Part shown: one piece after another, positions 1 to 64,000 of the stretch
How the letters are laid out: every line of letters starts with the position of its first letter
Numbering within the stretch: the stretch's first letter is position 1
Origin: a virus
Direction: 5' to 3' (one strand)
IMG/VR virus record: IMGVR_UViG_3300035158_000183
Span: 1 to 64,000 of that record
DNA: 64,000 nt
The notes under the pieces: model-generated
What the model was told of the DNA's origin: nothing
Database searches by the model: none
The model's input: only the letters and a program-made list of their open reading frames with translations
Made by a program: the position numbers and the translations under genes

Positions 1-1
1 G

Positions 2-139
2 GTGGCTAGGTTCTGCTACAACTGGGGGCTTGCAGAATGGCAGCGTCAATACGAAGCTGGCGAGAAGCCGTCTGCTTACAAGCTCAAGAAACAGTTGAAT
101 ACTATTCGTCGTGATAGGGGTTACTATGCCAGCACCTAA
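2..139 (+). pseudogene. Truncated TnpB/OrfB-like N-terminal fragment (5' end lies outside the window)
   Basis: Frame 2 reads VARFCYNWGLAEWQRQYEAGEKPSAYKLKKQLNTIRRD, matching the IS200/IS605/IS607 OrfB N-terminal ARFxYNW region; stops at TAA 137-139 with no RuvC domain. Confidence 0.65.
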
Positions 140-266
140 ACAATGGTCAAAAGCAGAGAAACAGGACATAATTCAATCATATCAAGGTGGTGAATCTTCT
201 ACCTCGCTTGGGTTACGTTACAGATGCTCCAATGTTACGATTCGGCGATGGCTGTCAGAAGAATGA
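126..266 (+). CDS. Small helix-turn-helix protein (46 aa)
   Basis: Manual translation MPAPKQWSKAEKQDIIQSYQGGESSTSLGLRYRCSNVTIRRWLSEE has an HTH pattern. Confidence 0.45.
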   Translation: MPAPKQWSKAEKQDIIQSYQGGESSTSLGLRYRCSNVTIRRWLSEE

Positions 267-353
267 CTGAACCGTGGTAGCCAGAGGTACCACCTATATA
301 TTTAGTTATAGTTCCTAGATACCCAAATACTCATAGATATAGGAGTCACAGGT

Positions 354-2513
354 ATGAAGCTACAAGAGAATCCTGTCAAGATAGAGAGGGGCGGCCAGAT
401 AGTCGAATCTATGTTCGGCATTTCCGAAGAAGACTCAGCCCACATCCTCCTCATCCTCAGGAACAAGCTGTACTCTAATAAGGTACTAGCAGTAGTCAGA
501 GAGTACTGTGCTAATGCTCAGGACGCTCATGCTGAGGTCGGCAAGACCGACATACCGATAGAGGTATACTTGCCCAACAGCCTGGAGCCTACCTTCAGGG
601 TCAGGGACTATGGCCCCGGACTATCAGAGGACGAAGTCCGCAACCTCTACGTGATGTATGGTGCAAGCACCAAGAGGGCTACTAATAATGCTGTAGGGCA
701 GCTTGGACTGGGCTGTAAGTCAGCCTTTGCTTACACTGATGTCTTCCACGTCATCTCCTGGCACGGTGGGGAGAAGAAGATCTACTGTGCATACATAGAT
801 GAGACCAAGTGTGGCAAGATAGCTCTGCTAGAGTCAGAGAAGTCTGACGAGCCCGACGGAATAGAGGTCCAAGTTCCGGTCCAGCCCGGTGAGTACAAGG
901 ACTTTTACGAAGAGGCAGAGGAAATCTTACACTTCTTCGACCCAGTCCCCAAGTGTGACCAGATTACCCTGGAGGCACCAGACTACTGGTTGGAAGGCAC
1001 CACCAGATCTGGAGCCAGGTTTGGTATCACCAAAGGTTATGACTCCAATAGCAAAGTCATTATGGGTGGCATCCCATACCCTATCAACCGCCAGGCCTAT
1101 AAGGATGATGACCAGGGCAAGCTCGAAAGGTTTATTCAGACAGGCCTTCACCTCTACGTCAACATCGGCGACCTGGAAATGACTGCCAATAGGGAGGAGT
1201 TAGAGTATACAGACCATACTGTCAAGAACCTTACCAAACATCTCAGCCAGGCTGCTAATGCAGCCCTGAGAATGGGTACTAAACATCTTTCTGAGGCCAT
1301 GACCTATCGCGAGGCTAATATCAGACTCGCTGTAATGGCAAACGACCGACAGTTCTGGAAGATGGGCAAGAGGCAGCAACAGTGGTGTGGCAAGTCAATC
1401 GATGGCATGGTGATACCGCCTGACTCAAGAGTCACTATATATTACCCCTACCAGACCGCTAGGGGTGCGTGGAGATGGAACGAGACTGGCAGCATTAATG
1501 CCCGCGAGAATGTAATCCTGTTCGATATAGATAATAAACAGAACTGGAAACGCAAAGTTGCAGAGTTTGTATCACACCATAACCTTTCACGGGACTACCA
1601 CACCAAAATATATGCCTTACTGTGGCAGGATAGCCACAGAACTGCAGCTGAAAACAGGGCTAGCATATATGCTGAGCGGCAGCTGGATGAGTACGCGCCA
1701 TACCGTGCGTCGAAATGTAAGGTACCAGCCAGTGCTCGTGCAAAACTCAAGACCCAGGGGCTTGGGCCAAGAAGCACCAGCCACATAGGCAAGATATTTG
1801 TCCTGAAGGCCGAAAGCCATCGGACTCGCAGCCGACGGTGCCGCTCCAAGGACTGGGAGCGCGTGACTGAAGTACCAGCAGAGACTAAGTACTATGTGGA
1901 GCTAGATAAGTTTTACCCCAGGTTTAATGGCAAGTCCTCTACCCTGACTGTGGTTGACTCGCTAGTACTCCTAATGGGTATGTGCGGCCTGAAGGTCGGC
2001 AAGGTATATGGTGTCAAGAAAGCCCAGCTGTGCAAGCTAGATGATAGCTGGGAGCCCCTACTAGATGCTGCCGACGATGCCATAAGTGAGTCTAGCCTAC
2101 TACAGCAGGCAGTAGATCTGGAGGAGTGCCTTAACCTCCCCGAACCAGTCAAGCACACCATACCATACCTGGATAAACTTCCGAAGGGTAGCCCAGCACA
2201 TAAGCTAGTGTACCATGCCAGCAAGTTAGTTAGAGTCAGCGATTATATTAGGCCATGTTATGACAGTATCAGATGTTGCCGTGAGTTCCTGGGCACTTCT
2301 GTAAGCATGCCCTCCACTACCTTGGAGCCGCTGATCGATGCTGCTGCAGAAAGGTACCCACTGTCTGCCATGACCAACGTATTCCCGGATGACAGTTGTA
2401 GCAACTGGTACCGTAGGTTTCACCGAGGCGTGGACTCATGCAAGGCGCTACCACATGTCATAAAGTATATACAACTGGTAGAGAACTGCCACAACAAAGA
2501 GAGGAAAAGATGA
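354..2513 (+). CDS. rIIA: rIIA-like protein with N-terminal GHKL/HATPase domain
   Basis: REYCANAQDAH, DYGPG, STK...GQLGLGCKSAFAY GHKL motifs; LEMTANREEL; directly followed by rIIB-like gene. Confidence 0.85.
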   Translation: MKLQENPVKIERGGQIVESMFGISEEDSAHILLILRNKLYSNKVLAVVREYCANAQDAHAEVGKTDIPIEVYLPNSLEPTFRVRDYGPGLSEDEVRNLYVMYGASTKRATNNAVGQLGLGCKSAFAYTDVFHVISWHGGEKKIYCAYIDETKCGKIALLESEKSDEPDGIEVQVPVQPGEYKDFYEEAEEILHFFDPVPKCDQITLEAPDYWLEGTTRSGARFGITKGYDSNSKVIMGGIPYPINRQAYKDDDQGKLERFIQTGLHLYVNIGDLEMTANREELEYTDHTVKNLTKHLSQAANAALRMGTKHLSEAMTYREANIRLAVMANDRQFWKMGKRQQQWCGKSIDGMVIPPDSRVTIYYPYQTARGAWRWNETGSINARENVILFDIDNKQNWKRKVAEFVSHHNLSRDYHTKIYALLWQDSHRTAAENRASIYAERQLDEYAPYRASKCKVPASARAKLKTQGLGPRSTSHIGKIFVLKAESHRTRSRRCRSKDWERVTEVPAETKYYVELDKFYPRFNGKSSTLTVVDSLVLLMGMCGLKVGKVYGVKKAQLCKLDDSWEPLLDAADDAISESSLLQQAVDLEECLNLPEPVKHTIPYLDKLPKGSPAHKLVYHASKLVRVSDYIRPCYDSIRCCREFLGTSVSMPSTTLEPLIDAAAERYPLSAMTNVFPDDSCSNWYRRFHRGVDSCKALPHVIKYIQLVENCHNKERKR

Positions 2514-3313
2514 GTGAAAAGTATCCATTTATCATCAGCCCAGACAAGGTTACTGTCATAGCTGATGGCAATCCCATCACAGTGTCCAAGACTGATGGTA
2601 ACTATGCAGGCATAGTCCAGGCTATCAAGGACGAAGAGTGGGACCTCGTCAAGATAATGTGTAATAAGCCGAAGGCTATTCACCATGCTACACATGGTGA
2701 GCTGGTAGTAAAGGATGGAGCAGTCTACTACAGCGGCGAGCAGGTCCACAACTACGTGGTCGACAGGATCCTGGAGTTCGTCCGGGAGGGTATAGATGCA
2801 GACCCTCTGATAAGGTTCCTGGAGAAGCTGATGCAAAACCCATCGAAGCGTTGCGTAGATGACCTATTTTCCTTCCTGGAGCACGGGAACATGCCAGTAG
2901 ACCCAGATGGTGACTTCTATGCCTACAAGGCTGTGGGAGCCGACTGGCTAGACAAACACAGTGGCACAATCCGGAACGAGGTCGGAGATGTGGTTGAGGT
3001 CTTGCGTAACCAGGTTGACGACGACCCAAACAACAGCTGCTCACACGGTCTCCATGCTGGCTCACTACAGTATGTCAACAGCTTCGCTGGAGACGGCGAC
3101 AGGATAATCCTGGTTAAGATCAACCCAAAGGACGTGGTGTCAGTGCCGGCACACGACGTCAGCAAGCTCAGGTGCTGCCGCTATGAGGTGTCAGCTATCT
3201 ACAAGGAGCCACTGCCCAACACAGTTTACCACGAGGATGACAACTTTGCTCCCGACGATGAGAGTATCTATAACGACGACTGGGAAGACGATGGCTGCTG
3301 TTGTTCCTGGTAG
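2510..3313 (+). CDS. rIIB: rIIB-like protein
   Basis: ATGA overlap with rIIA; FLEKLMQNPS, DGDFYAYKAV, VDDDPNNSCSHGLH, VKINPKDVVSVP..KLRCCRYEV. Confidence 0.85.
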   Translation: MSEKYPFIISPDKVTVIADGNPITVSKTDGNYAGIVQAIKDEEWDLVKIMCNKPKAIHHATHGELVVKDGAVYYSGEQVHNYVVDRILEFVREGIDADPLIRFLEKLMQNPSKRCVDDLFSFLEHGNMPVDPDGDFYAYKAVGADWLDKHSGTIRNEVGDVVEVLRNQVDDDPNNSCSHGLHAGSLQYVNSFAGDGDRIILVKINPKDVVSVPAHDVSKLRCCRYEVSAIYKEPLPNTVYHEDDNFAPDDESIYNDDWEDDGCCCSW

Positions 3314-3321
3314 GAGTGAAA

Positions 3322-4452
3322 ATGGGAAAAATATTTCCGACACTTTATAAGCAGGCTAAGAAGGGTGAGATTCGCGAATGGCGAATACAAACCAATGGCG
3401 GTGACATCATGACCACTCATGGTATGCATGGTGGAGCTATGCAGTTGGCTGTCAAGGAAGCCAAAGCCAAGAATGTAGGTAGGGCTAATGAAACTACAGC
3501 TGAACAGCAGGCTAAGCTTGAAGCCGAGTCCATGTGGAAGAAGAAGAAGGATAAGGGCTACTTCGAGTCTGTCAAGGAGGCTGAGGAAGAGGTGGTCTTC
3601 CTCCCCATGCTGGCTCACGAGCTGAAGCCTAAGGTACTGGAAAAGCTGGAGTTTCCCGTAGATGTACAGCCTAAGCTGGATGGCGTTAGATGCCTAGCCC
3701 ACTGGAAGGGTGACAGTGTCCATCTTATGTCCAGGGGCGGCAAGACATATGATGTCGCTCACATCTCCAAGGCCCTAGAGAGTATCCTTCAACCCAACTG
3801 GGTATTGGACGGCGAGATATACCTCTACGGCCTGCCTCTCCAAGACATCAACAAGTTGGTCAAGAAGCACAGGGACAAGCCCATCAAGGACATTGGCTAT
3901 TGTAGTACGGACCTAGAGTATTGGGTGTACGATACATTCTGCACCGAGGGCGACTACCTGCAGACCAGACACTGGTCAGCCAGGCTCCGGACCCTGAAGA
4001 TGGGCACCTCCATCCCAAGCAGCGGCTCCATCAAGCGCATACCTACCCACCAGGTTGAGAGCAGGCAAGAGTTGATGGCCGCGCACCAAACCTTTAATAC
4101 TGAAGGCTATGAGGGTACCATCATCAGGCTACACAATGGTCTCTATGAACTTGGACATCGTTCCAGAAGTCTGCTAAAGTATAAGGACTTTCAGGATGAC
4201 GAGTTCGAGATAGTAGGATTTGACGAGGGCGTTGGCAAGTTTGTAGGCTGTGTAGTATGGGTGTGCCGGACCAAGAGTGGCAGAGAATTCAGAGTTGTCC
4301 CGAAGGGGACCATGAGGCAGAAGCAGGAGTGGTTCCAGGCTGCCGACAAATACATTAGCCAGATGTTAACCGTAAAGTACCAGACCCTTACCAAGGATGG
4401 GATCCCTGAGTTCCCCGTCGGAATCACTATCCGGATGCCTGAAGACATGTAG
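3322..4452 (+). CDS. ATP-dependent DNA ligase
   Basis: QPKLDGVR (motif I), LDGEIY, YEGTIIR, LLKYKDF, C-terminal OB fold. Confidence 0.92.
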   Translation: MGKIFPTLYKQAKKGEIREWRIQTNGGDIMTTHGMHGGAMQLAVKEAKAKNVGRANETTAEQQAKLEAESMWKKKKDKGYFESVKEAEEEVVFLPMLAHELKPKVLEKLEFPVDVQPKLDGVRCLAHWKGDSVHLMSRGGKTYDVAHISKALESILQPNWVLDGEIYLYGLPLQDINKLVKKHRDKPIKDIGYCSTDLEYWVYDTFCTEGDYLQTRHWSARLRTLKMGTSIPSSGSIKRIPTHQVESRQELMAAHQTFNTEGYEGTIIRLHNGLYELGHRSRSLLKYKDFQDDEFEIVGFDEGVGKFVGCVVWVCRTKSGREFRVVPKGTMRQKQEWFQAADKYISQMLTVKYQTLTKDGIPEFPVGITIRMPEDM

Positions 4453-4453
4453 C

Positions 4454-4527
4454 CGGCTCGTAGCCCAGTGGTCTAGGGCGCAGCCCTGATAAGGCTGAGG
4501 TCGGTGGTTCAAATCCACCCGGGCCGA
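4454..4527 (+). tRNA. tRNA-Ile(GAT)
   Basis: Acceptor CGGCTCG/CGGGCCG; anticodon arm CAGCC-CTGATAA-GGCTG; T arm GGTGG-TTCAAAT-CCACC; no encoded CCA. Confidence 0.92.
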
Positions 4528-4560
4528 CTGAACAGGCCTAGCATCACTACCTTAGAGGAA

Positions 4561-4633
4561 GGCGGGATGATGCAGTGGTCAGCAATCAGGTCTCATAAGC
4601 CTGAAGTCGCCAGTTCGAATCTGGCTCCCGCTA
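4561..4633 (+). tRNA. tRNA with CAT anticodon (elongator Met or Ile2)
   Basis: Acceptor GGCGGGA/TCCCGCT; CAGGT-CTCATAA-GCCTG; GCCAG-TTCGAAT-CTGGC; lacks the three G-C anticodon-stem pairs of initiator tRNA. Confidence 0.9.
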
Positions 4634-4636
4634 TAG

Positions 4637-4709
4637 GGCCCGTTAGGTTAATGGTAGACCCTCAGGTTTTCGCCCTGAAAGCGGTTGGGTTCAATTCCCC
4701 CACGGGCCA
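4637..4709 (+). tRNA. tRNA-Glu(TTC)
   Basis: Acceptor GGCCCGT/ACGGGCC; TCAGG-TTTTCGC-CCTGA; imperfect T stem around TTCAATT. Confidence 0.78.
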
Positions 4710-4772
4710 AGGAGGACACAATGGGAAAAGGTTAAGGGCTCAAGTCCTTCTGCCTCTGCCAGGCAGGGAATA

Positions 4773-4844
4773 GGGGTATTGGTGTAGCGGCTAACATCTC
4801 GGACTGTCGATTCGAAGCCAGGGGTTCGATTCCCCTATACCCCG
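4773..4844 (+). tRNA. tRNA-Asp(GTC)
   Basis: Acceptor GGGGTAT/ATACCCC; TCGGA-CTGTCGA-TTCGA; AGGGG-TTCGATT-CCCCT. Confidence 0.9.
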
Positions 4845-4946
4845 TGCCAAGGAGGAGAAGATATGCCTACAGACCCAACATATTTCAACCATATTGTACA
4901 CTTCCGTGATGACGAAGGTGTTCTCTTGGGGGTAAGATGATCCATA

Positions 4947-5456
4947 ATGCAAAGAAAGACACTCTTTAAGAACGATTGGGTTTCCACTGTACTACTAAAT
5001 GGATGGTACATCGCCACAGAGGAAAGCCGATGCCCTGGCAACAACCTGGTTGCAGTACTCCCCTGGAGACTCAAAAGTGGTGAGAGGCAATACCTCGCCC
5101 GCTTTGAAGAAAACCTTGCCCACGGCGGCGAAGACAACTATCCCACCTCCATAATTACAGGTGGCTGTGAGACCAAAGACATCCTCCACCATGCACAAGA
5201 CGAACTCCTTGAGGAGGGTGGTTATAACATCGAAAGACACCGATTTATACCTCTAGGCACCTGCCACCCACTCAAAAGTTCATTTGCTGTAATGAATCTG
5301 TTTACTGTACGTATTATTAATACTGATAAGAGAGTTAGGGCAGAAGGAGATGGCACCCTGGGAGAGAAGGGTGCCTGGTGTAGCTGGGTCGGGCATGGTA
5401 CTCTTATCTGGGCTAAAGACCCGTACATACACACCATTCTAGTCAGGATGAAGTAG
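4947..5456 (+). CDS. Nudix hydrolase-like protein
   Basis: Nudix-box variant GGCETKDILHHAQDELLEEGGY. Confidence 0.7.
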   Translation: MQRKTLFKNDWVSTVLLNGWYIATEESRCPGNNLVAVLPWRLKSGERQYLARFEENLAHGGEDNYPTSIITGGCETKDILHHAQDELLEEGGYNIERHRFIPLGTCHPLKSSFAVMNLFTVRIINTDKRVRAEGDGTLGEKGAWCSWVGHGTLIWAKDPYIHTILVRMK

Positions 5457-5540
5457 GAGGGTTGCGGGAGTGGTAACCGGCGGGATTGCTAATCCCAGGC
5501 CTGGGTAACACCAGCGTAGGTTCGAGTCCTACACCCTCCG
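5456..5540 (+). tRNA. tRNA-Ser(GCT)
   Basis: Acceptor GGAGGGT/ACCCTCC, G73; loop TTGCTAA; long variable arm; GTAGG-TTCGAGT-CCTAC. Confidence 0.9.
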
Positions 5541-5561
5541 CAGGAGATGAGAGGAAGAGGG

Positions 5562-5837
5562 ATGAGTGAATATAAAGAATTGGACAGCTTGGACTTTGCT
5601 GTACAACAGCTACGACAAGCGTTGCACGGCATTATGGCTCTTATGTTCATGCGAAAGTCTCACAGTGAGCTAGTCAACCAATTGGATCAGATGAAATCCA
5701 ATATAGGTTCATGGGGACTACAGCAGGAAAGCAGCGAAGAGATCTTATGCGCCCTGTCACATATTCAAAGAGCAATAGAAATTGAGGACAAAACCGAAGC
5801 GGTCTCAAAGAACAGAAGTATATACCTTGTCGAGTAG
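5562..5837 (+). CDS. Hypothetical protein
   Basis: ORF starting MSEYK at the junction-motif ATG. Confidence 0.6.
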   Translation: MSEYKELDSLDFAVQQLRQALHGIMALMFMRKSHSELVNQLDQMKSNIGSWGLQQESSEEILCALSHIQRAIEIEDKTEAVSKNRSIYLVE

Positions 5838-5881
5838 GAACGTGGGGGATGAGTGAAAGGAATTAAAATGGAGGTGACGCA

Positions 5882-6250
5882 ATGATCGACAAGCACACTT
5901 CGTTAAGACCTAATCAGTTGCAGTTTTTCCCTGTCTGCGATTCACCATCATGGGAGGAGATTGAGTCATTGGGATTCAGCCGCAAGGAAAGGAGCTGGCC
6001 TGTTCCAAGCAGTTTCTGCCACACCAAAAAGAGCGGCGAGTGGGTTATGGCGATCTACAACAAGCAATACCGCAAGCCGAAGAGGGGCGAGTGGTACCTA
6101 TCTGGTGCGATTGTTTCGGCTTATAAGGCTCCGAACGATCTGTCCTCCAAGTACTATATCGCCAAGCTTGTTAGGGTTCGCCACATGGAGAGAGTCGTGC
6201 TGGCTAGGGATGATGCTATGACCTACGAGAAAGGCGGCGGGGATGAGTGA
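5882..6250 (+). CDS. Hypothetical protein
   Basis: GGAGG SD; ends KGGGDE within the junction motif. Confidence 0.7.
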   Translation: MIDKHTSLRPNQLQFFPVCDSPSWEEIESLGFSRKERSWPVPSSFCHTKKSGEWVMAIYNKQYRKPKRGEWYLSGAIVSAYKAPNDLSSKYYIAKLVRVRHMERVVLARDDAMTYEKGGGDE

Positions 6251-6464
6251 AATAGACCGAAATGCAATGAAATTGGCCGCAGGATTGACTCTCATCTCAG
6301 TATTGGGTGCGGGTATCGTGTGTCTGATGGGTTATGGACTGAATGTTGTTTTCGGAATTGTCGGGCCAGTGGCGTTAGCTATTGTGATTGCAGCATTAGC
6401 ACTCTGGTTGGGGTTTTACCAGCAGATCAAAGAAGAACACAAGAAAGGAGGCGGGAATGAGTGA
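6243..6464 (+). CDS. Small membrane protein (2 TM)
   Basis: Two hydrophobic segments; starts MSE, ends KGGGNE. Confidence 0.65.
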   Translation: MSEIDRNAMKLAAGLTLISVLGAGIVCLMGYGLNVVFGIVGPVALAIVIAALALWLGFYQQIKEEHKKGGGNE

Positions 6465-6588
6465 CTCTATCAAAGTATGAGAAACGTCAACAGGTGAAGG
6501 AAATTGTACAGAGCGTCGAGGTCTGTAATAGGACCGAGTACCTAGTGGATAGGATAGACGCGGTTTACGGTGATTAAGGAGGCAAAGA

Positions 6589-7071
6589 ATGAAGACAAGA
6601 AAATTGATACAGGAGCTTTTGGAGACGGATTTGGACGCCGAAGTCGATGTGGTCTTTGATGATAAGTTGGAAGATGGCCAGTGGCTCGAAATCTCTGTAG
6701 TGAAGTCGCACAAGACTTCATTTGGAGAATATACGATTATCGAACTGAAAGCATATTACGGCGACTGTGAGCAAGAGCGAAAAAGTAACATTATGGAATG
6801 CGATCAATGTGGTAGAGAGTGGACAGCAGCAATGGAAGACGGCGCAACTGAACGGTTGAAATGTCCAGATTGTGGCGCAATGGTACAGGCCCCGCCGCAA
6901 AAGACTAGGGACACAAGCGACACTCCTACCAACAGCGCTATGCCAAAACTGCCGGAATTGTCGGAAGTTCTGGCTCAACTTGACGCCGTAGAAAATGACC
7001 CTGTGGCTGATCGGGTTGTTGAGGGTGTCAAGGTGGCCTACGAGTTCATAGCCCGGCAACTGTCAGCATAG
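6589..7071 (+). CDS. Hypothetical protein with Zn-ribbon
   Basis: AAGGAGG SD; CDQC...CPDC. Confidence 0.7.
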   Translation: MKTRKLIQELLETDLDAEVDVVFDDKLEDGQWLEISVVKSHKTSFGEYTIIELKAYYGDCEQERKSNIMECDQCGREWTAAMEDGATERLKCPDCGAMVQAPPQKTRDTSDTPTNSAMPKLPELSEVLAQLDAVENDPVADRVVEGVKVAYEFIARQLSA

Positions 7072-7086
7072 CGCGAACCGTTGTAC
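6927..7086. repeat. attC-like imperfect inverted repeat
   Basis: TACCAAC-AGCGCTATGC-CAAAA-CTGCCGG ... CCGGCA-ACTGTCA-GCATAGCGC-GAACC-GTTGTAC: AAC/GTT ends and nested complementary arms. Confidence 0.5.
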
Positions 7087-7119
7087 AAAATACGCTCCCA
7101 ACGGCGAAAGGCGGCGGGG

Positions 7120-7326
7120 ATGAGCAACACCTGTGAATGGGCCTTCTACAAAGGATTATGGCATACAGAGTGCTCCAACTTTCGGACTACCACCATATGT
7201 GGCAAAGTACACTATACCTTTGACGCTATTCCAGAAGATAGAATCTGCCCCGATTGTGGATGCAGAATAGTTGAATATGAGCGACATTTTGGACGCAAGG
7301 TCAGGAAAGGAGGAGGGGATGGGTGA
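7120..7326 (+). CDS. Small Cys-rich/Zn-ribbon protein
   Basis: MSNTCEW...WHTEC...CPDCG; ends KGGGDG. Confidence 0.65.
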   Translation: MSNTCEWAFYKGLWHTECSNFRTTTICGKVHYTFDAIPEDRICPDCGCRIVEYERHFGRKVRKGGGDG

Positions 7327-7351
7327 AAAATACAAACCAAAGGAGAGGAAA

Positions 7352-7636
7352 ATGATGAAGGTTAAGAAGCAAGAGGTAATCGAAGTTGAAACCGAGGGGC
7401 TGGCCTCTTTACTGGGACAACGAGTGCTGCTCATGTGTGCAAACTATTTTTACGAGGGGGTACTGGAGGGCATCAATGACACGTGCTGCCTACTGTCCGA
7501 TCCCGGCATTGTTTATGAGACGGGTAAATGGTCGGATGCCACGTGGGCAGATCGGCAGCAATTGCCAGGTGAACATTACGTGACACTCCAGTCGATAGAG
7601 TCATTCTGTGTCTCGCCTCCAGTGGTCCTGTCATGA
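7352..7636 (+). CDS. Sm/LSm-fold-like protein
   Basis: LLGQRVLLMCANYFYEGVLEGINDTCCLLSDP resembles Sm1; HYVTLQSIESF resembles Sm2; alternative start at 7319. Confidence 0.5.
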   Translation: MMKVKKQEVIEVETEGLASLLGQRVLLMCANYFYEGVLEGINDTCCLLSDPGIVYETGKWSDATWADRQQLPGEHYVTLQSIESFCVSPPVVLS

Positions 7637-7878
7637 TACGTGCTCGCAACAATAAGCGGTCGGGGTCGTTGTCGTGGTCGTTGTCGTGGTCGTTGTCGAG
7701 GTCGGGGTCGTTGTCGCGGTCGGGGTCGAGGTCGTTGTCGTTGTCGTTGTCGAGGTCGGGGTCGTTGTCGTGGTCGAGGTCAGGGTCGGGGTCGTTGTCG
7801 TGGTCGTTGTCGTGGTCGTTGTCGAGGTCGTGGTCGAGGTCGTTGTCGAGGTCGTGGTCAGGGAAGGGGGAGGGATGA
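7633..7878 (+). CDS. Low-complexity Ser-X (SR/SW/SL/SG) repeat protein
   Basis: ATGA-coupled to the upstream gene; every second residue is Ser. Confidence 0.55.
   Translation: MIRARNNKRSGSLSWSLSWSLSRSGSLSRSGSRSLSLSLSRSGSLSWSRSGSGSLSWSLSWSLSRSWSRSLSRSWSGKGEG
7660..7863 (+). repeat. Hexamer tandem repeat, 34 units of TC(G/A)+NGG or TTG
   Basis: tcgggg tcgttg tcgtgg tcgagg ... over 204 nt. Confidence 0.95.
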
Positions 7879-7905
7879 GTGATATCAATCCAAGACATAG
7901 AGGTA

Positions 7906-7978
7906 GCACCTGTAGCTCAGCTGGCAGAGCGTGACGTTGCCAACGTCGAGGCCACGGGTTCGAACCCCGTCAGGTGCT
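7906..7978 (+). tRNA. tRNA-Gly(GCC)
   Basis: GCACCTG/CAGGTGC, T73; TGACG-TTGCCAA-CGTCG; ACGGG-TTCGAAC-CCCGT. Confidence 0.93.
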
Positions 7979-7990
7979 CTGAGGAGACAG

Positions 7991-9388
7991 ATGCCAGATA
8001 TAGAGAAAAATCTGACCGAGTTGGGCAAGAAGGTACCACACCAGCTCAAGGATATAGCCGACCACCTACACAATGAGGGCGGCGAGGCCTATCTTGTAGG
8101 CGGCGCTGTAGTAGACCATCTCCTTGGGCACGAGATCAAGGACTGGGACATAGAGGTATTCGGCCTTAGCTATGAAAACCTGCTAGATATTTTGTCCCAA
8201 TACGGCCACACAGACCTGATTGGTAGTAAGTTCGGTGTGGTTAAACTGGTCGCTGACCTGCTAGACATGGAGTTCACAGTACCCAGGCTAGAGAACAGCA
8301 CTGGCCCTAAGCATCAGGACTTCGATATTCAGCTCATCCCCAGCATATCTGTGGAGCAGGCTGGGCATCGCCGAGACTTCACCATCAACTCCATCTACTA
8401 TGATATCAAGCACGACCTGGTAGTAGATCCCTTTGCGGGAATAGCGGCACTGAAAGCCGGTCTGATCTGTCATATAGATGATGAGACCTTCCCGCAGGAT
8501 CCCTTGAGGGCCTACAGGGCTATACAGTTGTGTGCCCGGAAGGGCAAGACTATCTGTCCTCATACACAGGGCCTGATACGGAGTATGCTGGAAGAGTGCG
8601 CGGCGATTCCGGGAGAAGCTATCTATGGTGAGCTTACCAAATGCTTGATGAAAGCCGAGAAACCCTCGGTCGGATTACAGTTCCTTAAAGGTACACAATT
8701 GATCTACAACCACCCTGAGCTAGCTATTCTGATAGGTGCCAGGCATAGGCCTGACTACCATCCTGAGGGAGATGTCTGGAACCACACCTTGATGGTAATA
8801 GACGAGGCAGCCAGATACCGGGACGAGCTGCCGGAGGAATGGAGGTTAGGGTTCATGTGGGGGATGCTCCTACATGATGTAGGGAAGCCTGCTACATACG
8901 ACCCGGAAACTGGCAGCACTCTGCAGCATGACAAGAAGGGTGAGGCTCCAGCCAGAGCTTGCCTCGGCCAGCTTACACAAGATAAGGATCTTACTGATAA
9001 AGCAGTCTCTATTGTCAGGAGTCACATGCGAGCCCGCTTACTCCTGAAAGCATCACCCCGTAAGGCCGCCTGGAGGCGGCTCCAGAACATCTGTCCTCTG
9101 AATATATTGGCCTATGTGTCCATGTGTGATGAAGATGGCAGGGGTGACCCAAACCAGAGGCTTGGCAAGGATGACCCGGTCTTTAAGAGGTGTACGGAGA
9201 TATATAAGGAGCTTGGCGCCCCAGAGCGGGAGATAAAACCCATCCTTATGGGCCGTCACCTCATAGCTGTCGGACACAAGCCCGGAGTACAGTTTGGGGT
9301 TATGTTAAAGAAAGCTTATGAGTACCAACTTGACGAGGGCTGTGAAGATGTAGATACTCTACTAGAGGTAGCCACTAAGCCGGTGTAG
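7991..9388 (+). CDS. cca: CCA-adding tRNA nucleotidyltransferase with HD domain
   Basis: YLVGGAVVD..KDWDIE, RRDFTINS, DPLRAYR, HPEGDVWNHT..LLHDVGK; start placed after tRNA-Gly (GAGGAG SD). Confidence 0.92.
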   Translation: MPDIEKNLTELGKKVPHQLKDIADHLHNEGGEAYLVGGAVVDHLLGHEIKDWDIEVFGLSYENLLDILSQYGHTDLIGSKFGVVKLVADLLDMEFTVPRLENSTGPKHQDFDIQLIPSISVEQAGHRRDFTINSIYYDIKHDLVVDPFAGIAALKAGLICHIDDETFPQDPLRAYRAIQLCARKGKTICPHTQGLIRSMLEECAAIPGEAIYGELTKCLMKAEKPSVGLQFLKGTQLIYNHPELAILIGARHRPDYHPEGDVWNHTLMVIDEAARYRDELPEEWRLGFMWGMLLHDVGKPATYDPETGSTLQHDKKGEAPARACLGQLTQDKDLTDKAVSIVRSHMRARLLLKASPRKAAWRRLQNICPLNILAYVSMCDEDGRGDPNQRLGKDDPVFKRCTEIYKELGAPEREIKPILMGRHLIAVGHKPGVQFGVMLKKAYEYQLDEGCEDVDTLLEVATKPV

Positions 9389-9451
9389 CTCAATTGGCAG
9401 AGCACCTGATTTGTACCCAGGGGGTTGCAGGTTCAATTCCTGTCGCCGGCC
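9379..9451 (+). tRNA. tRNA-Thr(TGT)
   Basis: GCCGGTG/CGCCGGC; loop TTTGTAC; GCAGG-TTCAATT-CCTGT; overlaps the last 10 nt of cca. Confidence 0.88.
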
Positions 9452-9464
9452 TAAGGAGAAGAAG

Positions 9465-9731
9465 ATGAAAGCATTACCGTTACTGGCTGTTATAACTATA
9501 GCAGGATGTGGCCTAATGGTGGGGAACGACGAGCCGGTTCAGACCCTGCAAGAGGCAGGCTACTCCAACATCAATTGCTATGACTCTCACTGGATCTTCC
9601 CTACCTTCTACGGGTGTGGTGAGCGTGATCACATAGCCTTCGAGTGCACAGCTACCAACCCAGCTGGGGGACATGTAGATGTCACTGTCTGTTCTAGTGC
9701 CACCTTCAAAGGATCGACCATAAGGCACTAG
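9465..9731 (+). CDS. Putative small lipoprotein
   Basis: MKALPLLAVITIAGC lipobox-like signal; AAGGAG SD. Confidence 0.65.
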   Translation: MKALPLLAVITIAGCGLMVGNDEPVQTLQEAGYSNINCYDSHWIFPTFYGCGERDHIAFECTATNPAGGHVDVTVCSSATFKGSTIRH

Positions 9732-9732
9732 C

Positions 9733-9987
9733 ATGCCCCGGCAGAAGACTAAGAAGAAATCCACCCCTAAGAAGGATACTCCCTACAAACAGTGCCAGGT
9801 ATCCCTAGAGGACGTTAAGCATATTGCCTGGATACCCACCAAGTTTGCTAAGGTTGGGAAGGTACTCAGGATTGCAGGCACTGATGGTTATATTGTTGAG
9901 GAAGTGTACGATATTACAAAGACCTGGGAAGAGGTTGAGAAGATGGGGTTCTACCACCTAGTACACCGAGAGGCAACTGACATATGA
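9733..9987 (+). CDS. Hypothetical protein
   Basis: ORF tightly packed between neighbours. Confidence 0.6.
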   Translation: MPRQKTKKKSTPKKDTPYKQCQVSLEDVKHIAWIPTKFAKVGKVLRIAGTDGYIVEEVYDITKTWEEVEKMGFYHLVHREATDI

Positions 9988-10259
9988 AGCACAGTGAGGA
10001 ATTTTCCAAGGAATTCAGGGCACTTATGGCCACCTGTGAGGAGGCTATCAGCAATGTACTGCTGAGCGAGAGCCGAATATCTAAGCACCAGCCCTGGACA
10101 TGGCAGGATGAGCCCAAGATCGGTCACCTTCTGAAGGCCGCCAGACACATCATGACCCATGTCCTTATCACCAATGGACAACAGGAACCTACAGGAGATA
10201 ACCATTTAGATAATGCTATGTGCCGTCTTGTGATGGCCATGACCAGAAAAGGTAGTTGA
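9984..10259 (+). CDS. dATP/dGTP diphosphohydrolase (DUF5664)-like small protein
   Basis: KHQPWTWQ...KAARHI...EPTGDNHLDNAMCRL follows the NW...A.RH...SG..HL.HA pattern. Confidence 0.45.
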   Translation: MKHSEEFSKEFRALMATCEEAISNVLLSESRISKHQPWTWQDEPKIGHLLKAARHIMTHVLITNGQQEPTGDNHLDNAMCRLVMAMTRKGS

Positions 10260-10283
10260 CACACCGCCAAAGCATGTTATTAT
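10256..10283 (+). promoter_or_regulatory. Sigma70-like promoter
   Basis: TTGACA-16 nt-TATTAT with extended -10 TG. Confidence 0.6.
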
Positions 10284-10404
10284 AGTGTGAGAGGTGAATG
10301 AAATGTCTATCTATACAGAATATAGAGTAAGCACAGTCCAAGACATTCCTACCAGTCTGCACACCTCATACCATAATAATTAGTACTGACTGTAGATATA
10401 CTAC

Positions 10405-10476
10405 GGGTCAGTAGCTTAGCGGTCGAGCGCGACGCCGTTAACGTCGGAGGTGTAGGTTCGAATCCTACCTGGCCCG
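10405..10476 (+). tRNA. tRNA-Asn(GTT)
   Basis: GGGTCAG/CTGGCCC, G73; CGACG-CCGTTAA-CGTCG (C at position 33); GTAGG-TTCGAAT-CCTAC. Confidence 0.87.
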
Positions 10477-10489
10477 TCAAGGAGAGAAT

Positions 10490-11080
10490 ATGGGAGTGCC
10501 ACCAGAGAAACCACCGAAGAAATCCTGGAAAGACATGAAACTGCCTGCGGTGACCTGGGAAGAGGTTGAGAAGGCACAAGGCATTTCTTCCTACGCCGCT
10601 GGTGTGACAGGCCCGACAGGCCCGACAGGCCCTATGGAACCAACAGGTGTTACCACTCCCACAGGTCCAGTTGACACCCTATCTAAGGGTATACCAACGG
10701 GCCAGTTATTCTGGTGTCAAGACTGTGAGATGTGGCAGAGGCTGGATCACTCGGGCCCGGTTGGCACCATAGACCTCTGCCCAGGGTGCCATGGAAGCAA
10801 CACTCTTAGGATAGATAAGCTAGCTATCCAAGAGATAAAGAAGATACAGCAGGTCCTCGAGGAGCATTTTGTGACAAAGCCCTTGGAACCTAAGCCATCC
10901 ACCCCATTTGAACGGACGTGGATCGCTGTAGGAGCTGCTGCAATATTAGCACTCTTCCTTCTCATCTATGGCAGCTCCTGGATAGTAGATAATATTAGCA
11001 AAACTGGGGAGCCTGCCCTAGAGGCAGCCGAGCAGGATGAGTTCAGAGATCTAGAGAATACTTGGAGTGAGGAAGAATAA
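10490..11080 (+). CDS. Membrane-anchored hypothetical protein (GPT repeats, Zn-ribbon, TM)
   Basis: TGPTGPTGP, CQDC..CPGC, hydrophobic WIAVGAAAILALFLLIY. Confidence 0.65.
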   Translation: MGVPPEKPPKKSWKDMKLPAVTWEEVEKAQGISSYAAGVTGPTGPTGPMEPTGVTTPTGPVDTLSKGIPTGQLFWCQDCEMWQRLDHSGPVGTIDLCPGCHGSNTLRIDKLAIQEIKKIQQVLEEHFVTKPLEPKPSTPFERTWIAVGAAAILALFLLIYGSSWIVDNISKTGEPALEAAEQDEFRDLENTWSEEE

Positions 11081-11083
11081 TAT

Positions 11084-11157
11084 GCTGGGGTTAGCCGAGT
11101 GGTTTCAGGCGCAGCGTTGTGGCCGCTGTAACACGGGTTCGAACCCCGTACCTCAGC
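11084..11157 (+). tRNA. tRNA-His(GTG) with encoded G-1
   Basis: 8-bp acceptor GCTGGGGT/ACCTCAGC; CAGCG-TTGTGGC-CGCTG; ACGGG-TTCGAAC-CCCGT. Confidence 0.92.
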
Positions 11158-11412
11158 CTAATATACCTCTAGGGGAGGACCTGGCACAGTCGGGCCGGTT
11201 ATATCTGCCTCAACATCTAGTTCAGGCTGATAAAACTCAATAGTTGCAGTCACTTGCGGAAAACCATTGCCTAGATATATGCTAAGGGCCTTAATCTTAC
11301 CAAGCGGAGCACCGGCACAATCAAGGATCTTGGTACCATCCTTAGTGCCATCTGATATAACTTTAACTCTACCGGGTTGCATACACCATTGTATCATATT
11401 TTCTTGTTGCAT
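11158..11412 (-). CDS. Hypothetical protein, paralog of 53015..53461
   Basis: VKVISDGTKDGTKILDCAGAPL..EFYQPELDVE versus IKIKSDGTPQGTYITTTDGAPI..ECFLPELEME. Confidence 0.6.
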   Translation of the reverse strand: MQQENMIQWCMQPGRVKVISDGTKDGTKILDCAGAPLGKIKALSIYLGNGFPQVTATIEFYQPELDVEADITGPTVPGPPLEVY

Positions 11413-11458
11413 TATGTGGTCGGTGGTGTAAAGTAGTAGTTTGAAAGGAGACTACAAT

Positions 11459-12172
11459 ATGCCAGCTAAAAAGAAAACTACCAAGCAGAAGACCGAACTG
11501 GTCTGCATCCTTGATAGGAGCGGGTCCATGGGGTCCATGGCCGAGGAGGCCATTGGCGGCTTCAACAACTTCCTGGAAGAGCAGCAGAAGCTCCCAGGCA
11601 TTGCCAAGCTAACCCTATGCCTCTTTGACAACACCTACCAGCTACCCTACAGTGGTAAGGACGTCAAGAAGGTACAGCCCCTGAACAAGGACACCTACCG
11701 TCCCGGTGGTACCACAGCCCTCCTGGACGCCATTGGCAGGACAGTCAGGGACGTACAGACCAGGCTTGACAAGACCCCGAAGAACCGCAAGCCGGACAAA
11801 GTCATCATGGCCATCCTTACTGACGGTTATGAGAATGCATCCCAGGATTATACCTACGATAAGATCAGCGAGCTGCTCAGGAAACAGCGCGAGGATAATA
11901 ACTGGGAGATTATATACCTAGCAGCTAACCAGGAGTCCTTCGATGTAGGTCAGAGGATGGGTATCGCTGGCGTGGGCGCCTTGAATATAAACCTCGGTGG
12001 CGGTCCTAGGGGGATGAGCGTAGGCTATAACGCACTAACTTCCAGTGTCACCAGATCTAGGCATACCTGTGGGCAGGTCTATGCCAGCAACTGTAGCCTG
12101 GATGCTAGCGACGTAGCCAAGTGGGATACGGACGACGACCAGACAGATGACGGAGACGATATTGAAGAATAA
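11459..12172 (+). CDS. von Willebrand factor A domain protein
   Basis: MIDAS DRSGSM, GTTALLDAIG, ILTDGYENAS. Confidence 0.9.
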   Translation: MPAKKKTTKQKTELVCILDRSGSMGSMAEEAIGGFNNFLEEQQKLPGIAKLTLCLFDNTYQLPYSGKDVKKVQPLNKDTYRPGGTTALLDAIGRTVRDVQTRLDKTPKNRKPDKVIMAILTDGYENASQDYTYDKISELLRKQREDNNWEIIYLAANQESFDVGQRMGIAGVGALNINLGGGPRGMSVGYNALTSSVTRSRHTCGQVYASNCSLDASDVAKWDTDDDQTDDGDDIEE

Positions 12173-12449
12173 TTGGTCCCGGAAGCCGCCCACCCCGCCA
12201 GAGGTCCCGCCATCCGACTGGTATTGGTATTGGGAAGACGGCGAGCCGGAACCATGTATTGTTGAAGTGTGGCCCAAGCGATGGTTAAAGCACTATAAGG
12301 GTCAATGGCACCCTATGCTTATCCAAAGACCACCAGATACGGAGAAGGAAGATGCTACAGACAAGGATGCCAGGCTACAACAGCGAAGGCGAAAAGATAA
12401 GCGTACTGCTCCAAAAGATCCAGCTAAACCTGCTGAGGAAAGTGGATAA
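12147..12449 (+). CDS. Hypothetical protein
   Basis: Trp/Pro-rich ORF in gene run. Confidence 0.5.
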   Translation: MTETILKNNWSRKPPTPPEVPPSDWYWYWEDGEPEPCIVEVWPKRWLKHYKGQWHPMLIQRPPDTEKEDATDKDARLQQRRRKDKRTAPKDPAKPAEESG

Positions 12450-12583
12450 GCTCACCAATTTAGAGAATAGCCAGCAAGTCAAAATGTCCCACGTCGAGCA
12501 GATGGTAGACATGATACACAAGCTAGGCGAAATCAAACCAGCTGGCAAGTACGCAACTTAGACAACCTCCTACCCACGTATCT

Positions 12584-12907
12584 ATGGAGCCTAACATGAG
12601 CTGTCGCAAGATTAAAGACCCTACTAAAGTGAAGAAGACCAAGCTGCCGGAGATCGGGATGAAGGAGGCCCTGTACTCCCATCTGTTTACCACCAGGCAG
12701 CAGAGGGAACACGAGGAGGAAGAGGCTGTCGCCAAGCTTATCCAGGATGGACAGCTGGACCTCCTGAAGGTCAAGGATTACGACTACATGAGTAAGATAG
12801 CCAAGGGCTTGGACTGGAGTATAGGCCGGCTCTTGAAGACAGTAAACAGGATGACAATCATCCTGCCAGAACAGCACACAGAAGGAGAGGAAGATGCAAA
12901 AGGTTAG
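12584..12907 (+). CDS. Hypothetical protein
   Basis: ORF in gene run. Confidence 0.55.
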   Translation: MEPNMSCRKIKDPTKVKKTKLPEIGMKEALYSHLFTTRQQREHEEEEAVAKLIQDGQLDLLKVKDYDYMSKIAKGLDWSIGRLLKTVNRMTIILPEQHTEGEEDAKG

Positions 12908-13265
12908 AGACATGTTCGGCAATTACATTGCCAAGGGTAACTACATTAGCTACCCATGCCGTAAGGGTAGCTCCACTTACATGCGGACAGCCAAGGTCAT
13001 TAACATCAGGGAGAGGAACCTAGATGGTGACAACCCTGAGACAGTCCTGGATGTAGCAGTAGCCATAGCTCCCAGGGACCATGAGCGGAAAGCCAACCCC
13101 AACTGGAAGACCAGGATCCGCAGGACTTGTGTAAGCCGTCACTACAGATCTTCCATTGTGCCTCAGTCCTACATCCAGCACGACAGACGATACAGCTGCC
13201 TGCTGGACTACGAGCCCCCACAGAGGAAGAAGAGCAAGAACGAAAAGCGTTCAGGCAAGTCCTAA
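12894..13265 (+). CDS. Hypothetical protein
   Basis: GGAGAGG SD; overlaps the upstream stop. Confidence 0.65.
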   Translation: MQKVRDMFGNYIAKGNYISYPCRKGSSTYMRTAKVINIRERNLDGDNPETVLDVAVAIAPRDHERKANPNWKTRIRRTCVSRHYRSSIVPQSYIQHDRRYSCLLDYEPPQRKKSKNEKRSGKS

Positions 13266-13403
13266 CATGAAAATATTAGAACCGTGTGCACTCACAATAG
13301 TTTTCCATGCTCCCGAAGGCTATAGCTCTATAGAGCATTGGCTGGAGAGGGTCAACGAGCGCATACCCTCCATGTATGAAGACCTAGCCGAGGAGTTCCT
13401 AAC

Positions 13404-13493
13404 ATGATATACCTAATGGCTGGTATTGTGCTGGCAATGTGTGTATTCCTGGTCTATAAGGCCGTCACCACTAAGCCTAAGCGCAAGAAGTAG
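13404..13493 (+). CDS. Small single-TM peptide (29 aa)
   Basis: MIYLMAGIVLAMCVFLVYKAVTTKPKRKK; AGGAG SD; its TAG ends on tRNA G1. Confidence 0.45.
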   Translation: MIYLMAGIVLAMCVFLVYKAVTTKPKRKK

Positions 13494-13577
13494 GAGGGTT
13501 GGCGGAACGGCAACGCGCCCGGCTCGAACCCGGTGGCCTGGGTAACACCAGTAGGAGTTCGAATCTTCTACCCTCCG
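13493..13577 (+). tRNA. tRNA-Ser(CGA)
   Basis: GGAGGGT/ACCCTCC, G73; loop CTCGAAC; variable arm GGCCTGGGTAACACCAG shared with Ser(GCT). Confidence 0.88.
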
Positions 13578-13588
13578 CAGGAGACCAA

Positions 13589-14200
13589 ATGGCTAAACTA
13601 TATTTTAGATACGGCACTATGAATAGTGGCAAGACACTAAATCTGCTAGCTGTCGCACATAACTATGAGAACAGGCAGACCGAGCTACCAATTAAGAAGA
13701 AGGTGGTGATTGCCAAGCCTGCTGTGGATACTAGATTTGGGAGAGAGCTAGTCCACAGTCGGGCTGGCATTGATAGGGATGCCGATATCCTTCTCCGAGA
13801 TGAGACTAGCATCTACACCATGGTTAATGAGCCACAACAGTATGCCTGTATCCTAGTGGATGAGGCACAGTTTCTAACAGCTGCCATGGTAGACAGCCTT
13901 CGCAAGATCAGCATCAATTTTGACATTCCTGTAATATGTTATGGTTTACGGGCTGATTTCAAGTCACAGCTATTTGAAGGCTCCAAGAGATTGCTCGAGG
14001 TCGCCGACACCATTGAAGAAATCAAGACTGTCTGCACATTCTGTGACCAGAAAGCTACCATGAACATGAAGTACCAGGACGGCAGGGCCGTCGACACGGG
14101 ACCTTCAGTAGAGCTGGGAGCAGAAGAGAAGTACATGCCAGCATGCTGGAACTGCTATAGTACAGCCATTTCATCCAGAGGCATGCCATGGCAACCGTAG
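13589..14200 (+). CDS. tdk: Thymidine kinase
   Basis: YFRYGTMNSGKT, VDEAQFL, YGLRADF, Zn-binding CTFC/CWNC. Confidence 0.95.
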   Translation: MAKLYFRYGTMNSGKTLNLLAVAHNYENRQTELPIKKKVVIAKPAVDTRFGRELVHSRAGIDRDADILLRDETSIYTMVNEPQQYACILVDEAQFLTAAMVDSLRKISINFDIPVICYGLRADFKSQLFEGSKRLLEVADTIEEIKTVCTFCDQKATMNMKYQDGRAVDTGPSVELGAEEKYMPACWNCYSTAISSRGMPWQP

Positions 14201-14252
14201 TAGTTACTTGCCTTATAATGCTCCTCTGGTTATGGATAATTAGTGACCACTA

Positions 14253-14336
14253 GGAGGGTTGCGGGAGCAGTAACCGGCTTGCTTGGAAAGCAAAGGCCTC
14301 GGGAACGGGACGTGGGTGCAAATCCTACACCCTCCG
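14253..14336 (+). tRNA. tRNA-Ser(GGA)
   Basis: GGAGGGT/ACCCTCC, G73; TTGC-TTGGAAA-GCAA; long variable arm; atypical T loop TGCAAAT. Confidence 0.8.
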
Positions 14337-14371
14337 ATTAGAAAGAATATGTACTGACAAGGAGAAGAAAG

Positions 14372-15334
14372 ATGCCAGCAGAGATCGAAAGCATAATGTA
14401 CGTGGGGGAGACACCGTGGCATGGCTCCGGCGTGTATGTCGGCGATGAGGACGTAGACTCCAAAACTGCCATCATCAACGCCGGACTGGACTGGAAGGTC
14501 AACAAACAGCCCGTATACGCACCCATTGACGGCGTGAATATGGTTGAGATTCCAGCATATAAGGCTACCGTAAGACAGGATGACGGGAAAATCCTGGGCA
14601 TTGTGGGTAGCCGCTACCAGCCTATCCAGAACGTCGAGGCCTTCGAGTTCATGGACTCTCTAGTAGATGAGGGCCTGATGAAGTACCACACAGCTGGTTC
14701 CCTGCGAGAAGGCAAGAGGATATGGCTCCTTGGCAAAATTGGCGACTCTGAGGTAGTACCGAAGGACAAGGTTGACCATTACCTCCTATTGCATAACAGC
14801 CATGATGGCCGCACAGCCCTTAGGGTACTGTTCACAGCTGTCCGGGTAGTATGTGCCAACACCATCCAGATTGCCCTGCAACGGGGTAAGCATGAAGGTA
14901 TTTATGTCCGGCACACCGTAAACTTGCAGGAAAGGTTGCACCAGGCCAAGGAAATCCTTGGGCTCGCCAAGCGGCAGTTCAACAACTTCACACAGTTTGC
15001 TCAGGCTGCTCAACAGGTCCAGATAGACCACAACCTATGGAATGAAATCACCAAGCAGCTATTCCCCGATCCGCCAGCTCCAGCCAAACCAGGCAGAGCC
15101 AAGAAGGCTCGCTCTGACCTGACCCTCCTGTTCGAAGACGGGATTGGCCAAGACATCCCAGGGGTAAGCGGCACTGGCTGGGCAGCATTTAATGCTGTTA
15201 CAGAGTATGCTAACTTCCACAGGGTAGCTCGCGGCGCACAGAAGCAGGAACGCAGGTTCGAGTCATCTCTATTCGGCGCCTCCGCCAAGCTTATCAACAA
15301 AGCGCAGAACATTATCACCGAGATAGCAGCATGA
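14372..15334 (+). CDS. DUF932 family phage/plasmid protein
   Basis: TPWHGSG, AGLDWKV, YQPIQN.EAFEF, NSHDG, RVVCANT, TGWAAFNAVTEY. Confidence 0.88.
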   Translation: MPAEIESIMYVGETPWHGSGVYVGDEDVDSKTAIINAGLDWKVNKQPVYAPIDGVNMVEIPAYKATVRQDDGKILGIVGSRYQPIQNVEAFEFMDSLVDEGLMKYHTAGSLREGKRIWLLGKIGDSEVVPKDKVDHYLLLHNSHDGRTALRVLFTAVRVVCANTIQIALQRGKHEGIYVRHTVNLQERLHQAKEILGLAKRQFNNFTQFAQAAQQVQIDHNLWNEITKQLFPDPPAPAKPGRAKKARSDLTLLFEDGIGQDIPGVSGTGWAAFNAVTEYANFHRVARGAQKQERRFESSLFGASAKLINKAQNIITEIAA

Positions 15335-15654
15335 GCAGGTACTATAGATGGAGCATCACGATATCTGGTGATATTACCAAGGATGCCCAAGCTGCGGTTG
15401 AGACAGTTCTACTTGACTACTTCGAGGACTGGACATCCTACAAGCGGAAAGATGGCACAATCAGGATGGCAGCAGAAGGAGAGTGGAACATCGGTGGCGG
15501 TATGCCTGAGGTAGCCATGGTTCGTGAACTCCGCGAGCATATATGGGAAGCCACCGAAAAATACGTCGAGGTAGGTGTTGGGTGGAAATACCTTGAAGAC
15601 TATGACGGCTGGATGGATAGCAATGAAGAGGACTACGAGGAATGGGTCAAGTAG
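15331..15654 (+). CDS. Hypothetical protein
   Basis: ATGA-coupled ORF. Confidence 0.6.
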   Translation: MSRYYRWSITISGDITKDAQAAVETVLLDYFEDWTSYKRKDGTIRMAAEGEWNIGGGMPEVAMVRELREHIWEATEKYVEVGVGWKYLEDYDGWMDSNEEDYEEWVK

Positions 15655-16853
15655 CTAAGCTAATATGTGTAACATCCCGAAATAATAACAAATACTATGA
15701 CATGACCGAGATCGACGGGGAGATTCATGTCAAGTATGGCAGGGTGGGTGTCACTGAGCAGACCGCTAGGTACCCCATGAGCAAATGGGACTCCCTCCTC
15801 CGCTCTAAGATTAAGAAGGGCTACAAGGATGTCACGGAACTGCGAGTCGTGGACGAGGTGGGTGACTTCCAGCAGATATCCAACGATGTCATAGCCGCCA
15901 TCGTCGGGGAATTACAGGCCTACGCCAAGAGGTCAGTCCAGAGGAACTACACCATCAGCTCAGAGGCAGTCACCCAGAAGCAGGTGGACGAGGCCCAGAG
16001 ACTGCTAGACAAACTTGCTGGGGTAGCCTCCAAGAAGCGCATCAAGTACCAGGAGTTCGACGACATACTGCTGGAGTTGTTCCAAGTGATTCCCAGGCGT
16101 ATGGGCAACGTGGCGGACCACCTACTGAAACCCCGTTCTGGCCAGGCACGGTGGTGGGACGACGCCCCGAGGATGGTAGCCACGGAGCAGGCTACCCTGG
16201 ATGTCATGAAGGGCCAGGTTTCGGTGAATACAGCCAAGAAGGCCAAGAAGGATGACATAGACCATACCACTATCCTAGATGCCATGGGGCTGGATATCCA
16301 AACCACCAGTGATAACGATATTAAGACTATCAGAACAGAGCTGGGTGGAATGAAAGGCCAGCTCGGGAGGTCCTTCCAGGTTATCAACAAGCGTACCCAG
16401 AAGAGGTTCAATGAGTTTGTTAAGAAATCCAAGAACAAGAAGCGGAAGCTGTTCTGGCATGGCTCCAGAAATGAAAACTGGTGGTCCATCCTCAACAGTG
16501 GTCTCGTACTTCGCCCTACGAATGCCGTTATCACAGGTAAAATGTTTGGATACGGGCTTTACTTCGCCGACCGAGCTAAGAAGAGCTACGGTTATACTTC
16601 GTGCAGAGGCTCATATTGGGCACGCGGATCGTCAGACAAAGGGTTTATGTCGCTTTACGATGTCCACCTCGGTCACAGCCTAGTTAAGAAGAGACACGAG
16701 GGATGGATGTACGATCTTACCCTTAAGAAACTCCGGGATAGAGGGGGTTATGATAGCCTCACCGCTCTAGGTGGGGCCGACCTGAGAAACAACGAGTTCA
16801 TCATTTACGATGAGAGACAGTGTACTGTCAAATACCTAGTGGAGGTAAGCTAA
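15642..16853 (+). CDS. WGR-domain poly(ADP-ribose) polymerase-like ADP-ribosyltransferase
   Basis: N-terminal NNNKYY..KYGRVG (WGR); helical LFQVIPR; catalytic LFWHGSR, GKMFGYGLYFAD..KSYGY, NNEFIIY (H-Y-E). Confidence 0.9.
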   Translation: MGQVAKLICVTSRNNNKYYDMTEIDGEIHVKYGRVGVTEQTARYPMSKWDSLLRSKIKKGYKDVTELRVVDEVGDFQQISNDVIAAIVGELQAYAKRSVQRNYTISSEAVTQKQVDEAQRLLDKLAGVASKKRIKYQEFDDILLELFQVIPRRMGNVADHLLKPRSGQARWWDDAPRMVATEQATLDVMKGQVSVNTAKKAKKDDIDHTTILDAMGLDIQTTSDNDIKTIRTELGGMKGQLGRSFQVINKRTQKRFNEFVKKSKNKKRKLFWHGSRNENWWSILNSGLVLRPTNAVITGKMFGYGLYFADRAKKSYGYTSCRGSYWARGSSDKGFMSLYDVHLGHSLVKKRHEGWMYDLTLKKLRDRGGYDSLTALGGADLRNNEFIIYDERQCTVKYLVEVS

Positions 16854-17086
16854 TGGGATTGAACAATGTTTATGCAGCAGGGAAAGGGAACCCGGATGGT
16901 TCTAATGGCGCCAGGAATGGCGGCATAGGATTCTTTGGCCTCCTGACTATAGTATTTATCATACTCAAGCTTCTAGGAGCCATAACATGGTCCTGGGCAT
17001 GGGTGCTAGCACCACTCTGGATGCCAGTCCTGCTCATAGTGATAATTGCTGTGATAGCTGGCATAGTCTTAAAGCTAAATTACTGA
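16853..17086 (+). CDS. Small membrane protein
   Basis: GGIGFFGLLTIVFIILKLLGAITWSWAWVLAPLW, a pattern common in phage membrane proteins. Confidence 0.75.
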   Translation: MGLNNVYAAGKGNPDGSNGARNGGIGFFGLLTIVFIILKLLGAITWSWAWVLAPLWMPVLLIVIIAVIAGIVLKLNY

Positions 17087-18072
17087 TGAGCGACAAGCTT
17101 AGAAAATATGCTGCAGAGAACTGCATTCTTGAGATAGTGGCAGGCTCCCACCTGTATGGCACCTCTACACCTGAGAGCGATGAAGACTATGTAGGAGTAT
17201 TCCTACCGCCACCAGAGTATGTCCTCGGACTACAATCCGTACAGGAAGTGGACTTCAGTGTCAAAGATAAGAGTGAGGATGGAAAGAACACTGCTGATGC
17301 CGTGGACAGAAAACTCTACGAGTTCCGCAAGTTCATCAATCTAGCCCTACAGAACAACCCCAACATCATTGAGATACTCTTTACTAATGAGCAGGCCATC
17401 AAGAAGATAGACCCTTATGGCCAACGACTACTGGCCCTCAGGAATTTATTCCCCAGCAGACAATGTGTGCCTAGGTTCTTAGGCTATGCTAAGAGTCAGA
17501 AGCACAAGATGATCATGCGCCGGGACCGCTTCAATGAGCTGAGGTTGGCCCACGAGGTTCTCAGCAAGTACGCCGATAAGGACGTGATGGCCGAGGTATT
17601 TACCACCTGTGACGTAGAATATTTTCCACCTGAGCAGGCCAACGGCGAGATGCTATTCTGGAAGAAAGTAGGAGGTACTCACATTCATGTAGGGGACATC
17701 TGCTTCGAGCCCGGCGTATACGTCAAGAAAGCCAGGAAGAAACTCAAGGAACGACTCGATAAAGTAACTAATAGAAGTGAGCTAATTCTTAAATATGGAT
17801 ATGATACCAAATTTGCATCACACCTCATCAGGCTACTCTATGAGGGTCTAATGCTCTTAGAATACGGTGAGTTGGAGTTCCCACTTCCAATGTCAAGTCT
17901 GATACTGGATATCAAGAATGGAGCCTGGGAAGTAGAGAAAGTTATTGAGTTTTCCGACGAACTGGAGAAGAAATACAACACAGCAGAGGAGAAAACTAAG
18001 CTCCCTAAGACTGCGAATTTCAAGAGGATTGAGGAGTTTACCATCAATACGATGCGTAATTGGCTTGGATAG
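17086..18072 (+). CDS. DNA polymerase beta superfamily nucleotidyltransferase (RlaP/Nuc-transf-like)
   Basis: GSHLYGTSTPESDEDYVG, NPNIIEILF, GYDTKFASHLIRL. Confidence 0.85.
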   Translation: MSDKLRKYAAENCILEIVAGSHLYGTSTPESDEDYVGVFLPPPEYVLGLQSVQEVDFSVKDKSEDGKNTADAVDRKLYEFRKFINLALQNNPNIIEILFTNEQAIKKIDPYGQRLLALRNLFPSRQCVPRFLGYAKSQKHKMIMRRDRFNELRLAHEVLSKYADKDVMAEVFTTCDVEYFPPEQANGEMLFWKKVGGTHIHVGDICFEPGVYVKKARKKLKERLDKVTNRSELILKYGYDTKFASHLIRLLYEGLMLLEYGELEFPLPMSSLILDIKNGAWEVEKVIEFSDELEKKYNTAEEKTKLPKTANFKRIEEFTINTMRNWLG

Positions 18073-18074
18073 TA

Positions 18075-18103
18075 TTGACAACCTCTCTCGCCTGAGCTAG
18101 CAT
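18075..18103 (+). promoter_or_regulatory. Sigma70-like promoter upstream of amidase
   Basis: TTGACA-17 nt-TAGCAT. Confidence 0.55.
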
Positions 18104-18122
18104 TTAAGCCAGGTGAGAGCAG

Positions 18123-18764
18123 ATGTCTACATTTATAATTGATGGGCGGTTTGTCCCGGCACCGAAGGGTATCACAGTTACAGACTATGTCTTTGATGGT
18201 GAGCCCTACTTCAAGTGTAAGACCAGAACTAAGCCGCTCCAACATCTTGTACTCCATGAGACAGCTGGTAGGACAGCCAAGGGGTGCAAGAAGACACTGC
18301 AGAGGAAAGGGTATGGCGTCCATCTGATACTAGACCGTAAGGGGGCGGTCTCCTGTCATGGCGACTTAGCTACTGAGGTTATGGTACATGCGAACCAACT
18401 CAATAAGACTAGTATCGGGATTGAAGTCGTAAATCCCTATGCTCCAAGCATTGCCAAGGGCATGAATATTCAGACTATTGCTGCACAGTGGTGGACTTGG
18501 GTCCCCAAGGGTGGCTCACGTTTATACGTGCTACCCTCGGATGCTCAACTCAAGACCCTAAGAGTCCTGATACCATGGCTGTGCGAGCAACTAAAAATAC
18601 CCTACATATTCCCCACAGCTCACCTGAACAAGAAGCAGCGGAAGATCAAGAGATGGCGGCTCAGGGCCAAACCAGACCCAGGAGTGGTTGCTCATGGTGA
18701 TTTCGCTAGCCATGCCGATGGACGCTATTTACTAGAGGACCTAATTAGTCAAGTGCGTCCATAA
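18123..18764 (+). CDS. N-acetylmuramoyl-L-alanine amidase (Amidase_2), probable endolysin
   Basis: LVLHETAG, HLILDRKG, HA..N..SIGIEV, VVAHGD. Confidence 0.82.
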   Translation: MSTFIIDGRFVPAPKGITVTDYVFDGEPYFKCKTRTKPLQHLVLHETAGRTAKGCKKTLQRKGYGVHLILDRKGAVSCHGDLATEVMVHANQLNKTSIGIEVVNPYAPSIAKGMNIQTIAAQWWTWVPKGGSRLYVLPSDAQLKTLRVLIPWLCEQLKIPYIFPTAHLNKKQRKIKRWRLRAKPDPGVVAHGDFASHADGRYLLEDLISQVRP

Positions 18765-18791
18765 TACCCCAGTACAAGGAGGAATGACGGT

Positions 18792-19541
18792 ATGAAGTGG
18801 ATACTTCCATATCTATTGTTACCTATACTACTAGCTACAGGATTCCATACATGTGCGCTACCACCAGCACCAGAGGTGGAAGAGCCTACACCAATAGTAG
18901 ATGCTGGCCCACAAGAGCCAGAGATTGAAGAGACAGCAGATGTCCCATGCCAGCCTGTAGACCGCAGGACCATGGTGGCAGAGGTAGTAGAGGTTTGGGA
19001 GATGTTCTTTGATGATGAAGGCGCTAAGTGGAACGACCCTCGTAGGGCCAGATTTGAGGACCATGCCAATGACCTAGTCGACATGGTAATCATGTACCAG
19101 AACCATCCCACTGACATTGGCGGGCAGCTGCCCTGTCATATAAATGACCATATATTAGTAGCCACATTGGTTACTAAAGAATCTTCAGTTACCTACAATG
19201 TGGTGGGCAGAAGTCACCAAGAAGTAGGGCTACTACAAGTTCATGGCAAAGCTTTGGCAGGATACAGTCGAGAGACCGTTAAGCACAACCCAAGGCTAGG
19301 CCTTATGCTAGGCACTCGCTGGCTCGCAAGTCAGATACAGGAGTGCCCCATACATAGGGTCGAAGGCGACAACACAAAATGGAGAGACAGTGACTGGTTT
19401 GGACCACTATCAGTATATGCCGGTGGCTATAAAGCCAAGAACCGCAAGACTGGGAAATGCTACACCTATAGGATTGCCAAAGAGAGGGTCAGCCTGACCA
19501 AGTTATACCGCTCCAGGATAAATGCCAACGACGTTGGCTAG
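18792..19541 (+). CDS. Lytic transglycosylase (SLT)-like protein with N-terminal anchor
   Basis: LVTKESS...EVGLLQV; hydrophobic N-terminus. Confidence 0.6.
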   Translation: MKWILPYLLLPILLATGFHTCALPPAPEVEEPTPIVDAGPQEPEIEETADVPCQPVDRRTMVAEVVEVWEMFFDDEGAKWNDPRRARFEDHANDLVDMVIMYQNHPTDIGGQLPCHINDHILVATLVTKESSVTYNVVGRSHQEVGLLQVHGKALAGYSRETVKHNPRLGLMLGTRWLASQIQECPIHRVEGDNTKWRDSDWFGPLSVYAGGYKAKNRKTGKCYTYRIAKERVSLTKLYRSRINANDVG

Positions 19542-19588
19542 ACATTAATCTACCTTACTGGTATTCTCGGCCCAGGAGGTGGTAGTTA

Positions 19589-19837
19589 GTGACCAACGCA
19601 GAGCAGTTAATCGAGGCTGTAAATTACGCTTCAGATAACTCAGTTGACTGGCAAGACATATTTGACTCCCCAGCAGATGCATCCAAGGTAGTAAGCGCAG
19701 CTCTTAAAGAGCGCCCGGACGAGAACGAAATGATATGTCTCCTGATCGCCCTGGATATTGACCATGCCTTCGAGGAGTGCACACTCAGGCAGACTTACTT
19801 GCAAACTTTAAGGCAACTGAAACGTAATTTAGCTTGA
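19589..19837 (+). CDS. Hypothetical protein
   Basis: AGGAGG SD, GTG start; TAGACA-17-TATTCT upstream at 19539-19567. Confidence 0.55.
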   Translation: MTNAEQLIEAVNYASDNSVDWQDIFDSPADASKVVSAALKERPDENEMICLLIALDIDHAFEECTLRQTYLQTLRQLKRNLA

Positions 19838-19862
19838 CATTATAAGCACTTAGAGGGATAAT
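19834..19862 (+). promoter_or_regulatory. Sigma70-like promoter
   Basis: TTGACA-17 nt-GATAAT. Confidence 0.55.
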
Positions 19863-19889
19863 AGGTAAAGGAAAAGACAAGGGAAAGCA

Positions 19890-20741
19890 ATGGCCTCAGC
19901 TACAACTCCCCAAATTCCAGTCAGGAAATCTCCTCAAGATTTAGAAGCCTATCAGGCAATAGGACCAGAGTTCAATCTCATACTAGCCGAGCTACTCCAC
20001 ATGGTCCAGATGAACGACGCAGATGACCACCTGGGCTCAGAGATTGATGAACAGTTCATGGAGCTGTGCCACATCAGATTCAGAGACGCCAAGCCCTACT
20101 TCCCATTCCGCACACAAAGGAACTACCTAGACCAGCCATTTGGCAGTGCCACATGTGTGTGTCGGAACCACCATATAGCACACGGTGACCCCGGTTGTGG
20201 TGTAGCATGCCCTGGCGACATACTAACAGTAGACTGTGGTGTATCAGTAGCCACACTCCCAGGGCGGCGCCTACATCTGGACAGCGCATTTACAGCAACG
20301 GTAGACTCTAAAACCATACCAGACTGGGTAAAGGCACCCCACAAAGCACTCCAGATGATAGTTGAGGAGCAGCCCAGGGATACCAAGCAGATAGCTGAGA
20401 TCATACAACAGGTAGCATCCGACCACGGCCTTCGGCAGGTGGTATCGCTAACCGGCCATGGGATAGGGTATGCCCTACATGAGGCACCGGTCATACACAA
20501 CGCAGTAGCAGACTTCAAACCCGTTGATTTATTTGAAGGCTTATGTTTCTGTGCTGAGCCCATCTATGTTAAGCCAGGTAAAGGCAGCAGTGGTTCATGG
20601 GTAGCTCAAACGTGCCTCGAAGACGACGGCTGGACAGTATCTACAGTATCCAGAGAGCCAGCTAGTCATTTTGAGACCACCTTTGGTGTAATTAATGGTC
20701 AGATTGTTGACCTGGTTGGAGTAACCAAATGGAAACTCTAA
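19890..20741 (+). CDS. map: Methionine aminopeptidase-like (M24A) peptidase
   Basis: Five metal ligands visible: GDILTVD, HLDSA, TGHGIG..LHE, AEP, SHFETT; also DGWTV. Confidence 0.85.
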   Translation: MASATTPQIPVRKSPQDLEAYQAIGPEFNLILAELLHMVQMNDADDHLGSEIDEQFMELCHIRFRDAKPYFPFRTQRNYLDQPFGSATCVCRNHHIAHGDPGCGVACPGDILTVDCGVSVATLPGRRLHLDSAFTATVDSKTIPDWVKAPHKALQMIVEEQPRDTKQIAEIIQQVASDHGLRQVVSLTGHGIGYALHEAPVIHNAVADFKPVDLFEGLCFCAEPIYVKPGKGSSGSWVAQTCLEDDGWTVSTVSREPASHFETTFGVINGQIVDLVGVTKWKL

Positions 20742-20764
20742 CGTTTTCCAAGGAGAGAAGAAAG

Positions 20765-21163
20765 ATGCAAGTATCGAAAGTATTCGTACACCCCTACCAG
20801 TCAGGCAGACTGCTCGGCTTTGCCGACGTCATACTCAGTCTGGACGACAGCAAACAACCCCACATGACCTGGTCTGGCGTTAAGCTATTCCAGAGCGATA
20901 ACGGCGGGGTCCATATCGGGCTGCCATCCAAGAAAGACGAGAAGGGCAAGGTCGACGAGAACCAGAAACCCATCTACCACCCCGTCATCAAGCTGGCAAG
21001 GGATGAAGAAAACCCCGGTCCGGCTGATGCCTTCTATGAGATGCTTCGCGTAGAGTGCGAGAAGGCTTACAAAAGCATGAGCGAAGAGAAGTCCAAGCCT
21101 AAGCCAGATAGCCCACAGCCAGCTAGCAATGATGACGTAGGCGAAAAAGACCTGCCATTCTGA
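20765..21163 (+). CDS. SpoVG-like nucleic-acid-binding protein with SSB-type acidic tail
   Basis: LLGFADVIL..GVKL..G.HIGLPSKK..IYHPV; ends DDVGEKDLPF. Confidence 0.65.
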   Translation: MQVSKVFVHPYQSGRLLGFADVILSLDDSKQPHMTWSGVKLFQSDNGGVHIGLPSKKDEKGKVDENQKPIYHPVIKLARDEENPGPADAFYEMLRVECEKAYKSMSEEKSKPKPDSPQPASNDDVGEKDLPF

Positions 21164-21177
21164 TCTAAGGAGCGTCG

Positions 21178-21957
21178 ATGCACTCTGAGTTCTACTACGG
21201 CATACCACAAACTCAATGGGATGAGCTACTGTTCCAAGCCGAAGATCTGCTCAGAGATGAAAGGCTAGGCCAACACCTGGTAGGAGCCTACCCAGCAGGC
21301 GACAGGATTTATGGGATAGATCGTCCCCCAGGGATAATGTGTCTCTATGTGGACTCAGTAGAATCCTTACTAAATCCAACCCTGGCTACAACCAAGTCCG
21401 CCGGACCATATGAGACCAATACAGGTCCAATCTGGATGGTTAACCTATTCAGCTGGATCAAATGGATAACTACAGCTACTAGCTGTACGGCCTGGACTGC
21501 CAACCTCCTACACCTCATACCCTCAGGTGACTTATTACATGAGGATGAAAGCATCTCCGATATCATAAGCCTGGCAAATCAGTATATAGTCAAGGTTGGT
21601 CCGGCTCCATATGAACGGTTAGAACCTGGCCCTATACCACTTAGTCACTACCTCCCTATGCGCACTATACTGATAGCAATGAAGACTGGTAAGTTTTACC
21701 CATGTATTAATCCGGAATGGGGTACAGTATTCAGGCTAAACGAACTCAATCCCCCAACCTACATCTCTGCTATGGATCAGGCCATCAGACTGTATATAAT
21801 TGGCCAATCTGACGAGGAGCCTACCGACATTCTACAGTCAGCCAGCCACTGGATTAACCAACAGCTGAAAGAGCTAGAATCAGGGTGGGCCTCTGCCAGA
21901 GAGCTTAAGGTCCAACTAGGTGAGGCTACTGCCAGCTTGTATAGGAACCTGATATGA
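21178..21957 (+). CDS. Hypothetical protein, possibly a degenerate nucleotidyltransferase fold
   Basis: AGDRIYG resembles GSxxYG but no DxD follows. Confidence 0.55.
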   Translation: MHSEFYYGIPQTQWDELLFQAEDLLRDERLGQHLVGAYPAGDRIYGIDRPPGIMCLYVDSVESLLNPTLATTKSAGPYETNTGPIWMVNLFSWIKWITTATSCTAWTANLLHLIPSGDLLHEDESISDIISLANQYIVKVGPAPYERLEPGPIPLSHYLPMRTILIAMKTGKFYPCINPEWGTVFRLNELNPPTYISAMDQAIRLYIIGQSDEEPTDILQSASHWINQQLKELESGWASARELKVQLGEATASLYRNLI

Positions 21958-22394
21958 GAGTAGTAGTGAACGGCTGCTTCGATAGATTACATAGCGGACA
22001 CAAGTACATTCTGGTACACGCTCTACGCATAGCCCATATATCCGACGGGAAACTACTAGTGTTATTAAATAGTGATGAGTCCGTCCGTAGGCTCAAGGGG
22101 CCAAACAGGCCACTCGAGACATGGGATATCAGGTCCAACAAAATACTTGAGTATCTACAGATATTCGCCCCAAGCATGATGCACCAGGTAACAGAGTTCG
22201 ATACTGAGGAGGAACTGGAAGAACATATACTCAAGTTCCACCCTCACATGATTGTTAAGGGGAACGACAGACCAGACGTTAGAGAGATAGTAGGATCTGA
22301 CCGTTTCCCCGTACTAATAGTGCCAAGGATACCAGGAGTATCCACTACAGAGGAGTTAAATGCCGACCCTGAGAGAGAAGAAACTACTAAGTAA
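21954..22394 (+). CDS. Heptose-1-phosphate adenylyltransferase-like (HldC/RfaE2) nucleotidyltransferase
   Basis: NGCFDRLHSGH, LNSDESVRRLKGPNRP, VKGND, GVSTT. Confidence 0.88.
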   Translation: MRVVVNGCFDRLHSGHKYILVHALRIAHISDGKLLVLLNSDESVRRLKGPNRPLETWDIRSNKILEYLQIFAPSMMHQVTEFDTEEELEEHILKFHPHMIVKGNDRPDVREIVGSDRFPVLIVPRIPGVSTTEELNADPEREETTK

Positions 22395-22599
22395 GTACGT
22401 TGCCGGGGAGACCAAGCGCTGCCTCAGCCTAGTCAAGATGGCCTTCCAGTGCGTAGGGGATCAGGTCCCACAGTTATCACTGGACTTGATGTACCGGGCA
22501 CTCGCTAGAGATGTTATTAAGGGCTGCCCCTACTTAGAATTCCACGAAGACCTGCAAAAGCAGTTGACAGAGCTTGAAGAGCAGGGTAAGGTCGAATAA
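22360..22599 (+). CDS. Hypothetical protein
   Basis: GAGGAG SD; sits within the operon. Confidence 0.5.
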   Translation: MPTLREKKLLSKYVAGETKRCLSLVKMAFQCVGDQVPQLSLDLMYRALARDVIKGCPYLEFHEDLQKQLTELEEQGKVE

Positions 22600-22611
22600 G
22601 AAGAGGGAGTG

Positions 22612-23022
22612 ATGGCAAAATTACACTTCATACAAGAGAAGCTACACATACCGGAAGTAGCCACCAAGGAGTGGGGTGAGGAACATATCATCTGCAGGCA
22701 TCCACATGCCTGTAAGGTAATGATACTTAAGCCCGGCTACCAGGTAAGCCTACACTGGCACAGGAAGAAGTCTGAGACATTTGTACTCATCAAGGGACAG
22801 CTTATCATCGAGATGATTACCCGAGAAGGCAAGACATACACACACCACCTGACAGAGGCATACTCCTCTGTAACACTACTCCCTAACACCCCGCATACAT
22901 TTTATTGCCCAGACGGGCAGCTAAAGCCGACTATATTTATGGAGGCTTCTACGAGGGACAGCCCAGATGACAGCTACAGAGTCTATCCCAGCGGGCCAAG
23001 ACCGGCTCCTGATTATAGGTGA
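22612..23022 (+). CDS. Cupin-fold sugar isomerase-like protein
   Basis: KEWGEE, SLHWHRKKSETF, TPHTF, EAST...DSYR. Confidence 0.8.
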   Translation: MAKLHFIQEKLHIPEVATKEWGEEHIICRHPHACKVMILKPGYQVSLHWHRKKSETFVLIKGQLIIEMITREGKTYTHHLTEAYSSVTLLPNTPHTFYCPDGQLKPTIFMEASTRDSPDDSYRVYPSGPRPAPDYR

Positions 23023-23914
23023 CTTGCTAATAGACGAGACGTATTACGTCAGCGTCCCTAAACTCTCCCCAGAGGCCCCAGTCCCCGTTGCTTGCCTCAC
23101 AGGCGGCCCTGTTTGTACACCTGGAGGTGCTGGCCTAGTCGCAGCATTTGCTGCCCGAGAAAATATCCCATCAGTATTTGCTACCTACTGCGATGAGGCC
23201 ACAGCTATGTGGCTACAGCAGACCTTCGAGATCCACACACTCACCTCCGGGCACCACGGCAGACTGGAAAACATCAAGAAGACCAGATATATAGACATGG
23301 CCACCGGCTATCACTTAATCCGGGTCGACAACGACAATATAGCTGACCGACCCAATGAGTGGGCTTACGAGTGCCTCCGTAGGAGCCTAGACCGTGCTTT
23401 CCGTGACTACCACATCCCTATAGTCCTAATAGCAGACTATCGGAAAGGACTCCTTGAGGACGAGGATACTGTATACTGGATCATTCGCCAGGCGCATAAA
23501 CACAGGGCCAAGATATATGTAGACAGCCGGGCTACAGATCTAATTAAATTCACCGGAGTAGACGTACTGAAGCTCAATGACAGTGAATTTTCGTCTGCGA
23601 AGCGCGCTCTCAACGCCTCCCATGAGGGGCAAGTGATGGAAAACCTTGGTGTTTCACGCCTGATAGTGACGAGGGGCGCCGGGGGTGCAGAGCTACATCA
23701 TAAAGGCAGGGCCATAGAGGCCAAGCCAGACCTAACCGGCTTTACAGGTACCCCCGATGTCACCGGGTGCGGGGACATGTTCGGCGTGACATTTTGTAAT
23801 CATTGGGGTATAAAGGATATAGCTCCTGAGGATGCCATTAGAACGGCAGTCCAGAGGGCTACTGAGCTTGCATACGAGCCCATAGGAGAAAGGCTATATG
23901 TCCCTGACGTTTGA
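22967..23914 (+). CDS. Heptose-7-phosphate kinase-like (HldA/RfaE1, PfkB family)
   Basis: IGDLLID, LSPEAPVPV, PGGAG, KTRY..LIRVD, DYRKG, VTRGAGG, DVTGCGD. Confidence 0.88.
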   Translation: MTATESIPAGQDRLLIIGDLLIDETYYVSVPKLSPEAPVPVACLTGGPVCTPGGAGLVAAFAARENIPSVFATYCDEATAMWLQQTFEIHTLTSGHHGRLENIKKTRYIDMATGYHLIRVDNDNIADRPNEWAYECLRRSLDRAFRDYHIPIVLIADYRKGLLEDEDTVYWIIRQAHKHRAKIYVDSRATDLIKFTGVDVLKLNDSEFSSAKRALNASHEGQVMENLGVSRLIVTRGAGGAELHHKGRAIEAKPDLTGFTGTPDVTGCGDMFGVTFCNHWGIKDIAPEDAIRTAVQRATELAYEPIGERLYVPDV

Positions 23915-24110
23915 CGAGAGAATGGACGCCCTGGAGGCCCTAATGACTAGGGTAGCTAATGATGCAAGCGACCTAGCTACTGATGATGAGATTGATGCTG
24001 TGGTAACCCAGATATTTGACGAGACGATCCAGGATCTACGAGACAGGACTACTGCTCTTAAGAATAACCTGGACATAGTTGAGAGGACTATATCCACAGC
24101 GAACGGATAA
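23898..24110 (+). CDS. Small coiled-coil protein
   Basis: AGGAG SD; heptad pattern. Confidence 0.55.
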   Translation: MSLTFDERMDALEALMTRVANDASDLATDDEIDAVVTQIFDETIQDLRDRTTALKNNLDIVERTISTANG

Positions 24111-24114
24111 CCAC

Positions 24115-24378
24115 ATGTCAAGGAGTGCACACGCGCAATCCACTTACAAACTAAGAAAATTACCAAGATGCTCCAGATGCAACGTAGAATTTATCCTAGT
24201 CATGGTCAGCTACGCAGACCTGGCCAAACCAGTCTGGGAATGGGAATGCCCAAAATGCCGGAAGACTGTTGCTAGGGAGCTACTACAAGAAGAAACCCCA
24301 CGGAAGGACGAGGCATACATCAGTCAAAGATGTGAAGCACTAAGAAAAGAAGATGGAAAGCGCCGTAGTCGTCGATAA
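24115..24378 (+). CDS. Zn-ribbon protein
   Basis: CSRC...CPKC. Confidence 0.55.
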   Translation: MSRSAHAQSTYKLRKLPRCSRCNVEFILVMVSYADLAKPVWEWECPKCRKTVARELLQEETPRKDEAYISQRCEALRKEDGKRRSRR

Positions 24379-24712
24379 ACTCTGCAGAATTCTTAACGAA
24401 GCCGAGGTAACACAGCAGGACATGGTCCCTGTGCTCTCCCAATTGTTATTTTCTATTGGGGCCTCGTTGGAGAATTGTGGCAAAGTTACGTCTGAACAGG
24501 TGCTACGGCAGTATGCTACCAACCCCACTCTAGGCAATGCCTTGATGGCCCAAGCCCTCCAAATGAAGGAGACGTGGGTAACCGAGGAAAGGGAAGACGA
24601 TGACCGTGACACCGCAGAAGACATTCCGAGAGAGGCAGATCGAGGGGAGACTGCCACTACCGTTCGAGCTGTACAAGGGAGTGAAGGGGAAGCTTGGAGC
24701 GATGAGGCTTAA
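24353..24712 (+). CDS. Hypothetical protein
   Basis: ORF in gene run. Confidence 0.55.
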   Translation: MESAVVVDKLCRILNEAEVTQQDMVPVLSQLLFSIGASLENCGKVTSEQVLRQYATNPTLGNALMAQALQMKETWVTEEREDDDRDTAEDIPREADRGETATTVRAVQGSEGEAWSDEA

Positions 24713-25169
24713 GCTGAAGAGAGCATATACCGACCTAACGGATGACCGGGGACTAGGCGGCTGTGTCTTCCTAGAGATGGCCCCAGCTGTTGGGCCTAAT
24801 AACTACGACTGGAAGAACGGTAAAATAGTGATAGCACTAGGCATCACGGATATCCCCAAGATAATCCTATACCTCCGTAGTTCAGGACACCCACTGTTCC
24901 AGAAGGACGACGGCCAGCTCAAGATATACCATGACAGAGGAGCCGGAACTGCTGCAAAAGGTCAGGACACAACATCACTGAATTTCAACAAGCCTCCTGA
25001 CCGAAATAATTTCTTTCTGCAAGCGTACCAAAAGCGCGGTAACGTTAGTAAACAGGCCACGGTATCAATCTCCCCTGATGAAGCCATTGCCATGGGTACA
25101 CTGCTTCAAGCTGCTATCCCCATCATTTTAGCGTGGGACCTACCGCCTGAGGGACCAGCTAACAGCTAA
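24600..25169 (+). CDS. Whirly-domain-like ssDNA-binding protein
   Basis: YKG..KGKLGAM, GCVFLEMAPAVGPNNYDW, IYHD, PPD.NNFFL, ISPDEA...AIPIILAW are collinear with plant Whirly motifs. Confidence 0.72.
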   Translation: MTVTPQKTFRERQIEGRLPLPFELYKGVKGKLGAMRLKLKRAYTDLTDDRGLGGCVFLEMAPAVGPNNYDWKNGKIVIALGITDIPKIILYLRSSGHPLFQKDDGQLKIYHDRGAGTAAKGQDTTSLNFNKPPDRNNFFLQAYQKRGNVSKQATVSISPDEAIAMGTLLQAAIPIILAWDLPPEGPANS

Positions 25170-25292
25170 AGTTTGGCGCGATGCTGGAGGAGAGTTTCTG
25201 AGACATTCCACTCATAAACCGGTGGACATTTGCGCCCAAATGGATAGAATAGAGTGACGGGAAATTTAGTTTGGTGCGTTCCCGGAGTAATC

Positions 25293-25583
25293 ATGGAAAT
25301 CCTATGTCCCAAGTGTAAGCAGTATTTGTACCTGATGGTGCACACCAAGCACTATTTCAGCGTCAAGGAGGTCGGTCTGATTGATGTAGTCCCGGGCGAC
25401 AAGATGGATGAGGAGAAGTTCTATGTTCTCCGCTGCATGAACTGCCACTGGGGCGGCTGGGTAGATGAATACCATGAAGCTGTGAACAATATCATCAGAC
25501 TATTCAAGAAGGGAGAAGACCCAAACCATGGGAAGTATGATCCAAACATTCCACCGGATATTCCGCCAGCGGGTCACGCGTAA
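25293..25583 (+). CDS. Zn-ribbon protein
   Basis: CPKC...CMNC; GGAG SD. Confidence 0.6.
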   Translation: MEILCPKCKQYLYLMVHTKHYFSVKEVGLIDVVPGDKMDEEKFYVLRCMNCHWGGWVDEYHEAVNNIIRLFKKGEDPNHGKYDPNIPPDIPPAGHA

Positions 25584-25950
25584 GCTGCTTGAGCTGTGGA
25601 TAGAATATGCCAGGAACACTTACGGTCCTAAATCTGATGTCTGTCTCGTCGAGGGAAGCCGGTCTGACCCCATAGAGCCATTTGTAACTTACCAGACTGC
25701 TTCCACACATGGAGGAACGAGGGCTAGCCCGGACTGCGGCACCATAATACGCACACAGGTAGGCCAAAACACTCTACTACGCTATGGGATGCCACTCTCA
25801 GAGCATGATATACCACATGTCGTACTACTGCCCACACCGTCCCTTCTGCTTGCCTTGGGGGTCCGAAGCACAAAGAAGTTTCTTGAAGACTGGCCGGGCG
25901 ACTCAAAGGTTGGCGAGGTAGTAGCTGTTAAATATTCCGTTATAGTTTAA
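25528..25950 (+). CDS. Hypothetical protein
   Basis: ORF in gene run. Confidence 0.5.
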   Translation: MGSMIQTFHRIFRQRVTRKLLELWIEYARNTYGPKSDVCLVEGSRSDPIEPFVTYQTASTHGGTRASPDCGTIIRTQVGQNTLLRYGMPLSEHDIPHVVLLPTPSLLLALGVRSTKKFLEDWPGDSKVGEVVAVKYSVIV

Positions 25951-25961
25951 AGGAGCGTGAG

Positions 25962-26492
25962 ATGCCTGATAAGCCCCTGTCACTAGATGCCTACGTATGG
26001 AAACCCAGCGATGAAGAGATGGTACTGGTCGAGAAGATGCTGGAGTATGTGGTTTCCCAGGCAGATGTCTCAACCCACTGTGAAGTCATAGACTTACAGA
26101 CCTATACCCGGAAGGCCGAGACTGCAAAATTCACCATAGCTTTCGGAGATATGGTATTTTCCCAGTTAGTAGAGGATATACCCGATGACAAGCTCTGCAG
26201 GCTCCCGTCCCTGGACAAGCTTCTGGACACCCCTAACAATGCCTCCAGGCGTCGCCAGGCGCTCCAAACACTCGATAGGGTGGCAAGTACCCTACAGGAG
26301 GCTGCAGTCGCTGTAGAGACCCCCACAGCCTCCCACGTGGAGCTGGAGGACGGTACGACGGCAGGGAAGATAGGCACAGACATCCAGATCACCGAGCAGG
26401 AGGCAGAATACCTCAAGAGGCTCAAGGAATTACTGGGTGGCGGTAAAATTGTAGTAACCAAGGGAGATGTAAAGATTGAGGTATTGAGCTAG
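25962..26492 (+). CDS. Hypothetical protein
   Basis: AAGGAG SD. Confidence 0.65.
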   Translation: MPDKPLSLDAYVWKPSDEEMVLVEKMLEYVVSQADVSTHCEVIDLQTYTRKAETAKFTIAFGDMVFSQLVEDIPDDKLCRLPSLDKLLDTPNNASRRRQALQTLDRVASTLQEAAVAVETPTASHVELEDGTTAGKIGTDIQITEQEAEYLKRLKELLGGGKIVVTKGDVKIEVLS

Positions 26493-26569
26493 AAGTAAAG
26501 CCGGTACGCCGGTTTCTGTTCTTCGGGTGGGCATTATAACAGGAGTAAGTAGATGAGTGAGGTTAAGAG

Positions 26570-27118
26570 ATGAAAGAGAGTACTGAGAAACTAGCCCAGC
26601 GGCTGAAGGAAACCCAGGAGTTTTGTGGTGAGGTCGGCGAGTACCTGGAGAAGAACTTCTATGTTGAAGGCAAGACCATGAAACAGTGGAAGCAGTACTT
26701 CAAGATAGATATCCCTGATGATATCACCTTCCCTGTAGTTATTAAGCTAGCCAGCAAAATCTGGATGAAATACCAGAGGGCTGCATATTTCCGTGATAAG
26801 CAGCAAGTTCAGCTGGCTATCATGGAGCAGACCAAGCATGAAAAATATCACCAGGAATATCAGCGGGCCAGGACAGAGAACGAGAAGAAGTTTAATAAGC
26901 CATTAGCTGCAGAATCCTGCAAGGTTGCAGCTACGCTGGCCATTGGCGACTTGGAAAATGCTATTGCAAACCAGAAGGTGGTACATAGTTTCTGGGTCAA
27001 GACGTGTGATACACTAACTGAAATGAGAAAACTATTAGAGCTTACAGGCTACGCTCTTTCGGGTGACGCGCGGGTCCAAAGAGACGTAGTTATTAGGGGT
27101 GATGGCGGTGCGAATTAA
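26570..27118 (+). CDS. Hypothetical helical protein
   Basis: 182-aa ORF, predicted helical. Confidence 0.65.
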   Translation: MKESTEKLAQRLKETQEFCGEVGEYLEKNFYVEGKTMKQWKQYFKIDIPDDITFPVVIKLASKIWMKYQRAAYFRDKQQVQLAIMEQTKHEKYHQEYQRARTENEKKFNKPLAAESCKVAATLAIGDLENAIANQKVVHSFWVKTCDTLTEMRKLLELTGYALSGDARVQRDVVIRGDGGAN

Positions 27119-27656
27119 ACCCGAGAATACTGCGATACGCAGGAATAAACCTTCACGTCCCACGAGAGACCTCAGAGAGCAGACTCTGTATCTACCTGAT
27201 GGCTACTCTGTGCTTGACTATGGGTGTGGCCGGGGTGACGATGCTGAATGGCTGGAAGGTCTGGGATACCACGTGGTGGCCTGGGACAAGTACATAGACT
27301 GTGACCCCAAGCCCGACAGACGTATGGATGTAGTCCTATGTGTGTATGTTATATGTACCATACCAGACCCAGCTGAGCGCATCGAGGTTATTGAGGACGC
27401 ATGGAGGTACGTAGAGCCTGGTGGCTGCTTGCTATTAGCCACCAGGACCCAGGAAGAGCTACGGCGCGAGGCCCAGAAGCACGGCTGGCCGAAGTACAAG
27501 GACGGCTGGATCACCAGCGAAAGGCGTGGTACATTTCAGAAAGGCTTCACAGAAGACGAGCTGGCCAATATGTGCCAGAGGCTCGTACACCTTGGGCATG
27601 TTGAGATCGGCGGACCACCCAGAGACTATTCGTGTGTGAGAGTTGTCAAGAAGTAA
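27102..27656 (+). CDS. Class I SAM methyltransferase, resembling phosphorothioation-associated putative methyltransferases
   Basis: TAIRRNKPSRP, VLDYGCGRGDD, YVICTI.DP.ER..AW, DGWITS.RGTFQK. Confidence 0.75.
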   Translation: MAVRIKPENTAIRRNKPSRPTRDLREQTLYLPDGYSVLDYGCGRGDDAEWLEGLGYHVVAWDKYIDCDPKPDRRMDVVLCVYVICTIPDPAERIEVIEDAWRYVEPGGCLLLATRTQEELRREAQKHGWPKYKDGWITSERRGTFQKGFTEDELANMCQRLVHLGHVEIGGPPRDYSCVRVVKK

Positions 27657-27714
27657 ATATATGTAGACAGCTGTGGTAAAGTTGTCATCATATATGTAGA
27701 TTTTCGGAGTATTC

Positions 27715-30700
27715 ATGCAAACTCGTAAGGTCAATGTAGAAATAACCACCCCAGACGGCGATGTAGTATTCAGCAAGCCCGACTTTGAGGTACCCGAGTT
27801 CTGGTCTGATAGGGCAGCCACAATAGTGGCCTCCAAGTACGCCACGGATGACGAGCAGAGCGCCCTGCAGGTCATTGGCAGAGTTGCAGCCCAAATTACC
27901 AAGTGGGGAGTAGCTCAAGGCTACTTTGGACAGGACGTCTCCGAGTGGCACGAAGACACAGTGCTCTCATCGTGCAAAGATAAACATAACTGTGAGGTAT
28001 GTGACTTCTACGGAAGCCTCATGGATATTCTTATCAACCAGAGAGCTAGCTTTAACAGCCCTGTATGGTTTAATTGTGGTGTCCCCGAGAATTCTCCACA
28101 AATGTCGGCGTGTTTTGTCATCCCTGTCGAGGATAACATGGAGAGTATCCTGAATCACGCTGTGGTGGAAGGCATGATCTTTAAGAGTGGCTCCGGTGCT
28201 GGGGTGAACGTTAGCAAGCTCAGGGCACAGGGAGAGAAGCTCTCTAATAAGGGCGAGGCCTCCGGCCCTGTCAGCTTTATGGAAGGCTGGGACGCCTTCG
28301 CCGGTATTATTAAGAGCGGAGGTAAGGTCCGGAGAGCAGCCAAACTAGTCTGCATGGATGTAGACCATCCGGACATCTTTAAGTTCATTGAGTGTAAACA
28401 GCATGAGGAGAGGAAGGCCAAGATTCTAATTGCCAACGGCATAGACCCAGAGGAGGCCTACCATACAGTCTTCTTCCAGAATACCAACCATTCCATTAGA
28501 ACTACAGATGAGTTTATGAATATTATTCGGAATAAGCGTGATGAATGGGCGCTGGTTAACAGAGGAGACAGCAAGCTTACTTATACTTCAGCCAGGAAGA
28601 TTTTACGCGCAGCTGCTGAGGTAGCCTGGGAGACTGGAGATCCGGGCATACAGTTTCACGACCGAATGAACAGTGATAACCCAGTACCTTCCATGGGGGA
28701 AATTCGGAGCACAAACCCCTGCTTTGCAGGAGATACAAGAATATCGACACCTTACGGCTACAGAAGAATTATCGACCTTGTTGCATTAGCGACAACAGAA
28801 GGCATAATGACTGACGTCCATACTGAGGATGGTATTATAAGCACACCGATAGCCTTCATGGCGACAGGAAAGAATGACATCCTCAGAGTAGAGCTGTCTG
28901 ACGGAAGGGTAATAAAGACCACGCCCAATCACAACTGGTTCATCAGCGGTCAAAAGATTCCAGCCTGCGAACTTGAACCTGGAATGCCTATAGAGTTGAT
29001 ACACCAGAGGCGACCCAAAAGACGTATCTCAGCAGACGAACAACAACTTAGTGTGAAAGAGGATATCAATGATTACAGAACACCAGGAACACATTTTATT
29101 GAAGATGCAAACTTCCCAGCCACGCTAACAGCTGAGTTCGCAGAAATACTAGGACACCTTACAGGTGATGGTTACATATCAGATGGAGAACAATACTCAG
29201 TTGGATGGATCTTTGGGACACATCCAGATGAATCAGAAAAGCTACACGATAGATATAAAACGGTCTTAAACAAATATCTGCCCATAAATACTACAACCAA
29301 CACTAATGGATGTAGGGTACTCCGTTACAATAGACGGCCTGTGCTGAACTACTTTGTAGACTTGGGGTTTTCTCGATGTAAGGCACATGAGAAGAGAGTG
29401 CCTGAGATCTTCTTCAAAGCCGAACCGCCAATTCTGAAACAATACCTGTGCGGGTATTTTGGTGCTGACGGGACAGTTTATGGGAAAGAAGAGGAGGGGT
29501 CCTGCTCAGTAAACTGTGCTTCAACATCCCCAGAATTGTTACGAGATATCCAGCTTCTTCTTGATGTCTTTAACATAAGATCCTGGATCAAAAAGATGAA
29601 AGATCCAGGCCAAATAACATTCGCCGACGGCAAGACATACAATACTCGCGCAACATATAGACTAAGCATCGATCCAGAGGATGTCAGGAGTTTTCATGAA
29701 CTTATTGGATTTAGTGTAGACTATAAGAACAACAGGCTTGCCTCCCTATTAGAATGTCGAAAGACAGTCAAACCACGACGCAAACAAGTTCATATTGTTT
29801 CTGTGGTAAAACAGAAAAGACAAGAAATAACTTACAATCTTACAGAGCCTATAAACAATTTAGTCTTTGCCAACGGGGTTCTTATAGCACAGTGTTCAGA
29901 ATTTAGTGCGGTAGACAATTCAAGTTGCAACTTAGCCAGTCTAAACCTAGTAAAGTACATGAATCCTGAAGCTGAGGATGGTTTTGATGATGCGCTGTTC
30001 CGCAAGGACATCCACACGATGATCACTGCCATGGATATTATGGTAGAGGCAGCTGAATATCCTACGGAGGACATCAGGAAGACCACAATAGCTACCAGGC
30101 CATTAGGGTTGGGCTTCACCAATCTGGGAGCATACCTAATGTTAATTGGGTTGCCATATGACTCAGAAGAAGCCAGAGAAACAGCTTCAAAGATCACTAA
30201 ACTAATGTCTTACTGCGCATGTGAGCGGAGCATAGAATTAGCCAAGAAGCTAGGGCCATTTGAGAAGTTTGAAGAGAACAAAGAGACCTGTCTAGAGATC
30301 ACTGAACGTATAGCAGGTGCTCCTAGAGGACTAAAGACGCATGGCCTCCGCAACTCACAGCTAACTCTGTTAGCTCCGACGGGCACGATCTCATTTATGA
30401 TGGACTGTGATACTACTGGTATAGAGCCGCTGTTTGCCTTAAGGAGCACGAAACAGCTGGCTGGCGGCGGAACTCTAGAACTGACCCCAGCATGTGTACA
30501 GAAATCATTTGAGAACCTCGGCGACTATGTACAGGACAATAGGCCACCGAACAAGGATATTTCAGAACACATATCAGATCTGCCGGAAGCCAAACGAGCC
30601 ATCTTCAAGACAGCCAATGAGATCCGCTGGCGAGACCACATACTTATGATGGCAGCCTGCCAGAAGCACCTGAATGGTGCCATTAGTAAGTGTGTGACAG

Positions 30701-32676
30701 GAGATACCCTGATACTGACGCACGAAGGTATTATGCCAATTGGCAGCTTTTATAACGGAGAAACCTCAGATACATTTAGGGAAGAGGATATTGTCCTTGG
30801 CTCTATTTCTAAGCCGCAGAAAGCAGACTTGTTTTACTATGGGGGGGAAAGAGAGACTCTCAAGATTACTCTGAGGGACGGCAGAACGATAGAAGGAACT
30901 CCTAACCATAAGCTTAAGGTGGCGAACAGCAAAGGATACACCTGGAAACGCCTAGATGAAATTACAGGAGACGACTACGTGGCCATCAAACTTGGATCGG
31001 ATATCTGGGCACAAGAAACACTAGAGATTGGTTTTACGCCCCCAAAGCTGTACGGACGTCAGAAAAGAGTTAGTATACCACAGACTCTAGACAGAGACCT
31101 GGGATGGCTATTCGGAGCATATATTGCTGATGGGAATACAACCCCGAGTAACTGGACAATACATATAACTAACAATAATGGACAGGTACTATCCAAGATA
31201 GCGAATATAGTGGAAAGTAGATTTGGAATAGGAGCTAGACTCTCCGTGGATAAGCGCAGAGGGACACAAGCTGTACACATCAGCTCAAAAACTCTGTGTA
31301 TGTTGTTCGACTGGCTGGGGTGCGGAGGTAATGCTGAAACTAAAGAGATACCCTGGTCAATCTTACAGTCGCCAAAAGAAGTCGTACAATCATTTGTTAG
31401 TGGGCTCTGGCTAGATGGATATGTGAGAAATGCAAACGCGACTGTAGCAATTTGTTTGAAGTCTGAGAAAATAATCCGCCAACTCCAAGTGATAATGAAC
31501 AACTTTGGTCTACGTGCTAATATAATAACGAAGCACAATAAAGAATATAATAGGGACTTCTTTGAGCTACTTATTCACGGAGAAGACCTCATGAAATTCT
31601 CGAAACTGTTCACTCTGGACGATCCCTGGAAACAAGAGACACTGGATGTACACTGCAAGGTTCTACCGGAGAGAAAACACAATAGAATCTATTCAGATGT
31701 AGTGCCCTGTTATAGACAGGAAATAAAACAGATCGTATTAGAGAAAGGTACTCGATCTAAGTATACATCAGTGTTTGATCACAGAACACAAAATCTCTCA
31801 TGGCAGCTAGTTAACGATATCTACCTTGAGTCGTTCGACGAAGTAACTAAGCATGCACCTGGCTTGCATGAAATATGCTACGACAATATCCACTTCGCAA
31901 GAGTTACCCACAAAGAAGACGCGGAGGCAGAGGTGTACGACTTCCAAGTTCCAGAGAATCATGCTTTTATCGGCAACGGAATTATCAACCACAACACCAT
32001 CAACATACCAACCGATGCTACAGTGGAAGACGTAGAAGAAGCCTACATGATGGCTTGGAAGGAGGGCCTGAAGTCTGTGGCTGTCTACAGAGACGGTTCC
32101 AAGGACATGCAACCCCTGACAGCTGCACCAGAAGATACAGATGAGGAAGAGCCAGATGAGGACCAGTGGATGGCCTTTAGGCGCCGGCTCCCGGAGACAA
32201 GGCAGTCCATCACTCACAAGTTTAATGTGGGAGGGCTGGACGGATACCTCACAATAGGAATCTATGATGATGGCAGCCCCGGTGAGATATTTATCCGGAC
32301 CCAGAAGCAGGGTTCTACCATGCAGGGTGTCTTGGATGCCTTTGCCACAGCCGTATCGTATGCTCTACAGTATGGAGTGCCACTTGAGGTCCTGGTCGGC
32401 AAGTTCGTCGGCTCCAAGTTTGAGCCAGCAGGCTTCACAACCAACGAAGACATCAAGCTTACTACATCCATAATGGACTACATATTTAGGTGGTTAAGTA
32501 TCCAATTCATAGATGAGGAGGATGAAGACGATAGCGAGCCAAGCAGGCCGTCTATGCCACCTAATAGCAAGGTCCAGTTCGATGGACCGCCTTGCCCTAA
32601 GTGCCAGAGTGTTACTGGCAGGAGCGGGCACTGCTACCTGTGCCCACAGTGTGGAGAGACGACTGGATGTAGTTGA
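27715..32676 (+). CDS. nrdJ: Class II (B12-dependent) ribonucleotide reductase with two inteins
   Basis: FNSPVWFN, SACF, SGPVSFM, TNP|CSE, CNLASLNL, RPLGLG, APTGTISF, ISK|TIN, YRDGSK; C-terminal TSCPD-like region and Zn ribbon. Confidence 0.95.
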   Translation: MQTRKVNVEITTPDGDVVFSKPDFEVPEFWSDRAATIVASKYATDDEQSALQVIGRVAAQITKWGVAQGYFGQDVSEWHEDTVLSSCKDKHNCEVCDFYGSLMDILINQRASFNSPVWFNCGVPENSPQMSACFVIPVEDNMESILNHAVVEGMIFKSGSGAGVNVSKLRAQGEKLSNKGEASGPVSFMEGWDAFAGIIKSGGKVRRAAKLVCMDVDHPDIFKFIECKQHEERKAKILIANGIDPEEAYHTVFFQNTNHSIRTTDEFMNIIRNKRDEWALVNRGDSKLTYTSARKILRAAAEVAWETGDPGIQFHDRMNSDNPVPSMGEIRSTNPCFAGDTRISTPYGYRRIIDLVALATTEGIMTDVHTEDGIISTPIAFMATGKNDILRVELSDGRVIKTTPNHNWFISGQKIPACELEPGMPIELIHQRRPKRRISADEQQLSVKEDINDYRTPGTHFIEDANFPATLTAEFAEILGHLTGDGYISDGEQYSVGWIFGTHPDESEKLHDRYKTVLNKYLPINTTTNTNGCRVLRYNRRPVLNYFVDLGFSRCKAHEKRVPEIFFKAEPPILKQYLCGYFGADGTVYGKEEEGSCSVNCASTSPELLRDIQLLLDVFNIRSWIKKMKDPGQITFADGKTYNTRATYRLSIDPEDVRSFHELIGFSVDYKNNRLASLLECRKTVKPRRKQVHIVSVVKQKRQEITYNLTEPINNLVFANGVLIAQCSEFSAVDNSSCNLASLNLVKYMNPEAEDGFDDALFRKDIHTMITAMDIMVEAAEYPTEDIRKTTIATRPLGLGFTNLGAYLMLIGLPYDSEEARETASKITKLMSYCACERSIELAKKLGPFEKFEENKETCLEITERIAGAPRGLKTHGLRNSQLTLLAPTGTISFMMDCDTTGIEPLFALRSTKQLAGGGTLELTPACVQKSFENLGDYVQDNRPPNKDISEHISDLPEAKRAIFKTANEIRWRDHILMMAACQKHLNGAISKCVTGDTLILTHEGIMPIGSFYNGETSDTFREEDIVLGSISKPQKADLFYYGGERETLKITLRDGRTIEGTPNHKLKVANSKGYTWKRLDEITGDDYVAIKLGSDIWAQETLEIGFTPPKLYGRQKRVSIPQTLDRDLGWLFGAYIADGNTTPSNWTIHITNNNGQVLSKIANIVESRFGIGARLSVDKRRGTQAVHISSKTLCMLFDWLGCGGNAETKEIPWSILQSPKEVVQSFVSGLWLDGYVRNANATVAICLKSEKIIRQLQVIMNNFGLRANIITKHNKEYNRDFFELLIHGEDLMKFSKLFTLDDPWKQETLDVHCKVLPERKHNRIYSDVVPCYRQEIKQIVLEKGTRSKYTSVFDHRTQNLSWQLVNDIYLESFDEVTKHAPGLHEICYDNIHFARVTHKEDAEAEVYDFQVPENHAFIGNGIINHNTINIPTDATVEDVEEAYMMAWKEGLKSVAVYRDGSKDMQPLTAAPEDTDEEEPDEDQWMAFRRRLPETRQSITHKFNVGGLDGYLTIGIYDDGSPGEIFIRTQKQGSTMQGVLDAFATAVSYALQYGVPLEVLVGKFVGSKFEPAGFTTNEDIKLTTSIMDYIFRWLSIQFIDEEDEDDSEPSRPSMPPNSKVQFDGPPCPKCQSVTGRSGHCYLCPQCGETTGCS
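28720..29892 (+). mobile_element. Intein 1 in NrdJ with LAGLIDADG homing endonuclease (391 aa, ends in Gln)
   Basis: TNP|CFAGDT...TTPNH...LGHLTGDG...LCGYFGADG...ANGVLIAQ|CSEF. Confidence 0.92.
30691..31995 (+). mobile_element. Intein 2 in NrdJ with LAGLIDADG homing endonuclease (435 aa)
   Basis: ISK|CVTGDT...GTPNH...FGAYIADG...GLWLDG...GNGIINHN|TIN. Confidence 0.93.
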
Positions 32677-32705
32677 CAAAACTGTTCCTATAGGAGGATG
32701 ATTTA

Positions 32706-33371
32706 ATGAATGCTCGGGACAGAGAGATATTTGACGAGCTAGCTGCCGTCATTAAGATCAGGTATCCAGAAGTTAAGATACGCTATAAGTGTGATCACTG
32801 GTACTGGAAGCTAGTACCAAAGAAGTTCCGTGCAGCTGGTAGTGTACTTGGCAACACTATCTGGCTTCAGGATAGAGAGACATCATTTGGTACACTTGCC
32901 CATGAGTACCAGCATATCGTAGACACGAATGATATGGGTCGGTTAGCCTTTATCACGATGTACCTAGCACCCCAGATCCTAGCTCTGATTCCACTGTTCT
33001 TCGTGGCGCTATCCATATACTTCAGTATGCCCCTGTTCATCGTACTGAATGCCCTGGCAACGTTGCTCTGCCTGGCCCCGCTACCAGCTCCAGGGCGAGC
33101 GTGGCTAGAGCTGCGCGGGTACTCAATGGGCCTGTTTCTGGCCCGTCTCAGGCATGGAGAGAATTCTGATTACTACAGTGATTTTGTTGTTGACGCAATG
33201 ACAGGTTGGCTTTATTATAAGATGATCTGGTCAAGACGTCGTGCTTGGCGGATGGTAGAAAAGGCTGCAGCCCTCGTAGAGGACAGTAAGCAAGCGAGAA
33301 AGATAAGCCGAGCATTTGAAGATGTCTACAAAATCGTCAACAGCAAGACCGTCGTATCAGGAAGTAGATGA
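32706..33371 (+). CDS. Membrane-associated HExxH metallopeptidase-like protein
   Basis: LAHEYQH, hydrophobic hairpin, downstream ELRGY. Confidence 0.55.
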   Translation: MNARDREIFDELAAVIKIRYPEVKIRYKCDHWYWKLVPKKFRAAGSVLGNTIWLQDRETSFGTLAHEYQHIVDTNDMGRLAFITMYLAPQILALIPLFFVALSIYFSMPLFIVLNALATLLCLAPLPAPGRAWLELRGYSMGLFLARLRHGENSDYYSDFVVDAMTGWLYYKMIWSRRRAWRMVEKAAALVEDSKQARKISRAFEDVYKIVNSKTVVSGSR

Positions 33372-34197
33372 CGCGGATCGTCATGCTCAGTTGAGCAGCC
33401 GCACAGACACACTTAGCAAGAGCTTTGCCACAGACCTATGGATGGGCGTCATCACTCGGGCCATAAATGATGTGGCCCTGTACCAGCTGATGCGAACCCA
33501 AGGGAAGGAACTGAAAGACGAGGAGTTGGAGTTTGAGGAGTCGGCCATCGGGTTCCTGTTCGACGATAGCTACACTATCCCGATGGACGATTTCCTGGTA
33601 GACATCGACTGCCCGAAGTGCGAGAAAACGTGGTCAGTCTCGATGAGTGAGACAGCAGGGAAGGACTCTATATGTCCGCACTGCAACCATAAGACCAGTT
33701 GGAAGCACACCACCTACGAGATTACTGAGAACCAGACTGTCAAAGACATTACACTGAAGGACCTCATAGCCATATGGGGCGTGGAAGACATAGATGGTTT
33801 TCGTGATGGTGTTCGTAGAAGAATAGAAGAGATTGTTAGTAAGAAGCTCAAGGCTTCACAGCGGAAAGAGGAAGACATGGCTGAGGACACCCCACAGAAG
33901 CAGCAGCGTAAGCGTAAGCCTACATTCAGGGAAGAGACCCATGAGATACTGATGGAGATCGAGGACATGCTCATCGACAAGAACGAGAAGTACGGCGACT
34001 CCGCCCTGAACCCAGTGAGGATATTCTCCAAGGCCGATCCAAGAGAGCAAATCCGGGTGAGACTGGATGATAAGCTCTCAAGGCTGGTCAGGGGGAACCA
34101 CATCAATGAGGATGAGGACGTAGCTCAGGATATCATAGGCTACTTCATCCTGGATGAGATTTTGAAGAGAAGAGAAGAGCGTAAGAAAGCTAAGTAA
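33322..34197 (+). CDS. Zn-ribbon protein with C-terminal DUF1599/Nmad-like domain (possibly a separate start at 33877)
   Basis: CPKC/CPHC; [34 protein letters not shown]. Confidence 0.65.
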
Positions 34198-34229
34198 TTT
34201 CAGCAGTTTCACAAAACCGAGGTGATCAA

Positions 34230-36323
34230 ATGAGTCCGAAAATGTCGGAGGCTCTCGGGATAGTTATCTCGACAATTGAAAAACAATTCGGCAAAGGTAC
34301 AGTCCAGCGGCTTACCGATAAGGCATCCGCTGAGCCAGACAACGTCATCCGTAGCGGTTCCATAGCCCTGGATAGTGCTCTGGGGGTAGGTGGCTACCGC
34401 AAGGGAAGGATCGTAGAGCTGTTCGGCCCTGAAATGAGCGGCAAGACCACGCTAGGCCTCCACGCCGTAGTGTGTTGTCAAAAGGCCGGAGGTGTCGCAG
34501 CGTACATAGACGTAGAGCATGCTCTAGACCCGCTATACGCAACCAGTCTGGGTGTCGACCTGGACAGCCTGCTGGTGTCGCAGCCTGATACTGCAGAGCA
34601 GGCTCTACAGATAGCTGATATCATGGCCAGGTCAGGAGAAGTCAGCCTAATCGTGCTCGACTCGGTGGCAGCCCTGGTACCACAGAAGGAACTCGAGGGT
34701 GAGATGGGAGATCAGCATGTGGGGCTACAAGCCAGGCTGATGAGTCAGGCCATGAGGAAGCTGACCGGCTCTCTCAGCAGCTCCAACTGCACCATCATCT
34801 TCACCAACCAGATCAGGATGAAGATAGGCGTCATGTTTGGGTGCTTCTCCTATCGGACCAAGATACATCTAGCAGATGGCACAACAGAAGATATCGGAAA
34901 GATCGTAAATCAAAGACTTCCGCTAGAAGTTCTCTCATACAATGCAGAGACAAAACAAATAGAACCAAAGAAAATTACTAAATGGTTTGACAATGGCACC
35001 ACAAAAGAATACCTGCAAATCAAATCCCAGAGAGCCGTAGGCAATGGAGTTAACTTCATTGAAGTGACACCAAACCATTTGATCTTTACTCCTGAGGAGG
35101 AAAAATTTGCCAAAGACTTATCTGCTGGCCAACAAGTCTTAACTAAAGGTCAGCTCATTCTAAATGAAGATCAAATGCAGCTAGCTATTGGCTCAATTTT
35201 AGGGGATGGCAGCTTAAGAAGCAATGGTATAAACACACAGCTTAGGATAGGGCACGGTCCTAATCAAACAGAATACTGCAAACATAAACAATCATTCTTT
35301 GGAAAGAGTGTTGGTTGGTCAGGCGAAAATTCTAAGGGAGGATGGAGCTTTGACCTACATCCCTCATATGATTTAACAGAAATTTTCGAGGAGTCATACT
35401 CTAAGTCTGGACGAACTATATCACCGAAACTTCTCAAGTTGCTTAGCCTACAATCAGTAGCAGTATGGTACATGGATGACGGCACATTCAGTGGCCACTA
35501 TAAAAGATGGGGCAACGGCAAAAGTTCTATTAGTGTAAAAAAATATTCCTGGGAAGATATCGCCAAACTAACTGATAGGCTTGTAGAACTTGGCTTGCCA
35601 GAACCTAGAGTAGATAAACACAAAAGACTAACCTGGCATGGGGAGGCCAGTTATAGGTTTCAAAAGATGCTTGCGCCGAATATCTTTTCCAGCATGAAAT
35701 ACAAGATTCATCCATCTCTAAGAGAGACACCAGAAGAAGAAAGACAAATATTCCAAACACATACAGAGAGCAAGCTTATTTTGGTCCCAACAACGATTAC
35801 TGATATTCAAGCCATAACAAAACATGGAAAGAAGTTTGATATTGAAGTAGAAGGTAATCACAATTACTTTGCTGGGGGGATGCTAGTACACAACTCCCCG
35901 GAGGTAACCAGTGGTGGCAACGCCCTGAAATTCTATGCCAGCCAGAGATTGGACATCAGGCGGATTGGCCAGATTAAGGACAAGGACAAGGTCCTAGGCA
36001 ATCGGACCAGGGTGAAGGTCGTGAAGAACAAGCTGGCCCCGCCGTTCAAAGAAGCAGAGTTCGACATCCGCTTCGGCATCGGTGTCGACCAGGTAGCCGA
36101 GATATTGGATATTGGCGTAGATGACGGAATTATTGAGAAGTCAGGTGCCTGGTATAGTTACAAGGATAACAAGATAGCTCAAGGGAAAGAAAATGCTGCC
36201 CAGTATCTCAGGGATAACCCGGACATCCAGAAGGAGATACACCAGCAGCTAATGGAACTGAGAGGTCTAGAATGTGCGACAAAGACAAGTGGGGACCAGG
36301 AATCGAGCGAATCAGAGAGCTAA
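34230..36323 (+). CDS. recA: RecA recombinase with intein
   Basis: [46 protein letters not shown]. Confidence 0.96.
34842..35894 (+). mobile_element. Intein in RecA with LAGLIDADG endonuclease (351 aa)
   Basis: GVMFG|CFSY...VTPNH...IGSILGDG...WYMDDG...MLVHN|SPE. Confidence 0.93.
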
Positions 36324-36700
36324 TCAGCACAGTACCATCCTACACTAAAGACGACATAGGCTACGTGGTGGGCCAGATGATGGACGAGGTCGACCGCATG
36401 GAGACAGACCTGACTCCTCAGCCTATGGAAGAGATGGAAGAGCTGTATGTGTGTCCAGACTGTGGCTGCCCAGACATTGAAGGTACTACGTACATCCATC
36501 TGAACACGGAGAGGATTGTCGGTAGTGAACCACCACGGGACACCTACTGGTGTCCTTGCTGCGAAGAGGAGACCAAGCAGCTGTGCTTGGTTGGGAAAGA
36601 AACAGGAAAGTGCTGCTTCAGTGGGTGCGACAATGTTGTGAAGCCCAATTTCAAGTGGCAAGAGGAAACAGAAGATGGACAAGATAGTACTAGCGGTTGA
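36272..36700 (+). CDS. Cys-rich hypothetical protein
   Basis: CPDC, WCPCC. Confidence 0.55.
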
Positions 36701-37376
36701 GAAATCCGTCAACAGTAAAACAGGGCCGGTATCGGCCACCTATGCACCGATCCAGTCATGCCCAGCAACATGCCCATTCCTGGACCATGGGTGCTATGCA
36801 CAGCATGGGAACTGTGGAATCCATCTGCGGAAGCTGAACAGGAATGCAGCCAAGCAGAATAAGACCAGGGCTGTGGACATCGCCCGGGAAGAAGCCAGGG
36901 CCATCAGGGAGCTAAAGGGCGACCTGCCATTGAGGCTACATATTGTTGGTGACTGCAAGACCCCGCAGGCGGCTGAGATCGTAGCCCGCGCTTGCGAGGA
37001 CTACACCAAGAAGCAGGGCAAGAAGGTCTGGACTTATACCCACGCCTGGAAATCAATTCCCAGGGAGAAGTGGGGCGACATCTCTGTACTCGCTAGCTGT
37101 GAGAAGATGGAAGACGCACACCAAGCTATGCAGAGAGGATACGCTGCGTCTATGGTACGGCTGAAGCCGTTCAAGCAGTCATTCATGTATAAGGGCGTGA
37201 AGATGACACCCTGCCCTGAAATGGTAGCCGACATTCCCTGTAACCAGTGTGGCATGTGCCTGAATGACACCAAGCTCAAGGATCGCAAGAGAGTGATCTG
37301 CTTCTTCCCTCATGGGAGCGGCGCCAACCATGCCAGGACTGCAATCACATCACATGTATATATACCCAAGAACTAA
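36675..37376 (+). CDS. Phage Gp88-like Cys-rich protein
   Basis: NSKTG, SCPATCP..GCYA, LRLHIVGD, WTYTH, C-terminal CP..C..C..C..H. Confidence 0.6.
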   Translation: MDKIVLAVEKSVNSKTGPVSATYAPIQSCPATCPFLDHGCYAQHGNCGIHLRKLNRNAAKQNKTRAVDIAREEARAIRELKGDLPLRLHIVGDCKTPQAAEIVARACEDYTKKQGKKVWTYTHAWKSIPREKWGDISVLASCEKMEDAHQAMQRGYAASMVRLKPFKQSFMYKGVKMTPCPEMVADIPCNQCGMCLNDTKLKDRKRVICFFPHGSGANHARTAITSHVYIPKN

Positions 37377-37415
37377 GAAAGATACCATGACAGAATGACC
37401 TAGAGGAGAAACAAG

Positions 37416-37649
37416 ATGAAGGTAAGGGAACTTAGGGCAGTACTGGACAAGGCGCCTGACGACATGGAGGTCTTCCTGTCCGCCGATGAGGGAGGGAATG
37501 CGTTCCACGGCCTCAGCTCCTGGGGAACTATGGTCTACGACAAGACTGATCGCCCATACTATATTGACATGTACTGTGAGGAGGAGCTGAATGAGGATTA
37601 TGGGCCCAGTGAAGAGAACCGGGTCACCGGCTTGGTCCTGTGGCCATAG
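37416..37649 (+). CDS. Hypothetical phage protein
   Basis: MKVRELR...SADEGGNAF...LVLWP; GAGGAG SD. Confidence 0.65.
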   Translation: MKVRELRAVLDKAPDDMEVFLSADEGGNAFHGLSSWGTMVYDKTDRPYYIDMYCEEELNEDYGPSEENRVTGLVLWP

Positions 37650-37657
37650 GAGTAGCC

Positions 37658-38302
37658 ATGAAGCCAGAGAATTACAAGCAAGTCATGAAGGCTAAGACCT
37701 ATGAGCAGTTCGAGGAACCATTCTGGAAAGGCTGCTCCAAGTGCAGCTTATCTGATCACAAGATCCCGCCGATCCTGTGGAGAGGTAATCCTGAAGCCAA
37801 GATGATGCTGATTGGTGAGGCGCCAGGGAAAGTAGAGCAGGAAGAGCACATGCCATTCGTAGGCCCGGCTGGCCTGCTACTGGACAAGATTATGTCAGCC
37901 ATCGGACTTGACACAGAACAAGATATGCTCATAACGAACGTGGTGTACTGCCGACCGACCGCCCCGGCGAACTCTGGCAAGCAGAACTACACTCCCAAGG
38001 CAGAGCAGATTACAAGGTGCTGGCCATTCACTGAGAAGGCCATAGAAGCCCTGGATCCTAGTGTGATCATAGCCTGTGGCAGGACTGCCCTCTGCGCACT
38101 CATGGAGGACAACACCATGAAGATTGGGCAATGGGAGGGGAAGTGGCTAACTCACAAGACAGGCCGCAAGGTATTCGCAATCACGCATCCTGCAGCAGTA
38201 CTTCACAAGGCTCCGTGGCCACAGGAGCAGCGCAAGATGAAGGAGAAGATTTGGGGTTATATGCAACATTTTAGAGATACATGGAAGAGCAAGTTACGAT
38301 GA
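37658..38302 (+). CDS. Uracil-DNA glycosylase family 4
   Basis: CSKC, IGEAPG..E....PFVGPAG, TNVVYCRP, THPA. Confidence 0.9.
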   Translation: MKPENYKQVMKAKTYEQFEEPFWKGCSKCSLSDHKIPPILWRGNPEAKMMLIGEAPGKVEQEEHMPFVGPAGLLLDKIMSAIGLDTEQDMLITNVVYCRPTAPANSGKQNYTPKAEQITRCWPFTEKAIEALDPSVIIACGRTALCALMEDNTMKIGQWEGKWLTHKTGRKVFAITHPAAVLHKAPWPQEQRKMKEKIWGYMQHFRDTWKSKLR

Positions 38303-38489
38303 GAACCTGGTTCTTAATTCTGCTGCTCTGCTTTCTAATAGCATTATGCTCACTGATCGAGTATGCAATTGTAGGCATTGTAATCTGTTGTCTGATACTT
38401 GCCTACAGGCTGCAGCAATGGGTGCGAAAGATCGGTTGCAAACGCACCCCAGATGATGATATAACGGATCATACTACTTATGAGGAGAT

Positions 38490-38687
38490 GTGATCGCGTT
38501 GAAGATTTTGATTCCGCTGTTAATCAGCTTATTCCTGTGTGGATGCGGAAGCGAAGCCGTACAAGCCGCCCAGATGCGCTGGCCTGGCTGCGAGATAAAG
38601 GAAGTAAGAAAACTGAGTTATGCTGTGAAGTTAGAAGTCAGGTGTCCCAATAGAAAGCCATTTACCACAACGTACAGGAGAAGGTAA
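38490..38687 (+). CDS. Small lipoprotein-like protein
   Basis: Hydrophobic N-terminus with LCGC lipobox. Confidence 0.45.
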   Translation: MIALKILIPLLISLFLCGCGSEAVQAAQMRWPGCEIKEVRKLSYAVKLEVRCPNRKPFTTTYRRR

Positions 38688-39307
38688 TGCCCGAGCAAGT
38701 GTTGGTGTTTGATGAAGCCAAGATGGAGGGGTTTAAGAATCTGCCAGGATTCTCAGCAGATGGACATGATATCGCATGGTTACGCCATGAGTGTCTATCC
38801 GCAAGCTACTTTGTCAACCGTAAGGTAGCAGAGAAGGATCCTACTAAGAAGCAGATTATCCCCTACATCCTGATCGGCCGAGGCAATAAGATACTAACGT
38901 ACCTGAGGTCTAAGAAATCAGGCGAGGAGAGACTGCATGATCTGTGGTCCGTTGGGATAGGCGGGCACGTTAATATCACAGACCAAACGGCATACAACTC
39001 GGCGTTCGTCACACTATCAGCAGCAATCGGCAGAGAGCTAGAAGAGGAATTGGACTGGGGCAACATGCTTGACTGCACCGTGAATAATATTGAAGAAGTA
39101 GGCGTCCTGTACGACCCGTCGAACGAGGTCGGGCAGGTCCACATAGGCTACGTTATGACCATAGACTTGCCTGCTGACGGCTCGGAGTTCCCGAAACCAC
39201 ATGAGGATACTATCGAGCAGTCCGCCTGGTACACAGCAGAAGAGGCCAGTAAGCTAGCAAATTTGGAGAGTTGGTCCAAGATAATCTTAGGGTCTATGGC
39301 CAAGTAG
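38687..39307 (+). CDS. Nudix-family phosphoesterase
   Basis: AEKDPTKKQIIPY, GEERLH..SVGIGGHVN, RELEEEL, VGQVHIG, LESWS. Confidence 0.85.
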   Translation: MPEQVLVFDEAKMEGFKNLPGFSADGHDIAWLRHECLSASYFVNRKVAEKDPTKKQIIPYILIGRGNKILTYLRSKKSGEERLHDLWSVGIGGHVNITDQTAYNSAFVTLSAAIGRELEEELDWGNMLDCTVNNIEEVGVLYDPSNEVGQVHIGYVMTIDLPADGSEFPKPHEDTIEQSAWYTAEEASKLANLESWSKIILGSMAK

Positions 39308-39308
39308 C

Positions 39309-42300
39309 ATGAGTAAATTCATACACCTACATACCCATTCAGATTACTCCCCCCTGGACGGGGTCCAGAGTGTCACTCAAATTGCTGAGAAGGCTGCTAA
39401 GTTAGGCATGCATGCCGTTGCTCTGACTGACCACGGCAAGTGTGCTGGTCTGCTACAGTTTAAGAAAGCCTGCGAGGAAAACAAGGTCAAGCCCATATAC
39501 GGCCTAGAGGCTTTCATCTCTCCTAGGGAACACACCCTGAGAGCTAAGGTGGATGAGCATAAGACCTCCTATCACCTGACTCTCCTAGCTAAGAATACGG
39601 CAGGTCTCAGGAACCTCTTCAGGCTGTCCTCAATCGGCTGGAAGGAAGGATTCTACTACAAGCCCAGAGTGGATGTAGAGACGCTCAGAAAGCACTCTGA
39701 AGGCCTTGCGGCACTCTCTGGGTGCGGGTCAGGCCGAGTAGCTATGATGCTAATGTGGGGACGGGCCGAATCTGCCTTGAGACATGCCAGAGAACTACAG
39801 AGTATCTGGAAGGATGACTTCTATATTGAGGTTCAGAACCACGGACTGGACTGGCAGATACCTCTGAAGAGTATGCTATTCGAGCTGGCCCAGACTGTAG
39901 ACATACCGCCAGTCATCACCCAAGACTCTCACTACTCTGATAGGGAAGATGCAGACCTGCATAGGGCCATATGTAAGATGCTAGCGGGAGATCTAGAATT
40001 CGTTGGCAGTGACCTGTATTTCAAGAGCTACGATGAAATGTGTAAGATGTTCGAACCGGAAGAATATCCTGCACTTGACACTACCAAGGAAATAGCTGAT
40101 AAGTGTAACTGCAACTGGGAGTATAACCGAACTATATGGCCAGTGTTTGATCTGCCGGAGGGAAAGACAGCCGATGACGAACTCAGGGACAAGACACACG
40201 CAGGATTTCATAACAGATTTGGAGAGGGTACAGAAGAGTATCGACAGAGAGTTGAATACGAACTCCGAACTATCGAGAAGATGGGTTTCGCAACTTACTT
40301 CCTGGTCGTTGCAGATTTCATTGATTATGCAAAGTCTCAAGGCATCCCGGTTGGACCTGGCCGAGGATCAGGGGCTGGATCGCTTGTCTGCTACTGTCTG
40401 CGGATTACCGAGATAGATCCTATCAAATATGGTCTGTATTTTGAGAGATTTCTGAACCCTAACAGGGTCAGTCTGCCTGACTTGGACATTGACTTCTGCA
40501 AGCAGCGGAGGGACGAGGTAATCCAGTATGTCAGGGACAAGTACGGTGAAGACAAGGTCGCACAGATCGGCACGTTCGCAGCGTTCAAACCTAGAGGGAG
40601 CCTGCGGAGCTTCGCCAGGGTGCTAGGTCACCCGGTTAGTGTAGGAGACAAGCTAGCTGGTATGGTTCCGCCAGACGTAGCCGGTAAGTCTCTCACATGG
40701 GAGGAAGTCATTGAGGCTGTTCCAGACCTGGAGGCTACGGATTATCCCGTTGTGGTGGAATCCGCCCAGAAAGCTGAAGGCCTGAAGAGCCAAGCTGGGG
40801 TCCACGCAGCTGGTGTAGTAATCGCTGATAGCGAACTGATGTCGCAGGTACCGCTGTTCCTGGGCAAGGGCAACGAGGTGGCCACTCAGTTCGATATGCA
40901 TGACGTGGAGGACATCGGCCTAGTCAAGTATGACTTCCTAGCACTGAAGAATCTCACTGTAATTGATATGACAGTTAAGCTGGCCAAGGATATACAGGGG
41001 ATCGATATAGATATCAATAATATAGATGAACACGACGAGGAAGTGTTCAAGAATGTTTTTCAGAAGGGAAGACTGGATGGAGTATTTCAGTTTGAGACTT
41101 CATCAGGCTTTAGAGATCTCTGCGTCAAGGTCAAGCCACAATCTATCGACGACCTTGCAGTTATCACTGCCCTGTTCCGTCCAGGACCGCTTGGGACCGG
41201 CCTGGTCAACAGATATGTCGAAGGTCGAGGTGGTGGAGAGGTTGAATACCTCACGCCTGAACTCGAACCCATGCTGGCCACAACCTACGGAGTTATGTGC
41301 TTGCCGAAGGGGACCCAGATAGAAACGCCGCATGGTATCATGCCTATCGAGGATATTATACCCGGACAGGTTATTTATGCATCAGATGGACATAGAATCT
41401 GGGGAGCAGAGGTAGCACGGAGCCACTCTAGCATCAAACGTACCCTAACATTTACGTTATCAGATGGCAGGACAATCACATCTTCTGGTGACCATGCATG
41501 GCTAACTGCAGACGGGGACCGTCAGGCAATTGAGCTTGTCAAGCGTACGGGCAACCGACTTTCTGGTCCAGCCGAGCGATCTGGCTCGGTGCTGTTTAGT
41601 AGATGGCCAACAGATATTGGGAGCGGGTCGGTCGATCTAAAAAGCCAGGCCTACATCCTGGGACTGCTGATCGGCGACGGCGAGCTGAAGCCCGGGACTA
41701 AAGTCATAACCTGCGGCACGGAAGAACAGGCCAAGTGGGTCGCAAAGCAAATGGCTACTGTGTTTGGTGGAGAACCCAAGTGGTATCAAAATACCCGGGC
41801 ATGGTATGCATACGTCAAGTTCAATACAGCACCCAACAGATCTCCGCTAACGGAGTTCCTAGATTCAGCGTTTGGGAAGGACCAGTGGATCAGTAAATCT
41901 GGCACCAAACGACTTCCACGGGACTTCCTTGACTACAGCTACCAGACCAGCATAGAGCTGGTAAGAGGATTATGGGATGCCGACGGGCACTACGGGCACA
42001 GACTAATATATTACCGCTCAATATCCATAGGGCTATTAGAAGACATTAGAGACCTGCTAGCATCGTTAAGAATTTCTTCAGTAGTTAGAAACAATTACTT
42101 GTATGTAGTAGATCGGCATGCATTCTGCCACAAGATAACTCCTAAACTTCCAGGGAAGTTGTTCCGCTGCCAGCCTGACTGGTCTTACTATCCCGCAGTG
42201 CCGACAAAGGTGTTGCGGGCAGCTTTGGATGAGAGAGAACTCAAGTACGAAAAGCCTGAGCACAAGAAACAGCTACAGCGCCGGCTTCGTGGGGCAGGGA

Positions 42301-43883
42301 TGTACAGACCTCAGGGGAACGGATCATACGTATGGAGTATACAAGGATTCCCTGAAGCCTACCAACAGGCTTATTCTCAGGCCTACCAGCAGGCCACCAG
42401 ACCAGTACATATTGAGGATATACAACATGGGGCTGAAGAGCCGTGCTATGACCTAGAAATGGCAGACCAGAATCATCCATATTTTATCGCCGACGGAGTC
42501 GTAACACATAACTGCTTCCAGGAGCAGATCATGCGGATATGTACCGATGTCGCAGGGTACACGCTCCCAGAAGCCGATAACATGCGGAAGATTATAGGTA
42601 AGAAGCTGCCAGAGAAGATGAAGCTGGAGCGGGAGAAGTTCACTGACGGTTGCATTAACAACAGTATTGAGAGCAAGGTGGCGACACAACTGTTCGATGA
42701 CATTGAGGGATTTGCTAAGTACAGCTTCAACAAGTCTCACAGCGTGGCATACTCAGTGATCTCATATCAGACGGCGTGGCTGAGGCACCATTACCCACAC
42801 GAGTTTTACGTGGCCCTGCTGAACACATCGCTACATGACCAGGATGACATGGTTAAGTACATCCACGCATGTAAGGAAGACGAGATTCCAATCCAGCCGC
42901 CTGACGTCAACAGGTCGGATGCAGCGTTCACCCTAGACCAGGGTGCTATATTGTTTGGTTTGGCCGGGGTTAAGGGCCTAGGAGAGAGGGCCTGTCAGGA
43001 CCTGGTGGAGAGGCGCCCTAAGGATGGCTTCAAATCCTTAGAGGAGATGGTAGCACTCGGTGTGAACAAGGGTACTATCAGAGCACTAGTGATGGCCGGC
43101 GCCATTGGAGAGATCAGTGAGGTGCCAAGGAAACATTTGGTACATAGTTTTGAGGAGATACATAAACATTATCAGAAGCTTGTGAAGTGGCACGAACGTA
43201 ATGAAAGGATTGCAGCAAGGGAGCGTGAGATCAAGGAGGCCGTGGAGGCAGGGAACCAGCCACCCCGTCGTCTCCCCAAGAATATTGATAAGCCTGAGAT
43301 GCCGGAAATGGATGAGACCCTAGAGTTCACTAAGCAGGACAGGCTCAGCCTGGAGCGCCAGACCCTGGGGTTCTACCTGACTGGCCATCCCATGGATGAC
43401 TTTCCCGGATTGACCAGGATGTCACAATACAGCGTGCTGGACCTCAAAGAAGGCAAAACTGAGGACCAGGAATCTATTAACCTACCAGCTGTGGTGGGCA
43501 GCGTGACAGAGAGGAGAACCAGGAGCGGCCATAACATGGCAGTCCTCATGGTGGAGGACAAGAGTGGCCGAATGGAAGCCACGATATTCCCCAAGCAATG
43601 GAAGCGGCTGAAAGGACATATTGACGAGGATACAGTCAACATCATTAAGGGGAACATTAAACTGACACAGGCAGACAGTGCCGAAGCGCCCCCTATGGTC
43701 CGGATCGTGGTGAATCAGGTCGATAGGGTTGAGGGCGATGCTAGAGTAGATATGGGCCCTGTAGAGGTTGGGCTCCAGGATGGTACACGGGTGAAGTTTA
43801 TTCCGCCCGAGTGGCAGAACTACTCACTGTGGCAACAAGCCGTAGCACTCGCCAACAATATACAAAGGATGGGAAAAATATGA
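39309..43883 (+). CDS. dnaE: DNA polymerase III alpha subunit (family C) with intein
   Basis: PHP HLHTHSDYS, GPGRGSGAGS, PDLDIDF, HAAGVV, KYDFL, FNKSHS, OB fold. Confidence 0.96.
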   Translation: MSKFIHLHTHSDYSPLDGVQSVTQIAEKAAKLGMHAVALTDHGKCAGLLQFKKACEENKVKPIYGLEAFISPREHTLRAKVDEHKTSYHLTLLAKNTAGLRNLFRLSSIGWKEGFYYKPRVDVETLRKHSEGLAALSGCGSGRVAMMLMWGRAESALRHARELQSIWKDDFYIEVQNHGLDWQIPLKSMLFELAQTVDIPPVITQDSHYSDREDADLHRAICKMLAGDLEFVGSDLYFKSYDEMCKMFEPEEYPALDTTKEIADKCNCNWEYNRTIWPVFDLPEGKTADDELRDKTHAGFHNRFGEGTEEYRQRVEYELRTIEKMGFATYFLVVADFIDYAKSQGIPVGPGRGSGAGSLVCYCLRITEIDPIKYGLYFERFLNPNRVSLPDLDIDFCKQRRDEVIQYVRDKYGEDKVAQIGTFAAFKPRGSLRSFARVLGHPVSVGDKLAGMVPPDVAGKSLTWEEVIEAVPDLEATDYPVVVESAQKAEGLKSQAGVHAAGVVIADSELMSQVPLFLGKGNEVATQFDMHDVEDIGLVKYDFLALKNLTVIDMTVKLAKDIQGIDIDINNIDEHDEEVFKNVFQKGRLDGVFQFETSSGFRDLCVKVKPQSIDDLAVITALFRPGPLGTGLVNRYVEGRGGGEVEYLTPELEPMLATTYGVMCLPKGTQIETPHGIMPIEDIIPGQVIYASDGHRIWGAEVARSHSSIKRTLTFTLSDGRTITSSGDHAWLTADGDRQAIELVKRTGNRLSGPAERSGSVLFSRWPTDIGSGSVDLKSQAYILGLLIGDGELKPGTKVITCGTEEQAKWVAKQMATVFGGEPKWYQNTRAWYAYVKFNTAPNRSPLTEFLDSAFGKDQWISKSGTKRLPRDFLDYSYQTSIELVRGLWDADGHYGHRLIYYRSISIGLLEDIRDLLASLRISSVVRNNYLYVVDRHAFCHKITPKLPGKLFRCQPDWSYYPAVPTKVLRAALDERELKYEKPEHKKQLQRRLRGAGMYRPQGNGSYVWSIQGFPEAYQQAYSQAYQQATRPVHIEDIQHGAEEPCYDLEMADQNHPYFIADGVVTHNCFQEQIMRICTDVAGYTLPEADNMRKIIGKKLPEKMKLEREKFTDGCINNSIESKVATQLFDDIEGFAKYSFNKSHSVAYSVISYQTAWLRHHYPHEFYVALLNTSLHDQDDMVKYIHACKEDEIPIQPPDVNRSDAAFTLDQGAILFGLAGVKGLGERACQDLVERRPKDGFKSLEEMVALGVNKGTIRALVMAGAIGEISEVPRKHLVHSFEEIHKHYQKLVKWHERNERIAAREREIKEAVEAGNQPPRRLPKNIDKPEMPEMDETLEFTKQDRLSLERQTLGFYLTGHPMDDFPGLTRMSQYSVLDLKEGKTEDQESINLPAVVGSVTERRTRSGHNMAVLMVEDKSGRMEATIFPKQWKRLKGHIDEDTVNIIKGNIKLTQADSAEAPPMVRIVVNQVDRVEGDARVDMGPVEVGLQDGTRVKFIPPEWQNYSLWQQAVALANNIQRMGKI
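41298..42512 (+). mobile_element. Intein in DnaE with LAGLIDADG endonuclease (405 aa)
   Basis: TYGVM|CLPKGT...SGDH...LGLLIGDG...RGLWDADG...DGVVTHN|CFQEQ. Confidence 0.93.
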
Positions 43884-44971
43884 GTCTACACTGGACAGAC
43901 GAAGAGAAGCAGATCGTACTAGAGATGGCCGGCGAAAAGTTGGCCCGGGAGATCGCAGAAGAGCTAGCTAAGCGTGGCTATCCAGAACGCAGCGCACCAG
44001 CTGTGCGTGGAGTCATCAGGCGATGCAAGAGGCAAAGTCCTGGAACTCGTACCGAGGAACGCCCTGAAGCGAAAACAGTACCTACAAAGTACCAGCAGGC
44101 CCTTGACGACATGGCCCGGCTCAGGGCTCACGCTCTGGAGAAGGTGACGGACTACACAGAGATCATTGGCAATCCGCAGGATGCCAACATTAAGATCCTG
44201 TCTATATCTGATGCACACATCCCGTTCTACCACGATGGGGTGATCCAGGAGGCTGTGAGTAAGCACTCGGATGCTGATGTGCTGGTACTAAACGGTGACA
44301 TAATGGAGTTGTACGCAGTCTCCAAGTGGCCCAAGAACAAGCAGGTTGTCCTCAAGCACGAGTACAAAATAGCCATGGCATGGCTGAAGAAGTTGGCCGA
44401 TATCTTCCCGAAGGTAGTCCTAACCAAGGGAAATCACGAACACAGGCTTCAGAGCTACTTCCAATCCAATATCGACCCTGTCGTGAGCTTTATGACAGAG
44501 CCGGACATTCTACAACGACTGGCCAATGGCTATGACTTCAATAAATACGATGAGTTAGAGAAGACGTATGACCTGCCTAATGTGTATTACCGGAAAGGTC
44601 TTACTAGCTGGTTCGCTCAGGTCGGCAAGGTCATCTTTGCTCACCCCACAGGTGGTAGTGGTATTCCTATGAGAACAGCTATCAATGCAGCCGGTTGGTT
44701 CGAGGCTAGAGACTACGACTTCGAGTGTGTGGTGATTGGGCACACCCACCAGATGGGCTCAATTATCTGGAATCACAAGCTTTTAATAGAGCAGGGCTGT
44801 GCTTGTGTGCCGCTGGAGTATGAGTCCACTAGTAGGATGGGGTACAGACCGCAATCTTACGGCTATGCTGTAATTTACGTAGATGAGGGAGGCCATGTGG
44901 ACTTCGGCAAGTCAGGTCCTGTATACTATGGGACTGGCTGCATCACCCCCAACGACGTACTAGACGTCTAG
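43880..44971 (+). CDS. Calcineurin-like metallophosphoesterase with N-terminal HTH
   Basis: SDAH, NGD, GNHE, AH, GHTH; N-terminal WTDEEKQ..REIAEEL..RS. Confidence 0.85.
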   Translation: MSLHWTDEEKQIVLEMAGEKLAREIAEELAKRGYPERSAPAVRGVIRRCKRQSPGTRTEERPEAKTVPTKYQQALDDMARLRAHALEKVTDYTEIIGNPQDANIKILSISDAHIPFYHDGVIQEAVSKHSDADVLVLNGDIMELYAVSKWPKNKQVVLKHEYKIAMAWLKKLADIFPKVVLTKGNHEHRLQSYFQSNIDPVVSFMTEPDILQRLANGYDFNKYDELEKTYDLPNVYYRKGLTSWFAQVGKVIFAHPTGGSGIPMRTAINAAGWFEARDYDFECVVIGHTHQMGSIIWNHKLLIEQGCACVPLEYESTSRMGYRPQSYGYAVIYVDEGGHVDFGKSGPVYYGTGCITPNDVLDV

Positions 44972-44977
44972 GAGAAT

Positions 44978-45454
44978 ATGATGGACGACCAAGAACAGAA
45001 ACAACATGTCCAGGAAGTTATTAACAAAATGCTACAGGATGCCTCACCGGCAGGTAACATGGGCGGCGCGGAGGCTGCCATGGGAATGATCCAGCATCTT
45101 GAGCGAGGGCTGATGGAAATAGCCCATAGTAACCAGATGCTCGCCCAGGGTCTTGACTTTGCACGTCTCACGATACAAATGTTACAGAGAGTCCTAGTAG
45201 ATGCTGATATCGTAAGTAAGGAAGACTTAGAGCAACGCTATGAGAACGAGGTCAAGAGACCGATGGCAGAGGCACAGGAACAGATCAAGGAACAGATGAA
45301 GGCTGCGATAGCTGCCCAACAGCAAGCTGCCGCCAAGAGCACAGAGCCCACACAGGAACCAAACCCCGACCTTGCTGCACCAGCCGGAGACGATGGGTTC
45401 CAGCTGCCCAGCGAGAAGTTCGGAGGCCCCAAGGTCTTCGGCAAGAAGGAATAG
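44978..45454 (+). CDS. Hypothetical protein
   Basis: AGGAG SD; coiled coil. Confidence 0.6.
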   Translation: MMDDQEQKQHVQEVINKMLQDASPAGNMGGAEAAMGMIQHLERGLMEIAHSNQMLAQGLDFARLTIQMLQRVLVDADIVSKEDLEQRYENEVKRPMAEAQEQIKEQMKAAIAAQQQAAAKSTEPTQEPNPDLAAPAGDDGFQLPSEKFGGPKVFGKKE

Positions 45455-45711
45455 CATGAGCAAGAAACTCCTCGAGCCCCTATCAGCCCGCAGTAAGGTG
45501 ACAAGGGGCCCGGCTAAACTGGGAAGAGAGATCCTTAAGAAGCGTGGAACCGCACTGGTTATCTACAACAACAAGACGTGGTGCGTCGGGAGTTTATTAG
45601 AGGCTTTAGCCATAGAGGTGGCAGAGTTAAGAAAGAAACAGTGTAAGCCCTCGGTTAAGTGTTTGTTCGAGGGGCAGCAGTACTTGGACAACAAGTACCT
45701 AGGACAATCGG

Positions 45712-46680
45712 ATGAGTCACCAACAGCATTTTATTAATGGCAATCAGATATTCTCACTCCCAGCAGAAGACGACTACAACCTGATCAATATACCCAACTT
45801 GACCATAAGCCGGCCGGGATTATATCCATCCGAGGCATCGGTCGAGTTCATGGATAATGGCCAGAAGATAGTCGTTGGCAAGTGTATGCGGGCGGCGTGG
45901 TATCGGGCCATGGGTGTACAGCCCACCAGGCCGGTCAGCCCGGGACTGGCCATAAAGGGTCGCCTGGGCAAGTGGGCAGAGCAGGGAATGATAGATGAGT
46001 GGAAGAAGGCCGGGCTCTATGTCCAGAGCAATGTGAAGTTCTACAACAAAGCCCTAGCTCTCTCAGGAGAGCTTGATGCGGTCCTCAGGAACCCGCTCAC
46101 TGGCCACCTGATAGGCCTGGAGATGAAGACCTTCTATGGGTACCCAGCTAACAGGAGCATCTGTGGTGTCAAGAGGGAGAAGGGTACCGGCAGGTTTATA
46201 GCTGGACGGCCGAAGGATGACCACTTCTTGCAGGCCTGCGTATATGCCTGGGAATACCGAGGGATGTTGGACGAGTACAGGCTGTACTACCTGGAGAGAG
46301 GCGACGGCCACAGGATAGAATTTAAGATAGGCTTTGCCTTGAGATCTGATGGCACACATCAATGCTTCTGGGAGCAGTTGCCAGGCAACTACTGGAACGC
46401 CTATCAAGACGGACCAGTCCTACAACCTTATGCTATAGAGGGTATCCATGGCCGGTATAAGACTCTACTATCTTGTATAGCCAAGGCACAGATACCGCCG
46501 AAGGACTTCGAGAGTATCTGGGATGCAGACATGGTGGAATACAGATTTCAGCGTGGTGACATATCCAAGACCAACTACGATAAGTGGGGTAAGAACCCGA
46601 AGAAGAATCCCCTGGGGGATTGGCACTGTTCCTATTGCGACTACTCAGAGCAGTGCAAGCAGGATGAACTGACATCATAA
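45712..46680 (+). CDS. Cas4-like PD-(D/E)XK exonuclease
   Basis: CMRAAWY, SGELD, EMKT, LQACVY, CSYC.....C. Confidence 0.75.
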   Translation: MSHQQHFINGNQIFSLPAEDDYNLINIPNLTISRPGLYPSEASVEFMDNGQKIVVGKCMRAAWYRAMGVQPTRPVSPGLAIKGRLGKWAEQGMIDEWKKAGLYVQSNVKFYNKALALSGELDAVLRNPLTGHLIGLEMKTFYGYPANRSICGVKREKGTGRFIAGRPKDDHFLQACVYAWEYRGMLDEYRLYYLERGDGHRIEFKIGFALRSDGTHQCFWEQLPGNYWNAYQDGPVLQPYAIEGIHGRYKTLLSCIAKAQIPPKDFESIWDADMVEYRFQRGDISKTNYDKWGKNPKKNPLGDWHCSYCDYSEQCKQDELTS

Positions 46681-46691
46681 CGGAGGACAGT

Positions 46692-47333
46692 ATGAGAGCA
46701 GCCGTCGATATGGATGGGACCATAGCCGACTTCACAACTGCGTCATTTAATAGAGTGGAAGAGTTGTATGGCATCAAGATGACCAGAGCAGATGCCTATA
46801 AACCGAAGACAGCTCAGCTTGTATGGGAGCGGATGACGGATGAGCAGAGGTCTAAGTATGGAGATCACAGGGAGCTATACGGAGAGATCTGTGACAGTGG
46901 ATTCTTCCTCAACCTAAAGCCATTTCCAGGTGCAGTGGAGGCGGTGAAGCAGCTATACAACACCGGAGTAGAAATAATTTTTCTGACGAAGGTCCTTAAC
47001 TGGGAACGCTCTGCCCCAGAGAAGGCCCTCTGGCTTAAGAAATACTTCGGTGATATCAAGTATCTCACACTCATGACCGACTCTGTCCATGGGAAACGGA
47101 TTGCGGACGTAGATGTGTTTATTGATGATGATCTGCGAGTGATGGAGACTATCAAGGATACTCCTAAGATACTTATCAAGCAGCCGTGGAACCAACGTGG
47201 CTGGGACACCCACTATCCGGTGGCGGAGGACTTCGTCCAAGCAGCAGAGCTTGCCCTACTCTTGAAGAACGAGAAAAGTCAATGGAACAAGTACTGGAGA
47301 GAACAAGATGAGACCCAGACTTCTAGATCTTGA
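46692..47333 (+). CDS. 5'(3')-deoxyribonucleotidase (HAD family)
   Basis: DMDGTIAD, FFLNLKPFPGA, EK..WL, FIDD, PWN. Confidence 0.88.
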   Translation: MRAAVDMDGTIADFTTASFNRVEELYGIKMTRADAYKPKTAQLVWERMTDEQRSKYGDHRELYGEICDSGFFLNLKPFPGAVEAVKQLYNTGVEIIFLTKVLNWERSAPEKALWLKKYFGDIKYLTLMTDSVHGKRIADVDVFIDDDLRVMETIKDTPKILIKQPWNQRGWDTHYPVAEDFVQAAELALLLKNEKSQWNKYWREQDETQTSRS

Positions 47334-49755
47334 GGCAATGACCACGGCCCTGAAGCCGTACCTGGAACAGTATCTACAAGAACATGGGATAGATACTACT
47401 AAGAATTTCAGCTGCCTCAACCCAGCCCATCCTGATAACAATCCCAGCATGACCTGCAAGCAGTATCCTGAGCAGGCGTTCTGTTTCGGGTGCCACCAGG
47501 CAGCAGACATCTTCGCAGCAGCCCACTTCCTGGAGAATAAGCCGCTGAAGGGCAAGGAGTTTATCGAAGAGAACGTCCTATACTTGGCAGGCAAATACGG
47601 TGTACAGATCCAGCTTGAGGACCTGACCCAGGAAGAGATCTATGAGTATCGGACCTATGCCGCCTACAAGCTGGCGGCTGAACTGGTGGCTGACCCAGAA
47701 TTCGGGGACTACAGCAACGTGGATAACGAGATCGCAGCCAGGAAGTGGGATAAGGACAAGCTGGCTGGCTGGGGTGTCGGCACGGTAGACTATAAAACCT
47801 TTAGGGACAGGCTAGAGAAAGCCGGATATACATACGACTTTCGGGGTGGGGTGGACCTGGAGCGGCCTAACCTGTTCAACTCTCACAACTTGTTGTTCAC
47901 TATCTATGATGACATGGGCCGGCCGGTGGGGTTCGCGGCTAAGAACCTGAGGCATGACCCGGACAATGAGAACTCAGGGCCCAAGTACATCAATACCAGC
48001 GGGACGGGCTTGGAGTGTGCCATCTTCAAGAAGGGCGAGAGGTTGTATGGTCTTGAGATTGCTAAGGAAGCGACCAGCCCACTCTATATATTTGAGGGTC
48101 AGGCTGATGTAATTACAGCCAGACACCATGGTCTGATGAACTGTTGCTGTACAATGGGCACCGCCCTGACGGATCATCACGTCAACCTACTGAAGAAGCA
48201 TGGGATATTCAATATAGTCCTGGTATTTGACGGCGATGAAGCCGGCAACCTGGCCGTCCAGAAAGCCCTGGATGAGAAGTTCGGTAACGAGAGAGACTTC
48301 AGGATCAAGCTGTGCCAGCTACCAGCAGACACCGATCCGGACGAGCTGCTCCGGACCAAGGGTATAGATGAGTTCGTCAGGCTTAAGAAGTGGACCGCCT
48401 TCGAGTGGCGTATGATGCGGTTCATGGAGGAGTCGGCTGGCGAGCTAGATGAGGATAAGAAGCAGGAAATAGCTGACAAAATGGCTCGGATTATTGTTTT
48501 TGAGCAGAGCTATATACACCAGGAGGAGATGTGCAAGCAGGTTGCCCGGATGACGGGGTACGAATTATCCACCATAATCTCAGAGGTTAAGCGGCTCAGG
48601 AGCGAGAAGGAGGCAGAGGTCCAAGCAAAGAAGAAGAATGCAATCGAGGCCCTGCTGTACGAGGTGAGACAGAACCCAGATGATGCGGAGATGGCCCTGG
48701 TCCAAGCGCAGCAAACACTAGAGGATATTAACAAATCCGTCCAGGGAGACGAACTTGGATCCTCAGTCCTCCGGTTTATACTCGCCCAGAAGGAAGCAGA
48801 TGAGGCTAAATCTGGTGACTTCGCTGGATTCTTCCTGAAGCCGTACGGCCTTGGTGGTGTAGGCGCCAGGCTGGATGACGACTGGAAGTCGGCCAACCTA
48901 TTCTACATCGGCGGCAGTGAGCAGGCTGGAAAGACAACATTCTGCTCCCAGCTTGCTTACGAGATAGCCGACGACCCCAGGAACAATGCTATCTGCATCT
49001 ATCTATCGGTGGACGACACAGCTAGATATATTATCTACAAGATGGTATGTAACGCCACGGCGGACACCAAACTGTTCCTGAACCACGTGTCCAGCCCCAG
49101 GTACTGGGCCAGCCAGGAGGGCTTCGAATATGTGCCCGAACTACGAGAACAGGGCTATCGTAAGATCATCCAGATGGTCAAAGATGAAAAGGTTATTATT
49201 AAGGACGGCAGTGACGGCCAGTCCACAATCTATGCAGAGACACTAGCCCGGTACTACAGAGAAAAGCACCCAGAGAAGAACATCGTACTATTCATAGACA
49301 ACTTCTATAAGCTGATAGATTACGCAGAAATAGCCGGCCACGAGAGGCCCAAAAGGATTAGTGCCAGACTAAAGAACATGTGCGTAGCGAACAATATCAC
49401 CATCATATCTACCGTGGAGTACAGGAAGCTGGTCAAGGGCGAGAAGCCCAGCAACATGGCTATAGCTGAAAGCCGGGCCCTAGCCTATGACAGCAACGTC
49501 ATAATCCACCTGCACAATGATGTACACTATGACGGAGAGGAGGCCATCCTGGTACACCAGGACGAGAACGGGAAGGTCCTGCCAAGGATCTGGTGTAAGT
49601 TCGGTAAGAATAAGGTCTCTGGGTACGAGGGCAGAGAGTTCGTGGACCTGTACCCAGCCGCTGGCACAATGAGGGCCGTGGACTTGGACGTGGCCCTACG
49701 GGAGCAGAAGGCTCGGATAGAGTTCCTGAAAGAAAACAAATCCAAAGGTTTTTAG
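47308..49755 (+). CDS. DNA primase (CHC2 Zn finger + TOPRIM) fused to DnaB-like helicase
   Basis: CLNPAH..PS..CFGC, PKYIN, EGQAD, FDGDEAG, DPD; GSEQAGKTT, LFIDN, KNK. Confidence 0.9.
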   Translation: MRPRLLDLEAMTTALKPYLEQYLQEHGIDTTKNFSCLNPAHPDNNPSMTCKQYPEQAFCFGCHQAADIFAAAHFLENKPLKGKEFIEENVLYLAGKYGVQIQLEDLTQEEIYEYRTYAAYKLAAELVADPEFGDYSNVDNEIAARKWDKDKLAGWGVGTVDYKTFRDRLEKAGYTYDFRGGVDLERPNLFNSHNLLFTIYDDMGRPVGFAAKNLRHDPDNENSGPKYINTSGTGLECAIFKKGERLYGLEIAKEATSPLYIFEGQADVITARHHGLMNCCCTMGTALTDHHVNLLKKHGIFNIVLVFDGDEAGNLAVQKALDEKFGNERDFRIKLCQLPADTDPDELLRTKGIDEFVRLKKWTAFEWRMMRFMEESAGELDEDKKQEIADKMARIIVFEQSYIHQEEMCKQVARMTGYELSTIISEVKRLRSEKEAEVQAKKKNAIEALLYEVRQNPDDAEMALVQAQQTLEDINKSVQGDELGSSVLRFILAQKEADEAKSGDFAGFFLKPYGLGGVGARLDDDWKSANLFYIGGSEQAGKTTFCSQLAYEIADDPRNNAICIYLSVDDTARYIIYKMVCNATADTKLFLNHVSSPRYWASQEGFEYVPELREQGYRKIIQMVKDEKVIIKDGSDGQSTIYAETLARYYREKHPEKNIVLFIDNFYKLIDYAEIAGHERPKRISARLKNMCVANNITIISTVEYRKLVKGEKPSNMAIAESRALAYDSNVIIHLHNDVHYDGEEAILVHQDENGKVLPRIWCKFGKNKVSGYEGREFVDLYPAAGTMRAVDLDVALREQKARIEFLKENKSKGF

Positions 49756-50120
49756 TTATCTGTATTTATATGCATGCTATGTCGGGTTTAGGAGGTATCA
49801 TGAGCAAAGCAATCGGGGCACTAGGCGCTGCCGAGGCTGCAGACCTAGTGCTAAAAACTGACGTCGTAAGCAGAGTCATAGACGACGCTACGAAGAGAAC
49901 TAAGGAAACAGCAGACTTCTTCGAGGAAATCGGAGAAGGTATCGAGGAGGACGAAGATGACTTACCTGTGCAGTAATTGCGGACAGGAATTCAACCATTC
50001 TGGTGACGTAGACACGCGGGAATGCCCATTCTGCCAGTCAGATAAGAGCAACCACGTATCTCAGCCACTCAGCACACTCAGCGACTACGATAAGTTCAGG
50101 GTTCCACCACACGAGGGCTA

Positions 50121-50846
50121 ATGCGTCTGGAGCCGCCCGACATAGCATGCTTTATTTACTGCCCCATCCTCCTCAAGAAGCAACAGCAGGAGAGGATATT
50201 TCCTCCCCTGACCCTATCCGAGGAGTGCACCAGGCAGGCATTCATTGATGCAGAGCGTGGCGCAGCCCTGAAAGACAGTATAGTCAGCCCCAGGAAGCTC
50301 ACACAGGCCTGGGACCAACTATGGTGGCCATTGGCAGCCCAGGAGGGTCTGGGCATGGCCAGGGCCGATGACCTTGCTGTAGAGGCTGCTACGAGGTTCT
50401 CAGACTATTGTAAGTATGATATCTCCGGGTGGATGTATCCGACGCTTGGAGCCGAGGTGGAGAGCCAGATTCGTGTAGGTGAAAGTGTGATAGCCGCCAG
50501 AGCCGATGTGGTGAAGATAGACCTGAGCGAGAACCGCAGAAATACGGTCCTGGTCAACTTCAACCGCAAGGGCTTGACACTGAGCGGTGCAGCTCTTGAT
50601 GCGGCCATCCACACCATAGCCTATGCCTTCTACAGTGGCAGAAGCGAAGTGGTAACGCATGTTTGCGTAGACCTCAGTGATGGCCTGGAGAAGCTCTCCG
50701 TGGTAACTTCAACTTTTCGCCCAGAAGATATGGAACAGATCCGCAAGATGTTATATCATGTAGAGTGCGGCATTCGTTCTGGGGTTCACTATGCCAACCC
50801 CAACCTATGCAAGGAATGTGGAATATGCCCGAGTTTTACCTTATAA
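50121..50846 (+). CDS. Degenerate PD-(D/E)XK/Cas4-like protein
   Basis: N-terminal FIYCP, ARADVV, C-terminal CKECGIC; catalytic ExK not evident. Confidence 0.45.
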   Translation: MRLEPPDIACFIYCPILLKKQQQERIFPPLTLSEECTRQAFIDAERGAALKDSIVSPRKLTQAWDQLWWPLAAQEGLGMARADDLAVEAATRFSDYCKYDISGWMYPTLGAEVESQIRVGESVIAARADVVKIDLSENRRNTVLVNFNRKGLTLSGAALDAAIHTIAYAFYSGRSEVVTHVCVDLSDGLEKLSVVTSTFRPEDMEQIRKMLYHVECGIRSGVHYANPNLCKECGICPSFTL

Positions 50847-51127
50847 ATGAGCGCCGGTTTCCACTGAACGTGACGATGCCCAGGGCCGACTTGCTCTCAT
50901 ACCACAGGTGGGAGCATAGGGTCACAATAGGCCACTCGGGGAGACGGTTCATGGTATGCCTGGACAACCTCCTACAGACCGTATACATCGAGGAGATAAC
51001 CAGCGGACAGGGCAAGAGAGTAGAGGATGACTCGCTATTCGAAGGACTCGCCACATGGGCAAGGGACGAAGGGTACCTGGATATAATGCTGCCCATGCTC
51101 AAGAATGCCGATGAGAGGTTTGTATGA
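50825..51127 (+). CDS. Hypothetical protein
   Basis: ORF in gene run. Confidence 0.55.
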   Translation: MPEFYLINERRFPLNVTMPRADLLSYHRWEHRVTIGHSGRRFMVCLDNLLQTVYIEEITSGQGKRVEDDSLFEGLATWARDEGYLDIMLPMLKNADERFV

Positions 51128-51347
51128 ACCCTAGATGCACAGAGCTTGAGAATGCCATCAAGAAACGCCTGGACGACTTCCTTGGAGAGACGCTGACGGA
51201 CAAGCTCAGGCACGAGATCTACCAGGAGGTCCTGCAGATACTCCGGGGAGCCATGGCCAACGGCACTATAAAATCTATGCCTAAGGTAGAAGTAATCGCA
51301 AAAGTCAATGAGGTCAGGGTAATCATAGGCGATGAAGAGATCTAGCT

Positions 51348-52412
51348 ATGAGTAAATACAGGAACTGGACAGATAAGCAGCTATCATTCCTACTGGACAA
51401 TTATGGCAAGGTAGGAGTAGAAAAAATAAGCCGTGAGATCAGCAAGCCGGTTGGATCTATATACTACATACTTAATAAGGAGAACATCGACCTAGAGAAA
51501 CAATGGTGGTCCAGGGACGAAGTAAAGATGCTTAAAGAACTGTACCCCAACCACTCTAACCAGGAATTAGAACAGATATTTTCTAGGTCAGAGGACGCAA
51601 TACAGCTGAAGGCGGCATCACTAGGACTCAAGAAAGACAAATGGTGGTCCGAAGAAGATGTAGAACTACTGCGCGAAATGGTGCTAGATGGACTATCATG
51701 TACCAAGATGGCCAAAACATTTGGACGGACAAGAGCAGCCGTATATAACAAGTTACGAGATGAGAAGCTTACAAACGAATGCAGGCGCTGGACTGACGCC
51801 GAACTCGCCAAGATAAAAAGCATGGCGCTTTCAAGGAATTACACGTACATGGATATTGCTATGGAGCTAGCAGCGACACCAGGCCAAGTGCATATGGCGT
51901 GTAAGCACTACGGCTGGCATGACCAAATCAAACGGACGCTATCATATGGTAACGATAAAATGGTCTCCATTCTTCGCAAACTGTTTCCTAACTACACGAT
52001 TAAGCAAGAATACCACGTGGGAGAGAGGCTAAGACTTGACGCGTATATTAATGAGCTGAACATTGGATTTGAGTATGACGGCATACAGCATTTCCGCTAC
52101 ACGCCTCAATGGCATCGGACTAAGGCAGAATTTCAACGCGCGCTAGACCGCGACAAGAGGAAAGAGGAACTGTGTAGGCAGAATAGGATAACTCTTATAC
52201 GCATCAAATACGACGAGGACTGCACACCAGATCTAATCACCAAGAAAGTCTCGTCAGCTATGATGGCTGGGGCCATCAGCCGATCCAGCGATAAAATCGC
52301 TCAGATTGCCATGAATAAGCCAAAGGCCAAGATACCACATCCTAAGAAGTATAACTGGCCCAAGGGGAAGAAGATCCCCAGTAGGCCATTCCCGAAGAGG
52401 AAGAAGCAATGA
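51348..52412 (+). CDS. Repeated HTH units plus Vsr/PDDEXK-like endonuclease (homing-endonuclease-like)
   Basis: Four W(T/S)xxE/Q helical repeats; LRLDAYI..IGFEYDGIQH..RDKRK..LIRIKY. Confidence 0.75.
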   Translation: MSKYRNWTDKQLSFLLDNYGKVGVEKISREISKPVGSIYYILNKENIDLEKQWWSRDEVKMLKELYPNHSNQELEQIFSRSEDAIQLKAASLGLKKDKWWSEEDVELLREMVLDGLSCTKMAKTFGRTRAAVYNKLRDEKLTNECRRWTDAELAKIKSMALSRNYTYMDIAMELAATPGQVHMACKHYGWHDQIKRTLSYGNDKMVSILRKLFPNYTIKQEYHVGERLRLDAYINELNIGFEYDGIQHFRYTPQWHRTKAEFQRALDRDKRKEELCRQNRITLIRIKYDEDCTPDLITKKVSSAMMAGAISRSSDKIAQIAMNKPKAKIPHPKKYNWPKGKKIPSRPFPKRKKQ

Positions 52413-53014
52413 AGAGAATAGAGGACACCAAGTGTAATCAGTGCAGCGAGCAGAACCTAGAGTTTATTCCTCAAGATGACGACCTTGCCAGCGAAGTAGT
52501 GGAAACCGACTGGTTTACATTTGGTACAATTCGATGTAAGAGCTGCAACGCTTCCTGGGTCTTGCAGTTTGATTTCTCTAAGCCACAACCCATGGGGAAA
52601 GTTTGAGGATCCAGACAATGCCTAAAGTAACAATAGAATTCAATCTACCAGAAGAACGGCCGGAGTACATGATGGCTGTTAACGCTGGAGAGTACTATGG
52701 AGCCCTATGGGAGTTCTATCAATACCTACGCCGTCTGTGGAAGGATGGCGACATGGATTCGGACACCTACAAGGTGGTCGAGGAAATCTGGGACAGGTTC
52801 TGCGACGAGGCAGGCACCCTGCTACATGGGAGTTAATCATGTTTGAACTGGACGACGAAGCTGCCATTGGCGTAGCTAATGTGAAGTGCCCGAACTGTGG
52901 AAAGAGGATCCAGCTGGACACCACCCCCTATGAGATGGATGGAGACATGGAGTGCGCGTACTGTGGGTGGGTGACAGGAGCATGGCAATTTGACATAGAT
53001 TTAGGAGAAGAAAC

Positions 53015-53461
53015 ATGGGGAACCTAGAGAACTTCCACGGCATCAAGATAAAGTCTGATGGCACTCCGCAGGGGACATATATCACCACAACTGACGGAGC
53101 ACCGATCAACACGGTAACCAAGTTTAGTGTGGTCATGGATGCTAACGCCCCAGCTGGCAGGATGTGCAGGTGTATCCTGGAGTGCTTCCTGCCCGAGCTG
53201 GAAATGGAGATACCCCCTGAGCACGTAGACTATGTCCCTGGTAGCCTGAAGCAGTGTCCTAAGTGCAGTAAGGAGCTGAAACCCGAGATGGTAATGCGCA
53301 GCTCACCGATGGCACCAGACATACCTACTGCTAGATATACCTGTAAGCCCTGCGACTATGAGCAGGAGTATGAGTTTAAGTTGGATATGGATAGTGACAG
53401 ACCTGACCAAGCGGCCATAGCTGAAGCCATTAAGGAGGTTGAGAAGGATGGTGGGAAGTAG
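53015..53461 (+). CDS. Hypothetical protein with Zn-ribbon, paralog of 11158..11412
   Basis: SDGT..GT motif; CPKC/CKPC. Confidence 0.6.
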   Translation: MGNLENFHGIKIKSDGTPQGTYITTTDGAPINTVTKFSVVMDANAPAGRMCRCILECFLPELEMEIPPEHVDYVPGSLKQCPKCSKELKPEMVMRSSPMAPDIPTARYTCKPCDYEQEYEFKLDMDSDRPDQAAIAEAIKEVEKDGGK

Positions 53462-54056
53462 AATAGTTTGCTGTAATAAGTGTGGAAACGAACTCTTCTA
53501 CCTGAAAGACGGGTACAAGATGGCCTGCCAGGTGGTCTGCGTCGCCTGTGGGGACAAGAAGAACGGCAAGAAGACCAAGAAGAAGGGTATCAAGGCTACA
53601 GCGGCGGGCAACTTTGCTCGTACCAAGAAGGGCAAGCGGAAGGACGTACATCCTACGTACAGCTTTAACTCTGCTACAGAGGCTAACTTTGCTAGGATAT
53701 TGGAGTTTTTAGAGGTGGACTGGAAGTACGAAGAGCGAGCCTTCACATTCACTAATTATAAGACCAAGCCTCATGTATATATCATGGACTTCGAGATTAC
53801 TGGAGGCCGGCGGGGCAAGAAGGACGGCCTGCTGCACGGGTTCTATGAAATCAAGGGCTACATGGATGCTCGGAGCAGGAACAAGCTGCGCAGGCTGAAG
53901 AAGAATTACCCAGAGGAAGCGGCCAAGACCTGCGTAGTCATCTACAACAAGTACAAGAAGAAGGATATAGAGTTCTGTAAGAAGCTGGGCTTCAGGTATA
54001 TACTCTACGATGCCCTGACTGAGAAATATGAACCACAAATACCCACATGGGAATAG
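53439..54056 (+). CDS. T7 endonuclease I-like PD-(D/E)XK nuclease (putative resolvase)
   Basis: FNSATEANFA..WKYE..YIMDF..EIKGY. Confidence 0.7.
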   Translation: MRRMVGSRIVCCNKCGNELFYLKDGYKMACQVVCVACGDKKNGKKTKKKGIKATAAGNFARTKKGKRKDVHPTYSFNSATEANFARILEFLEVDWKYEERAFTFTNYKTKPHVYIMDFEITGGRRGKKDGLLHGFYEIKGYMDARSRNKLRRLKKNYPEEAAKTCVVIYNKYKKKDIEFCKKLGFRYILYDALTEKYEPQIPTWE

Positions 54057-54059
54057 ATA

Positions 54060-54323
54060 ATGGCCAAGCAAAGAAGGAAGTTCCTGATCACTTATGAGGC
54101 CCTGACTATAATGCTTGGGCTCGAGCCCGGATCAGTACTCCGGGTGGATAACAACGCTGGCTGTGAGAGAATAGAAATCATCACCGATGATGAGCGGTTT
54201 GCCAAGCAAGTACTAGAGAATGCGGAAATCCCGTGCCATATGGTAGAGTTTATACAGCTCGTTGTCCCGGATTTAAGAAGTGCTTATACCCAACAGCAAG
54301 AAGAGACTCCTGAGAAAGTATGA
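54060..54323 (+). CDS. Hypothetical protein
   Basis: ORF in gene run. Confidence 0.5.
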   Translation: MAKQRRKFLITYEALTIMLGLEPGSVLRVDNNAGCERIEIITDDERFAKQVLENAEIPCHMVEFIQLVVPDLRSAYTQQQEETPEKV

Positions 54324-54867
54324 GGCCACCCTGTTCTACAGGGAGGACTTCCCGGAGGAGGACAGGCTATATAGCTTTTACCTACTATTGCGCCCGGCCT
54401 TGGGGTGGTTGGTCCCTGACCTGAAGGCCTGCGGCCTTAACTCTGATGAGGTAGAGTCCGAGCTGTTTCTATTTATTGCTGGCCTGTTTCAGCGCTTTGA
54501 TAATACCAAGAGCAGCATTATCCCCTATCTGGAGAAGCAGATACCCTGGAAGACCCGTGACCTACTGCAGACTCTACGGAAGAACATCCTGCCGGAGACA
54601 CCCAGTGGGTGGTGCCGGGTGGACGAACCCTATGAAATGAATGAGGAATTCTATTGGCGGAGCCCCGGTATACTATTCGAGGACAGGTATGTCGGAAAGT
54701 GCTTTACACGAAGCGAAAAATACATTATAAATATAATACTTACGGCTGATGATAGTGATCTATCTCAGCAGAGGCTTGCCGACGCTGGCAAGATAGATAG
54801 AAGGAAAGTTAAAGAGATCCTCTCAGAAGTGGGAGAGATCATACAATCGGAGGAAGTCAATGCCTGA
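54280..54867 (+). CDS. Divergent sigma70-like factor (regions 2 and 4)
   Basis: DEVESELFLFIAGLFQRFDNTKSSIIPYL (region 2-like); FTRSEKYII..LSQQRLADAGKIDRRKV (region 4 HTH-like). Confidence 0.5.
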   Translation: MLIPNSKKRLLRKYEATLFYREDFPEEDRLYSFYLLLRPALGWLVPDLKACGLNSDEVESELFLFIAGLFQRFDNTKSSIIPYLEKQIPWKTRDLLQTLRKNILPETPSGWCRVDEPYEMNEEFYWRSPGILFEDRYVGKCFTRSEKYIINIILTADDSDLSQQRLADAGKIDRRKVKEILSEVGEIIQSEEVNA

Positions 54868-55435
54868 CGAATTTAACCCAGATGCAGTTCGCAATCCATC
54901 ATCCGGCCTACTGGCCCGCAACCCCACTCACATTCAGGAGGCTAAGGATGCTGATGACCAGAGTGATATCGTGAATGCCATCAAACAGAGCGGCGTTAAG
55001 AGGATGCGGATCCGCCACGACTACACTGACGTGGACAAGTCCAATCCCCCGCCCCTAGTAGGTGTGCTTAAGATCCGCGACATGACCGAGGAGGCAGCTG
55101 TTAACTTCTGCAAGAACCTCATGCGGAGCCGGCCGAACATCTTCACAGTCCATATTAAGCTGGGCGACTATCCCAATGCTCGCCGCCTGGACAATAGTAA
55201 GACCAGGATGCTCAACGCCAACAAAGCACGGTTCAATACAGAGGTCGGCGCCAAGATGGGCGAGATCCTGGCTGACCGGAACATGAATGTGACGGAACTC
55301 AAGTACATTGTCAGCAGCGCAGAGCCGGGCCGCTTTGACGCCACCAGCGAGGTATATGGCACCACCCAGGAAGAATACTTTGATGACGAGCACTTCAAGC
55401 CCGTCATAGAGTTTGAATTTATCAAAACTACATAG
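54860..55435 (+). CDS. Hypothetical protein
   Basis: GGAGG SD; 191 aa. Confidence 0.65.
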   Translation: MPDEFNPDAVRNPSSGLLARNPTHIQEAKDADDQSDIVNAIKQSGVKRMRIRHDYTDVDKSNPPPLVGVLKIRDMTEEAAVNFCKNLMRSRPNIFTVHIKLGDYPNARRLDNSKTRMLNANKARFNTEVGAKMGEILADRNMNVTELKYIVSSAEPGRFDATSEVYGTTQEEYFDDEHFKPVIEFEFIKTT

Positions 55436-55443
55436 AGCAGTAG

Positions 55444-57441
55444 ATGCACAACAAAATGAAGCACGGGGTTGTCACTCCGAATAGGCGAGCCAATGTACCC
55501 GCCAGGGTGGTAAATGTGCACTCGCGTAGGAGAATGGCCAACACTCGCATCAAACTAGATAAGCTACTGCGATCTGCCCGCCCTAAGATATGCATCAAGC
55601 GGCGCCTGGGTGGCATAGGCGATGTGCTTATGACCACACCCCTCACCAAGGCCATTAAGACACTGATACCCCACTGCCATCTGGTGTATGCCACCGACCT
55701 CGAGTACTCTCAGGGTGCTCTAGCGGATATCATCAACCACAACCCATATGTGGACGAGCTTATACCCTTCAACCGGATCCAGGAGAGCGAATATGACTAC
55801 TCTGTCGACGTCACAGCTACGGGGCTGCGGAGAGAGAAGTCAGGCGTTACACCTCCTAACCGGATTGATATGTTCGCTGAGGAGGTAGGTGTAGATATAT
55901 CAGCCGACCCACTGCCTATCTATGTGGTGCAACAGGAGGAACGAGAACGAGCTAAAGCTGAACTCAGGGAGTTAGTCGAGCTGCGCAGGGGACAGAAGCT
56001 CATTGCTATACAGGCTAAAAGCAATGACGCAAGGAGGACATGGCCCTTAGACCACATGGCCCGGCTTCTAACACTCCTAAGCGCCGAAGAACGGATCCAG
56101 ACCCTATTCTTTGACTGGGGCGACACAACTAGTAGATGGTCACCACCTCCAGGAGGACGTGTACATTTCCTGTTCAACAGGAATCTGGCTGATGTGGCTG
56201 CCCTAATGGAGCAGTGTGATCTAGTCGTCTGTCCTGACAGTGCTCTTCTCCACCTAGCCGGAGCCCTACAGAAGAAGATTGTGGCTATATTCGGGCCAAT
56301 CCCACCTGTCAGCAGGATGAATTACTACAGTAACAGCACAGCTGTAGCGCGCCAGCTACCCTGCCAGCCCTGCTGGTACAGTCCCAGGTGTACCAGAAGT
56401 GGTGCCGCTAAGCTAGAGTGCTTGACCGGTATCTCGCCCGAGTCAGTCCTACAGGCTGTCAAGGAACGTCTGGCTACACCTCTCACAACGGTCAAGAGCA
56501 TCATCTATGGCGCCGAGCTGACCGACAAGGGCCAGGACCCCATAATCCTCGTCAAAAGGACCACAGACGGCCTAGGAGACCTCCTGATGACCACTCCAGC
56601 CCTGGCAGCTCTCAAGAACCAGTACCCTGGTAAGCAGCTCCATGTGGCTTGCCAGAGGAAGTTGTGGCCGGTCCTCCAGAACAACCCCGACGTCGATAAG
56701 ATTATAGATATAACAGAAAATATCAACAAGAACCGGTACCACATGATAATCGATATATCTACTCCGTGCGCACGCTATGAGGCGACAAGGGTCTCGGCTG
56801 GCAAGCCAGTCCAAAAAAGCAGAGTAGAGATATTTGCCGAGGCTACTGGAGTACGCGATACCATCCGAGGACTTACTCCTATATACCATGTCACCAAAGA
56901 TGAGACAGCCTGGGCGCAAGAGTTTATGGAGAGGGCTGACCTCAGCAGCGGCAAACCCCGAGTTGGCGTAGCCCTAAGAAGCGCCGAGATGTATAGGAAC
57001 TGGCCTGAAGATCGCTACCAGCGGCTATTCGACCTGGTACAGGAACACATGGACATAGTGATTTTAGACCACTCCAGAGAACACATGTTCAAGGATATAG
57101 TGGACGCCTGCGGCTTCCCACTGCGGAAAGCCATCGCTATATTGTCACAATGTGATGGGCTCATAACAGTCGACACTAGCCTCCTCCACTTCGGAGCGGC
57201 GCTCAAGGTTCCGACCATAGCCTTATTCGGACCTATAGACTATCGCCCACGCTGTAAGGCATACAAAAATGTTACTGTGGTACAATCAGATTTAGACTGT
57301 ATACCATGCTGGCGGAACAGCCGCATGCCCTGTAAGACTACAGGAATAGTAAGAGGATATTCCAAATGTCTGGAAGCTGTATCGGCTGGCCATATAGCTC
57401 GAATAGCAATCCAGAAGTTCGCAGGAGAACACGATGGCTGA
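55444..57441 (+). CDS. Tandem double GT9 (heptosyltransferase-family) glycosyltransferase
   Basis: Two repeats of G(I/L)GD.LMTTP...NP.VD...D(S/T).LLH.....(I/L)FGP...C.PCW. Confidence 0.9.
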   Translation: MHNKMKHGVVTPNRRANVPARVVNVHSRRRMANTRIKLDKLLRSARPKICIKRRLGGIGDVLMTTPLTKAIKTLIPHCHLVYATDLEYSQGALADIINHNPYVDELIPFNRIQESEYDYSVDVTATGLRREKSGVTPPNRIDMFAEEVGVDISADPLPIYVVQQEERERAKAELRELVELRRGQKLIAIQAKSNDARRTWPLDHMARLLTLLSAEERIQTLFFDWGDTTSRWSPPPGGRVHFLFNRNLADVAALMEQCDLVVCPDSALLHLAGALQKKIVAIFGPIPPVSRMNYYSNSTAVARQLPCQPCWYSPRCTRSGAAKLECLTGISPESVLQAVKERLATPLTTVKSIIYGAELTDKGQDPIILVKRTTDGLGDLLMTTPALAALKNQYPGKQLHVACQRKLWPVLQNNPDVDKIIDITENINKNRYHMIIDISTPCARYEATRVSAGKPVQKSRVEIFAEATGVRDTIRGLTPIYHVTKDETAWAQEFMERADLSSGKPRVGVALRSAEMYRNWPEDRYQRLFDLVQEHMDIVILDHSREHMFKDIVDACGFPLRKAIAILSQCDGLITVDTSLLHFGAALKVPTIALFGPIDYRPRCKAYKNVTVVQSDLDCIPCWRNSRMPCKTTGIVRGYSKCLEAVSAGHIARIAIQKFAGEHDG

Positions 57442-58360
57442 GGCTCTACATGTTACCGGCGGGGGTGGACTGGGGGACCTGATATACCACTACTTCTGCA
57501 AGCGTAAGTGGCAGCTGGTCGCACCCATAAAGAAGGCTCATCCGGAGATCAGGATAGTAGGAGTACTGACATGTCATGCTTCTCCAGCTCCCGAACTCAT
57601 TGAGCTAAATCCCCATATTGATGTGGTGGTCACCCATCCGTGGTACCCGCCCAAGCATGCACGCGAACAGATGTGGAGAGAAGTACTCAAAACCGAGGAC
57701 ATCAACACATTTGCCGGTAAGCACAAAATCAAGCCAGACGGGCAGAAACTGTACCTATCCAAGCATGAACAGGGTGTGTACCAGAATCTGGCAGGGAAGC
57801 CCTATATCCTTATGCATCCATTCGCTGGGCTGCCCCATCGGGGCTGCTTGCCCCACCCCAAGGATGGCGAGTATCGCTGCTTCCCCGACTATAAATACAT
57901 CGAGCTTGCCAGGCGCCTAAATGACCAGGGCTTCAACGTAGTTATAGTAGGCTACTCCGAGAAGGCTCGTGGAGGAGCCGCTCGTATTCATGAAAACTTT
58001 CTCGATGTCGATGAACCACCTGGAATTGTTAACTTAATTGACAAGGCTTCTTTACGCTTGAGTGTACAGCTAGCCCGAGGAGCACGTGGCTTCATAGGCA
58101 GTCATAGCAGCATGCTCGCTGCTGCCTGGACCAACCATGTGCCTTCCGTGTTTTTCTATCCCAATGTGGACGACCATGGGAATAAGCGTACCATCAAGAC
58201 ACATGGGGGAGAGACAGGTACATGGCAACTTGAGAAGCCTTACCACTATGGGTTCGAGCTATCACCAAAACAGTTTCTCGACCTGGAGGTTGACGAAGTT
58301 GTAGACCAACTACACACTAATATGGAGGCTAAGCATGGCCAGAAAAAACATTCTGTTTAA
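57434..58360 (+). CDS. GT9-like glycosyltransferase
   Basis: GGLGD, NPHID, NLIDKASL, FIGSHSS. Confidence 0.7.
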   Translation: MAEALHVTGGGGLGDLIYHYFCKRKWQLVAPIKKAHPEIRIVGVLTCHASPAPELIELNPHIDVVVTHPWYPPKHAREQMWREVLKTEDINTFAGKHKIKPDGQKLYLSKHEQGVYQNLAGKPYILMHPFAGLPHRGCLPHPKDGEYRCFPDYKYIELARRLNDQGFNVVIVGYSEKARGGAARIHENFLDVDEPPGIVNLIDKASLRLSVQLARGARGFIGSHSSMLAAAWTNHVPSVFFYPNVDDHGNKRTIKTHGGETGTWQLEKPYHYGFELSPKQFLDLEVDEVVDQLHTNMEAKHGQKKHSV

Positions 58361-59966
58361 TACCACCAGGGGATGGAACCCAGGTGACCAGTTTATTATG
58401 ATGGGTGTCCTGCGCCTAATGCGGTACCTAGAGTTTAATAAGATCATCTATAACCGCCATCCCAACGTCTGGGGCAAGGGCGCTGACAACAGCTTCAAGA
58501 TCGACACTGTCAAGTACGAGCACGAGGACTTCAAGGAGCGGGTCCGGCACAACGCCAAGGGTATTATCGATTACTACATTGCTGCCGGCACCCCAGAGTG
58601 GGATAGCCAGGGCATATTCCCATTGTTCGACCAGCTGATTGCCAACAAGATTCGGTGTTCCTGGATAGGTATAGGGTGCGGGCTCAAGTTGTCAGATCAC
58701 ATCAAGGAACTGTTCAAGCGTACAGATGTTATCACCACTAGGGACCAAGGGGCCTTTAACCTCACTGAAGCCTATAAGCCGATGCGCCTACCCTGCCCTG
58801 CATTCTTCGTGGGCCGCAGGCCAAAGATACGCAAGAACAGCGACAGCCCAGTGGTAGGACTCGTCTATATGTCCGACTGCACAGGGGCTAACCGTATACA
58901 TCCACAGACTAAGCCGGAACTGATTCAGCAGTACACCAAGGCACTTAAGGCCTTTCCTAATGCTGTAGTCATTTGCCACTACATCGACGAGGCCCTTGAG
59001 GCCAGGCGCCTGTGGCCTCAGGCTAATATCTATTACAGTTACAATGCAGATGACTTTGAGCAGTTCTTTGACCTGTGTGATATGACCATAGGGCCAAGAC
59101 TCCATGGAGCTATATTCGGTGCCAGCCTAGGGGCACCTGGGTTTATCGTACTAGACAACCACTCCAGCGACCAGGGCCGAAGACGTGGAGGATCTGAGCC
59201 ACTGGGCATTCAGCCCTTCAATGAAGATCCATCCAACGATATTGTCAAGTTTATTAATGGAGTAGATATTGAGACCGAATCCCGCAGGCTCAGGTATCAT
59301 CGATACCTCACTGAGATCAAGTACATGAACCAGATGTGCAATAGGATGACGCAGGTATTTGGAGACCGGTTCCCAGATTGCAAGAGTTTCCTGGGTGAGA
59401 TGCCTTACTATGCTCCCAAGGGCAACGTACCAGCTCTATACGCCCGTAACTACTATCAATTCTATCGAGTCCTGGGTCAGGACGAGAAGCCAAGAAGCAT
59501 CCTGGAGATAGGTACCCGATATGGGTACTCTCTGATCTCTATGGTACTAGGTGGTATCGACACCGTAGAGCATGTAGTATGCCTGGATAACCAGAGCTAC
59601 GGCAATACATTTGACCTGCCCTCCCAACAGGTTGCTGAGAAAAATCTCCGGGCAGTGGGCTACAAAGGTAAAGCTGAGTTCTATGTCGACAACAGCCGAA
59701 ACCTCAGAGAGCACATATCCGAGGACCGACAATTTGACATAGTACACGTGGACGGTGACCACACCTATGGCGGAGCGAAGAAGAATATGCATCTAGCCTG
59801 GCCTAATGTACGACCTGGTGGTATCATGATTGTTGATGATATCGATAACAAAAGCGTATGGAAAGCAGTCGAGGAATGTATCGATGAGCTTGGGGTCGAC
59901 GATGATAACGTAGATTTCATGGGCTCCAAACACGGCCTCGTCATTATTAGGAAAGCATACCATTGA
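58335..59966 (+). CDS. Polysaccharide pyruvyltransferase fused to class I SAM methyltransferase
   Basis: NPGD, GIG, TTRD, RLHGAI; then LEIGTRYGYS, HVDGDHTY, GGIMIVDD. Confidence 0.82.
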   Translation: MARKNILFNTTRGWNPGDQFIMMGVLRLMRYLEFNKIIYNRHPNVWGKGADNSFKIDTVKYEHEDFKERVRHNAKGIIDYYIAAGTPEWDSQGIFPLFDQLIANKIRCSWIGIGCGLKLSDHIKELFKRTDVITTRDQGAFNLTEAYKPMRLPCPAFFVGRRPKIRKNSDSPVVGLVYMSDCTGANRIHPQTKPELIQQYTKALKAFPNAVVICHYIDEALEARRLWPQANIYYSYNADDFEQFFDLCDMTIGPRLHGAIFGASLGAPGFIVLDNHSSDQGRRRGGSEPLGIQPFNEDPSNDIVKFINGVDIETESRRLRYHRYLTEIKYMNQMCNRMTQVFGDRFPDCKSFLGEMPYYAPKGNVPALYARNYYQFYRVLGQDEKPRSILEIGTRYGYSLISMVLGGIDTVEHVVCLDNQSYGNTFDLPSQQVAEKNLRAVGYKGKAEFYVDNSRNLREHISEDRQFDIVHVDGDHTYGGAKKNMHLAWPNVRPGGIMIVDDIDNKSVWKAVEECIDELGVDDDNVDFMGSKHGLVIIRKAYH

Positions 59967-60796
59967 ATGAGATACCTCGTACCATTGTCGTATACACCAT
60001 CCAACACACCGGCACCAACTTTGTGTGGGGCGGCCTAGTTATACCTGCCGCTCGAGAAGCAGGAGTGGTAGCACACCATCGTGGCATGCACCACGAACTT
60101 AAGGACCACCCGTCCTTAGTGGCCGGTATAGATGAGTGGATCCAGCAGGCTGTCTTGCCGTCTCTGCGACGCAAAACTGCTCTGAAACACATGGATATCG
60201 CTGCAGTATCATTCCATAACGGAAGTGCTAATGAGATGTTCTGTCAGGCACTAGAGCAGGACCCCAATCCAACAGCTCGAGTGATCATACCAATGCGTGA
60301 CCCTCTACTATCCGTACTGTCAGAGCTAAGGCGAGGCTCTGGTCTGTGGCGGTGGAAAGATGGGTCCTTCACAAGCTTGAAGGCCTCCGGAACCTTGGCA
60401 GAGCGGCTAGAGAACCATAAGCACCGTCGGCATAACATTATAGACCGAATCTCACGCTTCAAGCAGCTGCTGTCCTTCAAGGACCGCTGTTGTATATTCC
60501 CAATCGACACACCAGATTTAGCAGACGCCAGCTACCGCATGCAGCAGTGCCGGGATGCCCTGAATTCCTGTGGGCTCCAGGCAGGGAGTGCCTTAGATAG
60601 GTTTGTGGCTAATTGGCAACCCATAGCTGCAACCAAAGCACACATTGATGGCAACTCTATCAAGACTGCCATTATAGAGAATGACACTGAGACTGTGAAA
60701 GAGACACTATCTGTGGAGTTTGAGCATCTACATAAGGATGATATACTCAAGAAACAGCTAGAAGATGTGGGATATCAAGATCTATTATGGTTTTAA
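59963..60796 (+). CDS. Sulfotransferase-like (P-loop) protein
   Basis: TIQHTGTNF (5'-PSB-like), IPMRDPL..S (3'-PB-like). Confidence 0.55.
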   Translation: MNEIPRTIVVYTIQHTGTNFVWGGLVIPAAREAGVVAHHRGMHHELKDHPSLVAGIDEWIQQAVLPSLRRKTALKHMDIAAVSFHNGSANEMFCQALEQDPNPTARVIIPMRDPLLSVLSELRRGSGLWRWKDGSFTSLKASGTLAERLENHKHRRHNIIDRISRFKQLLSFKDRCCIFPIDTPDLADASYRMQQCRDALNSCGLQAGSALDRFVANWQPIAATKAHIDGNSIKTAIIENDTETVKETLSVEFEHLHKDDILKKQLEDVGYQDLLWF

Positions 60797-61491
60797 CCAA
60801 ATCCAAAGAATACGTCCAGAGATTCAGTATGTGCGACTGTATAACACTGCACAGGAAGAACCTGCCTAATGTATACACAGCTCATGGTGCTGGGCTAGAG
60901 CTATTCCTGAAGAGGCTGTGGCCGGGGCGGAAGTGGTACATGCCATATGTGAATAAGCTTGATGATGAGACTCTGCGCCAGCTCAGACCTGTTGCTTACA
61001 CCATACCTAAGAATGTAGACACATTCATATGGTCCACCTTTCATGATGGTGTCAGTAGCTACTGGGACCTAGGGGATGGGGTTAGGTATGCTTACCGGTC
61101 TCGTGGGTCTAAACTCAAGAAACTCGGAATTGCCAAACACGTCCCTGCCCCTCCGGAGAGTGAGTTGCGACAGCAGGTAATTGAACTAGACCAGAAAGTC
61201 ACCAAGATGTGGGGCTCAGATTTGGTTAAGATACTATTGCTATACGACAACTCACGCTGTACACGAGAAGCCACCAAGGACCGCCTGGACAGATTCACAG
61301 CTATAGCCAAGGAAGTACTGGACTGGCCGGTAGTACAAGTCCAGGTAACCGAGAATGACCCACCTGGCCCAGGCCAACCCGGCATGACCGGCACTAAGTG
61401 GCTGGGCTGGGACCACTACTCCAAAGAGACCAGCGATAAAATGTGTAGCGATATCATCCAGATAGAGCAAAATGCTAGGAGAGAGGTATAA
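60787..61491 (+). CDS. Hypothetical protein in glycan cluster
   Basis: Overlaps upstream stop; WDHY near the C-terminus is weakly SGNH-like. Confidence 0.55.
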   Translation: MVLTKSKEYVQRFSMCDCITLHRKNLPNVYTAHGAGLELFLKRLWPGRKWYMPYVNKLDDETLRQLRPVAYTIPKNVDTFIWSTFHDGVSSYWDLGDGVRYAYRSRGSKLKKLGIAKHVPAPPESELRQQVIELDQKVTKMWGSDLVKILLLYDNSRCTREATKDRLDRFTAIAKEVLDWPVVQVQVTENDPPGPGQPGMTGTKWLGWDHYSKETSDKMCSDIIQIEQNARREV

Positions 61492-61492
61492 T

Positions 61493-61705
61493 ATGACACT
61501 ATCAGCATCCGAGAGAGCCCGTCTGGTGGCCGCAGAGGAGACCATAGCTGACCTGGCTCAGCTTGTGAAGGGCGCAGGCAGCAAGAACCAGCTCAATAGA
61601 CTATTGATACTAGCCCAGGAGCAGTGCCGACAGCTTAGTTCTATTGTGGAGACTCTGGAGACTCAGGTCCAGGAGCTTCTGGAACTGGCTCGGAAGCTTC
61701 AGTAA
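61493..61705 (+). CDS. Small coiled-coil protein
   Basis: GAGAGG SD; heptad pattern. Confidence 0.55.
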   Translation: MTLSASERARLVAAEETIADLAQLVKGAGSKNQLNRLLILAQEQCRQLSSIVETLETQVQELLELARKLQ

Positions 61706-61848
61706 GCTCCTCATCCTCTTCCCCCACAATAATAATATCAGGCTGCGGTTCGGTAGGGATTACCCTAGGCTTAGGCCGAGGACGCTTCTTCCGAGGCTTA
61801 GGTGGTGGGTAACGTGTGCCCAGGACGCCATCGTAAAAAACAGCCATA

Positions 61849-62163
61849 TTAACAGTCTATAATACTTTCGTCATCTAGCTCTGTCTTGGCGTAGTTATAC
61901 AAGGCCTTGATGAGGTTCATGTCAGCAGCGTCCAGAACAACAGTTCCTATTGCAAGATCATACCCATCGGAGTTAATACTAAAGCTCAAGCTCTCGCTCT
62001 CCAGTGAGTTCTTACCTGCATTACACTTAGCCTGATCCGGATATACTGCTATAGTAAAGATACATTTCTTGTCTGCCCACGATATCCTCACAAGGTCAAT
62101 CTTATGATAGGCCTCGGCGTGGGTCACTCCATGCGCATCTTCTACTGATCTCTTGAATCCCAT
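61849..62163 (-). CDS. Hypothetical protein (tandem paralog)
   Basis: MGFKRSVEDAHGVTHAEAYHKI...ELDDESII. Confidence 0.7.
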   Translation of the reverse strand: MGFKRSVEDAHGVTHAEAYHKIDLVRISWADKKCIFTIAVYPDQAKCNAGKNSLESESLSFSINSDGYDLAIGTVVLDAADMNLIKALYNYAKTELDDESIIDC

Positions 62164-62172
62164 AATATCTCC

Positions 62173-62499
62173 TTATACATTTACTATGTCTTCGTCATCC
62201 AGCTCAGCCTTGACGAAATCGTACAGAAGCTTAATATGATTGGTGTCTACAGGATCTACCTGGGATGTCCCTATTGTCGCTGTATAGTCAGCAGGCTTGA
62301 CCATGTGGACATATATGCCCACCGGTGCCTCGTCTGCTTCCCTGGCTGCCTGGTCGTGGAATACGAATACCTTGACCCTACATCTCTGCTTGCCAGCCTT
62401 CTCGCTGATGTGCCGTACATCTCGCACTACACCAATCTTATGATAAGCGTTGGGATGTACAGTCTCATCGGCGTCAGTGTACGAAAGTTTGAATGCCAT
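62173..62499 (-). CDS. Hypothetical protein (tandem paralog)
   Basis: MAFKLSYTDADETVHPNAYHKI...ELDDEDIV; AGGAGG SD. Confidence 0.7.
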   Translation of the reverse strand: MAFKLSYTDADETVHPNAYHKIGVVRDVRHISEKAGKQRCRVKVFVFHDQAAREADEAPVGIYVHMVKPADYTATIGTSQVDPVDTNHIKLLYDFVKAELDDEDIVNV

Positions 62500-63592
62500 T
62501 AGACTCCTCCTTGTCTCGCGGAGTATTTCTCCAGAAATTATTCTCGATACTCTCATCCAAGGTTATGGGTGAAGAATCGAGGTCATTACCGCACTCGAAC
62601 CCGCAGGGTTCTTCTTGCCAATTAATTCTATTCTTTTCCGCATCTTCGATCAACTTAGCTCTGAAGCTAGATGAGTGCCTGCACGCTCTACAGTGAGCTT
62701 CTACTACTGGCGCCTGTAACCTAGCGCAAGGCCAGCTTCTACCCTCACGACTAATGGGACGAGTAATATCACGGCTGAACTTAGCTAATGCACTGAAATC
62801 CTTAGCTAAAAACTTATCCCATACATACTCGGCGTCACCCCAGAGATTAGACTTCTTCTGCTCTGGGTAACTACGCTTCAGGTCTGATCTGATAGCCGAG
62901 GCAGCGGCCAAGAAGTTGCCTTCTCCCAAAAACTGCTGAATTCCCAATAGGGTACCCTCGGGATATGAGATGAGGTCATCAAACAGTACGTAGTGGACTG
63001 GAATCTCCGGATGCTTCTTAAGCCAAGCTGCAGCCATGACAGTAGTCTGGATAAACATCTTGGGACTGTGTACTACTTTATCCTGATACAAGTCTATAGA
63101 CTCTCCATTGAGCTTCTTGTACTTCTCATTACGGCGGAGGCGCTCCTGCGACTTAGCAACAGATCTGGGATGCCGCAACATGAAGACGATCTTATCGATA
63201 TAGCGTGGATCTGACTGGGCCAGGCCGCCTGATACTATCTTACAAACTGTAAGATTCCTCTTCGACTCAGCTTCCAATTGCTTAAGCTGGTCTTCCCGGT
63301 TCGGGCGGAACTGCACACCCCTTACTGTGAATGGGCACTCCCAGAAACCTGTAGGATTCAGATCTTTGGCAATCTCGACCTCTTCTAAAGCTTTAGGATT
63401 TGTCTTCCTATAGATATACATCCGATAAGCGTAGTGCTCATCCGACTCGTCGAGACCTTGCTCTAGCTCAAATCGTGACCGGCGCTCTTGGGGAAACTTC
63501 CCACCCAAGATACGTTCTTCCCCTAATGCTATGCTATGGCAGAGCATAGCTAAAGACGTACCTGATCTAGGACACCCAGAAATTACTATCAT
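62474..63592 (-). CDS. Sulfotransferase-family protein
   Basis: ISGCPRSGTS, NPTGFWE, VFMLRHP...SQ. Confidence 0.75.
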   Translation of the reverse strand: MIVISGCPRSGTSLAMLCHSIALGEERILGGKFPQERRSRFELEQGLDESDEHYAYRMYIYRKTNPKALEEVEIAKDLNPTGFWECPFTVRGVQFRPNREDQLKQLEAESKRNLTVCKIVSGGLAQSDPRYIDKIVFMLRHPRSVAKSQERLRRNEKYKKLNGESIDLYQDKVVHSPKMFIQTTVMAAAWLKKHPEIPVHYVLFDDLISYPEGTLLGIQQFLGEGNFLAAASAIRSDLKRSYPEQKKSNLWGDAEYVWDKFLAKDFSALAKFSRDITRPISREGRSWPCARLQAPVVEAHCRACRHSSSFRAKLIEDAEKNRINWQEEPCGFECGNDLDSSPITLDESIENNFWRNTPRDKEESNGIQTFVH

Positions 63593-63999
63593 GATATACC
63601 CCACAGCTGACCCCACTTGGATATAGTGAAAGTCGCAGTATCTACATTAATATATCTGAACAAGCGATCTTGCAAGTAGCCATCGTAGCTTCCCACCGTA
63701 GTTCCGTAGTTTGCTATGCTGTCAGAGTAGTTAGATGAAGGGCCAAAGGCTGTAGAGATGTACGAGGTAGAATAGTGCCCATACGTTGTTGTGTAGCCAC
63801 CACGGTACAATTCATGGTAGGTATTATAGGTCCACGCAAAATACGCTCTGGACGTAACAGACTGAAAATACCACGTGGTAGGGTTCGAGGGGGAGACATA
63901 GGTCGTGTAATAGTACCCGTATGCATATAGCCCCAGCATGCCACCGACGCCTCCACCAGAATACTGCCATATCTCCTTGCGAGTAGAATTACTACCAGG
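63589..63999 (-). CDS. 3' part of a Tyr/Thr/Ser-rich protein (possibly virion or fibre), continues beyond the window
   Basis: Frame is open to the window edge; ATGA-coupled to the sulfotransferase gene. Confidence 0.5.
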   Translation of the reverse strand, partial: PGSNSTRKEIWQYSGGGVGGMLGLYAYGYYYTTYVSPSNPTTWYFQSVTSRAYFAWTYNTYHELYRGGYTTTYGHYSTSYISTAFGPSSNYSDSIANYGTTVGSYDGYLQDRLFRYINVDTATFTISKWGQLWGIS

Positions 64000-64000
64000 C

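Follow-up and report, generated by a model that had tools for sequence, protein, structure and literature searches.

The stretch of viral DNA analysed here (the window) comprises positions 1 to 64,000 of IMG/VR record IMGVR_UViG_3300035158_000183, a phage genome of 174,034 bp derived from a metagenome assembly and 91% complete, whose rIIA, ligase and UvsX-like genes give it a T4-like character. In its tRNA region, a slot of 2.3 kb harbours a row of small genes (g1 to g7, with g3b) punctuated by seven copies of a short junction motif. The slot extends from tRNA-Ser(GCT) to tRNA-Gly(GCC), the two genes that an earlier note on this DNA had described as flanking the array, and an Rfam search returned tRNAs only. 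The features of the locus are listed below.

4947..5456, +, left anchor gene, 169 aa; the ORFs immediately 5' of tRNA-Ser(GCT) in contigs L026, L027 and L028 are 41-45% identical to it
5456..5541, +, tRNA-Ser(GCT), left slot border (ARAGORN; Rfam tRNA)
5551..5572, +, junction copy 1, degenerate; ATG 5562 starts g1; no upstream gene for its TGA
5562..5837, +, g1, 91 aa (ORF; this frame scores best on codon usage); ends at a TAG immediately 5' of copy 2
5837..5866, +, junction copy 2, degenerate, with 5-codon stub MSERN* (5849-5866) (sequence; core match)
5882..6250, +, g2, 122 aa, own Shine-Dalgarno (SD) sequence; belongs to a widespread family of small phage proteins
6229..6250, +, junction copy 3, consensus; 0 mismatches
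6243..6464, +, g3, 73 aa, predicted membrane protein, ends KGGGNE (ORF; codon score)
6443..6480, +, junction copy 4, with stub MSDSIKV* (6457-6480); 1 mismatch
6461..6577, +, g3b, 38-codon ORF opened by a GTG within copy 4; this frame alone has the top codon score of the array (0.36)
6589..7071, +, g4, 160 aa, zinc-ribbon protein, own SD (weak zinc-ribbon Pfam matches; codon score)
7106..7127, +, junction copy 5; 2 mismatches; ATG 7120 starts g5
7120..7326, +, g5, 68 aa, zinc-ribbon-like, ends KGGGDG (ORF; Pfam)
7305..7326, +, junction copy 6; 1 mismatch; g5 stop overlaps ATG 7319
7352..7636, +, g6, 94 aa, own SD; large family of ~90-aa proteins
7633..7878, +, g7, Ser-X repeat protein (TRF: 34 hexamer units); ATGA-coupled to g6
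7861..7882, +, junction copy 7; core match; outer pair with copy 1
7906..7979, +, tRNA-Gly(GCC), right slot border; position empty of tRNA-Gly in relatives
7991..9388, +, right anchor, CCA-adding tRNA nucleotidyltransferase (PF01743 + HD domain; phrog_2244 at 2.9e-59)

Results

A junction motif private to one slot

The motif, of ~22 nt, is composed of an extended SD sequence of the GAAAGGAGG type, a G-rich spacer of 5 nt, an ATG and, 5 nt later, a TGA able to end the upstream gene, and it joins 6-8 small accessory genes. A C frequently replaces an A in the SD sequence, this variant being the commonest form of the motif both here and in other contigs. Reading the motif in the upstream frame yields a ...KGGGDE tail, and the recurrent peptide ends pointed out in the earlier note were found as described (KGGGDE in g2, KGGGNE in g3, KGGGDG in g5 and GKGEG in the repeat ORF 7633-7878).

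The seven copies at 5551-7882 between the two tRNAs were confirmed as previously claimed, including the greater degeneracy of those at 5551 and 5837; independent repeat finding recovered the four inner copies as a 26-nt family and the two outermost copies, 89% alike, as family D4. All copies lie on the + strand, each before an ATG. Allowing <=3 mismatches, the 22-mer has 4 copies (6229, 6443, 7106 and 7305) vs 0.03 expected from shuffles, while an 11-nt core around ATG-AGTGA has 6 matches in the window vs 0.30 expected. All six fall at 5559-7882, in agreement with the stated absence of the full motif elsewhere in the window. Over the whole 174,034-bp record, six of the seven core matches are inside the array, and a genome-wide search tolerating up to 6 substitutions returned the array copies only (5551-7882). 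Start contexts across the genome carry a weak SD signal only, and five other 8-nt gene overlaps bear no resemblance to the motif. The possibility, raised beforehand, that the motif might be equally common genome-wide did not hold: it is not a general ribosome-binding site (RBS) of the phage but is private to the 2.3-kb slot. A second junction word has three occurrences, all at 12590-13407, and this confinement points to junction words being slot-specific.

The copies differ in how they relate to neighbouring genes. At copy 3, the stop of g2 (TGA 6248-6250) and the start of g3 (ATG 6243) form an 8-nt overlap. Copy 2 comes after the TAG stop of g1 and opens a stub, and from a GTG located here at 5853 runs a frame of 10 codons whose end overlaps the start of g2 as ATGA. 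Copy 5 lies 35 nt past the g4 stop and has lost its TGA; at copy 6, all that ATG 7319 contributes is an in-frame leader of 11 codons on g6, the N-terminus of the g6 family corresponding to 7352. For its stop, g7 uses the TGA within the ATGA of copy 7, whose ATG at 7875 opens only a stub running into tRNA-Gly, with no downstream gene. At copies 1, 2, 5 and 7 the motif is kept whole even though one half is of no use for coding there, and g2, g4 and g6 each possess their own SD shortly 3' of a motif copy. The stubs at copies 2 and 4, which the earlier note had likened to scars, are real in the sequence.

Folding of 81 nt around 7/7 copies gave z-scores of -0.6 to +2.0, indicating no RNA structure, and inverted repeats were not found at the motif copies. 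Promoter-like sites were absent from the + strand of 4180-9330, as were terminator-like sites at the motif copies or in the array. As the earlier note had supposed in proposing a cassette system without a dedicated integrase, searches of the whole 91%-complete record identified no tyrosine or serine recombinase (PF00589, PF00239), integrase or resolvase, control genomes being positive; a UvsX/RecA-type (UvsX-like) recombinase is encoded in the genome.

Coding content of the array

No Pfam or PHROG family was found for g1, and no homologue for g5. The last ~14 residues of g2, ending KGGGDE and read through copy 3, are missing in 19/19 of its homologues, and the junctions around these share no common motif. 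An AF2 model of g2 (pLDDT 80.6) had no fold match in the PDB, and exact look-ups of g2 and of one protein of contig L143 returned nothing. The g6 family comprises 353 representatives at E<1e-3; its profile gave only a weak Sm-like hint against PDB and Pfam (PDB 1m5q, E 0.24), leaving the Sm-like reading unproven, and a single-sequence model (pLDDT 41) was too poor for use. The closest g6 homologue (68%), on contig L233, is followed by an ATGA-coupled Ser-X repeat with AGC, not TCG, serine codons, and this g6-g7 module is without the motif. Both the g2 and g6-g7 families are widespread, and elsewhere they occur without the motif or the KGGGDE tail.

The Arg-Gly/Cys frame was the first reading of the hexamer repeat of g7, as changes at its variable third positions are silent in that frame; it was dropped in favour of the Ser-X one given the homologous partner on L233 with different serine codons. 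A minus-strand Asp-rich ORF (7473-7898) with a good codon score was rejected because it would run antisense to g6, which is well supported. Neither paralogy among its genes nor a foreign base composition held up for the array. The GC content and codon usage of its genes are ordinary for the genome, which suggests that any imports are not recent. No homologues of the array genes were found in other motif-bearing contigs.

The slot in syntenic relatives

Contigs L026, L027 and L028 share the order upstream gene, tRNA-Ser(GCT), CCA enzyme and tRNA-Thr, and their slots contain 2, 3 and 0 unrelated genes, respectively, with neither tRNA-Gly nor a repeated junction word. On comparison with these nearest relatives retrieved, which are motif-free and have 50-58% identity in the CCA enzyme, the slot is judged hypervariable. 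A megablast search of 4400-9400 against cultured phages returned nothing, nor did a single-protein locus search with the CCA enzyme, and the equivalent search with the ligase returned only relatives of 34% identity with no tRNAs nearby.

The motif in other phages

An identical 17-22-mer occurs in this phage, in G005, G006, L143 and L191 and in others, whose proteins are not shared; the motif-bearing phages span 38-66% GC. The exact 22-mer was found in >=5 (at least five) different flank contexts in metagenome contigs, and the motif clusters locally, with 2-4 copies, in IMG/VR phages of 14-47 kb, whereas G001 (a 40-kb phage, 90% complete) carries a single copy. G005 and G006 have only 484 nt in common out of about 47 kb, and the main common segment, of 336 nt and 99% identity, starts on the first base of the motif; compared with G005, G006 has an extra 36-codon gene with a motif copy on each side. 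L143 and L130/L154/L167 present the same upstream gene and motif followed by different genes right after the ATG, and the reverse arrangement is seen between L123 and L125. Over 13 contigs, 22/110 internal homology ends lie <=10 nt from a motif copy vs 2.3% for random positions, a ~9-fold enrichment of breakpoints at the motif outside this phage. One outside stub arose as an internal in-frame deletion at a 5-nt microhomology. The earlier view of the motif as a linker for gene gain, loss and shuffling is partly supported: gene presence/absence and replacement have breakpoints at the motif in other phages with the same 17-22-mer. In the present phage, the stubs and the leader appear to place the ends of several replacements 15-33 nt past the motif ATG, outside the motif.

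A metagenome search whose pattern had spacer and TGA fixed gave 102 matches, many of them single copies and some within long genes, and 18/49 non-redundant sites amounted to no more than an SD lying within the end of a gene. Across many contigs, tails of the KGGGDE type turn up at the ends of unrelated genes. In IMG/VR the 17-mer was found in 9 contigs, near the uniform-model estimate (4^-17 x collection size, our own figure), so that the identity of the motif with that of other phages could be partly convergent; the clustered copies are the only clearly non-random part of these matches. Ten IMG/VR matches to a degenerate motif were unrelated single copies, and a reversed-pattern control gave 1 match. 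Convergence on a strong SD within the end of a gene may account for part of the wide occurrence of the motif.

Discussion

We favour, with a probability of about 60%, the interpretation of the motif as a portable junction for translational coupling that doubles as a linker for recombination within a hyperplastic region. The junction marks gene-swap points in other, unrelated phages, which makes a dual role in expression and shuffling probable, and the same 17-22 nt flank unrelated genes, on which grounds we propose that the motif acts as recombination homology. The motif would join small co-transcribed accessory genes within the slot, providing each downstream gene with a strong initiation site coupled to termination of the preceding one. 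The general recombination system (UvsX/RecA-type, without integrase) would then insert, delete and replace genes at motif homology, exchanges ending a few codons past the ATG leaving the stubs and the leader. We infer both the translational coupling by the motif, from its sequence, and recombination at it in this phage itself. Several points count against this interpretation: mosaic breakpoints sit at gene borders in phages anyway, via selection, 22 nt is short for exchange of the UvsX/RecA type, the array genes are compositionally ordinary, the stubs and the leader lie past the motif, and many of the matches in other contigs are single copies. In addition, the cassette order could be a population consensus, the record being a metagenome assembly.

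The strongest competitor, which we consider rather unlikely, is a purely translational element, in which copies of one strong RBS/overlap junction spread by local duplication or gene conversion, were kept only for driving and coupling translation of the operon, and gene turnover proceeded by ordinary illegitimate recombination. The extended SD is indeed properly spaced to the ATG and combined with an 8-nt stop overlap, the unstructured surroundings are those expected of open initiation sites, and the array genes are compositionally native; moreover, the stubs end past the motif, and the KGGGDE-type tails at unrelated gene ends in so many contigs suggest convergence. However, selection for coupling hardly explains the half-useless copies at both array ends and copy 2, and it sits poorly with a separate SD just 3' of the motif copy at g2, g4 and g6, with a commonest form, C for A, that weakens SD pairing, and with the enrichment of breakpoints at the motif outside this phage.

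Alternatively, the motif might be an operator, that is, an RNA or DNA site at which a regulator from the phage or its host (for instance a translational repressor resembling RegA, or a SAS-like factor) co-regulates the small genes, its conservation beyond SD pairing reflecting regulator binding. Conserved positions do exist outside the rRNA pairing (spacer and post-ATG bases), as in SAS (PMC3203893), the copies have a single orientation, and the same word recurs in unrelated phages over the whole GC range given above. Nevertheless, a regulon would be expected to be genome-wide, yet the copies occupy one 2.3-kb slot; no candidate regulator was found, the Sm-like reading of g6 resting on E 0.24, and copies without a downstream gene are left unexplained. 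We regard this explanation as improbable.

Chance or an assembly artefact is very improbable: repeats below the assembler k-mer can join strain variants in a metagenome assembly, but the 4 and 6 observed matches far exceed their shuffle expectations, and ORFs are coherent, with native codon usage, across every junction. Integron attC sites are folded inverted repeats of 57-141 bp at which IntI cuts, and an integron-like site-specific cassette array, which would likewise present promoterless small genes in a row with one repeated site between them, can be practically dismissed here, where the repeat is 22 nt long, lies inside coding sequence and has no hairpin or attC-type imperfect inverted repeat, and where no IntI or other tyrosine or serine recombinase is encoded in the 91%-complete genome.

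Considering previously described systems, the junction is probably a translation-level analogue of the promoter-early stem-loops (PeSLs) of T4-type phages and of the SAS of mycobacteriophages. PeSLs are short repeated cassettes that lie between small non-essential ORFs and extend from the upstream stop to the SD and start of the next gene; through recombination between copies, and with no recombinase dedicated to the task, ORFans are gained, lost and exchanged (Arbiol et al. 2010, PMC2839356; Comeau et al. 2014, PMC4122927). The junction resembles them in lying between small ORFans of a hyperplastic region in a T4-like genome, from upstream stop to downstream start. Ends of indels or replacements within the repeat are seen in other phages with the same motif. 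A PeSL, however, is an intergenic transcriptional unit consisting of a sigma-70 promoter and a stem-loop terminator (PMC2839356; PMC4122927), whereas the junction has neither a sigma-70-type early promoter nor a stem-loop terminator/attenuator; it is 22 nt long, overlaps both reading frames, would act at the level of translation and is common to unrelated non-T4-like phages.

The SAS/ESAS of cluster K mycobacteriophages is a 13-bp asymmetric repeat with an SD core just 5' of the starts of unrelated non-structural genes, in one orientation, which sometimes includes the upstream stop and has some conserved positions unpairable with 16S rRNA (Pope et al. 2011, PMC3203893). Its copies extend over the right half of the genome (figure site numbers up to 19 per genome), and it ends 3-7 bp before the ATG and was not reported as a recombination joint (PMC3203893). 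The junction is likewise an asymmetric repeat with an SD core before unrelated genes in one orientation, but is a different word from the 13-bp SAS consensus, is confined, with its 7 copies, to 2.3 kb of the 174-kb genome instead of being dispersed, and contains the ATG and the overlapping TGA.

In the Susskind-Botstein modular model, the lambdoid boundary (linker) sequences, short and conserved between otherwise unrelated phages at module borders, were proposed to guide homologous exchange (as cited in PMC3029335). They are rare, lie between functional modules and are not known to have a translational role. That the majority of mosaic borders show no such sequence is stressed in PMC3029335. 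The junction word is similarly conserved at gene borders between otherwise unrelated phages, and in these other phages homology breakpoints fall on it at the frequency reported above. Finally, gene 68 of Island3, in cluster I mycobacteriophages, is a small gene whose presence varies between phages and which, where it occurs, is flanked by two copies of a repeat of ~50 bp coding for C-terminal residues common to neighbouring genes (PMC3029335). These parallel the KGGGDE tails described here, although that case concerns one event only, involves a longer repeat and is not a recurring junction word.

More tentatively, the 17-22-nt junction may be an adaptor common to unrelated phage lineages, namely this 174-kb T4-like phage, ~47-kb phages (57-60% GC) and one contig of 38% GC, which would constitute an integrase-free commons of gene cassettes. 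Motif-bearing small genes would plug by plain homologous recombination into any array holding a copy and be expressed at once by translational coupling, and a factor recognising or cutting the word might maintain the motif.

The junction makes the linker of the modular model explicit as a translation signal, not as a promoter-terminator unit as in PeSLs, in a form common to unrelated phages in which breakpoints pile up on the motif. If the dual role is true, promoterless ORFan genes could be captured and expressed immediately, and the dual role may also help to explain why the contigs with motif arrays outside this phage are short and of low coverage.

Anatomy of the array

The IMG/VR source record is linear, 174,034 bp long and estimated to be 91% complete, the window being its first 64 kb. 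The genes of the window include rIIA, an ATP-dependent ligase, a UvsX/RecA-like recombinase and a primase-helicase, together with 11 tRNA genes, all on the + strand. It belongs to a large T4-like phage, for which no near relative was found among cultured phages. The UvsX/RecA-like gene (34230-36323) contains an internal LAGLIDADG homing-endonuclease segment (residues ~313-494), which suggests an intein.

The tRNA borders, motif copies and gene layout that an earlier note had described for the array were all recovered. The full junction motif combines an extended Shine-Dalgarno (SD), a G-rich spacer, an ATG and a TGA 5 nt later.

Borders of the array and starts of the seven motif copies among the small genes g1-g7 and g3b
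To 5541, + strand: tRNA-Ser(GCT), left border
5551: copy 1, directly after tRNA-Ser(GCT); only its ATG is in use, as the start of g1
5837: copy 2, after the TAG of g1; opens a 5-codon stub, g2 starting downstream with its own SD
6229: copy 3, a full junction; g2 stops at its TGA, 8 nt inside g3
6443: copy 4, terminates g3 and opens a 7-codon stub; an internal GTG starts g3b (38-codon ORF), and g4 follows with its own SD
7106: copy 5, 35 nt past g4; start of g5, TGA lost
7305: copy 6, terminates g5; its ATG extends g6 in frame by an 11-codon leader
7861: copy 7, terminates the repeat gene g7; its ATG frame merely runs into tRNA-Gly
7906-7979, + strand: tRNA-Gly(GCC), right border

Three of the motif ATGs are thus starts of real genes and four are remnants or leaders, the family start of g6 lying at 7352 behind its own SD rather than at the ATG of copy 6. 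The unit is kept even at sites where one of its halves lacks coding use, and the stubs imply several breakpoints downstream of the motif, outside the motif itself.

A word private to its slot

Four copies of the 22-mer were observed at up to three mismatches (consensus copy, 6229-6250), against 0.03 expected. The 11-nt core around the ATG matched six times in the window, every time within 5559-7882 (0.30 expected), and six of its seven matches in the whole genome fell inside the array. A whole-genome search allowing six substitutions returned the array copies only, extending to the genome the restriction previously noticed in the window. Repeat searches placed the four inner copies in a single 26-nt family and paired the two outermost, 89% alike. 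That the motif is simply the ordinary ribosome-binding site of this genome is ruled out, as start contexts genome-wide hold little information; five other 8-nt overlaps occur, all unlike the motif. No RNA structure, Rfam match, or promoter- or terminator-like site was found at the motif.

A second word, CCTAACATGA, consisting of a stop, 3 nt and then an ATG, sits right at the starts of three small genes in the neighbouring inter-tRNA block. Because this word occurs nowhere else in the 174-kb genome than at these three sites (12590-12599, 13261-13270 and 13398-13407; about 0.3 expected), junction words are slot-specific, a pattern easier to reconcile with local propagation than with a global translation optimum.

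The slot in relatives

Homologues of the CCA-adding enzyme encoded next to the array (50-58% identity) were found on contigs of 96-198 kb whose gene order matches that of this phage: metallophosphatase, ligase, a variable tRNA/small-gene region, CCA enzyme, and then TK, DUF932 and PARP. In all three relatives with DNA (L026, L027 and L028), a homologue of the 4947-5456 gene and tRNA-Ser(GCT) immediately precede the CCA gene, with two, three and no unrelated genes, respectively, in between; their slots contain no tRNA-Gly, array gene or repeated junction word. Since the anchors are retained around zero to three unrelated genes and no array gene, the array occupies a hyperplastic slot. Compared with the three relatives with DNA, tRNA-Gly(GCC) between array and CCA gene is confined to this phage. 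Of three syntenic relatives of 100-200 kb that were examined, two have a gene for a ~205-residue PCRF/RF-1 release-factor-like protein a short way past the CCA gene (e.g. L026:11610-12224); these two also encode PARP, TK and DUF932.

The array genes

The array genes are native in composition. Codon usage backs the stated frames of g1, g2, g3, g3b, g4 and g6, with the best score in g3b, and none of the six received a Pfam or PHROG assignment. The g2 product (5882-6250) and its homologues form a widespread family of small phage proteins, in which a GEWYLSG stretch is invariant and an AYKAPNDL stretch nearly so. All 19 homologues end before the motif-encoded KGGGDE tail, and in other phages the junctions next to these homologues have no motif in common. 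Its AF2 model (pLDDT 80.6) is mostly beta, without a Foldseek match in the PDB.

The g6 product falls into a large family of proteins of ~90 residues; a tentative Sm-like reading comes from a PDB match at E 0.24. On contig L233, the closest homologue of g6 (68% identical) also has an ATGA-coupled Ser-X repeat ORF behind it, with AGC serine codons where the window has TCG. This partner, a Ser-X repeat with other serine codons, shows that the hexamer repeat is read in the frame 7633-7878 and means that it is selected as protein; the X positions hold Gly, Leu, Trp, Arg or Met. The pair g6-g7 is a conserved ATGA-coupled two-gene module (7352-7878; L233:6342-6706), which on L233 has no junction motif.

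The motif in other phages

When metagenomes were scanned with a degenerate 20-nt pattern whose spacer and TGA were fixed, 102 contigs matched, most with single copies; the exact 22-mer (this pattern plus 2 nt) occurred in at least five distinct flank contexts. One of these contexts is the 38% GC contig L191, where an identical KGGGDE-stop/MSE-start junction is followed, at the junction after it, by a second, partial copy. Clusters of two to four copies occur in a contig group and in the 14-47-kb IMG/VR phages G005, G006 and G007 (the last a 14.6-kb record of contig L222). No protein is common to the motif-bearing phages and the genome studied here.

Homology among these phages frequently changes at the motif. 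G005 and G006 have merely 484 nt of about 47 kb in common, and their main common piece (336 nt, 99% identity) starts at the first motif base; an extra 36-codon gene in G006 is flanked by two copies. Contig L143 has the upstream gene and motif in common with L130, L154 and L167 and diverges right after the ATG, while L123 and L125 have the downstream gene in common and differ upstream of the motif; a GC-rich contig group behaves likewise. In 13 motif-bearing contigs, 110 internal homology ends were counted, and 22 of them lay no more than 10 nt from a copy; for random positions the share is 2.3%. A stub in L130 is an in-frame internal deletion of a 76-codon gene of L123 and L125, and by analogy the stubs of the window may have originated similarly. 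At least one further junction family, of ~35-40 nt and giving neighbouring genes a common C-terminal ...AAQIEEGE tail and then GTGATG, occurs in L143 (771-801, 1324-1363, 2365-2404 and 4704-4735), L123, L125, G005 and G006; in L143, chimeric junctions join halves of the two families.

Convergence contributes to the occurrence of the motif, since at 18 of 49 non-redundant sites the match is an SD that lies within the end of a gene and yields a KGGGDE-type tail, in some cases inside long ORFs. Part of the excess in IMG/VR (10 matches, against one for a reversed control) is likewise simply SD plus ATG. Common descent of the word in this phage and in the others is probable, because they share the non-canonical C variant and copy 3 matches 6 nt further upstream (by our own estimate, roughly p 0.02 after multiple comparisons).

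A proposed coupling junction and recombination linker

An integron is rejected, as the genome encodes no tyrosine or serine recombinase and the motif has no RNA structure. We favour, at a probability of roughly 0.6, a junction for translational coupling which also serves as a recombination linker. The cassette system proposed in the earlier note is partly supported, by the breakpoints at the motif in other phages, the variable slot and the missing integrase; several of the stub breakpoints lie beyond the motif, and for the phage's own lineage gene shuffling is inferred.

In action the junction resembles the PeSLs of T4-type phages (PMC2839356), although it has neither their promoter nor their stem-loop. 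In appearance it is close to the SAS of cluster K mycobacteriophages (PMC3203893); its sequence is different, however, and it is clustered and includes both start and stop. A ribosome ending one small gene would rest on the strong initiation site of the next, and the same 17-22 nt beside unrelated genes would let general recombination insert, remove and replace genes without an integrase. Selection would retain the junction through the dependence of downstream expression on it, and such a junction agrees with the linkers envisaged by the modular model (as cited in PMC3029335).

Follow-up and report, generated by a model that had tools for sequence, protein, structure and literature searches.

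The window analysed here is the first 64 kb of a 174,034-bp IMG/VR virus record (CheckV completeness 91%). Its genes lie nearly all on the + strand, and co-directional within them is an open reading frame (ORF) which encodes a true Whirly-family (PF08536) protein (Table 1). The gene had been singled out in an earlier note, from the sequence alone, as a plant Whirly-like single-stranded DNA (ssDNA) binding protein in a phage genome. The gene content supports the phage nature of the record: it contains rIIA/rIIB, an ATP-dependent ligase, RNR, RecA, a DnaE-like polymerase and a primase-helicase. Eleven clustered tRNA genes are interleaved with small ORFs, and a phage CCA-adding enzyme is also encoded (window 4454-14336 and 7931-9388). 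Just upstream of the Whirly gene and the small ORF preceding it lie a cupin sugar-isomerase-like gene and a PfkB-like kinase gene (window 22609-23914); relatives add a CTP-transferase-like gene, which together with these two suggests a nucleotide-sugar pathway conserved in related phages. RecA, 9 kb downstream of the Whirly gene, is split into two exteins (34251-36086) that match PF00154 with 301 and 91 bits. In related contigs RNR, RecA and PolA likewise appear interrupted by inteins or homing endonucleases.

Table 1 Features of the Whirly locus, and position of RecA relative to the Whirly gene in related contigs. Positions refer to the window unless stated otherwise.
Feature	Position	Strand	Remarks
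Small helical ORF directly upstream of Whirly	24353-24712	+	Homologous part approximately residues 1-85
Shine-Dalgarno-like purine run (GAGGA...AGGGA)	24584-24594	+	5-11 nt before the Whirly ATG; consensus resemblance only
Whirly-family gene	24600-25169	+	189 aa, pI 9.5, no transit peptide, no acidic tail
RNR large subunit	27715-32676		Apparently interrupted by intein/homing-endonuclease insert
Phage RecA (true PF00154)	34230-36323	+	Interrupted by LAGLIDADG intein; Pfam and PHROG recombinase/LAGLIDADG matches
DnaE-like polymerase	39309-43883		Apparently interrupted by intein/homing-endonuclease insert
Candidate OB-fold SSB, 205 aa	Genome 169730-170347 (L001:1414-2031), outside the window		Based on model and acidic tail
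RecA, two IMG/VR records	+6.5 and +9 kb from Whirly
RecA, 199-kb contig of P0145	+9 kb from Whirly
RecA, P0091	+8.4 kb from Whirly
RecA, P0099	+7.8 kb from Whirly
RecA and Whirly, P0176	L005:6611-8480		RecA ends 31 nt before Whirly; 195-kb PolA-type phage contig (NCBI MAG)

The Whirly ORF begins at the first possible start codon of its frame and stays open for all 189 codons. Two antisense ORFs (24340-24657 and 24962-25093) are purely mechanical; conservation lies with the + frame. The family assignment had been proposed from six motifs, and all of them occur in the translation in the order given (YKGVKGKLGAM, GCVFLEMAPAVGPNNYDW, LGITDI, IYHD, PPDRNNFFL and ISPDEA..AIPIILAW). The plant counterparts named alongside them are equally found in the aligned solved potato proteins as FKGKAAL, GMVMLQFAPAAGVRQYDW, LSVTEI, FFHD, LPDGSGHFF and VTKAEF..MPYLLGW. 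A Pfam search, proposed as the first check, returns Whirly PF08536 with 48.4 bits against a curated gathering cut-off of 23 (E 1.1e-12), in an alignment which covers profile positions 30-133 of 136. A six-frame search of the genome yields the same match and a copy number of one.

Comparison with solved structures at the sequence level leads to the same result. With phmmer the protein matches StWhy2 in the PDB (E 2.7e-7, residues 14-181), followed by p24/PBF-2 and AtWHY1-3, and a profile of 25 phage homologues retrieves Whirly entries only (E 1.1e-11). These sequence scores lie far beyond what chance would give, and the assignment to the family is sound. PHROGs hold no family for the protein.

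We found 45 homologues at 49-67% identity in an index of 5.8 billion proteins, on contigs of up to 198 kb; PF08536 is detected in every one and all are unnamed or 'hypothetical'. An exhaustive HMMER search of 1.84 billion representatives gives 216 clusters at E<=1e-3 and 83 at E<=1e-10, with the first plant cluster (Sphagnum) appearing only at E 5e-6, approximately rank 145 of the matches. The short metagenomic Whirlies amount to about 200 protein clusters at 50% identity, nearly all of them 150-200 aa long and thus too short for a transit peptide. A search of IMG/VR gives two further Whirly loci. In a large subclade (P0071, P0100; the L018 clade), a zinc-ribbon-like insertion of the form CxxC...CxxC separates the second strand from the third. 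One close homologue, P0015, is labelled 'Candidatus Thorarchaeota archaeon' by NCBI; it lies on a 4.5-kb contig which is probably a phage contig in an archaeal MAG.

Among 50,697 GenBank phage records, neither a 10-kb megablast nor a protein tblastn search gives a match, in a set from which records near the phage's own genome were possibly omitted. A scan of 185,579 prokaryote species genomes reveals no relative; it used two peptide patterns drawn from the close-family alignment, so that distant cellular members are possible. In BFVD a UniProt entry is automatically named 'Whirly transcription factor [uncultured Caudovirales phage]', and JGI names P0071 likewise. Our literature search found no paper on phage members of PF08536. 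The phage Whirly family is thus already in databases and, as far as found, apparently not in the literature.

The nine other Whirly contigs examined, all the long ones among them included, look phage-like. They present co-directional small ORFs, amidase, SLT, M24 peptidase, SpoVG, ClpP, RNR with inteins, RecA, and DnaE or PolA. These observations bear on the possibility that plant or algal DNA was mis-assembled into a phage contig, or that the ORF arose by chance. The gene is co-directional with its neighbours in a 174-kb phage contig, the gene order is conserved in relatives, 45 close and about 200 distant short homologues exist, and the protein is only 21-28% identical to plant proteins and lacks a transit peptide. 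Synteny and divergence refute an artefact, to which we assign a negligible probability.

The gene neighbourhood is conserved as well. RecA lies within approximately 10 kb of the Whirly gene in seven of the ten contigs, the window included, and the remaining three end too soon to tell. This co-occurrence does not constitute independent evidence, since most contigs share one gene order, and large phages of this kind may carry RecA regardless of Whirly. The adjacency in the P0176 contig, on the other hand, represents one independent rearrangement which keeps RecA and Whirly together. Few non-plant proteins stand closer to the plant clade than the Whirly of that contig.

An AlphaFold2 model built from a 25-row alignment has a mean pLDDT of 80.7 and a pTM of 0.75, with the element order bbbb-a-bbbb-a. 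Searched against the PDB with Foldseek, it returns eleven plant Whirly chains at the top (E 3e-10 to 5e-9, TM 0.6-0.74), followed by trypanosome MRP1/2 and then PUR-alpha. A structural match to solved Whirlies, the absence of which would have spoken against the original proposal, is therefore present: the model shows the two-repeat bbbb-a fold, with solved Whirlies as its nearest neighbours. Among the shape clusters of the ESM Atlas, one of chlorophyte Whirlies comes nearest, and unnamed clusters follow, two of them mostly viral.

Four copies of the protein are predicted to form a complex with a score of 0.92 against 0.00 for the best control, where the score expresses the model's own confidence only. 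Between runs at least 84% of contacts coincide, with a partner pLDDT of at least 86, and calibration of the complex models stands at 20 of 30 solved homo-pairs versus 1 of 23 single chains. The predicted interface comprises helices 82-99 and 158-183 together with the N-terminal segment. Since solved Whirly tetramers exist, this result may come from the model's memory, and it indicates likeness rather than proof. Sequence, fold and predicted tetramer together back the proposal that this phage encodes a full-length member of the Whirly family.

Twenty residues are conserved in non-plant and plant proteins alike: Y25, K26, G27, A34, G54, F57, A61, Y69, D70, W71, K75, A79, L80, L92, H111, D112, G121, E161, P174 and W179. 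The majority of these shared residues map to strands, away from the predicted tetramer interface, and would fit a conserved nucleic-acid-binding surface. The higher-plant motif is present only in part: YKG is kept, the K67 position is V28, variable across the phage family, and a 4-residue insertion follows V28 in the first hairpin. In plant Whirly, K67 (the second lysine of KGKAAL) is the switch to 24-mers (PMC3245945). As this residue is not conserved in the phage protein, its sequence makes a plant-like higher-order assembly doubtful. Algal and Marchantia Whirly-like proteins are also without the K67-type motif (PMC9070903, a 2022 review), and the motif thus defines a higher-plant subgroup and not the Whirly family.

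The small ORF directly upstream of the Whirly gene is a further conserved element of the locus. Its homologous part ends near 24600, and its late stop produces a 113-nt overlap with the Whirly start; the stop which relatives have at the Whirly start is lost here, adding approximately 37 acidic residues. Six other contigs, which span deep Whirly clades (that of the window, the zinc-ribbon-insert clade and the P0145 clade), encode homologues of 90-114 aa which either stop at the start of the Whirly gene or overlap it; these homologues have in common the motif SIGASLE..Y..NPTLGNALMAQ. Searches of Pfam, PHROGs, the PDB and the Atlas give no informative match for this ORF, the hits being limited to designed helical repeats (PDB) and unnamed viral clusters (Atlas).

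The earlier note had left two functions open, an SSB or a recombination cofactor. That the Whirly is the phage's main replicative SSB, doing the job of an OB-fold SSB, gp32 or gp2.5, could be argued from its place at the edge of a block of nucleotide-metabolism and replication genes, and from the lack of any match to the gp32 family anywhere in the phage genome. The sole PF00436 match is moreover below threshold, at 15.8 bits. This match, however, falls on a separate 205-aa ORF with a pI of 5.1 and a typical acidic C-terminal tip (...DGVDDDPI), and when the model of this ORF is compared with the PDB, the top 40+ matches are bacterial and mitochondrial OB-fold SSBs (E 1e-6 to 4e-5). The model itself is mediocre (pLDDT 65.8, 4-row alignment); close homologues number three in 5.8 billion proteins, none of them annotated. 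As modelled, the phage probably carries a conventional OB-fold SSB besides the Whirly.

The Whirly protein, by comparison, is basic (pI 9.5) and, with a tail of 9 residues in the model, lacks an acidic docking tail. We thus consider it quite improbable that it serves as the main replicative SSB. Given the probable OB-fold SSB, the Whirly would be a second single-strand binder and not the sole SSB, and a recombination cofactor is the better reading.

Rad52, RecT, ERF and Sak annealases have no Pfam-detectable match anywhere in the phage genome. An annealase adjoining the Whirly gene was also considered and rejected: the ORFs downstream gave nothing in Pfam or PHROGs, and no pair is detectable. 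For the 176-aa ORF downstream of the Whirly gene, the Atlas model resembles a flavodoxin-type a/b fold with low confidence.

We propose that the protein most likely binds ssDNA as a tetramer in an accessory role, alongside the RecA and SSB of the phage, and we hold this to be somewhat probable overall. The basic two-repeat bbbb-a protein would most likely assemble through its two helices into a homotetramer, as modelled, whose beta-sheet faces would take up single-stranded nucleic acid. Its task would then be that of an accessory ssDNA factor in RecA-dependent processing of the phage DNA, whether in recombination, in repair or in replication primed by recombination. Cooperation with RecA and a role for the conserved upstream ORF may be inferred. 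Plant organelles offer a parallel: by analogy with their Whirlies, which coexist with an SSB and stimulate RecA strand exchange, the phage protein may do the same. Organellar RecA strand exchange is reported to be stimulated by Whirlies and not by canonical mtSSBs (2026 preprint, 10.64898/2026.10.24.761589).

Against an ssDNA cofactor stands the RNA binding of related Whirly-fold proteins, namely MRP1/2 and the phage protein ChmC. The protein could thus be chiefly an RNA binder, acting on mRNA, tRNA or intron RNA much as ChmC or MRP1/2 do, or as plant WHY1 does in its RNA roles. In sequence and structure, however, it is clearly nearer to the ssDNA-binding plant Whirlies than to MRP1/2, while ChmC has bbb-a repeats and no sequence similarity to Whirlies. 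The conserved neighbours are moreover DNA-metabolism genes and the phage is, as far as seen, not nucleus-forming, and we regard a chiefly RNA-directed function as unlikely.

A function in host takeover or counter-defence appears more remote still and is given little credence here. Plant Whirlies are nucleoid-architectural proteins (PMC9070903), and a phage Whirly might compact the host nucleoid as plant WHY1 does; it might also sequester ssDNA which retron, DRT or Abi systems make or sense, phage SSBs being known to trigger retron and DRT defences. Nothing specific in the locus favours such a function, and the conservation of the gene pair and of its place by RNR and RecA across deep clades is that of core DNA metabolism. 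An accessory ssDNA binder of the RecA pathway remains our preferred reading.

Reviews and primary papers as recent as late 2026 still treat Whirlies as specific or unique to plants and trace them to the ancestor of Chloroplastida (PMC9070903, PMC11359715, PMC11135702). We built a tree of 83 rows with IQ-TREE under LG+C20+F+G4 (PMSF), for which non-plant representatives were thinned by hand and fragments below 145 aa were left out; most of its 15 plant rows come from land plants, and for a few the taxon is unknown. In this unrooted tree the plants form one clade (100/99) on a long stem of 1.34 changes per column, which joins P0176/P0177, P0131 and P0193 at 84/85 only. The window protein belongs to a separate 100/99 clade and not within the plants, and a quick 157-row tree agrees. 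Median pairwise identity is 31% among non-plant sequences, 46% among the sampled plants and 25% between the groups; by this sequence measure, the non-plant Whirlies found are far more diverse than the plant clade.

As the tree is unrooted, it gives neither the direction of transfer nor a phage origin of plant Whirlies. We tentatively raise the possibility, which we hold with well under even confidence, that plant and algal Whirlies go back to a single acquisition, in the green-lineage ancestor, of a gene from large phages encoding RecA, that the plant Whirly-RecA partnership was inherited from phages, and that the small upstream ORF is a previously unseen Whirly cofactor. If this is true, Whirlies would take their place beside Twinkle, the T-odd-like RNA polymerase and other proteins of organelle DNA maintenance that came from phages. 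Phage Whirlies are a concrete candidate source for the organellar ones. The finding is a new family member in an unexpected host class, and its value lies in this question of origin and in a tractable RecA-Whirly system. Small, tag-free and transit-peptide-free Whirlies with a cognate RecA and SSB would lend themselves to the study of how Whirly stimulates strand exchange by RecA. For phage biology they would represent a third type of single-strand-binder fold available for replication and recombination, in a large group of phages so far uncultured.

Among known systems, OB-fold SSBs (PF00436), T4 gp32 and T7 gp2.5 share with the phage Whirly the presumed function of coating ssDNA and have an unrelated fold. 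Of the two hallmarks of an OB-fold SSB, the OB fold and the acidic C-terminal tip, the Whirly has neither, whereas ORF 169730-170347 has both by model and sequence. Trypanosome MRP1/MRP2 and PUR-alpha, of the PC4-like/Whirly-like superfamily, present the same general two-repeat fold, and MRP1/2 form whirligig tetramers.

ChmC (PhiPA3 gp61, PhiKZ gp67, Goslar gp176) is also a phage-encoded protein with a Whirly-like fold, and the only such phage protein we found described in the literature. It is a homotetramer of nucleus-forming jumbo phages which binds single-stranded nucleic acid with a preference for RNA, and it has bbb-a repeats, a disordered N/G-rich C-terminal tail and no detectable sequence similarity to Whirlies (PMC11077065). 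The present protein, in contrast, has four-stranded repeats and its short tail in the model. ChmC works at the phage nucleus, whereas the protein described here is a Whirly at the sequence level in a different type of phage.

The closest known systems are the plant organellar Whirlies of PF08536: StWHY1/PBF-2 p24, StWHY2 and AtWHY1-3 (PDB 1l3a, 3n1h, 4koo, 4kop, 4koq). The present protein differs from them in being phage-encoded, in its 21-28% identity, in lacking K67 and a C-terminal extension, and in its first-hairpin insertion of four residues and its conserved small upstream ORF. It also has no N-terminal transit peptide, the mark of the plant subgroup, and its first strand starts approximately 20 residues from the N-terminus. 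The likeness extends to the company these proteins keep: as predicted for this phage, plant organelles contain an SSB and a Whirly together.
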